Assembly: GCA_965222075.1 (NCBI GenBank)
Contig: OZ244937.1
Location: 224,001 to 288,000 of the forward strand
Direction of reading: 5' to 3'
DNA length: 64,000 nucleotides
From: Candidatus Latescibacterota bacterium
Lineage (GTDB): Bacteria > Latescibacterota > UBA2968 > GCA-2709665
A model generated the notes under the pieces. That model was not told where the DNA came from. It saw only the letters and a program-made list of their open reading frames with translations, and searched no databases. This document shows positions 1 through 64,000 of this stretch, piece by piece. The translations under genes and the position numbers were made by a program. Position 1 is the first letter of the stretch. The number at the start of each line of letters is the position of its first letter.

Positions 1-1099
1 CCATCATCTCTACCGGTTGCGGGCCGCGGGTCCCGCCGAGATGACCAAGGAGAGGTCTCTCGACGTCAGGGTGGCGGAGGATGCGGCTACGTGGATTGCT
101 GAAAAGCGGCCCTCCGATCGTCCCTGGATTCTGATCGCCAATTTCAACGATATCCACTCACGGGACCCGTCGCAGGAGCTATGGGACCACTACGATCCTC
201 TGGTTCAGGTAGAAGACCTGGACAAACGTTACTTTGAAGATCTGTCGCGTCTCCATCCCCATCACCAGATCTGGAGCCGCCGCACCTGCGCCGACCTGAT
301 CCAGCCTGAGGAGCTGCGACGTGGGTTGGTCGGTTATCACGGCGTGTGTGAGGCGATGGATCAGAAGGTGGGCCGCGTGCTGCAGGCGCTTGAGCGGGCG
401 CGCCTCTTGGAGAAGACCCTCGTGATCTATGCCTCCGACCACGGCGGGAGCTGCGGGGAGCACCGCACCCTGGACCACGGGCACGTCTACGAAGAGGCGA
501 TCCGGGTCGTCTTCGTCGCGTCCGGCCCTGGCCTCCGTTCCGGGGCGGTGGTATCCACGCCGGTCTCGCACGTCGATATGTATGCTACGATCTGCCAGGC
601 CCTCGGACTGGATCTGCCCGAACAGATGCGGGGTGTCTCGTTGATGGGTCTGCTTCGTGGAGAGCAGGATGCACCCAGGCCCACCTTCACACTCACCGAG
701 TACCACGGGGGCGGCATGCCCGGGGGTTTGTTCGCGATCCGGTCGGGACCCTACAAATTCGTGGAGTGCGTGGGAGAGCGCTCCATCCTCTTCAACCTGC
801 AGGAGGATCCTCTCGAGATGCACGACCTGGTGGCGGAGCGTCCGGGGGACCCCGAAGTAGAGGCCAACGTGCGGCGACTGCGCCGGATGCTCTGTGAGGT
901 CTGTTCCCCTGAGGCGGTGGACGCACGGGCCAAGGCAGACCAAAGGGCGCTTCGTCGCAGACTCACCGAGAGCGGCCAGATTCTCGACGACCTGTATCGT
1001 TTCGGATACGAGAGAAATCCGGAGCGTCTCATCGACCGGCCGGAATGTCTGGAACGTCAGGAGTTTCAACTCCCCGGGGGCCAGACCCCAACCTGCTGA
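1..1099 (+). CDS. Sulfatase-family protein (choline-sulfatase-like clade), 5'-truncated by window edge; paralog 1 of 4
   Basis: Frame is open from position 2 (HHLYRLRAAGPA...). Contains ASDHGG and the C-terminal CSPEAVDARAKADQR shared with 34267, 42039 and 48545. Confidence 0.88.
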   Translation, partial: HHLYRLRAAGPAEMTKERSLDVRVAEDAATWIAEKRPSDRPWILIANFNDIHSRDPSQELWDHYDPLVQVEDLDKRYFEDLSRLHPHHQIWSRRTCADLIQPEELRRGLVGYHGVCEAMDQKVGRVLQALERARLLEKTLVIYASDHGGSCGEHRTLDHGHVYEEAIRVVFVASGPGLRSGAVVSTPVSHVDMYATICQALGLDLPEQMRGVSLMGLLRGEQDAPRPTFTLTEYHGGGMPGGLFAIRSGPYKFVECVGERSILFNLQEDPLEMHDLVAERPGDPEVEANVRRLRRMLCEVCSPEAVDARAKADQRALRRRLTESGQILDDLYRFGYERNPERLIDRPECLERQEFQLPGGQTPTC

Positions 1100-1224
1100 T
1101 GACCCGGCCGCAGGCCGCGTGGAGCTGGGACGGGAGGTACGCCATATTCAACGGTGACGCCACGGGGGGGGCGCAGATCTATCTGATCGATGTGGCGTCC
1201 TTCCTTCAGGCCGGAAACCTTTGA
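1099..1224 (+). pseudogene. 41-aa mini-ORF resembling the last blade of a TolB/oligogalacturonate-lyase-like beta-propeller (gene remnant)
   Basis: TGATG overlap with upstream stop. Translates MTRPQAAWSWDGRYAIFNGDATGGAQIYLIDV, similar to the PD40-type motif P.WS.DG..I.F.SD..G..QIY. Confidence 0.55.
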
Positions 1225-1265
1225 CCGGCCGCACCCCTTGCAGGGGGCCAGGGGAGTCCAAAACC

Positions 1266-2240
1266 ATGCCCAACATTATCCAGGAGGCCATCAAAGGGGA
1301 TGCCTTTCTCGCGAGAGACTACGTCGATGAGCTCATCGATGAACCGCAGATCTACCCGCCGTCGGAAACGATTGAGGAAATCCACGACAGAATAGAAGAG
1401 GTGTTTCTGGAGGCCTCGCTGTTCAAAAACGCCTACGCCGACCTGGACATATTGGATGGATCGCTGGAAGGGCATATCTTCAAGCTAGATTACCGGCTCA
1501 AACGGGACTACAGGGCACACGCATACTTCAAAAGGCGAGAAGATCGGTCTTCCAGTTCCAAGTGTGTCTCACTGATCATCCCCGGCAGCAGAAACAACTC
1601 ATCCTCCTCGACCTTTCGAAAGGATCCAAACAGCAACCACGGAAACATTCTTGCGGTTACGGAGAAGTACGGCGACACGTTCATCTACATCAAACCGAAT
1701 CAGGACATCCTGGCCATACACAACGGCAGAAACAAACTGGACGTGCGTTCTCTCATCGCCTATCTCCTCAACCGGGGCGGGTCCTACGCAGCTCACTACA
1801 TCACCAGCTGTATGGCTATCACCAGGTATCTGCAAAGCCGCTACGACAAGGTCTTTGTCATCGGACTCTCCCAGGGGGGGGCCGCTACACTTTACAGTTC
1901 CTTGCAGTCCAAGCCCACGGCCGCGGTTGTCGCGTCCGGGTTCTCGGTAATCAACCAGACCTACTACAGGTGGTCGATCAACCAGATCATCATCCCCGGC
2001 CTGGATGTCGATTTCGGCCTGGAAGAGATCCGCACCATCATCAAAGAATCGCCAACCCGGTACCTGTTCGTCTGGGGGAAGCAGGAACAGGGAGCCTACA
2101 GAATCGAATCCGAAGAGGGCTACACCGGTCACTTTTTTCAGGGACTGGATAACGTGGCATGCATCGCCCACGAAGGGGGTCACATCTACCCTCAGGATGT
2201 GGTGGATCGTTTCTTGCACCAGCAATTGCGCCGGGATTGA
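1266..2240 (+). CDS. Alpha/beta-hydrolase fold protein
   Basis: GLSQGG nucleophile elbow and C-terminal HEGGH. ATG at 1266 follows GGGGAG. Confidence 0.7.
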   Translation: MPNIIQEAIKGDAFLARDYVDELIDEPQIYPPSETIEEIHDRIEEVFLEASLFKNAYADLDILDGSLEGHIFKLDYRLKRDYRAHAYFKRREDRSSSSKCVSLIIPGSRNNSSSSTFRKDPNSNHGNILAVTEKYGDTFIYIKPNQDILAIHNGRNKLDVRSLIAYLLNRGGSYAAHYITSCMAITRYLQSRYDKVFVIGLSQGGAATLYSSLQSKPTAAVVASGFSVINQTYYRWSINQIIIPGLDVDFGLEEIRTIIKESPTRYLFVWGKQEQGAYRIESEEGYTGHFFQGLDNVACIAHEGGHIYPQDVVDRFLHQQLRRD

Positions 2241-2301
2241 AATGCGGGGTGGACTCACCAAAATCATCATCTGTTTGAACCACTGACAGAGGGAGTGACT
2301 G

Positions 2302-2685
2302 ATGGGCAAACACGAAATAAAGCATCCGGACAAGCGTGTCGAGACCGGGGCCTACTCGGCGGCCGTAGAGATAGATGGATGGGTCTACGTGAGCGGGCAT
2401 GGCGCGGTCGACATGGCAACCGGCGAGGTCGTAGAGGGAGACATCGAGCTCCATACGCGCATGACCCTGGAGCACATCCGGACGGTGTTGGCCGAGGCAG
2501 GCTGCTCGATGGACGATGTGGTGAAATGCACCATTCACCTCTCGAATATGGACGATTTTGAAACGTACAACCGGGTCTACGCCGAATTCTTCACGGGCGT
2601 TCGCCCGGCAAGGACGACGGTGCAGTCGACGCTTGGAAAGGGACTGCTCGTAGAGATCGATGTGGTCGCCCGAAAGCCGGGGTGA
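2302..2685 (+). CDS. RidA/YjgF/UK114 family enamine/imine deaminase
   Basis: 127 aa with YSAAV...VYVSG, NRVYAEFF, RPARTTV and LVEIDVVA signature segments. Confidence 0.92.
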   Translation: MGKHEIKHPDKRVETGAYSAAVEIDGWVYVSGHGAVDMATGEVVEGDIELHTRMTLEHIRTVLAEAGCSMDDVVKCTIHLSNMDDFETYNRVYAEFFTGVRPARTTVQSTLGKGLLVEIDVVARKPG

Positions 2686-2863
2686 CCGGACTTCCTGTTC
2701 AAAAGTAGGGTCGAAAGCGGTGATTTCGAACCTTCGGATGAAAGCCTGCGGACCTTCGCTTTCCGCCACGCCCGGGATGTGGCCGGGGATGAGAAGCGGC
2801 TTGAACGCTGACGCGCACAATAGGACTTGAGGGTTACTTGTTCCATAAGGAGGAAATTCTGCC

Positions 2864-4507
2864 GTGTCATCACTACTTTCGACGTTGGCTTCTACCTCTG
2901 GAAATATGGGCAACCATAAACAGGTCGAGTTGCGACAGATTGCAGGTTTGAGCGGGATCGTACCGGCGTGGTGGATATCGACTGCTGGCAGTGAGGTGAG
3001 CGGCGCAGACGCGTGGACCTGCCTGAAAAATGAGATAGAGGCACCCGGCAAGCGGACCGGGGACCTGAGGTGGTTTCCGTTCGCGAACGGCGAACTCTAC
3101 GGGATTCAGCCCCAGAAGGTGTGGGAGGAGATGGGACGTCCCGATCACCCTACGGCTTTTGTAGCTGCCTGTATCTTCTCCCCCGGTCCCGCCGAAGCCT
3201 CGTATCGCTTTGATACATTGTCCAATTACCGCCTCTGGGTAAACGGCAAGAAGGCAGCAGATCGATGGGAGGACGATCTACCCACGCTGGACAAGGGGGA
3301 GATATCCGTGAGATTGGTCGAGGGGCTCAACGGGGTCATCCTGGAAATGCCGTCGCTGATTTTCAAGGACAAGCTCGTCCTTTGCGGCAGGATCAGCACG
3401 CCCGAAGACGGTGAGATGGATGGGATAAAGTCCCTTGCGCCTGTCGGAGAAAGCGACGCGACAGGCGACGGGGGGGATCCCGCTTTCAACTTCTCCCCAT
3501 TTGAGACCTTCAACCGGCTCGCCGCCAAAGAGCCCCTGATGCGCTTTAAGGGGGATGGGCCGGAAGATTTCGAGGCCTGGAAGGCGCAATTTAAGGCGAA
3601 GGTCCTGGAGCTTGTGGGGGACTTTCCAGAGCCTGTGCCGCTGGACCCTCAGGTCGTCGAAAGGACCTCATCGGATGGGATCACCCGTGAAAAGGTCGTG
3701 ATCCAGACGCACGAGGGGGTCCACCTCCCTCTCTACCTCCTCGTCCCCGAGGAGAACCGGGACGGGCAGGCCATCGTGGCCCTTCACGGCCACGGAGGTC
3801 GCGGGGGATACGGCAAGGAACAGGTCGCGGGGGTGATAGGAGATGACAGCGTGCTTCAAAGGCAGATCAGGCGGTTGGACTACAATTATGGACTCCGTTT
3901 TGCACAGGAGGGATACATCACGATCACGCCCGACTTCCGGTCGTTTGGAGAACGGACCGAGGCCCTTCCACGGTCGAATTACGATCCCTGCGACGTCAAC
4001 TTCTTCCGATATGCCTGCTACGATAGGGAGAACTTTATAAGGTACCAGATCTGGGATGGGATGCGTGCGATCGACTACCTGATGAGTCGAGAGGAGGTGA
4101 ATCCCGACCGGGTCGGGCTTACCGGGCTCTCATACGGGGGACGGATGACGATGTACATAGGGGCTCTGGATAAAAGGATGAAAGTCTGTGTGGCCAGTGG
4201 CGCGATGAATTTCCTCAAGGAGAGGAAAACGATAGGAATAATCTGTGGCTCTCAGACCCTGCCCGGACTTTTGACCTACGGCGATACGAGAGAGATCTTT
4301 GGGCTGATCGCCCCTCGCCCGCTCCTGATGCAGTTGGGCACGAACGATGCGACCTCTCCGGTACTCTATGCGCCGGAGATCGACGGAGATTTGGGAAGGA
4401 TCTATCGGAGTGCAGGTGATGAATCCAGGTACGATCTGGATGTCTTCCATTCTAAACATCGGTATAACTTCGAAACAGCTCTCAGATGGTTCAGGAGATG
4501 GCTTTAG
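2864..4507 (+). CDS. Alpha/beta-hydrolase (dienelactone hydrolase/acetylxylan esterase-like) with N-terminal beta-sandwich domain
   Basis: LHGHGG, PDFRSFGER, GLSYGG and C-terminal His. RBS AAGGAGG before GTG. Confidence 0.8.
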   Translation: MSSLLSTLASTSGNMGNHKQVELRQIAGLSGIVPAWWISTAGSEVSGADAWTCLKNEIEAPGKRTGDLRWFPFANGELYGIQPQKVWEEMGRPDHPTAFVAACIFSPGPAEASYRFDTLSNYRLWVNGKKAADRWEDDLPTLDKGEISVRLVEGLNGVILEMPSLIFKDKLVLCGRISTPEDGEMDGIKSLAPVGESDATGDGGDPAFNFSPFETFNRLAAKEPLMRFKGDGPEDFEAWKAQFKAKVLELVGDFPEPVPLDPQVVERTSSDGITREKVVIQTHEGVHLPLYLLVPEENRDGQAIVALHGHGGRGGYGKEQVAGVIGDDSVLQRQIRRLDYNYGLRFAQEGYITITPDFRSFGERTEALPRSNYDPCDVNFFRYACYDRENFIRYQIWDGMRAIDYLMSREEVNPDRVGLTGLSYGGRMTMYIGALDKRMKVCVASGAMNFLKERKTIGIICGSQTLPGLLTYGDTREIFGLIAPRPLLMQLGTNDATSPVLYAPEIDGDLGRIYRSAGDESRYDLDVFHSKHRYNFETALRWFRRWL

Positions 4508-4528
4508 CACCCCCGGAACTGGGATAGA

Positions 4529-5443
4529 ATGATGATGGCGAAAAAGAGAAACATCCTGGAATTGCTAAAGGAGAACTTTGTCTTGGGCGACGGCGGCTAC
4601 CTTGAGGAGGCGAAATTTCGAGGATATAGTACGCCCCGGGTGATCGTGGAGTTTCCGGAAGTTCTGCGCCAGATCCACGTGGACTTTTTTCGTGCGGGGG
4701 CGCAGGTGCTGCAGGCGTTGACCTGGTGGACCACGCGCAGCCATCTGGAGAAACGCAAACAGCAGGACTGGGGCGACCGGGTGGAGGAGATCAACCGGAC
4801 GGCGGTCCAGTTGGCGAAGGAGGCGGCTGGAGACGAGGCGCTGGTGGCCGGCTGCGTGGCCCGGACGGGGTTATTCGATCCGGAGGACCGGTCGTCGCAC
4901 GATGCGGTCCGTGCAGAGTGGAACGAGCAGGCCGGTGTGATGGTGGATGAGGGCGTGGACATGCTCATCTGCGAGGCATTTCTTTCACTCGAGGAGGCCC
5001 GGATCGCTCTGGCCTGTTGTAAAAAAATCGGGGTTCCGACGATGGTGTGGATGAGCGGTACCATCTGGCTGCAGAATACGTCAAAAGCCCCGACGACAGA
5101 AACGGCATCTCCGAAAGAATGCGCACGCGTCCTGGTGGAAGAAGGAGCGGACGTCGTCGGGATGAACTGCGGGATGGAGCCGCACGCCATGTGGCCGCTG
5201 GTGCTGGAGATGCGGGAGGCGGTGGATGTCCCCATCGCGTTCCATCCGAGCGGATACAGGAGGAGTGCCCCCGGATGGCGGCCCATCCGGGAATCTATGG
5301 TTGTTCCGGGCATCGAAATGGCCGACTATGCCCTTCGGGCAAAGAAGCACGGGATCAACTTTGTTGGGGGTTGCTGCGCCGCCGGTCCCGAGGTCATCCG
5401 GGTGATGGCGCAGGCGCTGGGATGTGAGCGGTATCCGATCTGA
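4529..5443 (+). CDS. Homocysteine S-methyltransferase family (BHMT-like) protein
   Basis: LGDGG, IHVDFFRAGA, GMNC and GGCC zinc ligands. Confidence 0.9.
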   Translation: MMMAKKRNILELLKENFVLGDGGYLEEAKFRGYSTPRVIVEFPEVLRQIHVDFFRAGAQVLQALTWWTTRSHLEKRKQQDWGDRVEEINRTAVQLAKEAAGDEALVAGCVARTGLFDPEDRSSHDAVRAEWNEQAGVMVDEGVDMLICEAFLSLEEARIALACCKKIGVPTMVWMSGTIWLQNTSKAPTTETASPKECARVLVEEGADVVGMNCGMEPHAMWPLVLEMREAVDVPIAFHPSGYRRSAPGWRPIRESMVVPGIEMADYALRAKKHGINFVGGCCAAGPEVIRVMAQALGCERYPI

Positions 5444-5565
5444 ATCGGCGGGCAGGTCCGTCGGTGCGGCACCTGCGCCCGTCGCTTTACCCCTGCCCGC
5501 TTGAGAACCCAAAGGACCTGCGTGTCGACAGGATGTTGAGATTTTCGGACAAAGGAGCCAGGCCG

Positions 5566-7029
5566 ATGGCGAGAAGTCCCAACCTGGTGTTTATCTTTCC
5601 TGACCAGCAGCGGGTGGATATGATGTCGTGTTACGGCAACGACCGCATCCGCACACCGAATCTCAACGCACTGGCCGGAGAGAGTTTCGTATTCAGACAT
5701 GCCTATGCGAGCCAGCCGATCTGTGGACCTGCGCGTTCGACGATTTTGACGGGGCTGTATCCGCATACCAATGGCTGTATTACAAATATCGTCCCCCTCC
5801 GTCCGGAAACGCAAACCATTGCCGAGATGGTCTCTGAGGACTATATCTGCGGGTACTTCGGCAAGTGGGACCTCGGCGACGATACGGTTCCCCAACACGG
5901 GTTTGAGAAGCGGGTGAGTATGGAAGACGGAAGGGGTTATCGTTCCAGCTATTCGAAGAAAGAATATCTCTCCCGCCTCAGCGACTACCATTATTTCCTG
6001 ATTGAAAACGGGTTCGTGCCGGACATTGAGGTGGTGGGGGCTAAGGTCTTCAGCCGTCGGCTGGCGGCGAGGCTGCCGGAGCGGTTTACGAAGGCGGCCT
6101 TCCTCGGGCGCGAGGCTGCGCGTTTTATCCGGGAGAACCGCGAGCGGCCCTTTATGCTCTACGTGAGTTTCCTCGAGCCGCACATGCCCTATACCGGTCC
6201 TTTCGACGATCTCTATTCCCCCGAGGAGATTCCCACAGGTCCCCACTTTCTGCAAAGACCCCCGCAGAATGCCTCCGCCGCTCACCGGCTGCTGGCGGAC
6301 CGTTTCTTGCAGTTTGAGTATGAGGGGCACGATCTGAGGACAGAGGTGGGCTGGCGGAAGCTGCGGGCGCAATACTGGGGTCTCGTGGTGCTCATGGACC
6401 GTGCGGTTGGGGAAATCCTCCGAGCGCTGGACGAGACGGGGGTGAGCGAGGACACGATTGCCGTGTTTACGAGCGACCATGGAGATTTGTTGGGCGACCA
6501 TTGCATCCTCGACAAATGCGTGCTGTATGAGGAGGCGGTCAGCGTTCCGCTGGTTGTGCGGGTGCCCTGGCTGGGGCGCCAGCAGCGGCTGTTGGAGGGA
6601 CGGATCAGCCAGGTCGATCTGGTACCGACGTTGCTCGATCTGATGGCTCAGCCGGTTCCCGGTGACTTGCAAGGGGAGAGCCGTGCGGGGGTGATTCGTG
6701 GGGAGACAACCCTGGAAGGGAACGACGTTTTTATCGAGTGGAATAGCCGCAGAGGCCGGTGGCTTCCCAGCATCGCCGCGGACAAAGAGGCCATACGTAT
6801 CCTGGAGCTGCCGTGGCGGACGGTGGTGTCGGCTGAGGGATGGAAGCTGAATCTGAGCCTGGAGGACCAGTGCGAGTTCTATGATTTGAACGCCGATCCG
6901 TACGAACAGATGAATCTGTTTGACCAACCGGCGCAGAGAGGTCGGATTCGGGAACTGACCGAACGGATCAGGCGCTGGCAGAGGGATACAGAAGACAGCG
7001 CGCCGCTTCCAGAGGGATGGGGACCCTGA
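5566..7029 (+). CDS. Formylglycine-type sulfatase-family protein
   Basis: PNLVFIFPDQQR, PICGPARSTILTG (CxPxR), SDHGD. RBS AAGGAG. Confidence 0.92.
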   Translation: MARSPNLVFIFPDQQRVDMMSCYGNDRIRTPNLNALAGESFVFRHAYASQPICGPARSTILTGLYPHTNGCITNIVPLRPETQTIAEMVSEDYICGYFGKWDLGDDTVPQHGFEKRVSMEDGRGYRSSYSKKEYLSRLSDYHYFLIENGFVPDIEVVGAKVFSRRLAARLPERFTKAAFLGREAARFIRENRERPFMLYVSFLEPHMPYTGPFDDLYSPEEIPTGPHFLQRPPQNASAAHRLLADRFLQFEYEGHDLRTEVGWRKLRAQYWGLVVLMDRAVGEILRALDETGVSEDTIAVFTSDHGDLLGDHCILDKCVLYEEAVSVPLVVRVPWLGRQQRLLEGRISQVDLVPTLLDLMAQPVPGDLQGESRAGVIRGETTLEGNDVFIEWNSRRGRWLPSIAADKEAIRILELPWRTVVSAEGWKLNLSLEDQCEFYDLNADPYEQMNLFDQPAQRGRIRELTERIRRWQRDTEDSAPLPEGWGP

Positions 7030-7104
7030 GCGCCCGTGACTGCGTGAGGATGGACCTCTGCATCAAACATGGGCCATTTCTTGTCAATCTGGCATAAAGG
7101 AGGG

Positions 7105-9363
7105 ATGGTGCGACAACCGACCCCCAAGCGCGTCAGCATAACGATCCGACCAGTGCCTGGGAACGAGCCCGACACCCTCGATGTTGCCTTCCGGGGAGTG
7201 GACGGATCCCAGGCGCGTGGTCCTGAATTGACCTTGCCCGCAGGCAAAGTAGGGTCCTGGGAGATCACCGCTACTGCGGCCGATACAGTTGCTGCCGGCG
7301 GCGGTTTCCTCTTCCAGCGATACACCTTTCTGTTCTCCCACCGCATCCAGGACTATAACCCTCAGGGCCGCGACTTTGTGACGCTGGAGAGCCACGCCGA
7401 CGCTGAGCTGCGTCTGATTGTCAACTCGGCCAGGCAGTCGCACTTCCCGAGCTTCGCCCAGGTCCTGGTCGAGAAGGGAGAAATGAAGTCCGGGGACAGC
7501 TTCGTCATCCGGATCGGGGACCGCAGTCAGGGCGGTCTGGGCAGTGAGGTCTACGACGTGACGACGCTGGGCAGGATCGAGGGGTCTGTGGACCGGGACG
7601 GGGGCGGAACATACCGGCAACTGGCGTGCAACCCGGCCAGGATCCTGATTACTTCGGACCCCCGGGTGGCGCTGCTGCGGGTGCTGGGGCCGTCCATCGT
7701 ACCGCCCGGTGAACGGTTTGCTCTGCACCTCGTCGCTTTCGATGCCCATCACAACGCCTGCGAGCAGTACGAGGGCGAGGTGAAGCTCTCTGCGGAGGAA
7801 GGCTTGTTTGAGGGGCTCCCGGCCTCGGTCTCCTTCGGCCGGAAGGACAGGGGGATTCTGATCCTGGAAGGGATTCGGATCGGGGAGCCGGGATGCTTTC
7901 GCCTGACCGCGACCGACGCGGAGCACCACCTTCAGGCCCTGAGCAATCCCATCCTCTGTCAGGAGAACTCCGAGCGCCTGCTGCTGTGGGGCGAATTCCA
8001 CTGCCATACCTACGGTGACGCCGTGATGGGGCTCATAGACGACCCCAATTTCAAGCTCCATCCCGCCGGGCGTCACGAGCAGGGGCGCCGCATCGGGCGC
8101 TACGATTTCCTGGCCCCCGGTCCGATGGCCCCGCAGGACCCCTCCGAGCGACCGGAAATCTGGGAGGATCACCAGCAGGCCTATCGTGAAAACGACGAGC
8201 CCGGCCGGTATGTCCCGTTTCTGGCGTCGGAGGTCCACACCAGGCCGGGGGGTGACCGAAACATGGTCTTCCGAGATTGGTCGGACAGCTATTACTCACC
8301 CGCACACGGCAACTGCCGCATGGACGATGTGATGGCGGCCTACGCGAACCGTGAGGATGTGATCTTAGAGGCCCACATCGGCGGGGGTCCACCCGATTGG
8401 GAGGCATACAAAACCGAACACGAACCCCTGCTCGAGATCGCCAGCGGCCACGGCAGTTTTGAATGGGTGCTCCAGCGAGCCCTCAACCACGGATATCGCC
8501 CCGCCATCATCGGGTCTGGAGACACCCACCTGCCCACCGCCGGGTCACCCATGGCCGCCCACAGTTTCAGAGGCCGGTTCAATAAAGAGCTGAACTTACG
8601 GGACACCGGCTTCGGGAGTGGCCCGGCGGCCGCCGTTTTGGCGGAGCGGTGCGAGCGGAACGCCATCTGGAAGGCGGTCCGGGAGCGGCGCACATATGCC
8701 ACCACCGGTGCCCGCATCATCCTCAACGTGACCGTCAACGGACACCGCAGTGGAAGCGAAATCGACCTCACCGGCCCTGCCAAGATCGCCGTCAAAGCCC
8801 ACGCCTGCGCACCCGTCGAACGGGTCGACCTCATCCGCAACGACCGCTGTCTGCACTCCTGGTATCCCGAGGCGCTCGATATCAACCTTACCCACGTCGA
8901 TGAGAAGCCGCTGCGCGGCGGGGCGTACTATGTGCGCCTCCGTCAGACCGACGGGGAATACGCCTGGAGCACGCCGGTGTGGACGCACTGTTCTGGGGGG
9001 GCCGAGACTCCCGACGACACCCTGCCGCTGTGGAACGCCCACGAGGCCGTGGACCTGTCCGGACTGCGTCCCAACGCAGCGGAGGCTCACGAGGCGGCGC
9101 TTCGCCGGTATCTGGAGGTGGAGGAGGATATCGGACAGTTTCACGACATTACGCCGGTGGGGATCGTGGAGGAGGTGCCGGGGAGGTCCGCGCTGTTTTA
9201 CGGGTATTTCGGCCCCGGTCGGGATCTGGTCAGCATCCGGTGGTATTTTGAGTTTGACATGCCCAGAATCCACCTGGACTGGGGCTGGCGGGACTTCGGG
9301 CTGCGACCTACAGGGGGTGGCGGGCGGCCCTCCTCTCACAGGACGAAGACAGGGCGCCATTAA
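7105..9363 (+). CDS. PHP-like (DUF3604/CehA-McbA-like) metallohydrolase; paralog of 54252
   Basis: WGEFHCH, SEVH, LLEIASGHG, GSGDTH and RRTYATTGARI motifs. Colinear with 54252-56492. Confidence 0.72.
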   Translation: MVRQPTPKRVSITIRPVPGNEPDTLDVAFRGVDGSQARGPELTLPAGKVGSWEITATAADTVAAGGGFLFQRYTFLFSHRIQDYNPQGRDFVTLESHADAELRLIVNSARQSHFPSFAQVLVEKGEMKSGDSFVIRIGDRSQGGLGSEVYDVTTLGRIEGSVDRDGGGTYRQLACNPARILITSDPRVALLRVLGPSIVPPGERFALHLVAFDAHHNACEQYEGEVKLSAEEGLFEGLPASVSFGRKDRGILILEGIRIGEPGCFRLTATDAEHHLQALSNPILCQENSERLLLWGEFHCHTYGDAVMGLIDDPNFKLHPAGRHEQGRRIGRYDFLAPGPMAPQDPSERPEIWEDHQQAYRENDEPGRYVPFLASEVHTRPGGDRNMVFRDWSDSYYSPAHGNCRMDDVMAAYANREDVILEAHIGGGPPDWEAYKTEHEPLLEIASGHGSFEWVLQRALNHGYRPAIIGSGDTHLPTAGSPMAAHSFRGRFNKELNLRDTGFGSGPAAAVLAERCERNAIWKAVRERRTYATTGARIILNVTVNGHRSGSEIDLTGPAKIAVKAHACAPVERVDLIRNDRCLHSWYPEALDINLTHVDEKPLRGGAYYVRLRQTDGEYAWSTPVWTHCSGGAETPDDTLPLWNAHEAVDLSGLRPNAAEAHEAALRRYLEVEEDIGQFHDITPVGIVEEVPGRSALFYGYFGPGRDLVSIRWYFEFDMPRIHLDWGWRDFGLRPTGGGGRPSSHRTKTGRH

Positions 9364-9410
9364 CGGCCAGTGTGGAGACCATAGTCTGGATCACGAATGG
9401 AGGATAACAG

Positions 9411-10141
9411 ATGGAATATCGATTCATGGGAAAGACGGGCCTGAAGGTCTCCGAGATCTGCTTCGGACCGGGAAACAACAACGTGACGGACGACCGCGAA
9501 GGAATGGAAATGATCTAGGCGGCGTTCGACATGGGCATCATGCTCTACGATACGTCCAACGTCGAGAAAGGCGGCAAGGTAGAGGAGTGGCTCGGGAAGG
9601 TGTTTAACGGCCGGCGGGACGAGGTGTGATTGCGCCGAAGTTCTCCAGAGACGCCACCCGAAAGCATATCGTGCGAGAGTGCGAGAAGAGCCTCAAGCGG
9701 TTAAAGACCGACTGCATCGATATCTACCGGTTCCACTTCTGGCAGCCGACTGTGGCCCTCGAGGAGAGCCTGGAGGCGCTCACGGTGCTGGTGCAGCAGG
9801 GAAAGATCCTCTACACCGGGTGTTGCTCGTTCAAGACCTACCAGATCGCCAACGCCCTGCGCATCTCGGAGCGATACGGCTTCACGAAGCTTGTGGCAAT
9901 CGGTGCGCGCTACTCCCTCCTGGGCCAGGACCCTGTCGCACGGACACGGTATCCGCTCATGGAGGTGCAGGAGTTCGACCTGCTTCCGTTCCTCGAGGAG
10001 GAGCAGCTCGGGTTCATTCCCTTCCGGGTGCTGGCGGGAGGGCTTCTGACGGGCAAATACAAACCGGGCGAGCCAGTCCCGCCGGGCAGCCGGTATGCCG
10101 GCTCAAAGCACACCCCACCCAATATCCCGCTTCCGACATAA
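9411..10141 (+). pseudogene. Aldo/keto reductase pseudogene
   Basis: Starts [19 protein letters not shown]. In-frame TAG at 9516-9518, frameshift near 9625, resumes as SLKRLKTDCIDIY...LAGGLLTGKY, and lacks the C-terminal third. Confidence 0.85.
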
Positions 10142-10155
10142 GGAGGAGATCTCTC

Positions 10156-11616
10156 GTGTCCAAAAACGATTCCCGGCATCCAAACGTCCTGCTGATCTGT
10201 ACGGACCACTGGAGCGGACTGCTCACGCGGCAGGCGGGGCATCCCGTGGTGATGGCGCCTACCCTGGAGCAGTTCAGCCGCAACGGGGTGACCTTCACCA
10301 ACGCCTATTCCGCAACACCCTCCTGCGTACCGGCGCGGCGTACCCTGATGACAGGAATGACCAACCGTTCACACGGAGGTCGAAACCTTTCCAGCAGGGA
10401 CCCGTTTCCGGACGTCCCCACGATGGCGCAGTGTTTCCGGGACGGCGGGTACCAGGCCTACGCGGTCGGCAAACTGCACGTCTACCCCCAGCGCAACCGG
10501 ATCGGGTTCGACGACGTGATCTTAGACGAGCACGGGCGGCACCACCTGGGCGGCCGGGCGGACGACTACGAACTGTTTCTGATGGACCAGGGATACCCGG
10601 GCAGGGAATACGCACACGGCATGGTCCAGAACGACATGATCACCCGCCCCTGGCACCTGCCCGAACACTGCCACCCCATCAACTGGGCCGTGCGCGAGAT
10701 GTCCCGAACGATCCGCCGGAGAGATCCCCGAAAACCCGGGTTCTGGTACCTCTCCTTTTCGGCCCCGCACCCGCCCAACACCCCGCTGCAGGCGTATCTG
10801 GACCTGTATCGGGACATCGAGATCGACCGTCCCTCCACCGGGAACTGGTCCGCCGATCCGGAACGCCTGCCCTATGCACTCAAGGCGAGAAATGTGAACA
10901 GGAGCGCGCTGGTGGGCGCCTCGTGGCACGAGCAGATGCTGGCCCGTCGCTCCTTTTATGCTGTGATGACGCACGTCGACCACCAGATCCGGCTGATGGT
11001 CGGCATGCTCAGGGAGGAGGGCCTTCTGGACGACACCGTGATCATCTTTACCAGCGACCACGGCCATATGATGGGGGAACACGGCCTCTGGTGCATGTCC
11101 CCGTTTTACGAGATGTCGGCCAAGATCCCGCTGATCATCGTGCCGTCCGCAGGAGATACCCGCTTCCCTATGGGTGCGACAGAAGACCGTCTGGCCGAGT
11201 TCGGAGACATCATGCCCACCCTGCTGGACATCTGCGGCCTGCCGGTCCCCGACACCGTGGAGGGCATCTCCCTCTGGAGCGACCGGCGCCGGGACTACCT
11301 GTTCGGCGAGTTGTTCAAAGGCGAACTCGGGATGCGTATGATCCGCTCCGGGCGCTTCAAGCTGATCTATTACGCCACCGGGAACCACATCCAGTTATTC
11401 GATGTTGAAATCGATCCGAGGGAGACAAACGATCTGTCGGATGATCCCCAGTATGCCGGAGAGCTGGAACGTCTGAAGGGCCTGCTGATCCAGAATCTGT
11501 ACGATGAGGATGAGGAGTGGGTGCAGGACGGAAAACTGGTCGGTCTGCCCGAAAAGGAATTCGTTCCTTCCGACGATCGGGGGCTGGGGAACCAGAGGGG
11601 ACTCCGGTTTCTATAA
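10156..11616 (+). CDS. Formylglycine-type sulfatase-family protein
   Basis: PNVLLICTDH, PSCVPARRTLMTG, GKLH, SDHG. GTG start after AAGGAGG. Confidence 0.92.
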   Translation: MSKNDSRHPNVLLICTDHWSGLLTRQAGHPVVMAPTLEQFSRNGVTFTNAYSATPSCVPARRTLMTGMTNRSHGGRNLSSRDPFPDVPTMAQCFRDGGYQAYAVGKLHVYPQRNRIGFDDVILDEHGRHHLGGRADDYELFLMDQGYPGREYAHGMVQNDMITRPWHLPEHCHPINWAVREMSRTIRRRDPRKPGFWYLSFSAPHPPNTPLQAYLDLYRDIEIDRPSTGNWSADPERLPYALKARNVNRSALVGASWHEQMLARRSFYAVMTHVDHQIRLMVGMLREEGLLDDTVIIFTSDHGHMMGEHGLWCMSPFYEMSAKIPLIIVPSAGDTRFPMGATEDRLAEFGDIMPTLLDICGLPVPDTVEGISLWSDRRRDYLFGELFKGELGMRMIRSGRFKLIYYATGNHIQLFDVEIDPRETNDLSDDPQYAGELERLKGLLIQNLYDEDEEWVQDGKLVGLPEKEFVPSDDRGLGNQRGLRFL

Positions 11617-11710
11617 AGACTCGGTGGCGAGGGTGTTCGGAAGGTGCCCCTGCCCGACCTTTCCGAGACGGGCGTTGGGTTTGGTTTTTGACGAAAGCTC
11701 AATAGGTGTG

Positions 11711-11850
11711 TTGCTCTGCGAAATCTGCTCTCCGGAAGCCGTGGATGCCCGCGCCAAGGCCGACCAGCGCGCGCTCCGTCGGGAACTCAAAGAAAGCGGC
11801 AGACTCGTCGAAGAAATGTGGCGGCGCGCCTACGAGCGGAACCCGGACCG
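11711..11850 (+). pseudogene. C-terminal remnant of the sister-sulfatase clade (closest to 42039-43493)
   Basis: LLCEICSPEAVDARAKADQRALRRELKESGRLVEEMWRRAYERNPDR matches the end of 42039-43493. Confidence 0.85.
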
Positions 11851-11889
11851 CCCGACCCCCCCGCTCGGAAGAGTTGTCGTAGATTCGTA

Positions 11890-12063
11890 TTGATCGACCG
11901 CTATCCGGAGGCCGATCCGAGGAACGTGCTTTCACCCGGCCACTTCCGCGCCTCAGCGGCCTACTGGCATCTCGCCGGCCTCTGCACCGATGCGGGATGC
12001 ACAGATAAGGCTGTAAATTACCGGAAAAAGACGCAGCGCTATGTCGGCACGCACTTCGTCTAA
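11890..12063 (+). pseudogene. C-terminal remnant of the 44844-47594 lyase-like protein
   Basis: LIDRYPEADPRNVLSPGHFRASAAYWHLAGL...RYVGTHFV* versus LIGRYPGADPEDVLSPGHFRVAAACWQLAGL...RYVGVHFV*. Confidence 0.85.
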
Positions 12064-12076
12064 TCGAGGAGAAAAA

Positions 12077-12904
12077 ATGCCCCGACCCGATCCGGTATAC
12101 ATCCACTACATCCAGGAGATTACCAAGCTCCACCTCTGCTACGTACATAAGGCCGTCCGGGAAGAGGGCGCCGCGTTCGAAGACGTGGTGAACAAGCGGG
12201 TGAACATCTACCGGAATACGTCCCTCTACGATGGCAAGCGTCACCCGTCGAAGGAAGATGTGGGCCCGGAGTGGCGCGAGATTCTCGATCGGCTGAAGGC
12301 GATCTACGACCGCCACTGGGACGCCTCTTCCACGGCGCAGCTCGAGGAGGAAGGACTGGAATTCCTCTGGCCCTACCTGGACGCCCGCATCCGGCAGGAG
12401 GGCGACCCGATGGACCAACTGCGGCAGACCGATCGTCCCTACGAGTGCTGGTCTCAGGACTACAGAGTGGATCGGAACAACACCCATATCGACAATCTCT
12501 ACCGACCCAAGTCGCCGTTGAGCGAGATGGTTGTCCCGTTTGCGGCCTCCTTGATCCGATTGCTGCGCGACTCGCAGGCGCAGCGGCCTGAGATCAAAAT
12601 CGTCCGCTGCGGGACCTGGATGAATTCGGTGCCCCCGTTCCAGAGCCTACTTCCAAAAAGCTGGATGGAAAACGCCGAAGAGAGACCGGAGATCGGCTAC
12701 TCCTACGGACACTGGGGGCAGTTCCAGGACCGGAAGGGTGACTTCCACGCGCACAACGGGGCTCGGTTCCGGGAAACGGGGAAACTGCCCTATCCCAGTC
12801 TGAGCTGTGAGTGCCCGATCGAGGAGGCCCTGGACCACCTGCACACCCACTTTCCGGAGGCCGTGGCCTACAACGAAAAGAGGGGATATAAGCCCGGTGT
12901 ATAA
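12077..12904 (+). CDS. Conserved hypothetical protein; paralog of 47649-48503
   Basis: RBS GAGGAG. Long identical stretches with 47649 (RVNIYRNTSLYDGKRHPSKEDVGPEW, EIGYSYGHWGQFQDR). Confidence 0.85.
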   Translation: MPRPDPVYIHYIQEITKLHLCYVHKAVREEGAAFEDVVNKRVNIYRNTSLYDGKRHPSKEDVGPEWREILDRLKAIYDRHWDASSTAQLEEEGLEFLWPYLDARIRQEGDPMDQLRQTDRPYECWSQDYRVDRNNTHIDNLYRPKSPLSEMVVPFAASLIRLLRDSQAQRPEIKIVRCGTWMNSVPPFQSLLPKSWMENAEERPEIGYSYGHWGQFQDRKGDFHAHNGARFRETGKLPYPSLSCECPIEEALDHLHTHFPEAVAYNEKRGYKPGV

Positions 12905-12948
12905 GAGTCCATACGGAAATTCGCTCTGACGGCCCGAGAGCGAGCGAA

Positions 12949-13026
12949 AAGGCCGTGGGCAAGGCGCGCGAAGCAGGCGTATCCCCGTAGATACGCCGAT
13001 GCAGCGCGACGCAGCCCACGGGCCTT
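12949..13026. repeat. Nested inverted-repeat (long hairpin) intergenic element
   Basis: Outer AAGGCCGTGGGC / GCCCACGGGCCTT enclosing inner GGCGTATC-cccgta-GATACGCC. Confidence 0.65.
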
Positions 13027-13116
13027 GCCCCATCACCTGCTGCTACGCACACTCGCAGCCCCCGCTCTAGAAGATGAGACCACCGATACTCAGCCAGAAG
13101 GAGAGGAGAGACGAAT

Positions 13117-13962
13117 ATGAACGAGTACGAAAAGTACCTTTTTGATCTGAACGGGTACCTGCTCCTGGAGGATGTGCTGAGCCCGGAAGAGGTGGCCGCG
13201 TGCAACGAGGCCATCGACCACAACCTGGGGAGGCTGGAGCAGCGCGAGATTCGGTCCGCGAAGTGGTCGGACTCGCTGAAGGGAAAGGGCCGGAGGGACC
13301 TGCGGGGGATGCTGACCTGGCCCAAACCCTGGTGCCTGTCCTTCCGGGACCTGCTGTCCCATCCACGGATCTTGGACTGCATGCTGGAGTTGCTGGACGA
13401 CGGGTTTCGGGTGGACACCATCTACGGCATTGTGATGGACAAAGGCACGGAGGGGCTTGCGCTCCACGGCGGCGGCATCCGGCGCAACAACCTGATCAAT
13501 TTCTACGAGTTCCTCAACGGCCGGATGTGCTGCGGACTGACGGTGGTCTCCTGGGCGCTGACGGACTGCGGGTCGGGAGACGGGGGATTTATGTGCATTC
13601 CGGGCAGCCACAAGGCGAGCTATCCGTTGCCTGGGGACGCGATGACTATGGAAACCGATCTGGGCGTAGTGAAGCAGGTGCCGATGAAGGCCGGGTCGGT
13701 GGTCATCTTTACCGAGGCCCTGGCCCACGGCACCCTGCCCTGGACGGCAGACCACGAGCGGCGGTCGGTCCTGTTCAAGTACTCGCCCGGCCCCCTGACT
13801 CACGCCCCCTCGGACAGCGCATTTTCGGATACCTGCGATTATCTGCCCCGGGGGATCAAGGACGTGTGGGACGAACTGACGCCCCAGCAGCAGGCCATGC
13901 TGGAACCGCCTTACTACCCCAAACGGCCCAGCATCCGGCTTGCGAACACAACCCAAGGATGA
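13117..13962 (+). CDS. Phytanoyl-CoA dioxygenase (PhyH)-like Fe(II)/2OG oxygenase, copy 1
   Basis: FDLNGYLLLEDVL, LHGGG, DGGFMCIPGSHK, EALAHGTLPW, RRSVL. Confidence 0.9.
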   Translation: MNEYEKYLFDLNGYLLLEDVLSPEEVAACNEAIDHNLGRLEQREIRSAKWSDSLKGKGRRDLRGMLTWPKPWCLSFRDLLSHPRILDCMLELLDDGFRVDTIYGIVMDKGTEGLALHGGGIRRNNLINFYEFLNGRMCCGLTVVSWALTDCGSGDGGFMCIPGSHKASYPLPGDAMTMETDLGVVKQVPMKAGSVVIFTEALAHGTLPWTADHERRSVLFKYSPGPLTHAPSDSAFSDTCDYLPRGIKDVWDELTPQQQAMLEPPYYPKRPSIRLANTTQG

Positions 13963-14024
13963 GACCGTTTAGAACATCGTTTATATGCTGAACAACCGTA
14001 GGATAGGAATCGAGGGCAAAACCG

Positions 14025-14885
14025 ATGGAATGGAAATTCGAGCGCGTCGCCGGTCCGTTCAAATTCACCGAAGGCCCCGTCTGGGACGGCACCGCCGTCC
14101 TGTTTACCGACATCCCCAACTGCCGGATTATGCGCTACGACCCGGCAAGCGGGACCTTTGCGGAATACCGCACCGACACAAACGAGGCCAACGGCCTGGC
14201 CCTGGACCGGGAGGGCCGCCTCTACGCCTGTGAGGTGATCGGCCGTCGCATCGCGCGTTACGAACCCGATGGGACCTCTTCTACCGTGGCCGACGCCTAC
14301 GATGGCCGCCGGCTGAACAGCCCGAACGACCTGGTCGTCGATCCGCAGGGACGCATCTGGTTTACAGATCCTCGGTACAGGACGACGATGCCGCCCATGG
14401 AACTCGACCACGAATCGGTATACCGGCTCGATCCACAGCCGGACGGATTCTGGACGGTTGTGCGGATGACCTACGACACCACGCGACCCAACGGTTTGAT
14501 CGTCACACCCGACATGAAGACGCTCTATGTGGCCCAGAGCGAAAACCGGCCGGAGGGGCCGAGGGAACTGCGGGCCTATCCGATTCTGGAAGGCGGAACG
14601 CTGGATGAATACGACGTGCTGCACGATTTCGGGTCCCACCGGGCAATCGACGGCATGACCCTCGATGAGGATGGGAACATCGTGGCAACCGCTGGCTCGG
14701 AACAGAGCGGCCCAGGGTCCATGGTCTACGTGTTTGCCCCGTCGGGGCGCGTGCTGGAGACCCATCCCACCCCCGCCTCGCCCACAAACTGCACGTTTGG
14801 AGACGGGGACCTGCAGACCCTCTACGTCACCGCAACCGACGGGTGCCTCTACCGGGCGCGCACCGGCCGCCGCGGCCTCTCCTAA
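14025..14885 (+). CDS. SMP-30/gluconolactonase/LRE family protein
   Basis: FTEGPVWD, NGLALD, LNSPNDL, RPNGL, DGMTLD, PTNCTFG. Confidence 0.93.
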   Translation: MEWKFERVAGPFKFTEGPVWDGTAVLFTDIPNCRIMRYDPASGTFAEYRTDTNEANGLALDREGRLYACEVIGRRIARYEPDGTSSTVADAYDGRRLNSPNDLVVDPQGRIWFTDPRYRTTMPPMELDHESVYRLDPQPDGFWTVVRMTYDTTRPNGLIVTPDMKTLYVAQSENRPEGPRELRAYPILEGGTLDEYDVLHDFGSHRAIDGMTLDEDGNIVATAGSEQSGPGSMVYVFAPSGRVLETHPTPASPTNCTFGDGDLQTLYVTATDGCLYRARTGRRGLS

Positions 14886-15091
14886 GTGTTTGTGATTCCC
14901 GACAGGCTGCAATCGAGGTAGAGCACGAGGATTCGGATTATGAAGTGGAGTTGAGACTTAACTGTGTAGCAAGAGAGGTATAGGAATTCCTATCGCGTCG
15001 GCAGCTTTGGCTCTGGTATTGCCTCAAGTATTCGGAGTCATAGATTTTCGAGGCTGAAAGAGCGTTTTTAGAGAGGGAAAGGAGGAATAAA

Positions 15092-16078
<987 letters not shown>

Positions 16079-16126
16079 CCGGGAAGGACAGGGTACTCTC
16101 GCGCGCATCCAGCACGGTTTTCCACT

Positions 16127-17068
16127 TTGCCGGAGAAGGCCAGAGATATCTGGAGGAAGAAACACCCCGATACCGATTACAACCAGGCCGGAGGCATGTT
16201 TGTCGCCGAGCTGCGAAAGGCGATCCCGGGGCGTCCCATTATGACCCTGATGGCCTACCGCGACGGCGGCTATTACCCCCACATCGACTACGACCTGGAG
16301 GAGAGTTACGGGACCGCGCGCATTTACTGGGGCGGGGATGAGCTGGAGATGAAGATCTACATAGACATGAAAGACGCCCCCAGAAACGCACTGCAGGATG
16401 TGTTTGCCCACCTGCGGGCTGATGTCCATCTGGAGGACGAGGGGCTTCAGCGGGCCCGGGAGACCTTCTTCCGCCCATGGGACGGGCGGAGTGGCTACAA
16501 GGAGCACGACAAGCTACGCCGCGAGGCAGAAAGGCGCCATCCCCACGTGAAGGGCATCGACCTCAACTACCTCCACCCCTGGTACGTAGCCACCGGGGCC
16601 ACGAAGGAACTTGGTGGGGAGGTCTATCCGGTCTACACGACGAGGATCAATCGACCGGCCATCTTCTACGGATACGCATTGTCCAGGCTGAGCGATCGTA
16701 TCCCTTCAACCTCCGAAATCCGCTCACCTGCCAGGGTGCGGGACGGCATCTTCTTCCTGGACCTGGGCAGGCCCCTGGAAGATGATTACCGGGAGCTGGA
16801 GGACGTGGCCGTGCGTTACTTCGAGAACGGATTCGTGGTGGTAACCCGGGGCAACGGGGTCGTCCGCTTCCGGCCGGACGAAGAGATGATACCGGAAGGG
16901 ACAAGCGGCCTATGGGACGCATACGAGGGAGTCCCGGCATGGGAGTGGGAACTGCAGAAGGCCGTCAGTATCCACCCGGACTTTTTCCCGGCCGTAGACA
17001 CCTACCGGCCCAGCGGGCGGGTTTATGCTTACCGAGGGAATCAGAACTATAACAGCCCTAAGAGATAA
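16127..17068 (+). CDS. Hypothetical protein, probably 5'-truncated; possible TIM-barrel glycoside-hydrolase-like fragment
   Basis: 313-aa open frame with no good RBS or start. FVAELRKAIPG...IDYDLEESY and RYFENGFVVV weakly recall GH114/GHL15-like proteins. Confidence 0.5.
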   Translation: MPEKARDIWRKKHPDTDYNQAGGMFVAELRKAIPGRPIMTLMAYRDGGYYPHIDYDLEESYGTARIYWGGDELEMKIYIDMKDAPRNALQDVFAHLRADVHLEDEGLQRARETFFRPWDGRSGYKEHDKLRREAERRHPHVKGIDLNYLHPWYVATGATKELGGEVYPVYTTRINRPAIFYGYALSRLSDRIPSTSEIRSPARVRDGIFFLDLGRPLEDDYRELEDVAVRYFENGFVVVTRGNGVVRFRPDEEMIPEGTSGLWDAYEGVPAWEWELQKAVSIHPDFFPAVDTYRPSGRVYAYRGNQNYNSPKR

Positions 17069-17107
17069 GGTGATGTCCACTTTAAGCTTATTACCAAGGA
17101 GACCAAA

Positions 17108-17959
17108 ATGGATGAGTATGAAAAGTACCTCTTCGACCTCAACGGCTATCTGGTCCTGGAGGACGTGCTTACACCTGGAGAAGTGGCCGCCTGCAACGAG
17201 GCCATTGATCAGAATTCCGACAGCATCAGAAGGAGACCCGATCAGCGGTCCAGGGCAGGCGGTTCGAAAGCGCTTCAGGGTAAGATTCGGGGGGATCTCA
17301 TCGGAATGCTCGCCTGGCCCAAACCCTGGTGTGTGCCGTTTCGGGATCTCCTGTCCCATCCCAGAGTCATGGACTGCATGCTCGAGCTACTCGGCGACAG
17401 CTTCCGGCTGGACCATCTTTATGGGATTGTGATGGACAAAGGCACGGAAGGATTCACGCTCCACGGAGGCGGCACCAAGCGGAACAGCTTTGTCCACTTT
17501 TACGGGTTTGTCAACGGACGGATGCGCTCCGGACTCACGGTGGTCTCCTGGGCACTGACCGATTGCGGTCCCGGAGACGGGGGGTTTATGTGCATCCCAG
17601 GCAGCCATAAGTCCAACTACCCGCTGCCCCGGGACATAGCCCGTCTCGAAAAGGACGCTGGGGTGGTCAAACAGGTGCCGGTGAAGGCCGGTTCCGTGAT
17701 CATCTTCACCGAGGCGCTGGCCCACGGCACAATGCCGTGGAAGGCGGACCACGAACGCCGTTCTGTCCTTTACAAGTATACGCCCGGCTCCATTGCCCAG
17801 AACAATCCCGAAGCCTACCGGAATCCGGCGATCACCTCCGATACGAAGAACTACCGGCCTGAAGGTGTCGAGGAGGTGCTGGACGAACTCACCCCGCTTC
17901 AGAGGAAACTAATGGAACGCCCCTACCATCCCAGCCGCCCCAGCCTCACGGCCGTCTAA
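17108..17959 (+). CDS. PhyH-like Fe(II)/2OG oxygenase, copy 2
   Basis: Same motifs as 13117 (TLHGGG, IPGSHK, EALAHGTMPW). Confidence 0.9.
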   Translation: MDEYEKYLFDLNGYLVLEDVLTPGEVAACNEAIDQNSDSIRRRPDQRSRAGGSKALQGKIRGDLIGMLAWPKPWCVPFRDLLSHPRVMDCMLELLGDSFRLDHLYGIVMDKGTEGFTLHGGGTKRNSFVHFYGFVNGRMRSGLTVVSWALTDCGPGDGGFMCIPGSHKSNYPLPRDIARLEKDAGVVKQVPVKAGSVIIFTEALAHGTMPWKADHERRSVLYKYTPGSIAQNNPEAYRNPAITSDTKNYRPEGVEEVLDELTPLQRKLMERPYHPSRPSLTAV

Positions 17960-18037
17960 TCGTTTTCCGGTAAGGTCGGAAATCCCAAACGCGAAACGAC
18001 CAACTCTCCAAGCCATCACACCTGGAGGGATGCGGAA

Positions 18038-18892
18038 ATGGACGAGTACGAAAAGTACCTGTTCGATCTCAACGGCTACCTGGTTCTCGAAGACGTGCTA
18101 ACACCCCAAGAGGTCGCTGCCTGCAATGAGGCCATGGATCGGCACGCCGAGCGCATTCGGTCCGAAGAAGAGGCCAAATCAGGGATGTCCGGCGCCACGG
18201 CCTTCAAGGGCGATCGGGGCCTGGGTTATTTCACCGGGATGCTTACCTGGGACATGCCGTGGTGTCAGCCGTTCCGGGACATGCTGGCCCATCCCAGGGT
18301 GATGTCCTGTCTCTCTGAAATGTTGGGCGAGGCCTTTCGGCTGGACCACATCTACGGAATCACTATGCGGAAGGACACGGGGGGGCTATCGCTCCACGGC
18401 GGCGGCCATTTGCGCCATAATCTGGTGGACTACTACGGGTTCCTCAACGACCGGATGTGCTGCGGCGTCACCGTCGTCTCCTGGGCGCTGACCGACTCCG
18501 GCCCAGGAGACGGGGGCTTTGCCTGCATCCCGGGCAGCCACAAAGCCAACTATCCCCTGCCCCGCGACATGGCCCGCCTCGAAAAAGACCTCGGCGTGGT
18601 CGAACAGGTCCCGGTCAAAGCCGGCTCCGTCATCATCTTCCCCGAGGCGCTGGCCCACGGCACGCTTCCCTGGAAGGCCGACCACGAACGCCGGTCTGTC
18701 CTCTACAAGTACGCCCCCGGCGCGATGACCCACAACCCTCCCGACTCCAGCAAACATCCGACGGTTGTTACAGACACTCTGAACTACCGGCCCCGGGGTA
18801 TTGAGGAGGTCCTGGATGAATTGACGCCGGTCCAGCGGGCGTTGCTCGAGCCCCCCTACCATCCCAGGCGTTTTGACATCCCGGTCGGTTGA
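18038..18892 (+). CDS. PhyH-like Fe(II)/2OG oxygenase, copy 3
   Basis: Same motifs (SLHGGG, IPGSHK, EALAHGTLPW). Confidence 0.9.
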   Translation: MDEYEKYLFDLNGYLVLEDVLTPQEVAACNEAMDRHAERIRSEEEAKSGMSGATAFKGDRGLGYFTGMLTWDMPWCQPFRDMLAHPRVMSCLSEMLGEAFRLDHIYGITMRKDTGGLSLHGGGHLRHNLVDYYGFLNDRMCCGVTVVSWALTDSGPGDGGFACIPGSHKANYPLPRDMARLEKDLGVVEQVPVKAGSVIIFPEALAHGTLPWKADHERRSVLYKYAPGAMTHNPPDSSKHPTVVTDTLNYRPRGIEEVLDELTPVQRALLEPPYHPRRFDIPVG

Positions 18893-19052
18893 CCGCGTCC
18901 CGCCCGGACTATCGGCCCAATTAACCGCCGTGCGGCCATCTGGACCTGCAAAGGGGAGTTCTTATGCCTGAACAAAACCCGTGCCGCCCAGGGCACGTTC
19001 GCACCTGTCCCGGCGAATTCAAAGTGGTCAGGTATGAGGTCCCGGTTTAAGC

Positions 19053-19080
19053 TTGTTTTAAAGATAATACCGCATATATT
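19053..19080 (+). promoter_or_regulatory. Possible sigma70-type promoter for the GWxTD gene
   Basis: AT-rich patch with TTGTTT-16 nt-TATATT. Confidence 0.35.
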
Positions 19081-19269
19081 TTCTGTACGGAGAGTCCAGG
19101 ACGGAATGAGTGGCGCAGCCGCGCTCATCGTCCGGCGGTCCTGTGGAGCAGACTGCAATCCGACTCCAGTCTAGAAAAAGAGGCTGGAACCCGAACTGGC
19201 CGAATCGCCAGAGCGCCGTAGGAGGATCAGAAGCGCCATCGGCTGTCCGGCAGCCGAGAGGAGGTCCAT

Positions 19270-21990
19270 GTGGTTGGAGATCGACGATCGGTTTTAAAAT
19301 GGGATCGAACGTGGAGAGGCGTCCTGGTCACTGTTGTTGTTTGCAGCCTGTGGGCGGGGATAAGCCCCGCCGCTCAGAAACTGTCCCCCGCAGCTATCGA
19401 TTCCATCTACGGGATGGGGTTAAGAGCCGTGGATATCAGAAGTGTTCTGACAGCGGCGGAACAGCTCGAGAGGGCCGTATCAGACTATCCGAACTCTGCG
19501 GCTCTGCTGATCCGGATCGGCATGCTTTATCTGCGAGCGGAAGAGGCCGATGCTGCGCAGTCGGCGTTTCAGCGGGCCGTTCAGAAAAACCCAAAAAAGG
19601 TCGACGGGCACGTCGGTCTGGGCCGGGTCTATCTCGAGTTGAGGAATGATCCCGGAGGGGCACTACCGCACCTGCGGGCGGCGCTCGCGGCCGATTCCAC
19701 CTATGCCTGGACCCACCTCTTCATGGCCCGGGCGTTGGCGCAGATCGGCGGACGCTACCTGCGGGCGGAACTGGCCGACAGCGCCCGATCAGCGTTCCAG
19801 CAGGCGGTCGGGCACGATCCCATGCTAACGGCTGCACACCTCGGCTTAGGGCGCGTCTACCTGGAGATGGAAGGCGATCCGGAAGGTGCGCTGCCTCACC
19901 TCAAGGCGGCCGTGGCGGCCGATTCCACAGACGCCGGGGCGCACTATCTCCTGGCCCGGGCCTATCGGGAGCTGGAGCGTGTGGAGGCGAGGAAGGCGGC
20001 CGGCCGGGCGATTCGCCACGACCCGACGTATGCCCCGGCCTACCTGCTCCTGGCCGAATCGTATCGCGAGGAGGGCAATCGGCCAGCGGTGATGGTCTAC
20101 TACAAGAAATACCTTGAGCAGCAACCGGCAGACCAGGAGCCGGCCTACGCGTTTGCCCTGGAGCTGCTGGAGGAGAAGCGGTCGAAAGACCTGGAGGAGA
20201 TCACCTCCCTGATGACAGATGATGAGGCGCTGCCCCTGCTGGCGCACGCGCTGATGCACCGGGGCGACCACCAGGGTGCAATCCGGGCGTTTAAGCTCTA
20301 CATCGACAGTTTGGACCCGAAAGAGCGGGGGCTCTACACCGACATTTCCCTGGTGGGGCTGCCCCGCGAACTTGAGGCCTACGAGACGACGCCTCCGGAC
20401 AGGCGGGAGGCGTTTCTGCGGCAGTTCTGGCTGCGCCACGACCCGTTCAAGGCCACCGCTGGGGCGATGCGCCGCGCAGAGCATTACCGGAGGGTCTGGT
20501 ACGCTCGATACCATTATGGGAAGAAGAAGTGGCCGTGGGACCGGCGCGGGGAGGTCTACATCCGCTACGGGGAGCCCGACTATCGCTCCGCCTCCGACAA
20601 CATGAATGCCAAGATCCCCCCCGCCGTACAGCTCGTACAGGACCGGATGGCCTACGAGCTCTACGGACAGGCGGCGACCGGGCTGACCTTTCTGGGGCCG
20701 GTGTTCCCCATCCGAACGGACCTCGGGGCCTATGAGGAACCTCCCCCGGACTTTTCTGATCTCGAAGGGATGGTGGACCTGGAGGGGCTTCCCCTGATTT
20801 CGGAGTCCGAGACGAACCCGTTCAGCGATACGGATGTTGCGGGCGTGCGGCTGGATCCCGAGTTCACGGTCAGCCTCAGCGGATCGAAGCCGGTGGTGGT
20901 GGGCAACAACTGGGCGGCCGTGCCCTGGGAGGTCTGGGTCTATACGGACGTGGGTGACGGCCTGGAGGTGGCGTTCACCGATGAACCCCGCAACGGCAAC
21001 TACGACTACGCCCCTATCCCCAGCGTGAAACAGAGGGACCTGGACCGTCTCGACGAGGATCGCTACGCGGGGCAGACGGCCTACATGCGTCTGATCCAGC
21101 GGCTGACCGAGCTGTCCCCCTCCGTCCGGGTGGCCAAAGTGGTGCGGGAGCAGCCCGAACGCTACGACGTGACCGATTTCGAGCCGCTCGACTTCACCTA
21201 CGACGCGGTCTCCTTCCGGGGGCCAGACGGCCGGACGGAGGTACAGGTGAACGTCGGCATCCCCATCGAAAACGTGGCCCCGTCACTCAGGGCCGACACC
21301 ACGGTCATGGTGAATCGCCGCGTCGCGCTGATCGACGAGCAGCATACGCAGGTGTTTCCCTTGCAGCAGGACCTGGAGGTGCCGATCTCCGGACGGAGAC
21401 AGGGCCGGGCGCTGCTGGACCGGGTGGACATGGTCGTGATGCCCGGGGCCTACGAACTGGCCGTGCAGGTGCATCGCCACAACACCAACCGGCTCCAGTC
21501 TTATGTGCAGGACCTGTCTCTGGAGGATTACTCCGGGAACGACCTGAAGCTCAGCGACCTCTTTTTGGCAAAGGAGGTGACCCAAGCCAGACCTGCGTCT
21601 GACCCGAAATTCGTGCGGGGCGGATGGGAGATCAGGCCGCTGCCGTCGCACGTCTTCCACGTGGGACAGCACGTATCCGTCTATTTCGAAATCTACAACC
21701 TGATGCGGGATAAGTTCGGGGCTACGCACTACGAGGTGGCCTACGAGGTCCATGCATCTGGAACCTACGGGCTGTTGACGCCCATCCTGACGAAGATTCT
21801 GGGGCGGACGGGGACCACGGCGACGGTGCGCTACGAACAGACAGGCACTGAGGAGTGGGTTTCCGGCTATGTAGAAATGGATATCGGGGAGGCCTCTCCA
21901 GGCCGCTACGTGGTCCGGATGACGGTGGTGGACCTGAACAGCGGGCAGGAGGTGAGCAAGGAGGGGATGTTTTGGGTAAAAGAGGAGTAG
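19270..21990 (+). CDS. Secreted TPR-repeat and GWxTD-domain protein
   Basis: Signal-like N-terminus, duplicated TPR blocks (GLGRVYLE...GALPHL), FLRQFWLRHDP...EHYRRVWYA...WDRRGEVYIRYGEPD, WEVWVY, Ig-like C-terminus. Confidence 0.85.
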   Translation: MVGDRRSVLKWDRTWRGVLVTVVVCSLWAGISPAAQKLSPAAIDSIYGMGLRAVDIRSVLTAAEQLERAVSDYPNSAALLIRIGMLYLRAEEADAAQSAFQRAVQKNPKKVDGHVGLGRVYLELRNDPGGALPHLRAALAADSTYAWTHLFMARALAQIGGRYLRAELADSARSAFQQAVGHDPMLTAAHLGLGRVYLEMEGDPEGALPHLKAAVAADSTDAGAHYLLARAYRELERVEARKAAGRAIRHDPTYAPAYLLLAESYREEGNRPAVMVYYKKYLEQQPADQEPAYAFALELLEEKRSKDLEEITSLMTDDEALPLLAHALMHRGDHQGAIRAFKLYIDSLDPKERGLYTDISLVGLPRELEAYETTPPDRREAFLRQFWLRHDPFKATAGAMRRAEHYRRVWYARYHYGKKKWPWDRRGEVYIRYGEPDYRSASDNMNAKIPPAVQLVQDRMAYELYGQAATGLTFLGPVFPIRTDLGAYEEPPPDFSDLEGMVDLEGLPLISESETNPFSDTDVAGVRLDPEFTVSLSGSKPVVVGNNWAAVPWEVWVYTDVGDGLEVAFTDEPRNGNYDYAPIPSVKQRDLDRLDEDRYAGQTAYMRLIQRLTELSPSVRVAKVVREQPERYDVTDFEPLDFTYDAVSFRGPDGRTEVQVNVGIPIENVAPSLRADTTVMVNRRVALIDEQHTQVFPLQQDLEVPISGRRQGRALLDRVDMVVMPGAYELAVQVHRHNTNRLQSYVQDLSLEDYSGNDLKLSDLFLAKEVTQARPASDPKFVRGGWEIRPLPSHVFHVGQHVSVYFEIYNLMRDKFGATHYEVAYEVHASGTYGLLTPILTKILGRTGTTATVRYEQTGTEEWVSGYVEMDIGEASPGRYVVRMTVVDLNSGQEVSKEGMFWVKEE

Positions 21991-22887
21991 GCGAGGACAA
22001 CCGTTCAACAAATAAGTGAGGGGTGTGCATAAATCTTGACATAGTCGGCAAAAGGTCACCACTTGTAGAAGACACCCATCTTCACAAGGAGGCGATCGAT
22101 GAAAGAACCAACAATCACCGACTATGTCGAGCTCATACATACACTATTCGACCGCTTTGCACAAGCCCAAAGAGCCACCCCCAAACAGGGGCGCCCATAC
22201 ATCTACAAAAATAAGCCCTTATTGGTGTTTTTCACCCTGATGCAGTTTCAGCACATCACCCAGTTTAAAACGCAACATCGCTGGCTGAAAACTCATCCTC
22301 AGCATCAGCAACTGCTGGGATTTGAGACCCTTCCAGATCGCAGTACACTGTCTCGTCGATATAAGGTATTCTATCCCACCATCCAGGCCTTAGTCGCCTT
22401 CGTGGGAGAAGATGTCGCGGATTTGGAAGCAGGCTTTGGCGATAAAAATCTTTACGAGGACAAGAGTCCTTTCAAAGCCGCCGGTCCTGTATGGCATCAA
22501 AGCGATCGCAAAGTGGGTCGCGTGCCGGAGAACCTGCGGCGCTTGGACCAGGATGCCAGTTGGTGCAATAGTGCCTATCATAAATGGGTCTATGGCTATA
22601 GCCTGCATCTGACCTGTTCACAAGTCGGATTTCCTAAGCTGGTGCAAGTCGAGACGGGCACAGTGTCCGAAAGTCAGGTCATCGATGAGAAAATCGAGCG
22701 CTGTTACGAAGCCGCCGCACAGCCATCGAACCCATTTTTGATCTGATCGCCAAATTGCTGGGCGCCACCGATAATCATAAACAGCTTTCCATCCAGGGGC
22801 TGTGTAACGTGCGTACTCATTTGGCCTTAGCTGTTTTCACCCTTCAGGTTGCGATGATCGCCAATAGCATTTGGGGGATGCCTCTAA

Positions 22888-23285
22888 CCTGAATAATTCA
22901 CAAAAAAAAGGACCTCTCCCCCCGGCCCCCTCTCCTGCGAGGAGAGGGGGAGCCGAACGAAGTGTTGCGTAAACAACGTTTTATACATTCTGTGATTGCT
23001 CGGACAACGCCATCTCGTCACCCTCCCAATTGCAATTCGCCGACCAATCACGATGTTTCGACCGGATTTTCTTTCATTCGAAACGTCTTCATCCAATCCA
23101 ACCGTTCATTAACCGATCACAGTTCCCCCTTCCTCTCAGGAAGGGGGGCAGGGGGTAGGTCTCGTCTGTTTCAAACGACCCAAATCCAGAATGTATTACA
23201 CATGGGGATTCACTCTCTCTATTCACTCAGAAGCTGTTTTTGCTTCGTGATACCGCTATCCGTGAAAATTCATGAATTAATCAGG
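22888..23285. mobile_element. Non-autonomous MITE-like element (ends resemble IS1380 family) inserted in the transposase gene
   Basis: Inverted ends CCTGAATAATTCA / TGAATTAATCAGG (12/13 match). Perfect 4-bp target duplication CTAA (22884-22887, 23286-23289). Confidence 0.8.
22911..23161. repeat. Pair of inverted REP-like GC-rich hairpin units
   Basis: GACCTCTCCCCCCGGCCCCCTCTCCTGCGAGGAGAGGGGGAG (22911-22952) and an inverted relative at 23124-23161, each with an internal stem-loop. Confidence 0.7.
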
Positions 23286-23350
23286 CTAAGGACTATCTCA
23301 CACATCATCGCTGCTTTTACCTGAATTGTGCACACCCCTCAACTAAGTGG

Positions 23351-23379
23351 TTGACAAATAACGGTAACGGTGGTATTAT
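23351..23379 (+). promoter_or_regulatory. Near-consensus sigma70 promoter for the TonB-dependent receptor operon
   Basis: TTGACA-17 nt-TATTAT with extended -10 TG. RBS TAAGGAGGT before ATG 23470. Confidence 0.8.
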
Positions 23380-23469
23380 GCATCAGTGATTTCCGGTTAG
23401 AGAATTACATGGCGATTAAGCCATAGAAAAAGCAGCAGAAGCCGGGACTTTTCGTAAGGAGGTTATCGT

Positions 23470-26400
23470 ATGGGTCGTGTATTTCGGTTTTTCGGCGTCG
23501 TTCTCGGCCTCTGCCTGCTGGTCGGGCCGGCCTGGTCGCAGTCGTCTTACGGGAAGCTCACCGGGACGGTGACCGATGCGAAGGTCGAGACCCTGCCCGG
23601 CGCAAACGTGGTCCTCGAGGGCACCCGCTTCGGGGCCACCACCGACGCGGAGGGTGTGTACGTAATCCTGGGCATCGAGCCTGGCGTCTACGCGGTGAAG
23701 GTCTCGATAGTCGGCTACGAGTCAATGGTGCAACAGAAGGTACAGGTGGCTGCGGGCCGGACCTCGACGGCGAATTTCACGCTACGGGAGTCGGCGATTG
23801 AGGCGGCGGAGATCGTCGTGACGGCCGAACGGCCCCTCATCGAGATGGACCGGACCGGCAGCGAAACCAAACTCTCCGAGCAGGCCATCGAGCAGACGCC
23901 GATCCTTCGAGACACGAAGCAGCACCTCGAATTCGTGGCAGGGGTCGATCCGGTCAGCAAGGGCGTCGATCGCGGACGCGGCTACAGGTCGTCAAACGGC
24001 GTGCGCATCCGGCGTCAGTTCGGGCAGCTCGCCGACCAGTGGCAGAGCTGGACCCTGGACGGAATCGAGTTGACGATCCTGGATAACGGATACCAGAATT
24101 TCCATCGGCAGTACACCAACATCCCCGTGACCTCCATCGCCGAAATGGCAGTGGTCAAAGGGGGAATCAGTGTGGCCCACGTCTCCACCCTGTCCGGTGT
24201 GGTCAACATCGTCAGCCGCGAGGGGGGGAGGAACTACCACGGCGGGCTCGACGTGTGGATCGAGCCGCCGGGCAAGCGCCACCGCGGGTCCAACGTCTAC
24301 GACGCAACGGTGGGGCAGCGGGGCGGCACGAACGGATTGTGGCAGGACAAGCTCCGGTGGAACGACCCGGACTGGGTCAACGAGGTTGATCCGGTCTCAG
24401 GTCAGCAGATCCACGTCAAGCAGGACTACGAGGGGGCCGTCGGGCACCTCGTGGAGGGATGGTTCTCCGGTCCTCTGGGCAAGAACTCCACGTTCATCGT
24501 GAGCGGAAAGACGGCGCGGGCCAAGGAGATATTCCCCGCGCCCACGCGCGTTGGCCTGCGCCAGTGGTCGGTGTTCGGAAAGCTCGCGTACACGCCCGCC
24601 GACAACCTGAAGCTGAAGCTGGGCTACAACCAGTCGAGCGAACCCCGCTACCAGGGGGACCTCCGGGGCCCGAACACCAACCTGTTTCTGGTGAGGGGGC
24701 ACACGGGCTACGAGCAGCAGTGGCGGAACCTGGTCTTATACACCACGGCTACCCACACGCTCAGCCCGAAGGCCTTCCACGAATTCCAGGTAGGATTCTA
24801 CAGGACGAGCATCGACACGACGAAGGACACGGACAAGACCGCGAGCTCCTGGAGGAGCGACGAGCTGGGGAAGTTCAGGGTGGACAGGCAGTTCCGCCAG
24901 ATCAGGACGGACTACAACCGACGTTACCAATTCCGATATGACCTCACGGGTCAGGTGACGCGCCGGAACCTGTTCAAGACCGGGCTTTCCTACCAGGTGT
25001 TCCGCAACTACACCTACCAATACGACCAGCGGAGCGCAAGCGCCGGTACTATCTACATGATCGCGGAGGACAGCAAAATCAACAAACGCTACACGGCTAA
25101 CCGGCTGGCGTTGTACGCGGAGGACAAGATTGAGTTCCAGGGACTCATCGTCAATGTAGGCCTCCGATATGAGGTCCTGTGGGGCGGCCCCAGGAGACCG
25201 ATGAGCGGCTTTCTCCGCTCTCTGCCGAGCAACGGAACCTACAACGCCTACCAGACGAGGATTCCTTTGGGGCGCGCGAAACCGATGGTCACCTGGCAGC
25301 CCCGGGTGGCCCTCTCCCATCCGCTCACCGACCGTGCCGTGGTCCGCTACTCCATCGGCCAGTACAGCAAGCCGTCCATGTTCGGTCAGATCTGGGGCGA
25401 GACCTGGGAGACCAAAAGGCTCAAGGACCACCCGGAGCTGGACGGCACGTGGGGAAGCGGGCGCTCGCCGAACGGCGGCGGGTGGCGCCTGGACAGCGCC
25501 TTTCACGACCCAGGGGGGTTCTCCCGGATGACCGAGTTCGAGGTCTCCGGGGAGTGGAACTTCGTCAGCGATTTCGTGCTGGACGCCGCCGTCTACTACC
25601 GCCGGTTGGCGGGCACGAACAGCCTGATCTTCCGCCGGTTCTGGGACCCGGTCCGCAGGCTGGTGAACGACTCCCGCGGCCAGGGACCCCAGGGCCGGTT
25701 CGAGTCGCGTGCGATAGAGCTCTCCATCTACAAGCCGTTCTCCAGGAACTTCTCCTTCCGGGTCTCCCTGGACGTGGGATGGGCCTTCAACCTGACCACG
25801 GCCACGGGCAAGTGGCCCCGCCTCATCTACTTCTACCCGGATTCCACCTTCATCGCCAGTGAGTACTACTTCTTTGTGGATGAAAATGACAACCCAGTGC
25901 CGCTCACGGACGCCCAGATCCGGGACATCGGGAGCAGGGCCAACAAGGTCCTGCGGGCCCGGATGAACACCCAGCAGAACCAGACGGCCAAGCAGAACCG
26001 GTTTTACTATTCGGACTACCTGCCCTACCGAGACGCCCTCCCCCACCTCACCGAAGAGGAGAAGAACCTGCCCTGGCACCAGGGGATCTGGGCCACCGAG
26101 GGCTACTGGCCCGACAAGCGCCCCCGCTACACTCCACCGCCCGTCGCGCAGGCCACCTTCCAGTTCCTCTGGTCCACCCCCTCCGACTGGGGCCCCGGGC
26201 CGACCGTGGGGGGATCTAGAATCCTGGGCGGCATCCAGGCCAACCTGGTCTGGCGGTTCGACAGCGGGAACGGAATCCGGTTCACGCCCCCGGGAGCGAG
26301 CTGGTGGGGCGCAAAAAGCGGACCGATGTTCGTGCGGACCGACCTGAACTTCCAGAAGACCTTTAACACGGAAAAGTTCAGGCACACGGTATACGTAGAG

Positions 26401-26583
26401 GTGTTCAACCTCTTCAACTCCTACGTGGACCGCGGGAGCGAACACCCCGGGGAGGCCTACATCAGATGGGGGCTCTTCGGGCCAGTGCCGAGCGACGCGA
26501 AATACCAGAAGTATGGCGATCCGTTGCCGTTCCGGGGCGGCACCCCGCGCTACGTGAACGCGGGCGTACGGATCAGGTTCTGA
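23470..26583 (+). CDS. TonB-dependent outer-membrane receptor with N-terminal carboxypeptidase-regulatory-like domain
   Basis: Signal peptide, GKLTGTVTD...LPGANVVLEGT...GATTDAEG, EIVVTAERPLI, LSGVVNIVSREG plug end, amphipathic strands, C-terminal PRYVNAGVRIRF. Confidence 0.9.
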   Translation: MGRVFRFFGVVLGLCLLVGPAWSQSSYGKLTGTVTDAKVETLPGANVVLEGTRFGATTDAEGVYVILGIEPGVYAVKVSIVGYESMVQQKVQVAAGRTSTANFTLRESAIEAAEIVVTAERPLIEMDRTGSETKLSEQAIEQTPILRDTKQHLEFVAGVDPVSKGVDRGRGYRSSNGVRIRRQFGQLADQWQSWTLDGIELTILDNGYQNFHRQYTNIPVTSIAEMAVVKGGISVAHVSTLSGVVNIVSREGGRNYHGGLDVWIEPPGKRHRGSNVYDATVGQRGGTNGLWQDKLRWNDPDWVNEVDPVSGQQIHVKQDYEGAVGHLVEGWFSGPLGKNSTFIVSGKTARAKEIFPAPTRVGLRQWSVFGKLAYTPADNLKLKLGYNQSSEPRYQGDLRGPNTNLFLVRGHTGYEQQWRNLVLYTTATHTLSPKAFHEFQVGFYRTSIDTTKDTDKTASSWRSDELGKFRVDRQFRQIRTDYNRRYQFRYDLTGQVTRRNLFKTGLSYQVFRNYTYQYDQRSASAGTIYMIAEDSKINKRYTANRLALYAEDKIEFQGLIVNVGLRYEVLWGGPRRPMSGFLRSLPSNGTYNAYQTRIPLGRAKPMVTWQPRVALSHPLTDRAVVRYSIGQYSKPSMFGQIWGETWETKRLKDHPELDGTWGSGRSPNGGGWRLDSAFHDPGGFSRMTEFEVSGEWNFVSDFVLDAAVYYRRLAGTNSLIFRRFWDPVRRLVNDSRGQGPQGRFESRAIELSIYKPFSRNFSFRVSLDVGWAFNLTTATGKWPRLIYFYPDSTFIASEYYFFVDENDNPVPLTDAQIRDIGSRANKVLRARMNTQQNQTAKQNRFYYSDYLPYRDALPHLTEEEKNLPWHQGIWATEGYWPDKRPRYTPPPVAQATFQFLWSTPSDWGPGPTVGGSRILGGIQANLVWRFDSGNGIRFTPPGASWWGAKSGPMFVRTDLNFQKTFNTEKFRHTVYVEVFNLFNSYVDRGSEHPGEAYIRWGLFGPVPSDAKYQKYGDPLPFRGGTPRYVNAGVRIRF

Positions 26584-26623
26584 GAATGGTGTGGTGTAAT
26601 CGTTCAGGTGGACCTTCCATTTT

Positions 26624-26698
26624 TACCGCAAGAGGCGCAGAGATCGCAGAAACAGTCGTGGTTCGGTAAGCGTATCTCTCTCCGGGTCTCTGTGGTGA
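26624..26698. repeat. Degenerate REP-like inverted repeat between operon genes
   Basis: ACCGCAAGAGGCGCAGAGA ... TCTCTCCGGGTCTCTGTGGT imperfect stem. Confidence 0.45.
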
Positions 26699-26723
26699 AC
26701 GCTTACATCAGAAGAGGAGAAAT

Positions 26724-29270
26724 GTGATGACCCGTATAAGCGGATTTCAAAGTGCAGCGCTTGCCGCCGCCGTGCTGGTCGCTTTCTGCGTCCCTGCGGA
26801 GGCGCAGCTCACCGCGGGGGGGACGTCCAATCTGCCGCTGCCCCCCCGGCAGTTGACGCGCGGGCAGCTCTGGCATTCCTACTTCAACACCGGCTGCGAC
26901 GGCTTCCGGGGCGCCGGATCCGTCAACTACGCCAGCAGCACCTACGCGGATCTGGTCTACCCGTCCACCACCATACGGGGCGGTGATGACTACTCTGAAT
27001 ACTTTGGAAGCCGGGCCGCCGCCTACAACCATGTGGAGGTGGACCGGCACAACGGCCGGGGACACGCCTGGTGGATCGCTACCAAGGTAGACGGCAAGGA
27101 GGTGGTTAGCTGGAGCAGCCCTCTGGCCAAGGGCCGGGAGGAGAGCGACGATGTGGTGTTGATGCAGGTGGACCCCACGATCGACTTGGGCGGACGCTTC
27201 GCCAGCGTAGGCAACCCGGTTTCCTCCCCTTTAACGGGGACCGAGATGGCCAACTGGTGGCCCGGGTCCGGGCTTATTTCTCCAGAAGAGCCGATAGAGA
27301 TTCTCAACTACAGGTACGGCCAGTACAACAATGTCGCGACGGACAATTTCCCGGAGGACATCATCCTGTCTAAATGGACGACGGGGACAGGGATTACGGG
27401 CGAGAAGGCCGCATATGCCTGGAACCACCCCGAGTACGACGACCTGATCATCCAGGAATTCATATTTGAGAACACCGGGGATTCGGACGGGGACCGCGTG
27501 GCGGACCTGCCCGGTGGCGGACACGATCTCAGGAATGTCTATTTTGCCTTCCACCACCGGCTGTGTACCAGCTCCGCCGGGGCCTCGCGCGGCACCCAGT
27601 CGGGCTGGTTCTGGGATTTTGGGACGGGAGACGCGTGCGACGGGCCCAACGGGCCCGACGGCAAGGACAACCTCCAGGACGACAAGATCAAGTATACGGA
27701 GGCCCCCAATTACGACGGCCCGGACTGGGCCAGGGGCCTGAAAATGAACTACGTCTACGACTGGGACAACTTCTGCTACGGCGGCCAGATCGCGGACGAT
27801 GTGGGGGACCCCTGGCGGGCCGAGCTCAAGCAGCGCCTCCAGTCGGTACCCATCTACATCTCCAACGGCGACCTGCTGTCACAGGCGTGGATCGGCGTGG
27901 CGGAGATCGATGTGGACCCCACGGACGGATTCGTGGGGGACGACGAGATCTACGTTGCCCCTAAGGTGGCCCAGCAGCCCTTTGCCCACAACCTGTTCTG
28001 GTTCCTGTTCCGGCAGCAGACCTCGGCCGTGAGCAGCGACATACACGGAGACGAGCCGGACCCGACCAAGCTGAGCGACGAGGTGCTCTACCAGATGGTC
28101 ACCCGGTCTCCAGAGTCGTCCTACTTCGACTCCCCCAGGGACTCCCGCCCCACAAGGGGATCCGGCCCTCCCGGCGAGGGTGTGCCCCTGCTGCCCCTGC
28201 CGGACGAGCCTACCGAGCCGATGCCCTATATGCCCAACCCCGTCTGGGAGTGGGAGGGGCGACGGGGCATCGCGGCCGCCTACACGGTAATGGACACCTA
28301 CGGTCCCTACGACCTGGCCCCCGGCGATAAGGTGAAGTTCGTGTTCGCCTATGTGGCGGGGTCTCCCGTGGAGGAGAGTTTCGACTCGTTCAGCCGGCTG
28401 GGCGACAACAGCGAGCTGCGCAAGGAAGAAAACGGCAAGGCCTTCGAGAATCTCGTGAAGCACCTGCGCAAGGCGAAGGAGGCCTACGAGCTTGGCTACG
28501 ATCTGCCGAACCAGCCGCCGGACGTAAAAACGACCCTGGCGTCGTCCAAAAACGCACAGGTGGAGATCTCCTGGCCGGACGACGCGGACACCTCCCCGAA
28601 TCCGGACACCGGGAGGCCCGACGTGGCGGGCTACAAGATCTACCAGTCTGAAACGATCCCGGGGCTGTGGAAGGAGATCGGGGACGTGAAGGTAGGGGAT
28701 GCCCAATACTACGACGCCGCGGCCGGAACCTACACGTTCGAAGATCCGTTGTCGGTGTCAGGATTCTCGTATCTCTACCAGGTGCGGGCCTACCAGGGCA
28801 GCGGGAACGTCGGCTTTGTAAGCCGCAAGACGGGCAGGACGGTGGAGGGGGGCGTAACGGCCTACACGACGGGACCCAGCGATCCGGGAACCTACTACAT
28901 CCCACCCGGCGGGTCAAGCGGCCTCAGCCCGGTGCAGGTACCCTCGATTGAGGCGGACCGGATGGAGCGGCCAATCCATATCGTCCCCAACCCCTACATT
29001 ATAGACGCCGTACACACCTACGAAGGATCACAAAAGATCCGGATCCTGAATCTCCCCAGACGCGCCAAGATCCGGATTTTTTCCGTTGCCGGCAATATGG
29101 TGGCGGAAGAGGTCCACGAGTCCGATACCGTGGGCGAGTTCGGCTACTTCCAGATCAACCGAACGCTCACGGGCCCGCTCACCTTCGGAGTCTACATTGT
29201 GACGGTGGAGTCGATGGTGCCGGAGAGCATGGGCCAGGTCCAGTACGCCAAATTTGTGATCATTCGTTAA
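26724..29270 (+). CDS. Large secreted protein with FnIII-like domain and T9SS-type/FlgD-Ig C-terminal sorting domain
   Basis: Signal peptide ending AEA, acidic Asp/Pro-rich body, VEISW...VAGYKIY...YLYQVRAY, C-terminus VPNPY...KIRIFSVAG...GVYIVTVE...KFVIIR. Confidence 0.8.
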   Translation: MMTRISGFQSAALAAAVLVAFCVPAEAQLTAGGTSNLPLPPRQLTRGQLWHSYFNTGCDGFRGAGSVNYASSTYADLVYPSTTIRGGDDYSEYFGSRAAAYNHVEVDRHNGRGHAWWIATKVDGKEVVSWSSPLAKGREESDDVVLMQVDPTIDLGGRFASVGNPVSSPLTGTEMANWWPGSGLISPEEPIEILNYRYGQYNNVATDNFPEDIILSKWTTGTGITGEKAAYAWNHPEYDDLIIQEFIFENTGDSDGDRVADLPGGGHDLRNVYFAFHHRLCTSSAGASRGTQSGWFWDFGTGDACDGPNGPDGKDNLQDDKIKYTEAPNYDGPDWARGLKMNYVYDWDNFCYGGQIADDVGDPWRAELKQRLQSVPIYISNGDLLSQAWIGVAEIDVDPTDGFVGDDEIYVAPKVAQQPFAHNLFWFLFRQQTSAVSSDIHGDEPDPTKLSDEVLYQMVTRSPESSYFDSPRDSRPTRGSGPPGEGVPLLPLPDEPTEPMPYMPNPVWEWEGRRGIAAAYTVMDTYGPYDLAPGDKVKFVFAYVAGSPVEESFDSFSRLGDNSELRKEENGKAFENLVKHLRKAKEAYELGYDLPNQPPDVKTTLASSKNAQVEISWPDDADTSPNPDTGRPDVAGYKIYQSETIPGLWKEIGDVKVGDAQYYDAAAGTYTFEDPLSVSGFSYLYQVRAYQGSGNVGFVSRKTGRTVEGGVTAYTTGPSDPGTYYIPPGGSSGLSPVQVPSIEADRMERPIHIVPNPYIIDAVHTYEGSQKIRILNLPRRAKIRIFSVAGNMVAEEVHESDTVGEFGYFQINRTLTGPLTFGVYIVTVESMVPESMGQVQYAKFVIIR

Positions 29271-29281
29271 GGAGCATAGCC

Positions 29282-30247
29282 ATGCGGAATATACTCTTGA
29301 TCGGATTGGCGGCGGTGCTCGCGGGTCTTTTCACGCCCACCCGGGGTCAGGCCGTATCCAAACAGGCGCCTCTGGGGGAAACCTACCTGGGCTTTATCGA
29401 AGTTCCCCAGGGGGCGCGGGGGGCCGCTGTGGGAGACGCGTACACGGGCATAACCGACGATGTCAGCTCCGTGTTCTGGAACGCGGCCGGACTCACCGCC
29501 ATGGCGAAAAACCGTTTCCAGTTTACGTTTACCAACACCCAGTGGATCGCCGATATGCAGCTGAACTCCGGGGTGGTGGGCATCAACACCGACTTCGGCG
29601 CCTTCGCCTTCAGCTTCGTGGCGTTTTCCACCGGTGACATCGAGGAGACGACGATCTTCAAGCCGGATGGCACGGGCCGCATGCTCGACACCGGGAACTG
29701 GGCCATCGGCGCGGCCTATGCCAAGCAGTTCACGGACCGCATGTCGGTTGGCGGGCAGTTCAGGGTCATCCAGGAAAAGCTGGACAAAGACTTCAGCTTC
29801 CGCGTATTTGACCTGGCCGTGGGGACGCTTTACCACACGGGGTTCCACAGCCTGCGCCTGGCGATGGCGCTTCGGAACTTCGGGCAGGACAAGACCCTGC
29901 TGCAAGATGACCAGCTCAAGGCCAAGATGCCCTCCTTCTTCAACCTGGCCGCGGCAGCGGAGGTGGTGGGCACCAAGGAAGATCCGGTCTACCTCACGAC
30001 CGCGTTCGAGTTGGTTTACGCCGTAGGCTTCGAGGAACGGATACACATGGGCGGGGAGCTCTGGCTTTGGAACATCCTGGCGCTGCGGGGTGGGTACAAG
30101 TGGAACTACGACTCCCAGGGCTTTACGGCCGGGGCGGGGGTGCGGCTGCAGCGGGGCGTCCACTACCTTCAGGCCGACTTTGCGTGGGTGGACTTCAACG
30201 GCATATTTGACGCCCCCCTCCGGTTTTCCGTGACCGGGTCCTTCTGA
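29282..30247 (+). CDS. PorV/PorQ (UPF0164)-family outer-membrane beta-barrel
   Basis: Signal peptide, FIEVPQGARGAAVGDAYTG...SVFWNAAGL, LALRGGYK, terminal Phe. Confidence 0.85.
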   Translation: MRNILLIGLAAVLAGLFTPTRGQAVSKQAPLGETYLGFIEVPQGARGAAVGDAYTGITDDVSSVFWNAAGLTAMAKNRFQFTFTNTQWIADMQLNSGVVGINTDFGAFAFSFVAFSTGDIEETTIFKPDGTGRMLDTGNWAIGAAYAKQFTDRMSVGGQFRVIQEKLDKDFSFRVFDLAVGTLYHTGFHSLRLAMALRNFGQDKTLLQDDQLKAKMPSFFNLAAAAEVVGTKEDPVYLTTAFELVYAVGFEERIHMGGELWLWNILALRGGYKWNYDSQGFTAGAGVRLQRGVHYLQADFAWVDFNGIFDAPLRFSVTGSF

Positions 30248-30248
30248 A

Positions 30249-30445
30249 GGCCGGCCGGTACCCGTATTCCAGCGCTCACTGCAACACCCACTCAAAGCTC
30301 CCGCGGCCGCTGGGCCCCCTCCAGCAATGGCTCGCGAGGGTCCAGTACGCCTCCGACGAGCGCCTCCACGAACATGTCCTCCTGGTCTGCGTAAACCTCT
30401 TGCAGCTTCTCCACGGAGGAGCACGTCGGGAGATACCCGTCTTCC
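30249..30445 (-). pseudogene. Inverted internal fragment of a third PHP/DUF3604-like gene
   Basis: Minus strand reads EVYADQEDMFVEALVGG...EPLLE/ASGRGSFEWVLQ*ALEYGYRPA, matching YADREDVILEAHVGG...EPLLEVASGHGSFEWVLQRALECGYRPA of 54252. Confidence 0.75.
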
Positions 30446-30448
30446 TAT

Positions 30449-30535
30449 CCGATCAGCATCTGCTGGTATTTCGAGTTCGAGATGCCCCGGATCCACTTGG
30501 ACTGGGGCTGGCGCGACTTCGGCTCCCGGCCCAAA
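30449..30535 (+). pseudogene. C-terminal fragment of a third PHP/DUF3604-like gene
   Basis: PISICWYFEFEMPRIHLDWGWRDFGSRP, nearly identical to 56358-56445. Confidence 0.85.
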
Positions 30536-30600
30536 CTCGTGGAGGTTGGAGCCCGGGAAAAGACCGCAGGAGATCCCAAGCAACTGCGCGGGAGCAGATC

Positions 30601-32607
30601 GTGGCTGAAGGTCTGGAGATAGCAGACGGGACAGGAGATGCAGCGCAAAGACCCGAGGTGGCGGACCGGCGTGACCCCGGCGTGACGCCTCGGTCGATCG
30701 CCTTCGGGCTGTGTCTTTCCGTCGCAGTGAGCCTGCTGGCCAACTCGGTCCGCTATATCTTCCACGGATCCTACATGGCCTTCAGCCAGCTGCCCATGTC
30801 GAATCTGATCCTCTTCCTGCTGTCGCTCCTGGGATGTGCCCTGCTGGCCCGGTGGTTTGGCGGCCGGTGGGCCTTCTCCCCGGCGGAGTGGATCACCGTC
30901 TTCTGCCTGGGGTTCACCAGCACGCTGGGACCCACCTATGGGATCAGCGGCACGCTGATCGGCATGATTGGAACGCCCTATTACTTCGCAACACCGGAGA
31001 ACCGGTGGGCGGAGTTCATTCACCCCCACCTGCCCTCCTGGCTGATCCCCAAAAACGACGGCGGCGCGATGACCTGGTTCTACGAGGGGCTTCCCGCCGG
31101 AGCGTCGATTCCCTGGGACGCCTGGCTGGTCCCGCTGTTCTGGTGGTTCGCCTTCTTCTGCGCCCTGGGGTTGGCCTGCGCCTGTGTTTCCATCATCATC
31201 CACCGGCAGTGGTCGGAGCACGAAAAGGTCGTCTATCCCATGATGGTGCCCGTCGTGGAGATGGCGAGTGGGGGCGGGACCGGGAAGCGGGCCCTGCCGG
31301 AGTTCATGAAGGGAAAGCTCTTCTGGACGGGATTCGGGATGACCACTTTCGTTTTCTGGTGGAACATGATCTCCTGGTTCTACCCACAGTTCCCGACCTT
31401 CCCGACGGCGCAGGGGACCTGGCTCTGGCTGCCGAGCAAGTATCCCCCGGTGTTGATCTTCCTGAGCACCGTGGTCCTCTGCTTTGCCTATTTTGCCAGC
31501 CTGGAAGTCCTGCTGAGCATCTGGGTGTTCGACCTGCTGTTCGTCATCGAGGGGGGGGTCCTCAACCGGCTGGGGGTCGCCGCCACCACGCCGCACTACG
31601 CGACCGGGCGCTACACCTGGCAATCGACCGGGGCCTTCACCGCCCTGGTACTCTGGTGGCTCTGGATGTCCCGGGGACACCTCCGGGCAGCCTTCCAGAA
31701 GGCCCTGCACCCTGGCCGTTCTCCGATGGACGACAGCCGGGAGCTGCTCTCCTACCGGGGTGCGTTTATCGGTCTGACCGTCAGCTGTCTCTACATCGTT
31801 GCGTGGCTGGCAAAGGCGGGCATGGAAGGGAAACTCATCGTCCTGTTGATCCCGACCATGTTCCTTATCTATCTCGGCCTGGCCAAGGTGCTGGCCGAAT
31901 CGGGGATGCTCTTCATCAGACCGCCCACCCCGGCCGGCAGGCTTTCCATTCTTGCCTTCGGAAGCGACTCTGCTTTGCAGGTATCCACCCACACCATCCT
32001 CGCCCTGTGCTGGCAGCCGCTCAACCATTTCAAAGGATTTGCCGTAACGGTGATGGTCCACGTGAACCGCCTGGGCGATTTTGTTCCGAAGGACAAACGC
32101 CGGCTCTTCTGGGGGATCTGCGCGGCGTTCGTGATCGGAATGGTCGCCTCCACGTTCTATACCATCTGGCTGGGCTACACGATCGGAGGATACAACTTTC
32201 TGCCCAACTGGCTGACTTTTGCAGGCAGGTGGACGTATCGGCGGGCCATCAACAGGATCGTAAGCCCCACCCCTTTGGAAACGGAGGATTATCTGTTCTT
32301 TATTGGCGGAGCGGCCGCGATGATCGCCCTGAATCTGATGCGGTACCGCTTCACGTGGTGGCCGCTGCATCCGGTCGGGTTTGCGCTTTCGGGCACCTCG
32401 CTGTTCCACCGGACGAGTACAACGATCTTCATCGCGTGGCTGGCCAAATTCCTTACGATCAGGCTGGCCGGCGCATCGTTCTACCGGAAATCGAAGCCGC
32501 TTTTCATCGGGCTGCTGGCCGGCTTCATCTTAGCCGTGGCGGCAGGCATCGTAGTGGACGCCATCTGGTTCCCGAGCCGGGGGCACATTGTGCACAAGCC
32601 GCACTGA
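30601..32607 (+). CDS. DUF6785/DUF6784-like polytopic membrane protein (putative permease), copy 1
   Basis: Many hydrophobic segments, PYYFATPENRW, HRQWSEHEK..YP, RYRFTWWPLHPVGF. Start codon uncertain (GTG 30601 or 30658). Confidence 0.8.
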   Translation: MAEGLEIADGTGDAAQRPEVADRRDPGVTPRSIAFGLCLSVAVSLLANSVRYIFHGSYMAFSQLPMSNLILFLLSLLGCALLARWFGGRWAFSPAEWITVFCLGFTSTLGPTYGISGTLIGMIGTPYYFATPENRWAEFIHPHLPSWLIPKNDGGAMTWFYEGLPAGASIPWDAWLVPLFWWFAFFCALGLACACVSIIIHRQWSEHEKVVYPMMVPVVEMASGGGTGKRALPEFMKGKLFWTGFGMTTFVFWWNMISWFYPQFPTFPTAQGTWLWLPSKYPPVLIFLSTVVLCFAYFASLEVLLSIWVFDLLFVIEGGVLNRLGVAATTPHYATGRYTWQSTGAFTALVLWWLWMSRGHLRAAFQKALHPGRSPMDDSRELLSYRGAFIGLTVSCLYIVAWLAKAGMEGKLIVLLIPTMFLIYLGLAKVLAESGMLFIRPPTPAGRLSILAFGSDSALQVSTHTILALCWQPLNHFKGFAVTVMVHVNRLGDFVPKDKRRLFWGICAAFVIGMVASTFYTIWLGYTIGGYNFLPNWLTFAGRWTYRRAINRIVSPTPLETEDYLFFIGGAAAMIALNLMRYRFTWWPLHPVGFALSGTSLFHRTSTTIFIAWLAKFLTIRLAGASFYRKSKPLFIGLLAGFILAVAAGIVVDAIWFPSRGHIVHKPH

Positions 32608-32629
32608 GGATTCAGGGAGATAGAGGAAG

Positions 32630-34138
32630 TTGACGCGCTATCTCGAGTTCGTTCAGGCAGCGATGCAGACCCTTCTGGAGCGTCAGTCGGCCCGCCTGGG
32701 TGGGGAACCGGACGGCACGCTGTGCATTACGGTGACAAGGCGGTCCAGCAAGACCAACCGGCGCGTACAGGTGACGAGGGAAGGGGCGTTTCGGGCTTCC
32801 AGCCTGGTCGTCGAACAGCCGGTGGAGCAGAAGCCCTACCGGCTGGATCTGCACATGTGGCCGGTGCTGGAGCTGTTGTCAGACGTGACCGGCGATCCGA
32901 AGTACCGACAGATGGCTATCGATATGGCCATCGCCACCGCGCGCTATGGATTCGAGCCGGTTTCAGGACTGGGCTACCTGGGAGTGACGGCCGAGTTCGA
33001 CGTGCTGCAGCTTCGACCCGTGGCCGAGTCAAGCCGGACAAAGCCGCTTTTCAAACCCGGTCCGGACCTGCCACTGGACAGGCTGTGGACGCAGGCCCCC
33101 GAACAGATGGCGCGCATGTTCAAGTCGGCCTATTACGCCCTGATCACCCGGCCCGGGGATATGGCCTACAACCGGACCTGCCCCTATGGGTTCAACGCCT
33201 CGAAGAAGCAGCCGGCCCTGGGTTTCAATTCCCAGCACGTGGGGTTCGCGCAGACCGGAGCGACGCTGATCCTCTGGTGGGGGTATCTCTTTGTGCGGAC
33301 GGGTGATGCCGAGTGCCTGGCGTGGGCGCAGGCAATGGCGGACAAGTGGCAGGCGGTGCAGCACCCGGACTCGGGTCTGGTGCCCCACTGCTTTGGCAGT
33401 GATCGGAGCGGAGAGCCCGTGCAGCCGCCCTGGGAGTACGCCAACAGCGAGGAGACGACGACGGGGATCCTGCTGCTTCAAGCTGCCTCGGAACTCGAAA
33501 AGCGTCCGGAAGGAAGGGCGCTTGCGGAGCAGATGAGAGGGATGGCAGAGCGGCTGCTGCACGGTATTGCTCGATATGGTTACGATTCCGAGAAGCGGAT
33601 CTTTCCCCAGTGGCTGTATCTGGACGGACGCGTCCCCCGGAAGACGGTATTCTATACCTTTCCCTCGCAGGAAGAGAAGGACCGGGCCATAAAGCAGGAC
33701 CCCCTGCTGGAGGAGGTGGTGGTCTATCCCGGGTCAGGTTTTTACACGGCGGGCCCTTGGGCGCTGGGTGTAAATAACCCAGTTCCTCTCCACCTTGCTC
33801 TGGCGGCCACGTGGATGGGTGATGCCGATCTGCTGGCGCGAGTTTCTGCGCTTGTTGCGGACATTATGGCGGAGGCGGAAGGACGCGCATCGGAGTTCAA
33901 TGCCCTGGATCAATGGACGTATCCGGCGACCGCCGGGTACATAAAGACGATGCTGATTCTTTATGATGCAAAGAAAGAAACGCATTATCTGGATTTTGCC
34001 AGGAGGCTGGCCGATATGGAGCTGGAATTTCTGAATCGGCCGATGCCGGAGGGAAAGCCGGAGTGGTGGCAAATGCCGTTCCGGAGCGAGCTGCTGGAGG
34101 CGCTGCTCCTATTGCACCGAGAGCTGGTTGAGGTGTAA
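32630..34138 (+). CDS. Alpha/alpha-barrel protein, distant PL2 pectate-lyase-like
   Basis: LLSDVTGDPKYRQMA...SGLGYLG...FDV..L, RTGDAECLAWA, YLDFARRLAD recall PL2/six-hairpin repeats. No signal peptide. Confidence 0.55.
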   Translation: MTRYLEFVQAAMQTLLERQSARLGGEPDGTLCITVTRRSSKTNRRVQVTREGAFRASSLVVEQPVEQKPYRLDLHMWPVLELLSDVTGDPKYRQMAIDMAIATARYGFEPVSGLGYLGVTAEFDVLQLRPVAESSRTKPLFKPGPDLPLDRLWTQAPEQMARMFKSAYYALITRPGDMAYNRTCPYGFNASKKQPALGFNSQHVGFAQTGATLILWWGYLFVRTGDAECLAWAQAMADKWQAVQHPDSGLVPHCFGSDRSGEPVQPPWEYANSEETTTGILLLQAASELEKRPEGRALAEQMRGMAERLLHGIARYGYDSEKRIFPQWLYLDGRVPRKTVFYTFPSQEEKDRAIKQDPLLEEVVVYPGSGFYTAGPWALGVNNPVPLHLALAATWMGDADLLARVSALVADIMAEAEGRASEFNALDQWTYPATAGYIKTMLILYDAKKETHYLDFARRLADMELEFLNRPMPEGKPEWWQMPFRSELLEALLLLHRELVEV

Positions 34139-34155
34139 ACCGGAGACAGGTCTTT

Positions 34156-34168
34156 GGGGGGGGGGGGG
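34156..34168 (+). repeat. G13 homopolymer tract
   Basis: 13 consecutive G in the intergenic region about 100 nt before ATG 34267. Confidence 0.85.
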
Positions 34169-34266
34169 ACGGAAACGGATGAAAGGGAGATTTCACGTCT
34201 TGCGCAAGCCCTGTGACGGGGGGCGGAAATCCCGGGAAACCTGCAGGGGAGACAGGAGGCCACCCG

Positions 34267-35727
34267 ATGAACGTTGTTCTCATTATCGGCGATCGACATA
34301 ACCCGGAGTTCGCCGGCTGTTACGGCAATCCCATCACCCGCACGCCCCACATCGACACCATCGCCGAACGGGGCGCACGGTTCGACAGTGCTTACTGCAT
34401 CAGCCCTCTCTGTGTACCGGCGCGGGCGGCCATGATGAGCGGGCGCTACGTTCACGAGATCGGAAACTGGGACAATGCCTTTCCCTACACCGGCGTTCCC
34501 CGAGGTTGGGGACATTTCTTTGCCGAGCAGGGGGTGCAGTTGACCACGGTGGGCAAGCTGGACTTCAAGCCGGAGGCGGACCACGGTGTTCAGGAGGAGC
34601 GCCTGCCCTCTCACCGGGAGAGCCTGGACCCGCATTCTCTTTACCGTGAACAGGGTGTTCAAAGGCGCTACCACCACCTGCACCGGTTGCGTCTGGCCGG
34701 CCCGGCCGATGCGTCCAAGGAGGGATCGCGGGACGTTCAAGTGGCGGAGGATGCGGCCTGGTGGATTGCGGAGGAACGTCCGGCTGCCCGCCCTTGGATC
34801 CTGAGCGTCAACTTCAACGACCTCCACCGCTGGACTCCCGCACAGGAGCGCTGGGACTACTACGACCCCTTGGTCAAACTGGAGGATCTGGACGAACGCT
34901 ACGCTGAAGACCATTCGTATCTCCACCCCCATCATCGGGCGTGGGGTCACCGCAGTTGTGGAGACCTGATCCAGCCCGAAGAGCTTCGTCGGGGCCTGGT
35001 GGGCTATCACGGCATGTGCGAGACGATGGATCAAAACGTGGGCCGCGTGCTGCAGGCCCTGGAGGAGACGGGCATACTGGAGGAGACCCTTGTGATCTAC
35101 GCTTCGGACCACGGTGGGAGCTGCGGGGCGCACCGGATGCTGGACTACGGGTCCATGTATGACGACTCGATTCGCGTCCTTTTCGTTGCCGCAGGACCCG
35201 GCCTCCGCCCTGGAGCGGTGGAATCCATGCCGGTTTCCCACCACGACATGTATGCCACCATCTGTGAGGCCGTGGGCTTTGAGATGCCCGAACATATGCG
35301 GGGCGTCTCTCTGATGGGCCTGCTCCGAGGGGAGAAGGATGCATTGAAGCCCGCCTTCACGTTGTCAGAATATCACGGAGCCGGCTTTCCCAGCGGACTG
35401 TTCGCAGTTCGTTCCGGGCCGTACAAGCTTATCGAGTGTGTGGGCGAGCGTCCCATACTCTTCAACCTGGAGAAGGATCCCCACGAGATGCACGACTTGG
35501 TCTTGGAGCAAGGTGAGGATGCCGAAGTAAAGGCCACGGTCCGCTTGCTGCGGGCGATGCTCTGCAACATCTGTTCGCCAGAGGCCGTGGATGCGCGGGC
35601 GAAGGCGGACCAGCGGGAGCTCCGGCAGGAGCTGACCGAGAGCGGCCAGATCCTCCACGAGCTGTGGAGACGCGGGTACGAGCGGGATCCCGATCGAATG
35701 GTCTCCCGGCAGGAATTCATCGTGTAG
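34267..35727 (+). CDS. Sulfatase-family protein, sister paralog 2
   Basis: MNVVLIIGDRH, PLCVPARAAMMSG, GKLDF, ASDHGG. Confidence 0.92.
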   Translation: MNVVLIIGDRHNPEFAGCYGNPITRTPHIDTIAERGARFDSAYCISPLCVPARAAMMSGRYVHEIGNWDNAFPYTGVPRGWGHFFAEQGVQLTTVGKLDFKPEADHGVQEERLPSHRESLDPHSLYREQGVQRRYHHLHRLRLAGPADASKEGSRDVQVAEDAAWWIAEERPAARPWILSVNFNDLHRWTPAQERWDYYDPLVKLEDLDERYAEDHSYLHPHHRAWGHRSCGDLIQPEELRRGLVGYHGMCETMDQNVGRVLQALEETGILEETLVIYASDHGGSCGAHRMLDYGSMYDDSIRVLFVAAGPGLRPGAVESMPVSHHDMYATICEAVGFEMPEHMRGVSLMGLLRGEKDALKPAFTLSEYHGAGFPSGLFAVRSGPYKLIECVGERPILFNLEKDPHEMHDLVLEQGEDAEVKATVRLLRAMLCNICSPEAVDARAKADQRELRQELTESGQILHELWRRGYERDPDRMVSRQEFIV

Positions 35728-35735
35728 AAGGTGCA

Positions 35736-36659
35736 ATGGCGCAAGAACCTCTTTATGTGTGTATGACGATGGACGTGGAGCGGGCCTGTGAGGCCTGTGG
35801 AAGGGGGGGACCGCCTACGTGGGAGTTCGCCGAACGGTCGGTGCGGTCCTACTGCGGGCTTCTGGCCGAACATGGATTTCCCGCAACGTTGTTCGTGGTG
35901 CCTGATACTGCGACAGAACAGGGACGGATGTTGCTGGACGTGGCCCGGGAGACCGGAGCGGAACTGGGTATGCACATTCACCCACAACTCTGGAGGGATC
36001 ACTACAAACATCCGGAAGCCTGCGACTATCTGGGCGGCTATCCGGCGGAGGCGCAGTACCAAATGCTATCAGAAGCGTTGGAACAGGTAAGCGAGGGTAT
36101 CGGGATGAAGCCCAGAGCGTTCCGTCCGGGAAACTGTTCGGCCAACGACGACACCTTTGGCGTACTGGTGGAACTGGGGTTCACGCACGGAAGCGTGAGT
36201 CAGCCCGGGCGCGCAGTCTCCCGGGTAAAAGCGGTCTGGCAGGACGCGTGTCCTGACGTGCATCGGGCACACCGAGCCTTTCGCATGGTACCGGGGGACC
36301 TGGATTTTATCGAGGTTCCGATCACAAGCGACCGGAAACGGACCGATCACTGGACAGGGGTTGGCGACGTGCGGTTTGAACGAACAACCCCAAAATCGCT
36401 GACACAGGCGGTGCGCCAGGAAGTGTTCCGGCAGGTGGAGCAGAAGACCTCTCTCAAGCACGTCTGTCTGTTTACACACAACACGTTCAACTACTGGTCA
36501 GCGGAAGACTCAGAAGAGGGGAAGCGGGGAGTGGTGGAGGCGACGATTCCCGGGCTCCGAGAGATTGCGGACGAGTTTGGGCTGGAGGTAAAAGGGGCGA
36601 CAATTGCCCAGGTGCGGGAGGCGTTTCTGGAGGTGGAAAAGTTGAGCGAAAAAGGTTGA
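35736..36659 (+). CDS. Polysaccharide deacetylase (NodB-like) family protein
   Basis: TMDVE, PATLFV, ELGMHIHP, AFRPG. Confidence 0.85.
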   Translation: MAQEPLYVCMTMDVERACEACGRGGPPTWEFAERSVRSYCGLLAEHGFPATLFVVPDTATEQGRMLLDVARETGAELGMHIHPQLWRDHYKHPEACDYLGGYPAEAQYQMLSEALEQVSEGIGMKPRAFRPGNCSANDDTFGVLVELGFTHGSVSQPGRAVSRVKAVWQDACPDVHRAHRAFRMVPGDLDFIEVPITSDRKRTDHWTGVGDVRFERTTPKSLTQAVRQEVFRQVEQKTSLKHVCLFTHNTFNYWSAEDSEEGKRGVVEATIPGLREIADEFGLEVKGATIAQVREAFLEVEKLSEKG

Positions 36660-36661
36660 GT

Positions 36662-38494
36662 ATGGCCAGGAAAAACACAGAGCCGATATGTGTGTTACGG
36701 CGGCGGTGTCCGGAGGCGCCGTTCAATGCTTACGTGGAGGAAATCCTCCAGATGGAGGGGTATTTCTGTTACCGGGTGGAGGATGTGACGGACCGGGAGA
36801 TCGAAGATGGGGTGCTGAGGGATGTTCCGGTGGCGCTGCTGACGCGGATGGCGCTGTTGGAAGGGGAGATGGAGGCGCTTGCTCGCTACGTGGAGCGGGG
36901 AGGGAGGCTGATCGCGTTTCGGCCGCCGGCGGCGCTGGCGGGGCTGTTTGGGGTGTCGGAGGTGAAGGGGGTGCAGGGGACCTATAGTCTGGCGTGCGAG
37001 GGGTTTGTGGTGGTGGACCGGGAGCATCATCCGGCCACGAGGGGGTTTCCGGAGAGCGGGATGCAGTTCAAGGGAGACGCGGAGCTTTACATGCCCGAGG
37101 AGGCGAACCGGGTGGCGTCGTTTTGTACGGAGCCGGAGGGGTTGTTGCCGTTTGCGGGGGTGTCGGTGTGGTATCGTGGGGGAGGGGCGGCTGTGCTGTT
37201 TGCGTATGATGTGGTGGAGACGGTGGTGAAGCTGCACCAGGGGAACCCGGAACAGGCGTCGGACGGGAGCCGGCCGGACGCGGACCGGGATAACAAGTAT
37301 ACACAGAACGACCACTTCGTGGGTGAGACGGACCCTCGGATGAAGCTGGTGCCGCAGGCGGATCTGCACCAGGACCTGCTGGTGCGGATGCTGCGGTATG
37401 TGACGGACGATGCGCTACCGCTGCTGCGGGTGTGGCACTACCCGGAGGGGAAGCCGTCGGCGGTGTTTCTGAATGGGGACAGCGACGGGATGGTGGATGG
37501 GGACCTGCAGCGGCTGGAGGGGCTGATCCGCCGGTATCGGGCGCAGTTTACGGTATATGTGATGGAAGAGCATTTTCGTCTGTTTCCGGGGGGTGCGATA
37601 CAGGATTTGAAGGGTCGGGGTCTGGACTTTGGTCCGCACCCGTTTTGTGGGAGTCGGAAGCCGACGGTGGAGGAGATGGGGTGTCACCTGGAGACGATCT
37701 CGCGGGATTTCGAGCGGCACTTCGGATACCGCGCCACGAGCACGCGCAACCACAATGTTGTGTGTCCCGGGTGGACGGGGACGTTCGAACATCTGAGCCG
37801 GCTGGGTTACCGGATCGATACGAACCACATTCCGACCCGTCACTTTTATCCGGGGTATCTGTCGGGGAGCGGTCTGCCGTTCCGGTGTATCGACCGAAAC
37901 GGGAAGGTGGTGGATATCTACGAGCAGAACACGATCTTGATCGATGATTCGAAGCTTCACAAACTGCTGCAGCCAACCATGTCGCTGGATGAGGCGCTGG
38001 AGGTGGAGCAGAGCGTGTTCACAGACTGTGTGGAGCGCTACCACACGGTTTTTCACCACTACTTCCACCCACGCTCACAGCAGGATGGGCACTCGAACAA
38101 GTACGGGTATCCCGATGGAAACTACCCGGCGAAGGCACTCTGTCAGGCGCTGAAGCTGACGCGGGAGCACGGGCTTTCCACGTTCACGGGGGAGGCGTGG
38201 GCGGCCTTCAACGACGGGAGGCGGGCGGTGCGGATCCGGGTGCTGGAGGCGAGCGGCGGGCGCTGTGGGTTTGAGGTGGCGTCGGAGCGGGATGTGGAGG
38301 GGCTGACGCTGATGCTGCCGGGGTGGAGCGACGGGCGGGAGCTGTTGTCGGTGACGGTGGACGGACGGTGCGCTCAGGTCAGATCCGAGCAGTGGGAAGG
38401 GCTGCCCTGGGGGATCTGGACAATGGATGTCAAGGCGGACCATGAGTACAGGGTAGAGGGGTTGTACGGAGAGGGCAAGCAAGCATTGCTGTGA
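36662..38494 (+). CDS. Hypothetical protein with GATase/beta-galactosidase-trimerisation-like N-terminus and deacetylase-like TIM domain
   Basis: LARYVERGGRLI, then NGDSD, FGPHP, TRNH, DTN, YFHP metal-site-like motifs. Confidence 0.6.
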   Translation: MARKNTEPICVLRRRCPEAPFNAYVEEILQMEGYFCYRVEDVTDREIEDGVLRDVPVALLTRMALLEGEMEALARYVERGGRLIAFRPPAALAGLFGVSEVKGVQGTYSLACEGFVVVDREHHPATRGFPESGMQFKGDAELYMPEEANRVASFCTEPEGLLPFAGVSVWYRGGGAAVLFAYDVVETVVKLHQGNPEQASDGSRPDADRDNKYTQNDHFVGETDPRMKLVPQADLHQDLLVRMLRYVTDDALPLLRVWHYPEGKPSAVFLNGDSDGMVDGDLQRLEGLIRRYRAQFTVYVMEEHFRLFPGGAIQDLKGRGLDFGPHPFCGSRKPTVEEMGCHLETISRDFERHFGYRATSTRNHNVVCPGWTGTFEHLSRLGYRIDTNHIPTRHFYPGYLSGSGLPFRCIDRNGKVVDIYEQNTILIDDSKLHKLLQPTMSLDEALEVEQSVFTDCVERYHTVFHHYFHPRSQQDGHSNKYGYPDGNYPAKALCQALKLTREHGLSTFTGEAWAAFNDGRRAVRIRVLEASGGRCGFEVASERDVEGLTLMLPGWSDGRELLSVTVDGRCAQVRSEQWEGLPWGIWTMDVKADHEYRVEGLYGEGKQALL

Positions 38495-38567
38495 TCCAGT
38501 CCCTGCGCACGCATGCGATCAGCGTGGTGCACCTGTGGGGCGACGTGGCGGATATGGACGAAAATCT

Positions 38568-40700
38568 ATGATTCCTGAAGTCTGGCTGTACAGACACGAT
38601 GAAGTCCGCACAGGCCGGCTTTGCGGGGTTGACGTGGACGAGGCGGACTGGCTCTGGGAGGGGTGCGGACGCAACCGCCTGGCCGGGCATAATCTGCGTA
38701 CGGCCGAGTGGGTGCAAATCCCGGTGCCCGAGATGGACTACCGGTGGGTGCACCAGGTATTCGCGTTGGAGGGAAAGCTGGTGCTCACGCTGGGGGACGC
38801 GCCGTATTACCTGGTTTACAACCCGAAAAAGCGGACTTGCGTCCGGCAGGAGATTCCGGCCAGGCAGCCGATCGTGCGGTACGGGACGAAGACGCGCAGC
38901 GGAAAGCTGCTCCTGTTCGAGCGCTCGGGATCGAAGGCGCTGGTGCTGGATGGCCCGGAGGCGGAGCCGCGCGCGATCGGATGTCCGTTCGACGGGGAGC
39001 TAACCAGCGGGTGGGCGCTGAGTGACGGGTATGTCTACTGCCCGCTGGAAGACCCCGCCCGGGTCGTGCGCTTCGATCCGGTGGACGAGCGGTTCGTGGA
39101 CGAAAACACCGCGCCTTTTCCAGAAGCGGATCTGGCCGGACACCTTGAATACGAAGGGATCCTCTACGCGTGGGATACGGTGGGGGGGCAGGTGACGCCG
39201 GTGGAGATGGAGACGGGGCGGTGGCTGGAACCGATCCCGACGCCAGACCACGGAAGTCTCTACGGATCCATACGGGGTGGATTTGGTTTTCGGGGGAAGG
39301 CGTATATGGGCCTGAGCACTTACGCGCACCGGAACCGGCTGGACTCGAAGGCGGGAGAGGGGATCCCCTCAGATGGGCGGCTGACGGTGGACGGACGGCC
39401 GCTTCTGGACCGGTTCCTGGTGTTCGACCCCGGAACGGGGGCATTCGGCTACCTGACCGCTCCCGAGCAGCACGACGGCATCCCGTTGCTGTGCCATAGC
39501 TGGACAGATGGGGATCGGTTCGCGGTTACGGGGATCGTGGTCCCCCACGCGGAGCCGGGGGCGCCGGGACGCATCTTCGGACCCTGGATTGTGCTGCAGA
39601 ACGGGCCTGCGACGGAGGAGCCGGAGTTCGGACCGCCCGACATGGCGTTCGACCGGGAGGCGCACCTGGCGCGCTACCGGCGAAGCTACGGGATAGACCG
39701 GTCCCTGTACCTGTTCAAGCCAGGACAGTCGCCGCCGCTGGCGAACCTGCAGGGGGCCGTTTCGCACTACTCACCGGGCGGAGAGGCTGAGATTGTCCGG
39801 CGGGCAAAGAAGACGGATCGGAAGGCATACCTGTCCCACATCGCAGAGACCCTGGCTCGGGAGGCGGATGGGGATGCCGATCTCGTGAGGCGGGTGGCGA
39901 AGTTTGTGCACCATACGCTTTATTACAACCCGATCCAGGTGCCGGAGTGCGACCGGAGGTTTTTCGGGAAGTTTACAGAGACCGATCCCCTGGTATTCCT
40001 CGAGGCGCACGACGGGCGCTGCGGCCACGGGGTGACCGTGACGCAGGCGCTGCTGGAGATCCTGGGAATCCCGGTCAGACGGGTGCAACTTTCCCACCAC
40101 GTGGTGGCGGAGGCGACGTATGATGCGGGAGATCATATCGTGGACGCGCTTTTTTTTGGGAAGAATCAGCCGCAGCGGAACGGTCGGGTGCTGTCGGTGG
40201 ATGAACTGGTTTCAGACCCCTACTTCGCAGACGCGTTCGCCCGGGAGTGTTTTGCCTACGATCCGGAGTTGCTGATGAGCATCGATGGATTCCAGGTGCT
40301 GGGGTTCGTCATCGGCCCCTGGGGATCGGAGCCCTACTATTCCTTTTATCTCCACGCAGAAAAGGAGCATCCTCCCACCCTGCCCCACTGGGTGCCGGCG
40401 GAGCGGGTGGGGAAGAAGTCCATCCGCCTGAATTGGGCCGTATCACGAAAGAAAGGCGGAGGGCGGGTGGAGTACGATATCGGGGTTTTCTCGGACCGGG
40501 CATGCACGGAGGAGATCTTTCGCGTGACGACGGAAGAGACGTCTCTGGTTTATGAGGTGCCGGAGCCGAACCGGATGTATTTCGTGGAGACACGCGCGAT
40601 GGACGACCACCGGAAGGTGAATCCCGATACGTGGTACCCGGCGGTTCGGTCCAATTTCGTGCTGGCGGACGAGGAGTACGGGTGGTACGGGGTGCTGTGA
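38568..40700 (+). CDS. Beta-propeller + transglutaminase-like (Cys-His-Asp) + FnIII-like hypothetical protein
   Basis: DGRCGH...LGIPVRRV..HHVVAEA...HIVDAL pattern. C-terminal LNW...Y...YFVETRAMD. Confidence 0.6.
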   Translation: MIPEVWLYRHDEVRTGRLCGVDVDEADWLWEGCGRNRLAGHNLRTAEWVQIPVPEMDYRWVHQVFALEGKLVLTLGDAPYYLVYNPKKRTCVRQEIPARQPIVRYGTKTRSGKLLLFERSGSKALVLDGPEAEPRAIGCPFDGELTSGWALSDGYVYCPLEDPARVVRFDPVDERFVDENTAPFPEADLAGHLEYEGILYAWDTVGGQVTPVEMETGRWLEPIPTPDHGSLYGSIRGGFGFRGKAYMGLSTYAHRNRLDSKAGEGIPSDGRLTVDGRPLLDRFLVFDPGTGAFGYLTAPEQHDGIPLLCHSWTDGDRFAVTGIVVPHAEPGAPGRIFGPWIVLQNGPATEEPEFGPPDMAFDREAHLARYRRSYGIDRSLYLFKPGQSPPLANLQGAVSHYSPGGEAEIVRRAKKTDRKAYLSHIAETLAREADGDADLVRRVAKFVHHTLYYNPIQVPECDRRFFGKFTETDPLVFLEAHDGRCGHGVTVTQALLEILGIPVRRVQLSHHVVAEATYDAGDHIVDALFFGKNQPQRNGRVLSVDELVSDPYFADAFARECFAYDPELLMSIDGFQVLGFVIGPWGSEPYYSFYLHAEKEHPPTLPHWVPAERVGKKSIRLNWAVSRKKGGGRVEYDIGVFSDRACTEEIFRVTTEETSLVYEVPEPNRMYFVETRAMDDHRKVNPDTWYPAVRSNFVLADEEYGWYGVL

Positions 40701-40725
40701 GGGAAGGGCACGGGTAAAATCCCGG

Positions 40726-42003
40726 ATGACCCGAAGTGAAAGGAGGTTTGCTGTGGCCTTGGATTCCGAACCGACCGTCGGCGCACCACGGGCCCTGGGG
40801 GCATGGTCGATCATCGACGACCCTACCGCGTTCAACGCCACGACCAACTCGCACAACCGAAAGATTGTAGAGGCCGGGCCCTATGTGTTCGTGGGCTATC
40901 GGGACGGGGAGAGCCTGTGCCGGGTTGCGAAGAGCCGGGATGCGGGGGATACCTGGGAGCAGGTGGATCTGCCGAGGCTGGCTGGCGTGCAGGCGCCGGT
41001 GCTGGCGGCCGATCGGGACGGGTGCGTGCACCTGATGTACCGGCTCGAGAATTCTACGATGCGCTATCTGCGTTTCAGCCCGGATGACGACTGGTCGGCG
41101 CCGGAGGTGAATCAGCAGAGTGTGCAGGCCGGAGCAAAGTACACCCTGGAATACGATGCGGTCCACGATCTGCTGTATTTCTCGCACCGGGTGGAGGGGA
41201 ACCTGTGCATCGCGGTCCTGGATAAGGACGGAAAGGTCGTGCGGGACGTGCGGATCGTGGATACGGATCGGCAGGGCAAAGTCCCTGACTACAAGGACCC
41301 GCATTATCAAAGTATGTTTGCGGACACGGAAGGATGGTTACACGTAATCTATACCTGTACGGATTTCCACCTCAACGCACAGCCTCCCCATCCCAGGTAC
41401 CGTTACCAATCGGTCCGCTACCTGCGCACCCGAGATCAGGGGCTGTGCTGGGAACGGGCGGGCGGAACAGAGCTGGACGTCCCGTATGAGATCGGGAAGG
41501 ACGCACCGGATACGCGCGTGAACACGGAGGCCGAAGAAAAAGCCAGCCCGGTCTGGGGGGCAAGCCTTGCGGTCACCAACGGCCAGGTCCACGTTCTGTA
41601 TTCGCTTATGGAGCAGCCATCCAGGGCAATGTACGCTCGCCTGGACAGGAAGACTGGACAGGTGGCGGCCCGCGCCGAACTGCCCCTGGACGGTACCGCT
41701 AACGCCCTGGCTGTGGATCCGAACGCAAGGGTGAACAGCCCGGCGCCGGTGTGCGCGTTCGGGATCCTCCAGCATCGCCCTGCCCTCGCCGTGACGCTGG
41801 ACAACGGGGACTCGTGGCGCTTGGCGGGCCATCTTCCAGAGGTGCCGATTCGTCCGGGCTACCAGATTCACTGGACCACCTCCATGTCCTGCCTTTCACG
41901 GGAGGGGTATGTGTACAGCGCGTTCACCGAGCGCGTACCCGGGGTGCCGGAGAACAAACTGGACGGGGGGCGGACGTTTTTCGCGCGCTGGCGCTTGGCT
42001 TAA
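40726..42003 (+). CDS. BNR/Asp-box beta-propeller (sialidase-like fold) protein
   Basis: Asp boxes SRDAGDTW, TRDQGLCW, TLDNGDSW. Confidence 0.75.
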   Translation: MTRSERRFAVALDSEPTVGAPRALGAWSIIDDPTAFNATTNSHNRKIVEAGPYVFVGYRDGESLCRVAKSRDAGDTWEQVDLPRLAGVQAPVLAADRDGCVHLMYRLENSTMRYLRFSPDDDWSAPEVNQQSVQAGAKYTLEYDAVHDLLYFSHRVEGNLCIAVLDKDGKVVRDVRIVDTDRQGKVPDYKDPHYQSMFADTEGWLHVIYTCTDFHLNAQPPHPRYRYQSVRYLRTRDQGLCWERAGGTELDVPYEIGKDAPDTRVNTEAEEKASPVWGASLAVTNGQVHVLYSLMEQPSRAMYARLDRKTGQVAARAELPLDGTANALAVDPNARVNSPAPVCAFGILQHRPALAVTLDNGDSWRLAGHLPEVPIRPGYQIHWTTSMSCLSREGYVYSAFTERVPGVPENKLDGGRTFFARWRLA

Positions 42004-42038
42004 GACGGGCTAACCATTGTGACTCAAAGGGGTTTCTG

Positions 42039-43493
42039 ATGAACGTTGTCTACATTGTCTGCGATCGACACAATGCGGAGTTCGCCGGCTGTTACGGAAA
42101 TTCCACGATTCGGACGCCGAATATCGACAGCCTCGCCGAGCGGGGCGTCCGGTTCGAGAGTGTCTATTGCGTGAGTCCGTTGTGCGCGGCCTCCCGGGCA
42201 GCGATGATGAGCGGGCGGTACGCCCACGAGATCGGGAGCTGGGACAATGCCTTTGCCTACACGGGGATTCCCCGTGGATGGGGCCACTATTTCCAGGAAG
42301 AGGGAGTTCGTCTGACCACGGTGGGTAAGTTGGATTTTCACCCTAGAGCCGATCATGGGGTGGAAGAAGAACGGATGGGTATGCATCGGGAGAGCCTGGA
42401 TATCCTTTCTTTGTTCCGGGAAGAGGAGATTCAGCCGCGGTATATGTACCTGCACCGGCTGAGGGCGGCGGGGCCGGCATCTGGAAGACCGACAAAAGAC
42501 ACGCAGGTGGCAGAAGAGGCGGTGCGGTGGATCCGGGAGGATCGTCCGACGGACCGGTCCTGGGTCCTGGTGATCAATTTCAACGGGATTCACCGTTGGA
42601 CGCCGCCGAAGGAACTCTGGGATTATTACCATGCGCTGATCCGGCTGGAGGATCTGGACGAGCGGTATACTGAGGATCTGAATCGGCTCCATCCTTATCA
42701 GCGGATCTATACCCGGCACTGCTGCGGCGACCTGATGACGCTTGAGGAGGTGCGGAGGGGGCTGGTGGGATACCACGGGATGTGCGAGGCGATGGACCGG
42801 GACGTAGGGCGCGTGCTGCGCGGTCTGGAGGATACCGGATTGCTAGAGGAGACGCTGGTGGTCTACGCGTCGGACCACGGGGGCAGCTGCGGGGCACACC
42901 GGAACCTGGACTATGCGGATATGTACGAGAGCTCGATCCGGGTACCGCTGATCGTCGCCGGGCCGGGGGTCCGGCCGGGGGGGGTGGAGCGCACGCCGGT
43001 TTCGACGCTGGATATCTTTCCAACCCTCTGTGAGGCCGCGAGGGCAGAACTGCCGATGCATATGCGCGGCACGTCTCTGTGGGGGCTGGTCCGGGGAACG
43101 ACGGATGCGCCAAGGCCCGCGTTCGCGCTTTCAGAGTACCATGGGGCGGGGTTTCCGGCAAGTATCTTTGCCGTCCGGTCCGAGATGCACAAGTACGTGG
43201 AGTGCGTGGGGGAGCGGCCGATGCTGTTCGATCTGGAGGTGGACCCACTGGAGATGCACGACCTGGTGCTGGAACGTCCGGAGGATCCGGAGGTGGCAAT
43301 GACGATCCGGCGGCTGCGAAGAATGCTGTGCGAGATCTGTTCGCCTGAGGCGGTGGACGCGCGGGCAAAAGCGGACCAGCGGCGGTTGCGGGAGGAGCTG
43401 AAGGTGAGTGGGCGGTTGGTCGAGGAGATGTGGCGGCGAGGGTATGAACGCAACTCCGACCGGCTGGTCCCCCGGCCGGAAGAACTGCCATAG
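42039..43493 (+). CDS. Sulfatase-family protein, sister paralog 3 (CxAxR variant)
   Basis: MNVVYIVCDRH, PLCAASRAAMMSG, GKLDF, ASDHGG. Confidence 0.92.
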   Translation: MNVVYIVCDRHNAEFAGCYGNSTIRTPNIDSLAERGVRFESVYCVSPLCAASRAAMMSGRYAHEIGSWDNAFAYTGIPRGWGHYFQEEGVRLTTVGKLDFHPRADHGVEEERMGMHRESLDILSLFREEEIQPRYMYLHRLRAAGPASGRPTKDTQVAEEAVRWIREDRPTDRSWVLVINFNGIHRWTPPKELWDYYHALIRLEDLDERYTEDLNRLHPYQRIYTRHCCGDLMTLEEVRRGLVGYHGMCEAMDRDVGRVLRGLEDTGLLEETLVVYASDHGGSCGAHRNLDYADMYESSIRVPLIVAGPGVRPGGVERTPVSTLDIFPTLCEAARAELPMHMRGTSLWGLVRGTTDAPRPAFALSEYHGAGFPASIFAVRSEMHKYVECVGERPMLFDLEVDPLEMHDLVLERPEDPEVAMTIRRLRRMLCEICSPEAVDARAKADQRRLREELKVSGRLVEEMWRRGYERNSDRLVPRPEELP

Positions 43494-43529
43494 GGATCAA
43501 TGTCCACTGCTCCGCAATCGAGAGGCGCC

Positions 43530-44687
43530 ATGTCGAAAATCGACCGACCATTCAGGCTGTGGGCCATTTCCTGCGCGCACGTGGGCTCGGACCTGCGGCG
43601 CGGCCCGAGCCCAAGGGAGAGCCTGGCCGAGGCGATTCGACAGTCCGAGTATGGTGGCGATGAGGGAGGACCGGGCTTCGAGTGGGATATCGCAGTGAAT
43701 ATGGGAGACCTGAGCGGGGCGCTGAGGGACACTCCCGACGACGAGGAAGGCAAGGAGGTGGTGCGGCAGTACGGGGCGCTCCGGAAGCACCGCCGGGAGG
43801 ACATGTACGACATCTGCGGCAACCACGACCGGAACGCGACCTGGCAGCCGGAGGGGGAGTGGTTCCAGAAGTGGGCCGACCCGGTGGGGGTAAACACAGA
43901 ATTTTCGGGCGTTGATCCGGAAAGGCGGCCATACCCGGTCTACGGGACGTGGGAGCGTTACGAGTTTCGCGTGGGCAACCTGCTGTTTTTGATGATGAGC
44001 GACCGGAATGAGCCGACGCGGAAGATAGGGCGCGAGGTTCTTGGAGGCAATCCGGGTGGGGTGGTGACGGGAGAGACCTACCGGTGGTGGGTTCGGCGGG
44101 TGGAGGCCAACCGGGACGTGCTGATCCTGACGGCGCATCACTATATGCTGCGGGATACGACGGTGGCGTCGGGCAGGTGGGAGGGGGTGAAGATGGATCA
44201 GAAGCTAACGGCCTCTGAAGGGGCGAACCGCGAGGAGGCGGCCCGAACCCGGGCCCGGTACCACGGCGCCCCCAGGCTCGGCACCCCGCAGGGGGCATCC
44301 TACCTCTACTGGGTGGACAGCATACCGGATGCCGGTTTGTTCGAGCGGTACCTGGAGGAGCACCCCGGGGCAATCAATCTCTGGCTGGGTGGGCACACCC
44401 ACACGCACCCGGACGACACCTACGGGGGCAAGTCGCATATCGAGCGGAAGTGGGGTGTGAACTTCATCAATGTCGCTCAGCTCTCCAGATACCACGTTGG
44501 TCCTGAACGCTGCATTCCTCCCATGAGTCGATTGCTTACCTTCACACCGGGCAGCGACGAGGTGAAGGTGCAGTGCTATCTGCACGCGAGTGATCACGCC
44601 CCGCAAGGGTGGTATGAAAAGGCCGAGAGAACATTGAAGCTGTCAAAGGCCTTCCGTTGGTGGGACAGGGAGAATGAAATACAATGA
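43530..44687 (+). CDS. Calcineurin-like metallophosphoesterase fold protein
   Basis: SCAHVG, NMGDL, CGNHD, TAHH, GGHTH. Confidence 0.8.
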   Translation: MSKIDRPFRLWAISCAHVGSDLRRGPSPRESLAEAIRQSEYGGDEGGPGFEWDIAVNMGDLSGALRDTPDDEEGKEVVRQYGALRKHRREDMYDICGNHDRNATWQPEGEWFQKWADPVGVNTEFSGVDPERRPYPVYGTWERYEFRVGNLLFLMMSDRNEPTRKIGREVLGGNPGGVVTGETYRWWVRRVEANRDVLILTAHHYMLRDTTVASGRWEGVKMDQKLTASEGANREEAARTRARYHGAPRLGTPQGASYLYWVDSIPDAGLFERYLEEHPGAINLWLGGHTHTHPDDTYGGKSHIERKWGVNFINVAQLSRYHVGPERCIPPMSRLLTFTPGSDEVKVQCYLHASDHAPQGWYEKAERTLKLSKAFRWWDRENEIQ

Positions 44688-44843
44688 ATCGCAGGAAACC
44701 TGAGCCTGACGTGGCGGTAATCGTGATGGTGTGCGTAGACGCCGCCGCCACGGCCTCGGGGACGTTTCAAAGTCACAACCAGAAGGTGGAGGTGGAGGAG
44801 CGATGACCGGGATGGTTGTTGGGTAAACAACCGGGAGCAGGCA

Positions 44844-47594
44844 ATGGCTGCGGAGGGGAGATCGCTGTCGCTGTTCGTGCAGGAGTTCGACGGGCTCGCG
44901 CGCCCTGGCGAGCTTGCCGGAGGAGGCATCCCGCTGCCGGACGGGTTCGCCGGGGATACGGGGGAGATGACCTTGATGGATGGCTCCGGCGAGATCCGCC
45001 CGGCGCAGTTTTGGGCAATGGGCCGCTGGCCGTCCGGGTGTATCCAGTGGTTGTACGTGCAGACGCCGGTGAGCCTGGAGGCGCACAAGCGGTTGGGGAT
45101 GAAGCTGGCAGCTCAAGAGGGCGCTCCTGTGCCGGAGCCCCGGGTGCGGGTTACGCAGGATGCTGGGAAGATCGTTCTGGAGAACCGCTACGTGCGGGTG
45201 CTCCTGCCGACACAGCGTTTCGGGTTTCCGGGAGGGGTCTCTTTCGATTCCGAGGGCAAATGGAACTTCAGCCCGGGGATCATGGCCGTTCGGGAGGCGC
45301 GGTTGCTGGCGGAGGACAGCGAGGGGACGGCATTCTCCTGGGGAGAGGATGAGTCGGTGGAGGCCATTGTGGAGGAAGACGGGCCACTGCGGGCGATCGT
45401 ACGGTTGGCACGGGGGGTCCGGCCCCCTTACGCGGAACAGTCGCTTGATCTGGTAGTACGGGTGTACCTGGAGGGGGACTGCCCGGCCTTGAGGATCGAG
45501 ATGACCTACATCAACACCGAGGGCTGCGGAGAACTGGAGGATCTTCGGGATATCCAGCAAAAGAGGCTGGGACTGCGGCGGCGCCCGGGAAACACAGATC
45601 GGCCCACGCGTGGGATCAAGAGGATAGGGCGTCTGGGATATACCGTGGAGATAGCCGGGGCAGACGGAGGGGTGGTGTTCGGTGGGGACGGGGACGTGGA
45701 GCTGATTGCAAAGACGGCGAAGGCAGCGCTGGTCCAGGACCGGGTCGATCGCTACTGGTTCGATGGGAGCGGGGGGCGTTGCGCCGGGGGGTGGGTGGGA
45801 GTGCCGGGCGCGCAGGGAGAGGTGTTGCTGGCGGGGCGGGATTTCCGGGAGCAGTTTCCGAAGGGAATCCGTTGGGACCGGGAGGCCGGCCGGGCGACGC
45901 TGGAGTTCTGGCCACCGGAGGCGGGGCCGCTGGACTTCTACCCTGGATGGGCGAAGACGCACGAGGTGTTGGTGGGGTTTCCCCGGGACGGTGCAGAGCG
46001 CGCGGCGCTGCTGACAGGCTTCCGTGCGCCGCTGCGCCTCTGCCCCACCTCTGACGCCTACCTGGAGAGCGGAGCGGTGGACCCTTTCATCGAACCGGAC
46101 TGGGCACGCTGGCCGCTGTTCGAGTGCGCTGTGGGCGACAGCTTCGCACAGGCGGTGGCCGCACAGAACTTCGGGGAGATCGATTATGGGGACCGGTACA
46201 TCGCCGAAGGCGAGCGCTACCACAACGGCTATCATGCACCGGACCAGGAGTGGCTGATCCACTACCAGCGCACAGGAGACGAACGGTATTTCCGGCTGGC
46301 GCGCCCGATGGTACGGCACCGGATGGATATCGACGTGCTGCACTGGCCGCCAGAGGACGCCGGGAGGTGCCACGCGGAGTACAATGTGAATCATTGGACA
46401 CCGGGCCGGCAGATCAAGGCGTGGATCGAGGGGCTGGCCATGTACGCGCTGATGGCTGGCGACCGGCGGGTGCGGGAGGTGATCGCCGAGTGCGGGGGGT
46501 GGCTGGCCAGAAACCCGGCGTTCACGAACGAGCGGGCGAGTTCGATCCCGGTGATGGCATTGTCCCACTGCTATCGGGTGGTGAACGACCCGGCGTATCT
46601 GGAGACGGCCCGGCGGATCGTAGACCATCTCTACCCGCTGGTCATGGCCGGCGAGTACGTACGCACGCCGTTCATGGTGGGGCACCTGGTCGACGGGCTG
46701 CACTGGTACTGGCGCCATACCGGCGACGGGCGGGCAGTGGAGATGGTCGTACGGGCGGGACGGTGGATGCACGAGGTCTGCATTGGGCTGACTGGAATGC
46801 CTTATTACACGGGACGCACGGACGCGCGCTTCCCCGCGGAACGGAAGGCATTTCGGTCCCAGTACTGGGCGCAGAACCGGGTCTATGTGTGGGCCACGGG
46901 GGAGGTGTCCACGCCGTCGGCCCGTGCCTGCCTGCTGAGCGGAGACCGGGAGTTGCTCCGGTTCACGACAAATGTTCTGGACAGCTGGATTCGCTATTAC
47001 TGGGGAGGTGGACGCGGTGGGTACCAGGGCTGTGCTCTGGCTGTTTATGCCCTGGATTCCGCTGGCCTGACAGAGGCCGACCTGGCGCAGGCCCCGCCCG
47101 GGGTGGACGTGGACGAGGCAGTGGCACGGGTGCGCGAGTACGTAGCCGATCCGCCCGAGGAGGACAACGCGGCGCCGGGACTACTTCTCGAACTCGGCCG
47201 GTTTCTGCTGAACGCTGGCCAGGCGGAGCGGGGGCTGGAGGTGCTCAGGGAGCTGGGTGCGGCCTGTCTGGCCGGAATCTTGACGCGGTCTGAGGAGGAC
47301 GAACACCTTCACGAACGTCACGACAGAGACCTGGCGCTGGGGACGGTGTACGATCAGGTGGAGGCCCGGCTGGCGGCAGCGGTGGGGCAGATGGATCGGG
47401 CCGAGTCTACGCTCCTGCGGCTGATCGGCCGCTATCCGGGGGCGGACCCGGAGGACGTGCTCTCACCCGGCCACTTTCGCGTCGCGGCGGCCTGCTGGCA
47501 GCTTGCGGGGCTCTACGCGAGGGCGGACCGGACAGACCGGGCTGATGCGTATCGGAAGCAGGCGAGGCGATATGTTGGGGTACACTTCGTTTGA
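44844..47594 (+). CDS. PcRGLX/YetA (PL26 exo-rhamnogalacturonan lyase)-like protein with TPR-like tail
   Basis: GGIPLP.G...WPSGCIQW N-terminus, EEDGPLRAIV, DFREQFPK, FGEIDYGD...QRTGDERYFRLA...RHRMDIDV. Confidence 0.65.
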   Translation: MAAEGRSLSLFVQEFDGLARPGELAGGGIPLPDGFAGDTGEMTLMDGSGEIRPAQFWAMGRWPSGCIQWLYVQTPVSLEAHKRLGMKLAAQEGAPVPEPRVRVTQDAGKIVLENRYVRVLLPTQRFGFPGGVSFDSEGKWNFSPGIMAVREARLLAEDSEGTAFSWGEDESVEAIVEEDGPLRAIVRLARGVRPPYAEQSLDLVVRVYLEGDCPALRIEMTYINTEGCGELEDLRDIQQKRLGLRRRPGNTDRPTRGIKRIGRLGYTVEIAGADGGVVFGGDGDVELIAKTAKAALVQDRVDRYWFDGSGGRCAGGWVGVPGAQGEVLLAGRDFREQFPKGIRWDREAGRATLEFWPPEAGPLDFYPGWAKTHEVLVGFPRDGAERAALLTGFRAPLRLCPTSDAYLESGAVDPFIEPDWARWPLFECAVGDSFAQAVAAQNFGEIDYGDRYIAEGERYHNGYHAPDQEWLIHYQRTGDERYFRLARPMVRHRMDIDVLHWPPEDAGRCHAEYNVNHWTPGRQIKAWIEGLAMYALMAGDRRVREVIAECGGWLARNPAFTNERASSIPVMALSHCYRVVNDPAYLETARRIVDHLYPLVMAGEYVRTPFMVGHLVDGLHWYWRHTGDGRAVEMVVRAGRWMHEVCIGLTGMPYYTGRTDARFPAERKAFRSQYWAQNRVYVWATGEVSTPSARACLLSGDRELLRFTTNVLDSWIRYYWGGGRGGYQGCALAVYALDSAGLTEADLAQAPPGVDVDEAVARVREYVADPPEEDNAAPGLLLELGRFLLNAGQAERGLEVLRELGAACLAGILTRSEEDEHLHERHDRDLALGTVYDQVEARLAAAVGQMDRAESTLLRLIGRYPGADPEDVLSPGHFRVAAACWQLAGLYARADRTDRADAYRKQARRYVGVHFV

Positions 47595-47648
47595 GGCGGG
47601 CTGAAAGGGTTTTGAGATGTGTCTGAGTTTCTCCGAGAAGGAGACACA

Positions 47649-48503
47649 ATGGCTCGGTACGATCCGATATACGTCCACTACATCCAGGAGATTACCAGGC
47701 TCCACCTCTGGTATGTGCACAAGGCCATTCGGGAGGAGGAGGTCGCTTTCGAAGATGTGGTGAACAGGCGGGTGAATATCTACCGGAATACGTCGCTCTA
47801 CGACGGGAAGCGCCATCCATCAAAGGAGGATGTGGGGCCGGAGTGGGGGGAGGTCCTGAAGCGGCTGAAGGAGATCTATGACCGTCATTGGGACGATCCG
47901 TCCACGGAACAGTTCGAGGCGGAGGGGCTGGACCTGCTCTGGCCCTACCTGGACGCGCGCATCCGGCGGGAGGGCGACCCGCTGGAGAAGCTGAAGGAGA
48001 CGGACCGGCCCTACGAGTGCTGGTCTCAGGACTACAGGGGGGATCGGAACAACATCCACATCGACAATCTCTACCGGCCGAAGTCGCCGCTGAGTGAGAT
48101 GTTGATTCCGTTTGCGGCGTCTCTGATCCGGCTGCTGCGCGACTCACAGGCACAGCGGCCCGATATCAAGATCGTCCGCTGCGGGAGCTGGATGAATTCT
48201 CTGCCTCCATTTCAGAAGCTGTTTCCAAGGAGCTGGATGGAGAGCTCCGTAGAGAGGCGGGAGATCGGCTATTCCTACGGGCACTGGGGGCAGTTCCAGG
48301 ACCGGCGGGGGGACTTCCACGCGCGGAACGGAGCGCGGTTCCGGGAGACTGGGGAACTGCCGTTCCCCAGTCTGAGCTGTGAGTGCCCGATCGAGGAGGC
48401 CCTGGACCACCTGAAGGCGCGCTTTCCGGAGGACGTGAAGTACAACCGTGAAAGAGCCCCCTACGAACGGGTGAGCGGGGGCGAAGACGACTTTCAAAGG
48501 TGA
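47649..48503 (+). CDS. Conserved hypothetical protein; paralog of 12077-12904
   Basis: RBS AAGGAG. Colinear high similarity to 12077. Confidence 0.85.
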   Translation: MARYDPIYVHYIQEITRLHLWYVHKAIREEEVAFEDVVNRRVNIYRNTSLYDGKRHPSKEDVGPEWGEVLKRLKEIYDRHWDDPSTEQFEAEGLDLLWPYLDARIRREGDPLEKLKETDRPYECWSQDYRGDRNNIHIDNLYRPKSPLSEMLIPFAASLIRLLRDSQAQRPDIKIVRCGSWMNSLPPFQKLFPRSWMESSVERREIGYSYGHWGQFQDRRGDFHARNGARFRETGELPFPSLSCECPIEEALDHLKARFPEDVKYNRERAPYERVSGGEDDFQR

Positions 48504-48544
48504 AAGAGGAGCGACTGCGTTTCATCCACGTCAGGAGAGGTTGT

Positions 48545-50008
48545 GTGAACACAGTTTACATTCTGAGCGACCAGCACAACGCGGAGTACGCCGGCTGCTA
48601 CGGCAGTCCGATCACGCGGACGCCCAGCATCGACAGCATCGCCGAACGGGGCACGCGGTTCGAGAGCGCCTACTGCGTCAGCCCGATCTGCGCGCCCACC
48701 CGGGCCTCGATGATCACCGGACGCTACGTCCACGAGATCGGCACATGGGACAACGCCTTTTTCTACACGGGCGTCCCCCGGGGGTGGGGGCACTTTTTCG
48801 CCGAGCAGGGGGTGCAGTTGACCACGGTGGGCAAGCTGGACTTCCAGCCGGGCGCCGACCACGGCATCGAAGATGCGCGTCTGTCTTTGCACCGGGAGAA
48901 TTTGGATGTGCACGGCCTGTTCCGCGAACAGGAGATCCTGCCGCGCCTTCAGTTCCTGCCCATGCACCGCGCCACCGGCCCGGCCGATTCGCTGACGGCG
49001 TACGCCCACGACATTCAGGTGGCGGAGGCGGCGGCCCGCTGGCTGGCGGAAGAGCGGCCGGCCGACCGGCCTTGGCTGCTGATTGTCAATTTCAACGACC
49101 TCCACCGCCCCTGGAATCCGCCGGTGGAGATCTGGGATTATTACGATCCTCTAATCCGGCTGGAGGACTTGGACGAGCGGTTTACCGAGGATCGGTCGCG
49201 CCTCCATCCCTACCATCGGGCCTACGCCCGCCATCACTTGGGCGAGCATTTGGATTTCAACGATGTGCGGCGCGCGCTTGTGGGCTATCACGGCTCCTGC
49301 GAGGTGCTAGACCGCAACGTCGGCCGCGTGCTGGAGGCCTTAGAGCGTGCGGGAGTTCGGGAGGAGACCCTAATCGTCTACGCATCGGACCACGGGGGGA
49401 CCTGCGGGGAGCACAGGAACTGGGACCACGGGGCGATATACGAGGAGTCGATCCGGATTCCGCTCGTTGTTTCCGGCCCGGGGGTCCGGGCCGGTGAGGT
49501 GGTATCAACGCCCGTTTCAGCGCTGGATGTTTTCCCCACACTCTGCGAGGCGGTGGGGCTGGATCTGCCGGTGCATATGCGGGGGGTATCCCTGATGGGC
49601 CTTCTTAGGGGCGAGCCGGATGCGCCCAGGCCCGCATTCTGCCTCAGCGAGTATCACGCCAACGGCTTTCCCGGCAGTGTCTTCGCCCTCCGTTCGGGGC
49701 GGTACAAGTTCGTCGAATGCGTGGGCGAACGCCCGATGCTCTTCGATCTGGAGGAGGACCCGCACGAGATGCACGACCTGATCGTGGAGCGGCCAGAGGA
49801 CCCCGACGTGGTGGCGACGGTGCGGCGGCTGAGGCGGATGCTCTGCGAGGTGTGTTCTCCCGAAGCGGTGGATGCGCGGGCCAAGGCGGACCAGCGGAGG
49901 CGCCGGCAGGAGTTGGCCGAGAGCGGCCAACTGTTTGAGGAGATGTGGAAGCGGGGGTATGAGCGGAATCCGGACCGACTGGTGTACCGCCCGGAGTTCC
50001 TGCCATAA
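48545..50008 (+). CDS. Sulfatase-family protein, sister paralog 4
   Basis: GTG start, ILSDQH, PICAPTRASMITG, GKLDF, ASDHGG. Confidence 0.92.
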   Translation: MNTVYILSDQHNAEYAGCYGSPITRTPSIDSIAERGTRFESAYCVSPICAPTRASMITGRYVHEIGTWDNAFFYTGVPRGWGHFFAEQGVQLTTVGKLDFQPGADHGIEDARLSLHRENLDVHGLFREQEILPRLQFLPMHRATGPADSLTAYAHDIQVAEAAARWLAEERPADRPWLLIVNFNDLHRPWNPPVEIWDYYDPLIRLEDLDERFTEDRSRLHPYHRAYARHHLGEHLDFNDVRRALVGYHGSCEVLDRNVGRVLEALERAGVREETLIVYASDHGGTCGEHRNWDHGAIYEESIRIPLVVSGPGVRAGEVVSTPVSALDVFPTLCEAVGLDLPVHMRGVSLMGLLRGEPDAPRPAFCLSEYHANGFPGSVFALRSGRYKFVECVGERPMLFDLEEDPHEMHDLIVERPEDPDVVATVRRLRRMLCEVCSPEAVDARAKADQRRRRQELAESGQLFEEMWKRGYERNPDRLVYRPEFLP

Positions 50009-50043
50009 GGTTTGTCCCGTCTAAATCCTGGATGGAGATCGCA

Positions 50044-52050
50044 ATGGGACGATCCGTTCCTTCAAACGAAGACGCGGCTGTACTGGAGACCTTGCTGGGC
50101 CGGCAGATCATCAGCCCCCGTCTGGTCCGGAGGGAGATCCAGACCTCTGCAGAGTCCCGCATCCCGGCGGTGCCGACCTTTGAGGATGCGGTCGGCTGGA
50201 GGGAGTACGCGGAGCGCCTGCGGCAGGAGATCCTGGACAAGGTGGTGCTGCGCGGCGAGGGGGCCGCGTGGCGCAACGCGGTGGCTCAGGTGGAGTGGTT
50301 GGACCCGATTGAGGGAGGACCGGGTTACCGCATCCGTAAGCTGCGTTATGAGGCCGTGCCCGGGCTGTGGATCCCGGCGCTGCTCTACGAGCCAGAATCC
50401 CTCTCGGGACGGGTGCCTGCCGTGCTCAACGTGAACGGGCACGAGAAGATCGGGAAGGCTGTCCCATACAAGCAGATCCGCTGCATCAACCTGGCCAGGC
50501 GAGGTATGCTGGCTCTGAACGTAGAGTGGATCGGGATGGGACAGCTGCAGGTACTCGGGCTGCTGCACCGCCGTCAGACCCAGCTCGACCTGTGCGGCAC
50601 GAGCGGCTTGGCCCCGTTCTACCTGTCCCTGGTGCGCGGGCTGGACCTGCTGCTGTCTCTGGAACACATCGACCCTGAGCGCGTGGCGGTGGCCGGACTG
50701 TCCGGCGGTGGCTGGCAGACGATTTTTATCAGCGCGCTGGATACGCGCGTGGCGCTGGCCAACCCGGTGGCGGGGTACGGCAGCCTGCTGACGGGAGTGC
50801 AGTTCGACGACCTGGGGGACGCGGAGCAGTCCCCGTGTGACCTGGCGACGGTAGCTGATTACACCCACCTGACAGCGCTGATGGCCCCGCGGCCGACGCT
50901 GCTGACGAAGAACTCCCGGGATACCTGCTGCTTCCAGGCTCATCACGCGCTGCCCCCGCTGCTAAAGGCCGCCCAGCCGGTTTTCCGGCTCTACGGGAAG
51001 GAGGCCAATCTGCGCTGGCACGTCAACTACGACCCGGGCACGCACAATTTCGAGCGGGAGAACCGGGAGGCGTTCTACCGGATGCTGGGCGATTATTTCT
51101 ATCCGGGAGACCCGTCATTCGACCCGCGGGAGATCGACGTGGAGGACGAAGTCAAGTCGGCAGAGGATCTGCACGTGGACCTGCCGGCGGACAACGCGGA
51201 CTTTCAAAGCCTCGCACTGGCCCTGAGCGAAAAACTGCCTCGCCGCCCGGAGTTGCCCGGAGGCCGGGAGGCGGCGGAGGCGTGGCAGCAGGAGCGCCGG
51301 ACAGAGATGGCTGAACTGGTCCGGGCGGTGCCATTCCGTGTGGAGGCGATCCACGCGGGGGAAGAGGTTCAGGACGGTGTGAAGGCTACGTTCTGGTGGT
51401 TCCGGATGGACGACACCTGGACGGTGCCGGGGGTGGAGCTGGTGCAGGGAGCGCCGTCGGCGACGACGATCCTGGTCGCGGATGAGGGACGCAAGGCCGC
51501 TTCGGCTGAGGTGGAACGGCTGCTGGGGACGGGGCACCGGGTGGTGGCGGTGGATCCATTTTTCGTCGGGGAGTCGGCGTCGATCGCCGGGGAGGACCGG
51601 GCGCCCTGCTTCGCGCTGCTGGTTTCGGCGGTTGGAGGCCGGCCGCTGGGGCTGCAGGCGAGCCAGGTGGCTGCGGTCGCTCGATGGGCGGGGGCGGAGT
51701 ATGGGGGTGCACCGGCGACGGTGGTGGCCCTGGGGCCACGCGCCAGCCTGTTCTCGCTGTTGGCCGCGGGGCTGGAGGAGGTGGCCATCGGTGGGCTGGA
51801 ACTGCACGGCTCGTTCGGCAGCCTAAAGGAGGTGCTCGAGCAGAACGGCTGTGGAGAGCGGACGCCCGAGGTGTTCTGCTTCGGGCTGCTGGAGGCGTTC
51901 GATATCCTGCAGCTTGCGGCCCTGTCTGCCCCCCGCCCGGTGGTGTTCCGCTGGCCGAGCGAGCGGGCCCGGCGGGAGTTGACCGGGCTCAGGCGGTTTT
52001 ATAGTATCCTGGGGGTGGAGTTTCAGCCGCTGCAGAAGGACAGGAGCTGA
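50044..52050 (+). CDS. Acetylxylan esterase-like two-domain alpha/beta-hydrolase
   Basis: PALLYEP, VNGH, GLSGGGWQT, LMAPRP, GTHNF. Confidence 0.8.
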   Translation: MGRSVPSNEDAAVLETLLGRQIISPRLVRREIQTSAESRIPAVPTFEDAVGWREYAERLRQEILDKVVLRGEGAAWRNAVAQVEWLDPIEGGPGYRIRKLRYEAVPGLWIPALLYEPESLSGRVPAVLNVNGHEKIGKAVPYKQIRCINLARRGMLALNVEWIGMGQLQVLGLLHRRQTQLDLCGTSGLAPFYLSLVRGLDLLLSLEHIDPERVAVAGLSGGGWQTIFISALDTRVALANPVAGYGSLLTGVQFDDLGDAEQSPCDLATVADYTHLTALMAPRPTLLTKNSRDTCCFQAHHALPPLLKAAQPVFRLYGKEANLRWHVNYDPGTHNFERENREAFYRMLGDYFYPGDPSFDPREIDVEDEVKSAEDLHVDLPADNADFQSLALALSEKLPRRPELPGGREAAEAWQQERRTEMAELVRAVPFRVEAIHAGEEVQDGVKATFWWFRMDDTWTVPGVELVQGAPSATTILVADEGRKAASAEVERLLGTGHRVVAVDPFFVGESASIAGEDRAPCFALLVSAVGGRPLGLQASQVAAVARWAGAEYGGAPATVVALGPRASLFSLLAAGLEEVAIGGLELHGSFGSLKEVLEQNGCGERTPEVFCFGLLEAFDILQLAALSAPRPVVFRWPSERARRELTGLRRFYSILGVEFQPLQKDRS

Positions 52051-52169
52051 CGCAGGGAGAGATGTGGGCAGGGTGTTGTTGGCTCAAATTTACCACAGAC
52101 GCGGCCTCCCGCAGGCACCCGCGCCTCCCGGCCGCAGGGGGGACATAAACCGCAGAAGGAGATCGATCC

Positions 52170-53165
52170 ATGAGCCGATCCGACGCCACCCGAGTGATGC
52201 CCGGACCCCTCCGCGAGATGACCGCCGAGGTCTTCCGGCGGCTGGGCCTGCCCGAAACCGATGCTGAACAGATCGCCGACTGCCTGGTGCGGGTGGACCT
52301 GCGGGGGGTCTTCACCCACGGGACGCGCCAGCTCAGGAACTACGTCAGAGAATACCGCACGGGGGGCTACAACCCCTGCCCCACGGTCCGGCTGCTCCGG
52401 GAGACCTCCGCCTCGGCCCTGTTCGACGGCGACGGGGGCATCGGCTACCTGGTTGTGACCCGGGCGACCGAGAAGGTCATCGAGAAGGCCGAGGCAGAGG
52501 GCATTGCGGTTGCAGGTACCCGCTTTCACGGGCACGTCGGCAGCGCGGGCATCTACGCCCGGACGGCCCTCACCCACGACCTTGTCACCTTCTCCGTGGC
52601 CGGATGGACGCCCTGGCGGCCTCCGGACCTGCCGGATGCCACGGTCTGGGACGCGATACCGTCTCCCCCAATGTGCTTCGGCATCCCCTCGGCCAAGGGC
52701 CCTCCCCTGGTCGTGGACATCAGCGCCAACCTGTTCCTACACTCGGGCTCCCGGTTCCGGAAGCCGGACCACCTGGCGGGTGCGATGCGCGACTATGCCG
52801 AACCGATTATCAAGAGCCTGGGTCTAAAGTTCGCCGCCTCTCTCCTGGGCGGCGTCCTGGCGGGGACCCTGCCTCCTTCCGAACGCGGGGATGCCTATCC
52901 TTCAGCCAGACGGGGCTTCCTGATCGCCGCCTTTCACCCCGATACCGTGGGCGAGTCCGAGGGGTTCAAACAGGAGGTTACCCGGATCATCGCTGAAAGC
53001 CGTGCGCTGGATCCCCTGCCCGGGAAGGAAAGCGCAGAGGTGCCCGGGAGCCTGGAATGGCAGCGGGAGCGGGACTGGGCTTGGGAGGGCATTCCGCTCA
53101 GGTCCGACCACCGGGAGATCCTGGAGAAGATCGCCGGGGAGATGGGCGTCGAAGTACCCTGGTGA
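52170..53165 (+). CDS. Ldh_2 family (type 2 malate/L-lactate/sulfolactate dehydrogenase-like) oxidoreductase
   Basis: DLRGVFTHG, DGDGGIG, HGHVGSAG, LVVDISA, VPG..E. Confidence 0.88.
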   Translation: MSRSDATRVMPGPLREMTAEVFRRLGLPETDAEQIADCLVRVDLRGVFTHGTRQLRNYVREYRTGGYNPCPTVRLLRETSASALFDGDGGIGYLVVTRATEKVIEKAEAEGIAVAGTRFHGHVGSAGIYARTALTHDLVTFSVAGWTPWRPPDLPDATVWDAIPSPPMCFGIPSAKGPPLVVDISANLFLHSGSRFRKPDHLAGAMRDYAEPIIKSLGLKFAASLLGGVLAGTLPPSERGDAYPSARRGFLIAAFHPDTVGESEGFKQEVTRIIAESRALDPLPGKESAEVPGSLEWQRERDWAWEGIPLRSDHREILEKIAGEMGVEVPW

Positions 53166-53170
53166 AGGGG

Positions 53171-53289
53171 CTAATCTTTACCCACACTTTTGTAACCCCC
53201 ACCACCCCGCGTTTCGGCGGCCCCCAATGCCGCCGAGTGGCCTTCGGTGGATCGTTTTGGCATTCTTGTGAAAAATATGGGTAAATTAG
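53171..53289. mobile_element. Small MITE-like element with imperfect terminal inverted repeats and internal hairpin
   Basis: TTTACCCACACTTTT at left versus AAAATATGGGTAAA at right (about 13/15 complementary). Internal TCGGCGGC-ccccaat-GCCGCCGA. Confidence 0.5.
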
Positions 53290-53334
53290 GGTAAAATGGT
53301 GAGGGATAAACGAATGACAAGCGGGAGGGCGACG

Positions 53335-54087
53335 ATGGTCGGGAAAAAGGTTCTGGTCACCGGTATGAGCGGACTGATCGGGGGTGCGGTGCGCAGGCAG
53401 TTGGAGGGCAAATTCGACCTGAGCGCGCTGAATCGCAGGGATGTGCCAGGGGTGAGATGCCACCGAGCGAACATTGCGGACCTGGATGCGATTCTGCCCG
53501 CATTTGAGGGGATCGATGCGGTGGTGCACCTGGCGGCGAGCATCCGTGGAGACTGGGAGGAGCTGCTGCGAGACAATGTGGTGGGTACGTACAACGTGTT
53601 TGAGGCGTCTCGGCAGGCAGGGGCGAAGCGAATCGTCTATGCCAGCACCGGGGGGGTCGTGGCGGGTTGGGAACGGGAGATGCCCTACCGGGCGCTGGTC
53701 GAGGAGCGCTACGAGGAGGCGCCGGAGACCTGGGAGCGGTTGAACCACACGTCGCCGATTCGGCCGAGGAGGCTTTACGGGTGCACCAAGGTGTGGGGGG
53801 AGGCGCTGGCCCGGCACTTTGTGGACGAGTATGACCTGTCGATTCTCTGCCTGCGGATCGGGTCGGTTACCGCCAAGGACCGCCCGTTCCAGCCCCGCCA
53901 CTTTTCAACCTGGTGCAGCCGGGGCGACGTGGCCCGGATGGTGGAGCGGTGTCTCGCTGCGCCTGAGGACCTTCGATTCGATATTTTCTACGTGGGTTCA
54001 AACAATCGGTGGAGCTATTACGACCTGGAGCACGCCAGCGAGGTGCTGGGGTTTGTGCCGCAGGATGCGGCGGAAGATTATCGATGA
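53335..54087 (+). CDS. NAD-dependent epimerase/dehydratase, uronate-dehydrogenase-like
   Basis: VLVTGMSGLIG, VVHLAA, YGCTKVWGEAL, CLRIGS, TWCSRGD, GFVPQD. Confidence 0.85.
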   Translation: MVGKKVLVTGMSGLIGGAVRRQLEGKFDLSALNRRDVPGVRCHRANIADLDAILPAFEGIDAVVHLAASIRGDWEELLRDNVVGTYNVFEASRQAGAKRIVYASTGGVVAGWEREMPYRALVEERYEEAPETWERLNHTSPIRPRRLYGCTKVWGEALARHFVDEYDLSILCLRIGSVTAKDRPFQPRHFSTWCSRGDVARMVERCLAAPEDLRFDIFYVGSNNRWSYYDLEHASEVLGFVPQDAAEDYR

Positions 54088-54115
54088 GACAGGTAGAATT
54101 CTACCTGTCTCATCG
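54082..54115. repeat. Perfect 34-bp palindrome
   Basis: CGATGAGACAGGTAGAATTCTACCTGTCTCATCG equals its own reverse complement. Confidence 0.9.
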
Positions 54116-54251
54116 TTGATGCCCCGAAGAGCGTATACAGGAGGCCGGCCGATAGATACATGTTGCCCTTATTGTTGGCGGCGGAATGAGGAGCGCCCGG
54201 TCCACCTGGAGGAATTCATCATAGGCGACCAGAACGGTTAGGGAGAATATA

Positions 54252-56492
54252 ATGTCAAAGTCAAAACCGGAGCGCGTCAGCATTACGATCCAACCGGCGC
54301 CGGGCGACGAGCCGGATACGTTCGAGGTCGTTTTTCGAGGCGCCGATGGGTCTGAAGCACGCGGGCACGATCTCAGTTTGACCGCAGCGAAGGTGGGGAC
54401 GTGGGAGATCACCGCCACCGCAGCCGATCCGGTGCCCGCCGGCGGGGGGTTCCTGTTTCAGCGGCATACGTTTCTGTTCTCCCATCGCATCCAGGACTAC
54501 AACCCGCAGGGCCGCGACTTTGTGACGCTGGAGGCCCGGACCGACGCCAGGCTGCGCCTGATTGTCAATTCGGCCAGGCAGTCGCACCAGCCGGGTTTCG
54601 CGCAGGTGCTGGTGGAGGAGGGGGAGATGGCGTCTGGAGACACGTTCACGATCCGGGTGGGGGACCGCCGGCAGGGGGGCGCCGGCAGCGAGGTCTACGA
54701 TGCGACGACGCTGGGCCGGATTTTGGGTGCGGTGGACCGGGATGGGAGCGGGACGTATCGGGAGCTGGCGTGCAATCCGGCCAGGGTGCTGATTGTGTCG
54801 GACCCCCGGGTGTCTCTGTTGCGGGTGCTGGGTCCGTCATTTACGGAGGTTGGGGAGGGGTTTGATGTGCACGTGAACCTGTTCGATGCGCATCACAACG
54901 TGTGCGAACAGTATGAGGGGGAGGTGGTGTTTTCGCCTGTGCAGGGGGTGGAGGGGGTGCCGTCTTCGGTGAGGGTTGGTGGTGAAGACAGAGGGGTTGT
55001 GGTTGTGGAAGGGGTGCGGATTGTGGAGCCGGGGGTCTACCGTCTTCAGGCGTCCGAAAGGGCGTTCGGTCAGAAGGCGCTGAGCAATCCCATCGTCTGT
55101 GAGAGAACGCTCAGGCAGCGGCTGCTGTGGGGAAACCTGCACTGCCACGGTTGGGGCGATATTAACATGGCGCTTCTGGACGATGCGAATTTCAAGCTGC
55201 ATCCGGCCAGCCGGCACGAGCAGCTAAGGCGGATCGGCCGGATGGATTTCGGGGCGCCGGGACCCGCGGTTCCCCCGGATCAGGAGGACCGGCCGGAGCT
55301 GTGGCAGGCCTACCAGCAGGCGTACCGGGACAACGACGAGCCGGGCCGGTACGTGCCGTTCCTGGCATCGGAGGTGCATCCGAGACCGGGGGGCGATCGG
55401 AATGTGATTTTCCGCGAGTGGTCGGATAGCTACCATTCCACGTTCTGTTATATGGACGAGGTGATGGCCGAGTATGCGGACCGGGAGGATGTGATCCTGG
55501 AGGCGCACGTGGGGGGTGGGCCGCCCGACTGGGGCAGGTATCCCACCCAACACGAGCCCCTGCTGGAGGTGGCCAGCGGCCACGGGAGCTTCGAGTGGGT
55601 GCTGCAGCGGGCGCTGGAATGCGGATACCGGCCTGCGGTCATCGGGTCTGAAGACACCCATCTGTGTGCGATGGGCGCACCGATGGCCGCACACTGTTTT
55701 TTTGGAAGGTTCATGCAGGATCTGAATATGCGGGATACGGGGTTTGGGAGCGGACCCGCCGCAGCGGTGTGGGCAGAAGCGTGCGAACGGCACGCGATCT
55801 GGCGGGCAATCCGGCAGCGGCAGACCTACGCCACCACCGGGGCCCGCATCGTTTTGAAGGTGGCGGTCAACGGCCATCCTGCGGGCAGCGAAGTGGAGGT
55901 TATGGCCCCTGCGCAGGTGCAGGTTGCCGCCCACGCGTGCACGCCCGTGGAACGGGTGGATTTGATTCGCAACGACCACTGTCTGAAGTCCTGGTATCCC
56001 GGTGAGCTGGATATCGACCTCAGCTATGTGGACGAGCGTCCGCTGGTTGAGGGGGCCTACTACGTGCGTCTGCGCCAGAGGGATGGGGAGTACGCCTGGA
56101 GCACGCCGGTATGGGCAAGGTGCCCGGGGGGTGTCCGGGTGTCCGATGAAGCCCTGCCGCTGTGGAACGCGCACGAGGCGGTGGATCTTTCGGGGTTGCG
56201 TCCCAACGAAGCGGAGGCCTATGAGGGGGCGCTGCGCCGGTATCTGGAGGTGGAGGAGGATGTCGAGGCGTTTTACGAGCTGACGCCTGTGGGGGTGGTT
56301 GCGGAGGTGACGGGGCGGTCTGCGCTGTTTTACGGGTTTTACGGGCCGGACCGTGATCCGATCAGTATCCGGTGGTATTTCGAGTTCGAGATGCCCAGGA
56401 TCCACCTGGACTGGGGCTGGCGGGACTTCGGCACGCGGCCCACCCCTCTGAGTGTTGAAAGAGGCTACCTGGAGGATCGGAGGAAAAGGTAG
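54252..56492 (+). CDS. PHP-like (DUF3604/CehA-McbA-like) metallohydrolase; paralog of 7105
   Basis: WGNLHCH, SEVH, LLEVASGHG, GSEDTH, TYATTGARI. Confidence 0.72.
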   Translation: MSKSKPERVSITIQPAPGDEPDTFEVVFRGADGSEARGHDLSLTAAKVGTWEITATAADPVPAGGGFLFQRHTFLFSHRIQDYNPQGRDFVTLEARTDARLRLIVNSARQSHQPGFAQVLVEEGEMASGDTFTIRVGDRRQGGAGSEVYDATTLGRILGAVDRDGSGTYRELACNPARVLIVSDPRVSLLRVLGPSFTEVGEGFDVHVNLFDAHHNVCEQYEGEVVFSPVQGVEGVPSSVRVGGEDRGVVVVEGVRIVEPGVYRLQASERAFGQKALSNPIVCERTLRQRLLWGNLHCHGWGDINMALLDDANFKLHPASRHEQLRRIGRMDFGAPGPAVPPDQEDRPELWQAYQQAYRDNDEPGRYVPFLASEVHPRPGGDRNVIFREWSDSYHSTFCYMDEVMAEYADREDVILEAHVGGGPPDWGRYPTQHEPLLEVASGHGSFEWVLQRALECGYRPAVIGSEDTHLCAMGAPMAAHCFFGRFMQDLNMRDTGFGSGPAAAVWAEACERHAIWRAIRQRQTYATTGARIVLKVAVNGHPAGSEVEVMAPAQVQVAAHACTPVERVDLIRNDHCLKSWYPGELDIDLSYVDERPLVEGAYYVRLRQRDGEYAWSTPVWARCPGGVRVSDEALPLWNAHEAVDLSGLRPNEAEAYEGALRRYLEVEEDVEAFYELTPVGVVAEVTGRSALFYGFYGPDRDPISIRWYFEFEMPRIHLDWGWRDFGTRPTPLSVERGYLEDRRKR

Positions 56493-56653
56493 ATGTGGAA
56501 CTGGGAAATGCTTCACCTCTTTGCCGGGCTGGACCTTGCCAGCGGGGCCGGTGAGGATGGACCGACGGTGGGCTTTAACGATCTGTGGCGCGGTTCCGCC
56601 TCCGATGAGGGAGTGGTGAACAGGCGGTAGCGCCAACACGAAGGGAGGCATCG

Positions 56654-57874
56654 ATGGACGAGATAAAGATTGGGGTTGCCGGACTGGGCCACCGCGGGCT
56701 GCACTGGATCCGGCTGCTGCAGAACGTGCCGGGCTATCGCATCACGGCGATCTATGACTGGATCGAGCCGTTGCAGGAGCGGGCGCTGGCGGAGATTTCT
56801 TACCGGGACGACGTGAAGGTGTTTGGCAATTACTACGACTTTCTGGGGTACGAGGGGATGGATGCGGTGGGGCTGGTGGTGCGGCAGCTGGAGCAGGGGA
56901 CGATGGCGGCGGAGGCGCTGGAGGCGGGCAAGCACGTGAATTCCGAGGTGCCGGGGGCGTATACGATGGCGGAGTGCTGGCGGATTGTGACGGGTGTGGA
57001 GCGGACGGGGCTGGTCTACAGTCTGGCGGAGCAGACGCGGTTCTGGGGGTTCGTGGACGGGTGGAAGCGTCTGGTGGACGACGGGTTGCTGGGCAAGATT
57101 ACTTATGCCGAAGGGCAGTACCTGGGCTATTACGGCACGAACCAGTGGTTCCAGGATTTCAAGACGGGGAAGCAGTATCCGGTGGAGGCGCTACCCGACC
57201 ACCCGGAGGCGGAACCCGCGGTCCCTCAGTTTTTGCCCTATATTATCTCCGCTTCGTACGATCTGAGCATTCTGTTGAAGATTTTAGACGACCGGGTGAC
57301 CGAGGTGACGGCGATGAGCACGAAGCCCCCGAGTTATACGACACCGCAGATGCTCAACGCCGATATCCAGGTGGCGCTGATGAAGACGGAGCAGGATACG
57401 CTGATCCGGATGCTGAACGGGTTCAACCAGCCACGTCCGCACGGCGACCACCACTGGTGGCAGATGATCGGGACGAAGGGGAGCGTTGAATGGCGGCGGT
57501 CGGGAAAAGAGAAGCCGAAGGTGTGGTTTGAGGACACACAGATGAATGACTGGTCGGAGGTGGACTGGCAATACCAGCGGACCGATGCGCCCCCGGAGGC
57601 CCGGGGGAGCGGCCACGGCGATGCAGACTATTATGTACACATGTATTTCCGGGATGCGATTCTGAAGGGCGAGCCGCTGGCGTTCGACGTGTACAGGGTG
57701 ATGGATTCGATGGCGCCGGCGGTGCTGGCGCTGGATTCGATCGAGGAGGGGAGCAGGCTTGTGCAGGTTCCGGATTTCCGACCGGGTGCGGATCGGCCCC
57801 CGGGGCAGATGCCGGCGGACCTGGGCGGAGTCGGAGGACGCGTTCACGAGACGAAAATGCCGGGGAGGCGTTAG
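56654..57874 (+). CDS. Gfo/Idh/MocA family oxidoreductase
   Basis: IGVAGLGHRG, EALEAGKHVNSEVP, GSGHGDADY. Confidence 0.9.
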   Translation: MDEIKIGVAGLGHRGLHWIRLLQNVPGYRITAIYDWIEPLQERALAEISYRDDVKVFGNYYDFLGYEGMDAVGLVVRQLEQGTMAAEALEAGKHVNSEVPGAYTMAECWRIVTGVERTGLVYSLAEQTRFWGFVDGWKRLVDDGLLGKITYAEGQYLGYYGTNQWFQDFKTGKQYPVEALPDHPEAEPAVPQFLPYIISASYDLSILLKILDDRVTEVTAMSTKPPSYTTPQMLNADIQVALMKTEQDTLIRMLNGFNQPRPHGDHHWWQMIGTKGSVEWRRSGKEKPKVWFEDTQMNDWSEVDWQYQRTDAPPEARGSGHGDADYYVHMYFRDAILKGEPLAFDVYRVMDSMAPAVLALDSIEEGSRLVQVPDFRPGADRPPGQMPADLGGVGGRVHETKMPGRR

Positions 57875-58285
57875 AAGCTGTTTGGAAAATAACCTTTCTT
57901 TTGCTTTCGGCCTTTTTCTTGTTCGCCCAAGAAAAAGGCCGAAAAAGAAGGGCGCCGCTCAGACGCCGCGGGGGCTGCTTTTCCGCGAATTGCCCCTGTG
58001 GTGTAAGCGGGCGCTTCTGCCCTGCGGACCTTTGGGGCGTTTCTGGGCGATGGTGCTGGACGGAACCGCGCGGAAAAGCCCCTTCCCCTCACACCAAACC
58101 GGGGGAGTCGGCAGCCTGGGGCGCCAGCCCGCAGTGGTGCGGCAAATGCGGTGGGGGGATCGCAGAGGCGAGACGCGAGGGACCGCGACAAACCCCTTCC
58201 ACCCAGAGCGGGCGCATGACGGGTATAGGGGCGGTTCGCGAACCGCCCTTGCTTCCCCCCGCAGCGAAGGCGGGGGAGGCGCGTA
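57875..58285. repeat. Intergenic cluster of REP/MITE-like palindromes
   Basis: TTTCGGCCTTTTTCTTG-ttcgcc-CAAGAAAAAGGCCGAAA stem (~57905-57945), perfect GGGCGGTTCGCGAACCGCCC (58229-58248), and a GC hairpin at 58251-58280. Confidence 0.7.
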
Positions 58286-58307
58286 GCGCCGATGGGAGAA
58301 GACAGGT

Positions 58308-59654
58308 ATGAAGCGGGTAGATATTGCAATCGTACGCCTGGTGTTGTGCCTGGGGATGCTTGGCGCAATTGTCTGCACTCTGGCCAATGCCGCCCGGGCC
58401 CAGGTTGCTCCGGAGATTTTAGGGCTGAGTCCCAATATCAAAGGATTGGGCGCCGATGCCGCGGCGAGATGGCGGGTAATCGACCTGGGGAAGTCCAGAG
58501 GCGGCCCGCTTGCCGGCACCAATTCCTACGGCATCCACGCGGCCGACTTTGACAGGGACGACGATCTCGACCTGGTGGTTGCCTTTCAGGGGGGCGGGGA
58601 GAAGGTGCCGGGCGAGGACAGGGAATATGGCATGGTCTACTGGCTGGAAAACGTGGCTGTTCGGCCGGATTCGGGGGTGGTGTTTCGGATTCACCTGCTG
58701 GACGACCGACAGGTCACGCCGAAGGACGCCGTTGTGCTTGATCCCACGGCCGATGGGAGGAGGGCGGTGGTCATTCCATGCTATCTGTCGGGTGAGACGG
58801 TTCTTTACGAGACCTCCGACGGCAGGGAATGGCAGAAGGTCAGGCTCCGGTCGGAGGGGCTGGAGCTTCCGGTAAGGGCCGTGGTTGCGGATGTTGACGG
58901 AGATAAGAGAGACGATATCGTGGTCACCTCTATTTCGGAATCCGGCGACAAAGTGGGATGGTTCCGTCAAAGGACGGACGGATCACGGTCGTGGGAAGCG
59001 GTGCCGATTCGTCTGGAGTTGCCCCCCCTCATCGGCGTGGACGCGGGGGACGTGGACCGGGACGGGGATATGGACCTTGTTTGCGCCTCGGAGCACGCGC
59101 CCAGGCCCTTTTTGCTGATCAATGTCGATGGGAAGGGGGTTGAATGGGCGCACGCATCCATCCGCGTGGAATCGCCCGATTCGGTGCGCACATGGGTCGC
59201 CCGCTTTTCCGACAAACCCGTCTCCCAGGTCCACGTGCGATTTGTGGACCTGGACGAGGATGGCGACCTGGATTGTGTTGAGACGAGTCTGAGAAATGGG
59301 TATTTGGCCTGGCGAGAGCAGGTCGCGCCTGCGAAGCAATGGAAGTTTCATACGGTCGCGGGTGGGTTGGGGCATGCCTATTCCTTCGATATTGGGGATG
59401 TGGACCGGGATGGCCGGGTGGATCTCGTGGCGCCTTCCGACGGTGGGGACGGGGTCTACGTGTTCCGGAATGTTCGGGGGGACGGGACTGTGTGGGAGGC
59501 GACTCGCCTGGGCGACGGCGCGGGTCTGAACTGGCCGAATATCGTCCGCCTGGCAGATTTCAACGGGGACGGTTACGGCGACATTATGTCCACGGATTGG
59601 GGGACCAGGGCGGTCGTCTGGATCAATCCGTTCGTACCCGCGGCCGGCGACTGA
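58308..59654 (+). CDS. Secreted FG-GAP/VCBS-repeat beta-propeller protein
   Basis: Signal peptide and repeated D-x-D-G/R-D-G-D-x-D calcium-binding loops. Confidence 0.88.
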   Translation: MKRVDIAIVRLVLCLGMLGAIVCTLANAARAQVAPEILGLSPNIKGLGADAAARWRVIDLGKSRGGPLAGTNSYGIHAADFDRDDDLDLVVAFQGGGEKVPGEDREYGMVYWLENVAVRPDSGVVFRIHLLDDRQVTPKDAVVLDPTADGRRAVVIPCYLSGETVLYETSDGREWQKVRLRSEGLELPVRAVVADVDGDKRDDIVVTSISESGDKVGWFRQRTDGSRSWEAVPIRLELPPLIGVDAGDVDRDGDMDLVCASEHAPRPFLLINVDGKGVEWAHASIRVESPDSVRTWVARFSDKPVSQVHVRFVDLDEDGDLDCVETSLRNGYLAWREQVAPAKQWKFHTVAGGLGHAYSFDIGDVDRDGRVDLVAPSDGGDGVYVFRNVRGDGTVWEATRLGDGAGLNWPNIVRLADFNGDGYGDIMSTDWGTRAVVWINPFVPAAGD

Positions 59655-61648
59655 TGCGACTCCGGCCTGAAAGAATCGTTGTGAGTGGCGCGTCGGGGGT
59701 GACGCTCCGGGCGATCGTGTTCGGGCTCTGCATTGCGGTGGCGATGAGCCTGCTGGCCAATACGGCCCGTTATATTCAGAAGGGGTCGTATATGATGGTC
59801 GCACAGGTGCCGATGGGGGTGCTCCTCCTGTGCCTGCTGTCGATCCTGGTCTGCGCTGCGCTGGCCCGGGGGTTCGGACGCCGGTTTGTGCTGTCCCGGT
59901 CGGAGTGGATTACGGTTTTCTGCATGGGGATCATCAGCGCGATCGGTCCCAACTACGGGATCAGCGGCTACCTGGTGGGTATGATGGTGTCGCCGTATTA
60001 TTTCGCGACGCCGGAGAACCAGTGGGCCGAGTACCTCCACCCGTACTTGCCCGGGTGGCTGATTCCCACGAACGACAGCAGGGCAATGACCTGGTTCTAC
60101 GAGGGGCTTCCAAGGGGTGCGTCGATTCCGTGGGACGTCTGGGGACTGCCGCTGGTCTGGTGGTTCTCTTTTGTTTTTGTGCTGGGATTCGCCTGTGTCT
60201 GTCTCTCGGTTCTCCTGCACCGGCAGTGGGCGGACCACGAGAAGCTGGTTTATCCGGCGCTGACACCGATTCTGGAGATGACGGCGGGGTCGGGGTCGGG
60301 GAAGAGGTGGCTGCCTGAGTTCATGCAGGGGAAGGCGTTCTGGGCGGGGTTTGCGGTGACGTCGGTTGTCTTCTGGTGGAATATGATCGCCTGGTTCTAT
60401 CCGATGGTTCCGACCTTTCCGACGGCGACCGGGCGCTTTATCTGGGATCTTTTGCCGAAGCAGTATCCCCCCTTTTTTATCTTCCTGAGCACGCCGGTCA
60501 TCTGTTTTTCCTATTTTGCCAGCCTGGATGTTCTTTTCAGTATCTGGTTTTTCGACTTCGTGTACATGATCGAAGCGGGCGCACTGAACCGGATCGGGAT
60601 CGTGGCCACTTCTCCCCATTACGGAGCGGGACCCTACACGGAGACGACCTACAAGTGGCAGACGGCCGGGGCTTTTGTCACCCTGGTTCTCTGGTGGCTC
60701 TGGATTTCCCGGGGGCACCTCCGCGAGGTCTTTCGGAAGGCGTTTCAGCCGGACCGCTCTTGGGCGGACGACGGCCGGGAACTGCTTTCCTACCGGGTGG
60801 CGGTGATCGGCCTGATTGCCAGTTGTGTGTACATTGCGGCCTGGCTTGGGCAGGTGGGGGTGGAAGTCAAGATGGTCGTGCTGTTGATTCCGACCATGTT
60901 TATTGCCTATCTGTTCGTGGCAAAGGTTGTGGCCGATTCGGGGATTATCTATATTCAGCCGCCTGCCTCGGCCTGGGAGCTTTCCCAGGCTCTGCTGGGG
61001 GGGACGGATCGTCTGAACGCCTCTTCGCGCGCGACGTTCGGTCTGCTGTCGTTCACGGTGGGCCATCCGAGGAGTTTTATTCTGCCGCTGATCGCCCAGA
61101 TCAATCGTCTGGGCGATTTTGTCGGGAGGGACAAGCGCCGGCTTTTCTGGGGGGTTTGGGGGGCGTTTGTTGTGGGGGTGGTGACCTCCACGTTTTACAC
61201 GATCTGGCTGGGCTACAGGATGGGGGCGTACAATTTTCAGCCCAACTGGTTGATTATCCGGGAGGGAGAATGGCAGTACGGGGTGACCGTCAATGAGATC
61301 CTGAACCCGGGCCGGATGGAGGCGATGGACTACTGGTTTTTACTGATCGGGGCCGGGGCGATGGTGATTGTGAATCTGATGCGCTACCGGTTCGCCTGGT
61401 GGCCGTTTCATCCGATTGGGTTCGCCCTCTCCGGCCTCCCGGCGGCGCGACGGATGGGCTCTACCATCCTGGTGGCGTGGCTGGTCAAGCTGGTGATGCT
61501 CAAGGTCGGCGGGGTGTCGTTCTACCGGCGGTCGATGCCGTTTTTCATCGGTATGCTGATCGGCTACACCCTGGCCGTGATGGCAGGGATGGCGGTAGAC
61601 GCGATCTGGTTTCCGGAACGGGGACACGTGGTGCACAAGTGGTATTGA
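59654..61648 (+). CDS. DUF6785/DUF6784-like polytopic membrane protein (putative permease), copy 2
   Basis: ATG overlaps upstream TGA. Colinear with 30601-32607. Confidence 0.82.
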   Translation: MRLRPERIVVSGASGVTLRAIVFGLCIAVAMSLLANTARYIQKGSYMMVAQVPMGVLLLCLLSILVCAALARGFGRRFVLSRSEWITVFCMGIISAIGPNYGISGYLVGMMVSPYYFATPENQWAEYLHPYLPGWLIPTNDSRAMTWFYEGLPRGASIPWDVWGLPLVWWFSFVFVLGFACVCLSVLLHRQWADHEKLVYPALTPILEMTAGSGSGKRWLPEFMQGKAFWAGFAVTSVVFWWNMIAWFYPMVPTFPTATGRFIWDLLPKQYPPFFIFLSTPVICFSYFASLDVLFSIWFFDFVYMIEAGALNRIGIVATSPHYGAGPYTETTYKWQTAGAFVTLVLWWLWISRGHLREVFRKAFQPDRSWADDGRELLSYRVAVIGLIASCVYIAAWLGQVGVEVKMVVLLIPTMFIAYLFVAKVVADSGIIYIQPPASAWELSQALLGGTDRLNASSRATFGLLSFTVGHPRSFILPLIAQINRLGDFVGRDKRRLFWGVWGAFVVGVVTSTFYTIWLGYRMGAYNFQPNWLIIREGEWQYGVTVNEILNPGRMEAMDYWFLLIGAGAMVIVNLMRYRFAWWPFHPIGFALSGLPAARRMGSTILVAWLVKLVMLKVGGVSFYRRSMPFFIGMLIGYTLAVMAGMAVDAIWFPERGHVVHKWY

Positions 61649-61675
61649 TGCACGGCCGGTTGGGTTGCTTTGTGC

Positions 61676-61705
61676 TTGACATCTGGAGGATTTGGGTTGT
61701 AGATT
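61676..61705 (+). promoter_or_regulatory. Putative sigma70 promoter
   Basis: TTGACA-18 nt-TAGATT upstream of the aminotransferase. Confidence 0.5.
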
Positions 61706-61792
61706 GTCGAGTGCATCTTGAAAGGCATTTTTTCAAATGAATTAAGATAAACGGACGACCAGGCTGCGGAGCAAGTGAAAGGGGAAGCGAAG

Positions 61793-62944
61793 ATGGAAAT
61801 CCGAGAGGTGCCCTTTATCTCGATGGGCGGGGTCTACGAGCAGGACGATGTTGAGGCGGTAAACCGGATGATGGCTGCGGTTGCGGAGGAGGGGGGGACG
61901 TTCTTTCCGCTGCCTGAGGAGAACGATTTTCAGAATGTCTTTGCCGAGCACGAGGGGGCCAGAAAGGCGATTGCGGTCAATTCCTGCGGCACGGGGCTGG
62001 ATTGCTGTATGATGGCGCTGGGCATCGGGGAGGGGGACGAGGTGATTACGACGCCCCTGACTTTTGTTTGTACGGCCGGGACCGCTATTGCCCAGGGCGC
62101 CAGGGTCGTTCTTGCCGATATCGATCCGGTGAGTCTGAATTTAGATCCGGACAGGGTGAGAGAAAAGATTACACCTCATACCCGGGCGGTTGTTCCGGTG
62201 CACTTTGCCGGTCTGGCGTGCGATGTGAACGCGTTCGACCGGATTACGGAGGAGACCGGGGTGCCGATGATTTACGATGCGGCGCATGCGGTGGGGACCA
62301 AACACCAGGGCCGGCCGGTTGGCGGGCGGGGAAAGGCTTCGTGTTACAGTTTTCAGAGCAATAAGAATATGACGTGTCTGGGCGAGGGGGGAGCGGTGAC
62401 GACGGACGACGAGGCGTTTGCCGAGCAGGTCCGGCAGCTCAAGACGTTCGGGTACGTTTACGGGGGACAGGGGACACGGGTGGTGCGGGTGGGGTTCAAC
62501 TACCGGATGACCAAGGCGCAGTACGCGGTTGGTCTCACACAGCTGGCCAAGATCGACAGCGTGATTCAGGTCCGGCAGGAACGGATGGTCCGGCTCAACG
62601 CGCTGCTGGCCGGTGTGGAGGAGATTATTCTGCCCGCGGGCCACGGCCCGGACCATGGGAGCCATTTGCACGTGGTCCGGCTGGATACCGACAGGGTGGG
62701 GTTTTCGACGGAGGCGTTCGTCGCCCATCTGAAGGATCAGTACAAGGTGGGCACGGCGAAGCATTATCCGCCGGTGTGGTCCTGGGAGGCGCTTCAGGAG
62801 CTGGGATATAACGGCGAGGGCTGCCCGATTGCGGCGAAGGTGTGTGAGCAGGTGGTGAGTACGCCGGTGTTTCCGGGGACGACCGAGGAGGATCTGGTCT
62901 ATCTTGCGTGGGCGATCAAGCAGACAATTTCGGACCTGGGTTAG
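61793..62944 (+). CDS. DegT/DnrJ/EryC1/StrS family PLP-dependent aminotransferase
   Basis: AVNSCGTGL, GDEVITTPLTF, DAAHAVG, SFQSNKNMTCLGEGG, GFNYRM. Confidence 0.93.
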   Translation: MEIREVPFISMGGVYEQDDVEAVNRMMAAVAEEGGTFFPLPEENDFQNVFAEHEGARKAIAVNSCGTGLDCCMMALGIGEGDEVITTPLTFVCTAGTAIAQGARVVLADIDPVSLNLDPDRVREKITPHTRAVVPVHFAGLACDVNAFDRITEETGVPMIYDAAHAVGTKHQGRPVGGRGKASCYSFQSNKNMTCLGEGGAVTTDDEAFAEQVRQLKTFGYVYGGQGTRVVRVGFNYRMTKAQYAVGLTQLAKIDSVIQVRQERMVRLNALLAGVEEIILPAGHGPDHGSHLHVVRLDTDRVGFSTEAFVAHLKDQYKVGTAKHYPPVWSWEALQELGYNGEGCPIAAKVCEQVVSTPVFPGTTEEDLVYLAWAIKQTISDLG

Positions 62945-63006
62945 CGTGAAAGCACCATGAAAACGCCACGGAACCCACAGGGGGGCCTTCATTGACAGGA
63001 GGAGAG

Positions 63007-64000
63007 ATGGACAATGTGAGATGGCTGCTGGTGGGCGCGGGAGATATTGCACGCAAGCGGGTGGCTGCGGCCCTGGCGGGGGCGGCGGATTCGGAGATTG
63101 TGGCGGTTTGTGATATGGTTGAGGAGAATGCCGAAGCGCTGGCATCCGAATACGGGCTGTCGGAGGTTTTCAGGGATCTGGACGAGGCGCTGGAGAAGAC
63201 ATCGGCGGATGCGGTTTACGTGGCAACGCCGGTGTGGCTGCACGTTCAACATGCGGTTCAGGCCCTGGAAGCGGATAAGCATGTGCTGGTGGAAAAGCCC
63301 TTAGGGGTGACGGGCGAGGAATGTACGCGAGCCATCGCCGCGGCCGAGCAAAGCAAGAGGCGGGCCGGATGTTCCTACTTTCGTCGGTTCTTTCCCGCCT
63401 ATCACCAGGCGCGGGAGATGATCGAGAAGGGCGAGTTTGGGCAGATCGTCCTGGTGCGCATGGTCTATTTTTCCTGGTTCAGCCCAACAGAGGACGATCC
63501 CAAACGCTGGCGTGTTTTTCGTGAGAGGTCGGGGGGGGGACCCATCAGCGATATGGGCACGCATATGTTCGATGTGATGATTGGGCTGCTGGGGATGCCG
63601 GTGTCGGTGTACGCCAGATGTGAGAACCTGGTGCAGAAGTGGGATGTGGAGGACTGCGCGGGCATTGTGATGACGCTGCGGAACGGCGCGCTGGTCACGG
63701 CGTCGTTCAGCTGGAGTTCCAAAACGTGGCGACACGAGTTCGAGATTGTGGGGACCGAGGCCAAGGTGTACTGGCATCCTTACGATTCCGGAGAGGTGGT
63801 CAAGACGGTCGGCCGGCAGGTCGATACGCTGGATCTGACGCCTGCCGAGAACGTGCACGAGCCGATCGTCCAGGATTTTGTGCAGGCGGTCCGGGAGGGC
63901 CGGCAGCCGGTCTGCCCGCTTGCCGAGGCGGCCAAGACCAATGTGCTGCTGGATGCGATCTATCAATCGGCGGCGGAGAATCGGGAGGTAGAGCTAAGCT
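63007..64000 (+). CDS. Gfo/Idh/MocA family oxidoreductase, 3' end runs off window (absent from supplied ORF track)
   Basis: MDNVRWLLVGAGDIARKRV...DAVYVATP..LH...KHVLVEKP...SGGGPISDMGTH. RBS AGGAGG. No stop before 64000. Confidence 0.9.
   Translation, partial: MDNVRWLLVGAGDIARKRVAAALAGAADSEIVAVCDMVEENAEALASEYGLSEVFRDLDEALEKTSADAVYVATPVWLHVQHAVQALEADKHVLVEKPLGVTGEECTRAIAAAEQSKRRAGCSYFRRFFPAYHQAREMIEKGEFGQIVLVRMVYFSWFSPTEDDPKRWRVFRERSGGGPISDMGTHMFDVMIGLLGMPVSVYARCENLVQKWDVEDCAGIVMTLRNGALVTASFSWSSKTWRHEFEIVGTEAKVYWHPYDSGEVVKTVGRQVDTLDLTPAENVHEPIVQDFVQAVREGRQPVCPLAEAAKTNVLLDAIYQSAAENREVELS

Follow-up and report, generated by a model that had tools for sequence, protein, structure and literature searches.

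How does a bacterium that has no SusD-like protein capture substrate at its surface for a TonB-dependent receptor? The question is raised by a locus at positions 23351–32607 of a 64,000-nt stretch (the window) of contig OZ244937.1 from a Candidatus Latescibacterota bacterium, where genes for a TonB-dependent receptor, a secreted protein (the cargo) and a PorV-family barrel lie co-directionally on the plus strand, a three-gene unit that a sequence-only reading had observed and that our analysis confirms. We favor, with a probability of about 0.55, the interpretation that this triplet is an outer-membrane uptake module in place of SusC/SusD, in which the cargo stays on its own PorV and passes ligand to the receptor. 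The reported lack of SusD extends from the window to the genome: there was no SusD-family match among the 43 window proteins scanned, the models PF07980, PF12771 and PF14322 were empty for the genome while each rang in a Bacteroides control, and the SusD Pfam models found no match in the cargo family. Among 121 genomes of the phylum, 26 contain a single SusD-like match, and the cargo family is present in many of these as well, so that exclusion between SusD and cargo is not absolute.

The triplet is preceded by a sigma-70-type promoter-like site at 23351–23379 (+), TTGACA-17-TATTAT with an extended -10 (TG), called by its consensus match of 11/12 and located 90 nt 5' of the receptor gene, and by a ribosome binding site, AAGGAGG, at 23456–23462 (+), 7 nt before the ATG at 23470; both signals had been proposed and both are present. 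The promoter-like site is the sole one above 9/12 in a scan that returned five sites, a count not above chance (3.5 ± 2.0 in shuffles), and no sigma-70 promoter common to the triplets emerged: in 5 of the 20 in the genome, a site scoring at least 10/12 lies no more than 400 nt from the start of the receptor gene. The claim of tight spacing stands for the PorV-family gene, which starts 11 nt downstream of the cargo gene, and is corrected for the receptor–cargo gap, which measures 143 nt; the following DUF6785 gene lies 353 nt beyond PorV. RNA-library contigs from four sponge metatranscriptome runs of one study cover all three triplet genes, and none of them lies at 36201–38000. Contig X3 (26507–26903) bridges the receptor–cargo gap, which by itself is not proof of one transcript; no bridge between cargo and PorV or between PorV and DUF6785 with 31 letters on both sides occurs among the 32 of 128 RNA-library pieces listed.

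The order of the genes is strictly conserved within the genome, where the receptor, cargo and PorV families each have 20 genes, arranged 1:1:1, and no member of any of them lies outside a triplet. Across 80 loci from other genomes, a receptor lies upstream of the cargo in 79 and a PorV downstream in 76, three of the four exceptions ending at a contig edge; in 60 short loci taken from the phyla to which a KSB1 and a Marinimicrobia genome belong, the cargo is followed by PorV in 56 and preceded by a receptor match in 42. The neighborhood survey thus supports a conserved three-gene unit in a non-Bacteroidota FCB lineage, with the order recurring in KSB1- and Marinimicrobia-type genomes. The distance matrices of receptor, cargo and PorV correlate with r of 0.53–0.58 (90 triplets, dereplicated to n = 32; the alignments omit the frameshifted receptor of L008 and the frameshifted cargo of L011, and that of PorV omits L009, which is nearly identical to L008), and, since linked genes co-duplicate, congruent trees do not prove contact. 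No description of the triplet was found in a literature search that covered titles and abstract starts of freely available papers.

The first gene (23470–26583, +) encodes a protein of 1037 residues with signal peptide, CarbopepD_reg domain, plug and large barrel, and its assignment as a TonB receptor is well founded: the CarbopepD_reg and Plug Pfam models both exceed their cut-offs, Plug is matched in 42 of 47 homologues, FepA/CirA/SusC structures are matched with E values down to 2e-14, and the genome has nine TonB_C matches. The Pfam barrel model finds no match in this receptor and matches one of the 47 homologues; as read off the alignment, the barrel would comprise 22 strands with long loops. 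The SusC/RagA model TIGR04056 scores 49.2 bits against a cut-off of 368, over the N-terminal part only.

The cargo gene (26727–29270, +) had been described as encoding an 848-residue secreted protein with FnIII and a VPNPY...KFVIIR end; the domains and tail hold, and the length is more likely 847 residues, the ATG at 26727 suiting the ribosome binding site better than the GTG at 26724. Its signal peptide is of the cleavable type and has no lipobox, a pattern seen in one of the 20 cargo N-termini of the genome and absent from this one. A β-supersandwich (~31–600) is followed by FnIII (~595–735) and a C-terminal domain (CTD, 742–847). In a moderately confident structure model (pLDDT 68, 234 residues below 50), the N-domain adopts a mutarotase-like supersandwich as in carbohydrate enzymes (1lf6; Z 16.7, rmsd 3.5, 242 residues aligned). 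Searches with the cargo family gave weak best matches only in Pfam (CHU_C in 4 of 19) and nothing below E 0.36 among PDB sequences; Foldseek returned FnIII matches only and ESM Atlas unnamed clusters only.

The CTD (28950–29270, +), which carries Lys842, is divergent and type-A-like, and closest to the uncleaved CTD of PorZ (5m11; Z 10.7, rmsd 2.4, 88 aligned), with the PorU CTD at Z 9.0. The assignment to a type IX secretion system (T9SS) is upheld by the Ig-like PorZ-type fold and the signal peptide and not by the profiles, which remain below cut-off (NF052228, E 2e-4; TIGR04183, 15.1 vs 23 bits, with 3 of 47 family members matching at E ≤ 0.1). The domain is alignable with canonical CTDs of the same genome, where there are 16 such matches, and has conserved terminal motifs. 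The core gene sprA is present, with TIGR04189 over cut-off (618 bits summed, one 2126-codon frame), and by analogy the cargo may be exported to the surface via SprA. GldM and GldN gave no match in the genome, nor GldM in 41 and 13 further genomes, in searches where no positive control rang, the intended GldM control, a 'Cytophagia' genome, grouping with the KSB1 genomes. This absence of matches weighs against the favored uptake module.

The third gene (29282–30247, +) encodes a 321-residue barrel of the PorV/PorQ family (NF033709, 162.3 bits vs a cut-off of 90), whose family profile matches the PorV structure 6h3i_F at E 1e-18. The 20 triplet copies form a single clade (99/98), in keeping with the proposal of a dedicated barrel; NF033710, for PorV proper, scores 55.6 against 250, below the equivalog level, and the best candidate for a separate canonical PorV (163 bits) falls outside the clade. 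In the covariation between cargo and PorV (141 pairs, effective number ~72), the CTD accounts for 6 of the 10 highest-ranking pairs and for 13 of the first 25, against expectations of 1.9 and 4.8, an enrichment that may be inflated by the better alignment of CTD columns compared with the N-domain. The strongest pair links CTD Lys842 with PorV Gly118, which aligns with G116 of Flavobacterium johnsoniae PorV, the neighbor of F115; according to PMC10994853, the lysine conserved in CTDs is bound by the carbonyl of F115. Lysine and glycine are both there or both missing in 70 of 74 pairs, and correction for descent leaves three supported independent contrasts (p 0.25). These data are suggestive of a contact between the CTD and its PorV, and the small private barrel probably grips the cargo tail. 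New here, and likewise suggestive, is that the top covarying pair falls beside the lysine-binding residue known from solved PorV complexes.

Beyond the triplet, a 668-residue DUF6785+DUF6784 membrane protein (326 and 75 bits) is encoded at 30601–32607 (+), most likely starting at GTG 30601. Its model (pLDDT 92.7) has an OPT/Yellow Stripe fold, matching barley YS1 (7wsr) over almost its full length (Z 23.4, rmsd 3.9, 540 aligned; next match Z 5.8; Foldseek E 6.5e-8, TM 0.61), whereas identity is 11–13%, none of 44 DUF6785 members matches PF03169 at E 0.1, and PDB sequences gave no match. Nothing was found in the literature under the name DUF6785. The modeled fold suggests that DUF6785 proteins are probably importers, often near triplets. 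Between PorV and DUF6785 lies a scrambled relic of a DUF3604/CehA-McbA-like metallohydrolase gene (30246–30547, strand unassigned), consisting of one inverted internal piece and one C-terminal piece with 42–82% identity to intact paralogues by blastx.

In the uptake module as we envisage it, Sec exports receptor, cargo and PorV, all with signal peptides; the CTD would direct the cargo across the outer membrane through SprA and out onto its own PorV paralogue, as known T9SS biology suggests, and would remain uncut, so that the cargo stays on the barrel like PorZ on PorQ or SprB on SprF, a contact that the covariation backs. The FnIII spacer would keep the supersandwich beside the receptor, where the cargo would capture substrate and act as a lid, handing the ligand over for TonB-driven import. 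Periplasmic sulfatases, lyase-like enzymes and esterases would then trim the product, which at this locus is probably a glycan fragment that is sulfated and rich in uronic acids, and small products would reach the cytoplasm through DUF6785 transporters of OPT fold, which travel with catabolic genes. A complex prediction for a paralogous receptor (L017, residues 588–1020 plus 250–350) with its cargo N-domain (27–490) reached 0.23 where the mark was 0.32, with no controls folded, and is evidence neither way.

The top fold matches of the cargo are all carbohydrate-active enzymes, including aldose 1-epimerases (Z ~11.5) and lyase domains, and among its invariant residues Arg45, Glu210, Asp318, Asp319, Asp345 and Asp358, the acids could act in catalysis; the cargo might then be a PorV-tethered surface epimerase, lyase or hydrolase with a role like that of SusG rather than SusD. 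We consider this rather unlikely: in the GH15/GH65/GH94/GH116 chains it is the N-terminal supersandwich, the non-catalytic part, that the best matches cover, aldose 1-epimerases use a histidine and none is invariant in the N-domain family, and all 20 copies pair one receptor with one cargo, as a fixed partner would. The supersandwich is found outside sugar proteins too, for example in the periplasmic domain of YidC; together with the very long conserved receptor loops, this would suit a cargo with a structural or assembly role, one that caps these loops to stabilize or shield them and binds no ligand. A parallel is the dome formed by BamH, which the FadL-family barrel BamG binds by its extracellular loops beside BamA (PMC12578637, available text). 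Such a cap is unlikely given that conservation is lowest in the N-domain (mean identity 36%, vs 41% for FnIII, 44% for CTD and 45% for PorV), with columns that stay aromatic as the residue changes, variable aromatic loops being suited to ligand specificity. Canonical PorV acts as a shuttle (PMC10994853, in part), a PorU-like gene is present (213 bits, below 420) and one of the 80 external loci (L085) lacks a PorV downstream of its cargo without a contig edge to account for it, all of which would fit a private PorV that serves as a transient, cargo-specific carrier before release of the cargo or its transfer to LPS or receptor. This is improbable in a genome that already has a canonical PorV: its 20 private barrels match the way in which PorQ–PorZ and PorP/SprF serve as anchors (PMC10202324 and PMC9143113, as far as available), and the nearest counterpart of the CTD is the PorZ type, which is not cleaved.

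DUF6785 had also been taken for a dedicated fourth part, the inner-membrane permease of the triplet. Its transporter fold is compatible with this, 14 of 20 triplets have a DUF6785 gene within 10 kb (a local shift control gives 7.5; p 0.0005), and 51 of 73 external loci, mostly from Latescibacterota, have one downstream in the fetched flank. An obligate link is nevertheless largely refuted and the four-part arrangement very improbable: 29 of the 46 copies in the genome lie more than 10 kb from any triplet, only 7 of the 73 external loci have DUF6785 within 500 nt of PorV, there is no co-divergence with the triplet (r −0.10 to −0.02, vs 0.55–0.65 in same-subset controls, n = 14), the nearest neighbor is shared in 2–4 of 14 cases vs 9 of 14, and no match was found in five of five triplet genomes outside Latescibacterota, drafts reached via other loci. 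DUF6785 is thus an associated rather than a fixed member; a second copy lies in the window near 59339–61648.

The uptake module we favor resembles SusC/SusD (RagA/RagB) of Bacteroidota polysaccharide utilization loci (PULs) in its ~1000-residue receptor with N-terminal CarbopepD_reg, the surface partner directly after it, many paralogous copies and catabolic genes nearby. Unlike SusD, as characterized in the accessible part of PMC13543919, the cargo has no lipid-anchor cysteine or TPR/helical fold, being supersandwich, FnIII and CTD; the receptor reaches 49 of 368 bits on TIGR04056, and a PorV-family barrel is near-obligate. The pairs PorZ–PorQ and PorU–PorV of the T9SS attachment complex likewise join an uncleaved-type CTD to a PorV/PorQ-family barrel, and it is to the CTD-binding loops of PorV that the covarying triplet residues map; however, those are single-copy processing machinery, in contrast to 20 paralogous pairs each with a TonB-dependent receptor, and the cargo resembles PorZ in the CTD only. 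SprB–SprF and PG1035–PorP (type B CTD) provide a private 14-stranded FadL-family barrel per cargo, first carrier and then surface anchor, but the triplet CTD is type-A-like and its barrel PorV-like, and the available portions of PMC9143113 and PMC10994853 describe none of these pairs as serving a nutrient receptor. In BamG–BamH, a FadL-family barrel keeps a surface protein beside a large barrel; BamH, however, is a lipoprotein, the large barrel is BamA and no CTD/T9SS step is involved (PMC12578637, same text).

More tentatively, and with more doubt than conviction, we propose that in FCB phyla outside Bacteroidota the standard nutrient-capture machine consists of a receptor, a T9SS-delivered β-supersandwich lid and a private PorV anchor, that a CTD–PorV code (Lys/Gly vs Thr or Ala/non-Gly) sorts lids to barrels, and that a reduced T9SS with SprA and PorV operates without a recognizable GldLM motor. 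If true, the SusD problem would have been solved a second time, independently, and nutrient-lid display would be a main use of T9SS outside Bacteroidota. The triplet itself offers an answer to how substrates are captured at the surface in the SusD-poor FCB phyla Latescibacterota, KSB1 and Marinimicrobia, which abound in sponges, in sediments and in the deep ocean. It would tie T9SS directly to TonB-dependent import, give a role to many unexplained PorV paralogues, name CTD position −6 and PorV loop 2 as a specificity pair, and serve as a three-gene marker for uptake loci invisible to SusC/SusD-based tools.

The ~30 kb of sulfatase, lyase-like and redox genes noted downstream correspond to a co-directional catabolic run at 32630–59654 (+) with PL2-like, BNR and RGLX-like proteins, three sulfatases, an esterase and dehydrogenases. 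The label PUL fits the locus at 23351–32607 and does not carry over to the triplets genome-wide, near which sulfatases are not enriched (4 of 20 vs 2.6 by chance); PhyH dioxygenases are mildly so (9 of 20 vs 4.5, p 0.03). Upstream, 1480 nt from the triplet, a TPR and GWxTD protein (19270–21990, +; TIGR04514, 47 bits vs a cut-off of 28) is a candidate accessory member, and its family, collected by iterative profile search, tracks the triplet better than DUF6785 does.

Re-reading of the window bears out the gene positions of the sequence-only reading. A near-consensus promoter-like site (23351–23379) and a ribosome site, AAGGAGG, lie 5′ of the gene for a 1037-aa TonB-dependent receptor (23470–26583), which is followed after 143 nt by the gene for an 847-aa secreted cargo and, 11 nt further on, by that for a 321-aa PorV/PorQ-family barrel (NF033709, 162 bits versus a cut-off of 90). 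Of the two possible cargo starts, ATG 26727 and GTG 26724, the former agrees better with the ribosome site. The DUF6785/DUF6784 gene downstream most likely starts at GTG 30601, and the 353-nt gap between PorV and DUF6785 contains scrambled fragments of a DUF3604/CehA-McbA-like metallohydrolase gene, intact paralogues of which occur elsewhere in the genome; gene decay therefore probably accounts for the adjacency of PorV and DUF6785 at this locus. A co-directional stretch of ~27 kb with sulfatase, lyase-like, esterase and redox genes extends 3′ of DUF6785, and a second DUF6785 gene (59339–61648; 59% identity to the first copy) ends this catabolic run. The RNA runs matching the stretch are sponge metatranscriptomes. 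Four runs from one study yield contigs at high identity over parts of the receptor, cargo and PorV genes, and none over 36201–38000; one contig crosses the receptor-cargo gap, although such contigs carry no information on strand, level or transcript limits, and the libraries may contain DNA.

The source genome is a single 5.36 Mb contig, 97.6% complete, in which 20 of the 23 PorV-family loci over the cut-off lie directly 3′ of a receptor and a cargo gene. Genome-wide, all receptors (20/20) and all cargo genes (20/20) of the triplet families fall inside triplets. Two triplets carry a frameshifted member, i.e., the receptor at locus L008 (1817–5021) and the cargo paralogue at locus L011 (5716–8123), each split across two frames, which are either pseudogenes or assembly errors. 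Loci L008 and L009 (source genome 2085652–2120969) represent a recent triplet duplication that includes an upstream regulator-like gene; their receptor and PorV genes are almost identical, and their cargo N-termini differ.

The triplet neighbourhood recurs in other genomes, with a receptor 5′ of the cargo in 79/80 loci and a PorV gene 3′ in 76/80; of the four loci lacking the latter, three are cut off by the end of a contig, which leaves one true exception (L085). Among named cargo homologues, the nearest (56–62% identity) are mostly from Candidatus Latescibacterota. Within the phylum the cargo profile matches 111/121 genomes at E 0.001; matches are full-length in 17/17 other genomes of the source's own family, and only weak, probably partial, in the large family f3. 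In two further phyla, reached via KSB1 and Marinimicrobia records, the cargo profile matches 42/61 genomes each at E 1e-20, and among their best 60 loci, for which 1.5 kb flanks were covered, PorV lies 3′ in 56 and a receptor match 5′ in 42. KSB1- and Marinimicrobia-type genomes also contain tandem cargo arrays or extra copies behind one triplet (contigs C354 and C427 of genome G121, C2 of G148; loci L095, L098 and L099). Of 90 complete triplets, 32 remain after dereplication; across these, pairwise distances of receptor, cargo and PorV correlate (r 0.53–0.58), and the proteins have their nearest neighbour in common for 14–18; since linkage alone could yield correlated distances, this is evidence for co-inheritance, not contact. 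Taken as a whole, the triplet is very likely one functional unit.

The cargo carries a signal peptide and no lipobox (the lipobox pattern occurs in 1/20 paralogues), and the cargo of the window has no Pfam match. The predicted structure (pLDDT 68, pTM 0.74) comprises three parts: a mutarotase-like β-supersandwich (residues ~31–600), an FnIII domain and the C-terminal domain (CTD). The best structural match of the N-terminal domain is that of glucoamylase (1lf6; Z 16.7, rmsd 3.5, 242 aligned), together with N-terminal domains of phosphorylases and GH116; aldose epimerases, lyase domains and YidC follow at Z ~11. It is the most variable part of the cargo, with no invariant His, several invariant acids, and aromatic columns of changing identity. 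The T9SS (type IX secretion system) character claimed for the C-terminal tail holds at the level of fold, i.e., the modeled CTD matches PorZ (5m11; Z 10.7, rmsd 2.4, 88 aligned) and PorU (6za2; Z 9.0), and it aligns with the canonical CTDs of the genome, with an insertion following PNPY, but it reaches only 15.1 of 23 bits with TIGR04183. PorZ and PorU retain their CTDs (PMC11285876).

The 20 private barrels form a single clade (support 99/98), set apart from the remaining PorV-family genes, all of them on long branches. Background-corrected mutual information between cargo and PorV (141 pairs, effective number ~72) places 6 of the top 10 covarying pairs in the CTD versus 1.9 expected, and 13 of the top 25 versus 4.8. 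The strongest pair joins cargo Lys842, six residues from the end, to PorV Gly118, whose aligned counterpart in F. johnsoniae PorV is G116; two further residues of top pairs, Ala90 and Met92, align with T83 and N87. In solved substrate complexes, a conserved lysine of the CTD binds the PorV carbonyls of N87 and F115 (PMC10994853), and from its position Lys842 would be this lysine. Among 74 dereplicated pairs, 38 have Lys together with Gly and 32 have neither. Along the tree this trait switches ~6 times, with only three contrasts on supported branches (mean 2.6 in the same direction, 0 opposite; p 0.25), and the covariation is thus suggestive of a CTD-PorV contact rather than proof of it. A review proposes that cognate PorV-like barrels shield CTDs against cleavage, with PorZ-PorQ and PorP/SprF as examples (PMC10202324; PMC9143113). 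Binding of the CTD to its cognate PorV is supported indirectly, and we consider it likely that PorV tethers the cargo.

The reported absence of SusD extends to the whole genome, in which PF07980, PF12771 and PF14322 have no match, each being positive in a Bacteroides control; PF07980 has a single match in each of 26/121 genomes of the phylum and zero in the source's own family. A T9SS core is indicated by SprA (747736–753909, with no further T9SS gene recognised adjoining), 16 canonical CTD matches, a canonical-like PorV outside any triplet and a PorU-like gene scoring below cut-off; TonB is present. GldM and GldN gave no match in the genome profile search, in which no positive control gave a signal either. 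Locus L020 (3189380–3196978) is a candidate core T9SS locus, in which the canonical-like PorV precedes an M6-like CTD protein and a TolB-propeller protein of 1024 aa.

Gene order, co-inheritance, signal peptides, folds, SprA and TonB, and the lack of a SusD match are the observations on which we base a mechanism. The cargo would be exported via SprA and then held on its PorV barrel, an anchor of the type of PorQ or SprF; the supersandwich would capture a ligand and pass it to the receptor, and the product would be trimmed in the periplasm and imported by OPT-fold carriers. We assign this whole reading, including substrate capture by the cargo, a probability of roughly 0.55. The triplet is proposed to work like SusC/SusD, and tests for SusC/SusD membership were negative. 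Genome-wide, sulfatases are not enriched near triplets and PhyH dioxygenases mildly so, and triplet substrates are therefore not necessarily polysaccharides everywhere. No description of the triplet was found in titles and abstract starts of open-access papers; PorV, T9SS and type IX have zero occurrences in the main text of a 2026 glycoside-transporter review (PMC13543919), and a Latescibacteria genome paper ascribes outer-membrane uptake to non-specific porins (PMC4454575). The triplet is a real, conserved and apparently undescribed variant.

DUF6785 had been taken to move the product across the inner membrane. Its confident model (pLDDT 92.7) has barley YS1 as sole structural match (Foldseek E 6.5e-8; Z 23.4 over 540 residues, next Z 5.8), which makes an importer likely, and copies lie within 10 kb of 14/20 triplets versus 7.5 by chance in the genome, and 3′ of the triplet in 51/73 external loci. 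Fixed membership, however, does not follow: 29/46 copies are more than 10 kb from any triplet, co-divergence is absent (r −0.10 to −0.02 versus 0.55–0.65 for controls at the same 14 loci), and DUF6785 occurs in 0/5 draft triplet genomes reached via non-Latescibacterota or unlabelled loci. DUF6785 is a frequent neighbour above chance, not a fixed part of the triplet.

Association with the triplet is closer for two other genes than for DUF6785. A small outer-membrane β-barrel (~235 aa; weak TIGR04565 match) has 10 copies in the genome, all 5′ of a triplet receptor (L001, L004, L006, L007 and L012–L017); it is found in 61/90 complete triplets, is missing at the window locus, diverges in step with the receptor (r 0.55, n=20) and is a candidate optional fourth subunit. 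The TPR+GWxTD family numbers 25 members in the genome, i.e., the gene at 19270–21990, 1480 nt 5′ of the triplet, and 24 ORFs; 15 lie within 10 kb of a triplet, and 11/20 triplets have one within 2 kb. The family shows co-divergence with the receptor (r 0.78, n=11) and lies directly 3′ of PorV in 23/73 external loci, including the closest relatives of the window locus.

Further upstream, three consecutive PhyH dioxygenase paralogues occupy 13117–18892, out of ~49 PhyH genes in the genome. A low-GC, single-copy 215-aa ORF (22099–22746), with no match in Pfam and presumably resembling a truncated transposase, occupies the place held by the small β-barrel gene in many other triplets. Just 5′ of the promoter-like site, a 408-nt element with hairpin-like ends (22882–23288) is probably a small mobile repeat, with a 98.5% identical copy at 3046042–3046449 of the genome and a weaker second copy near position 3531000.
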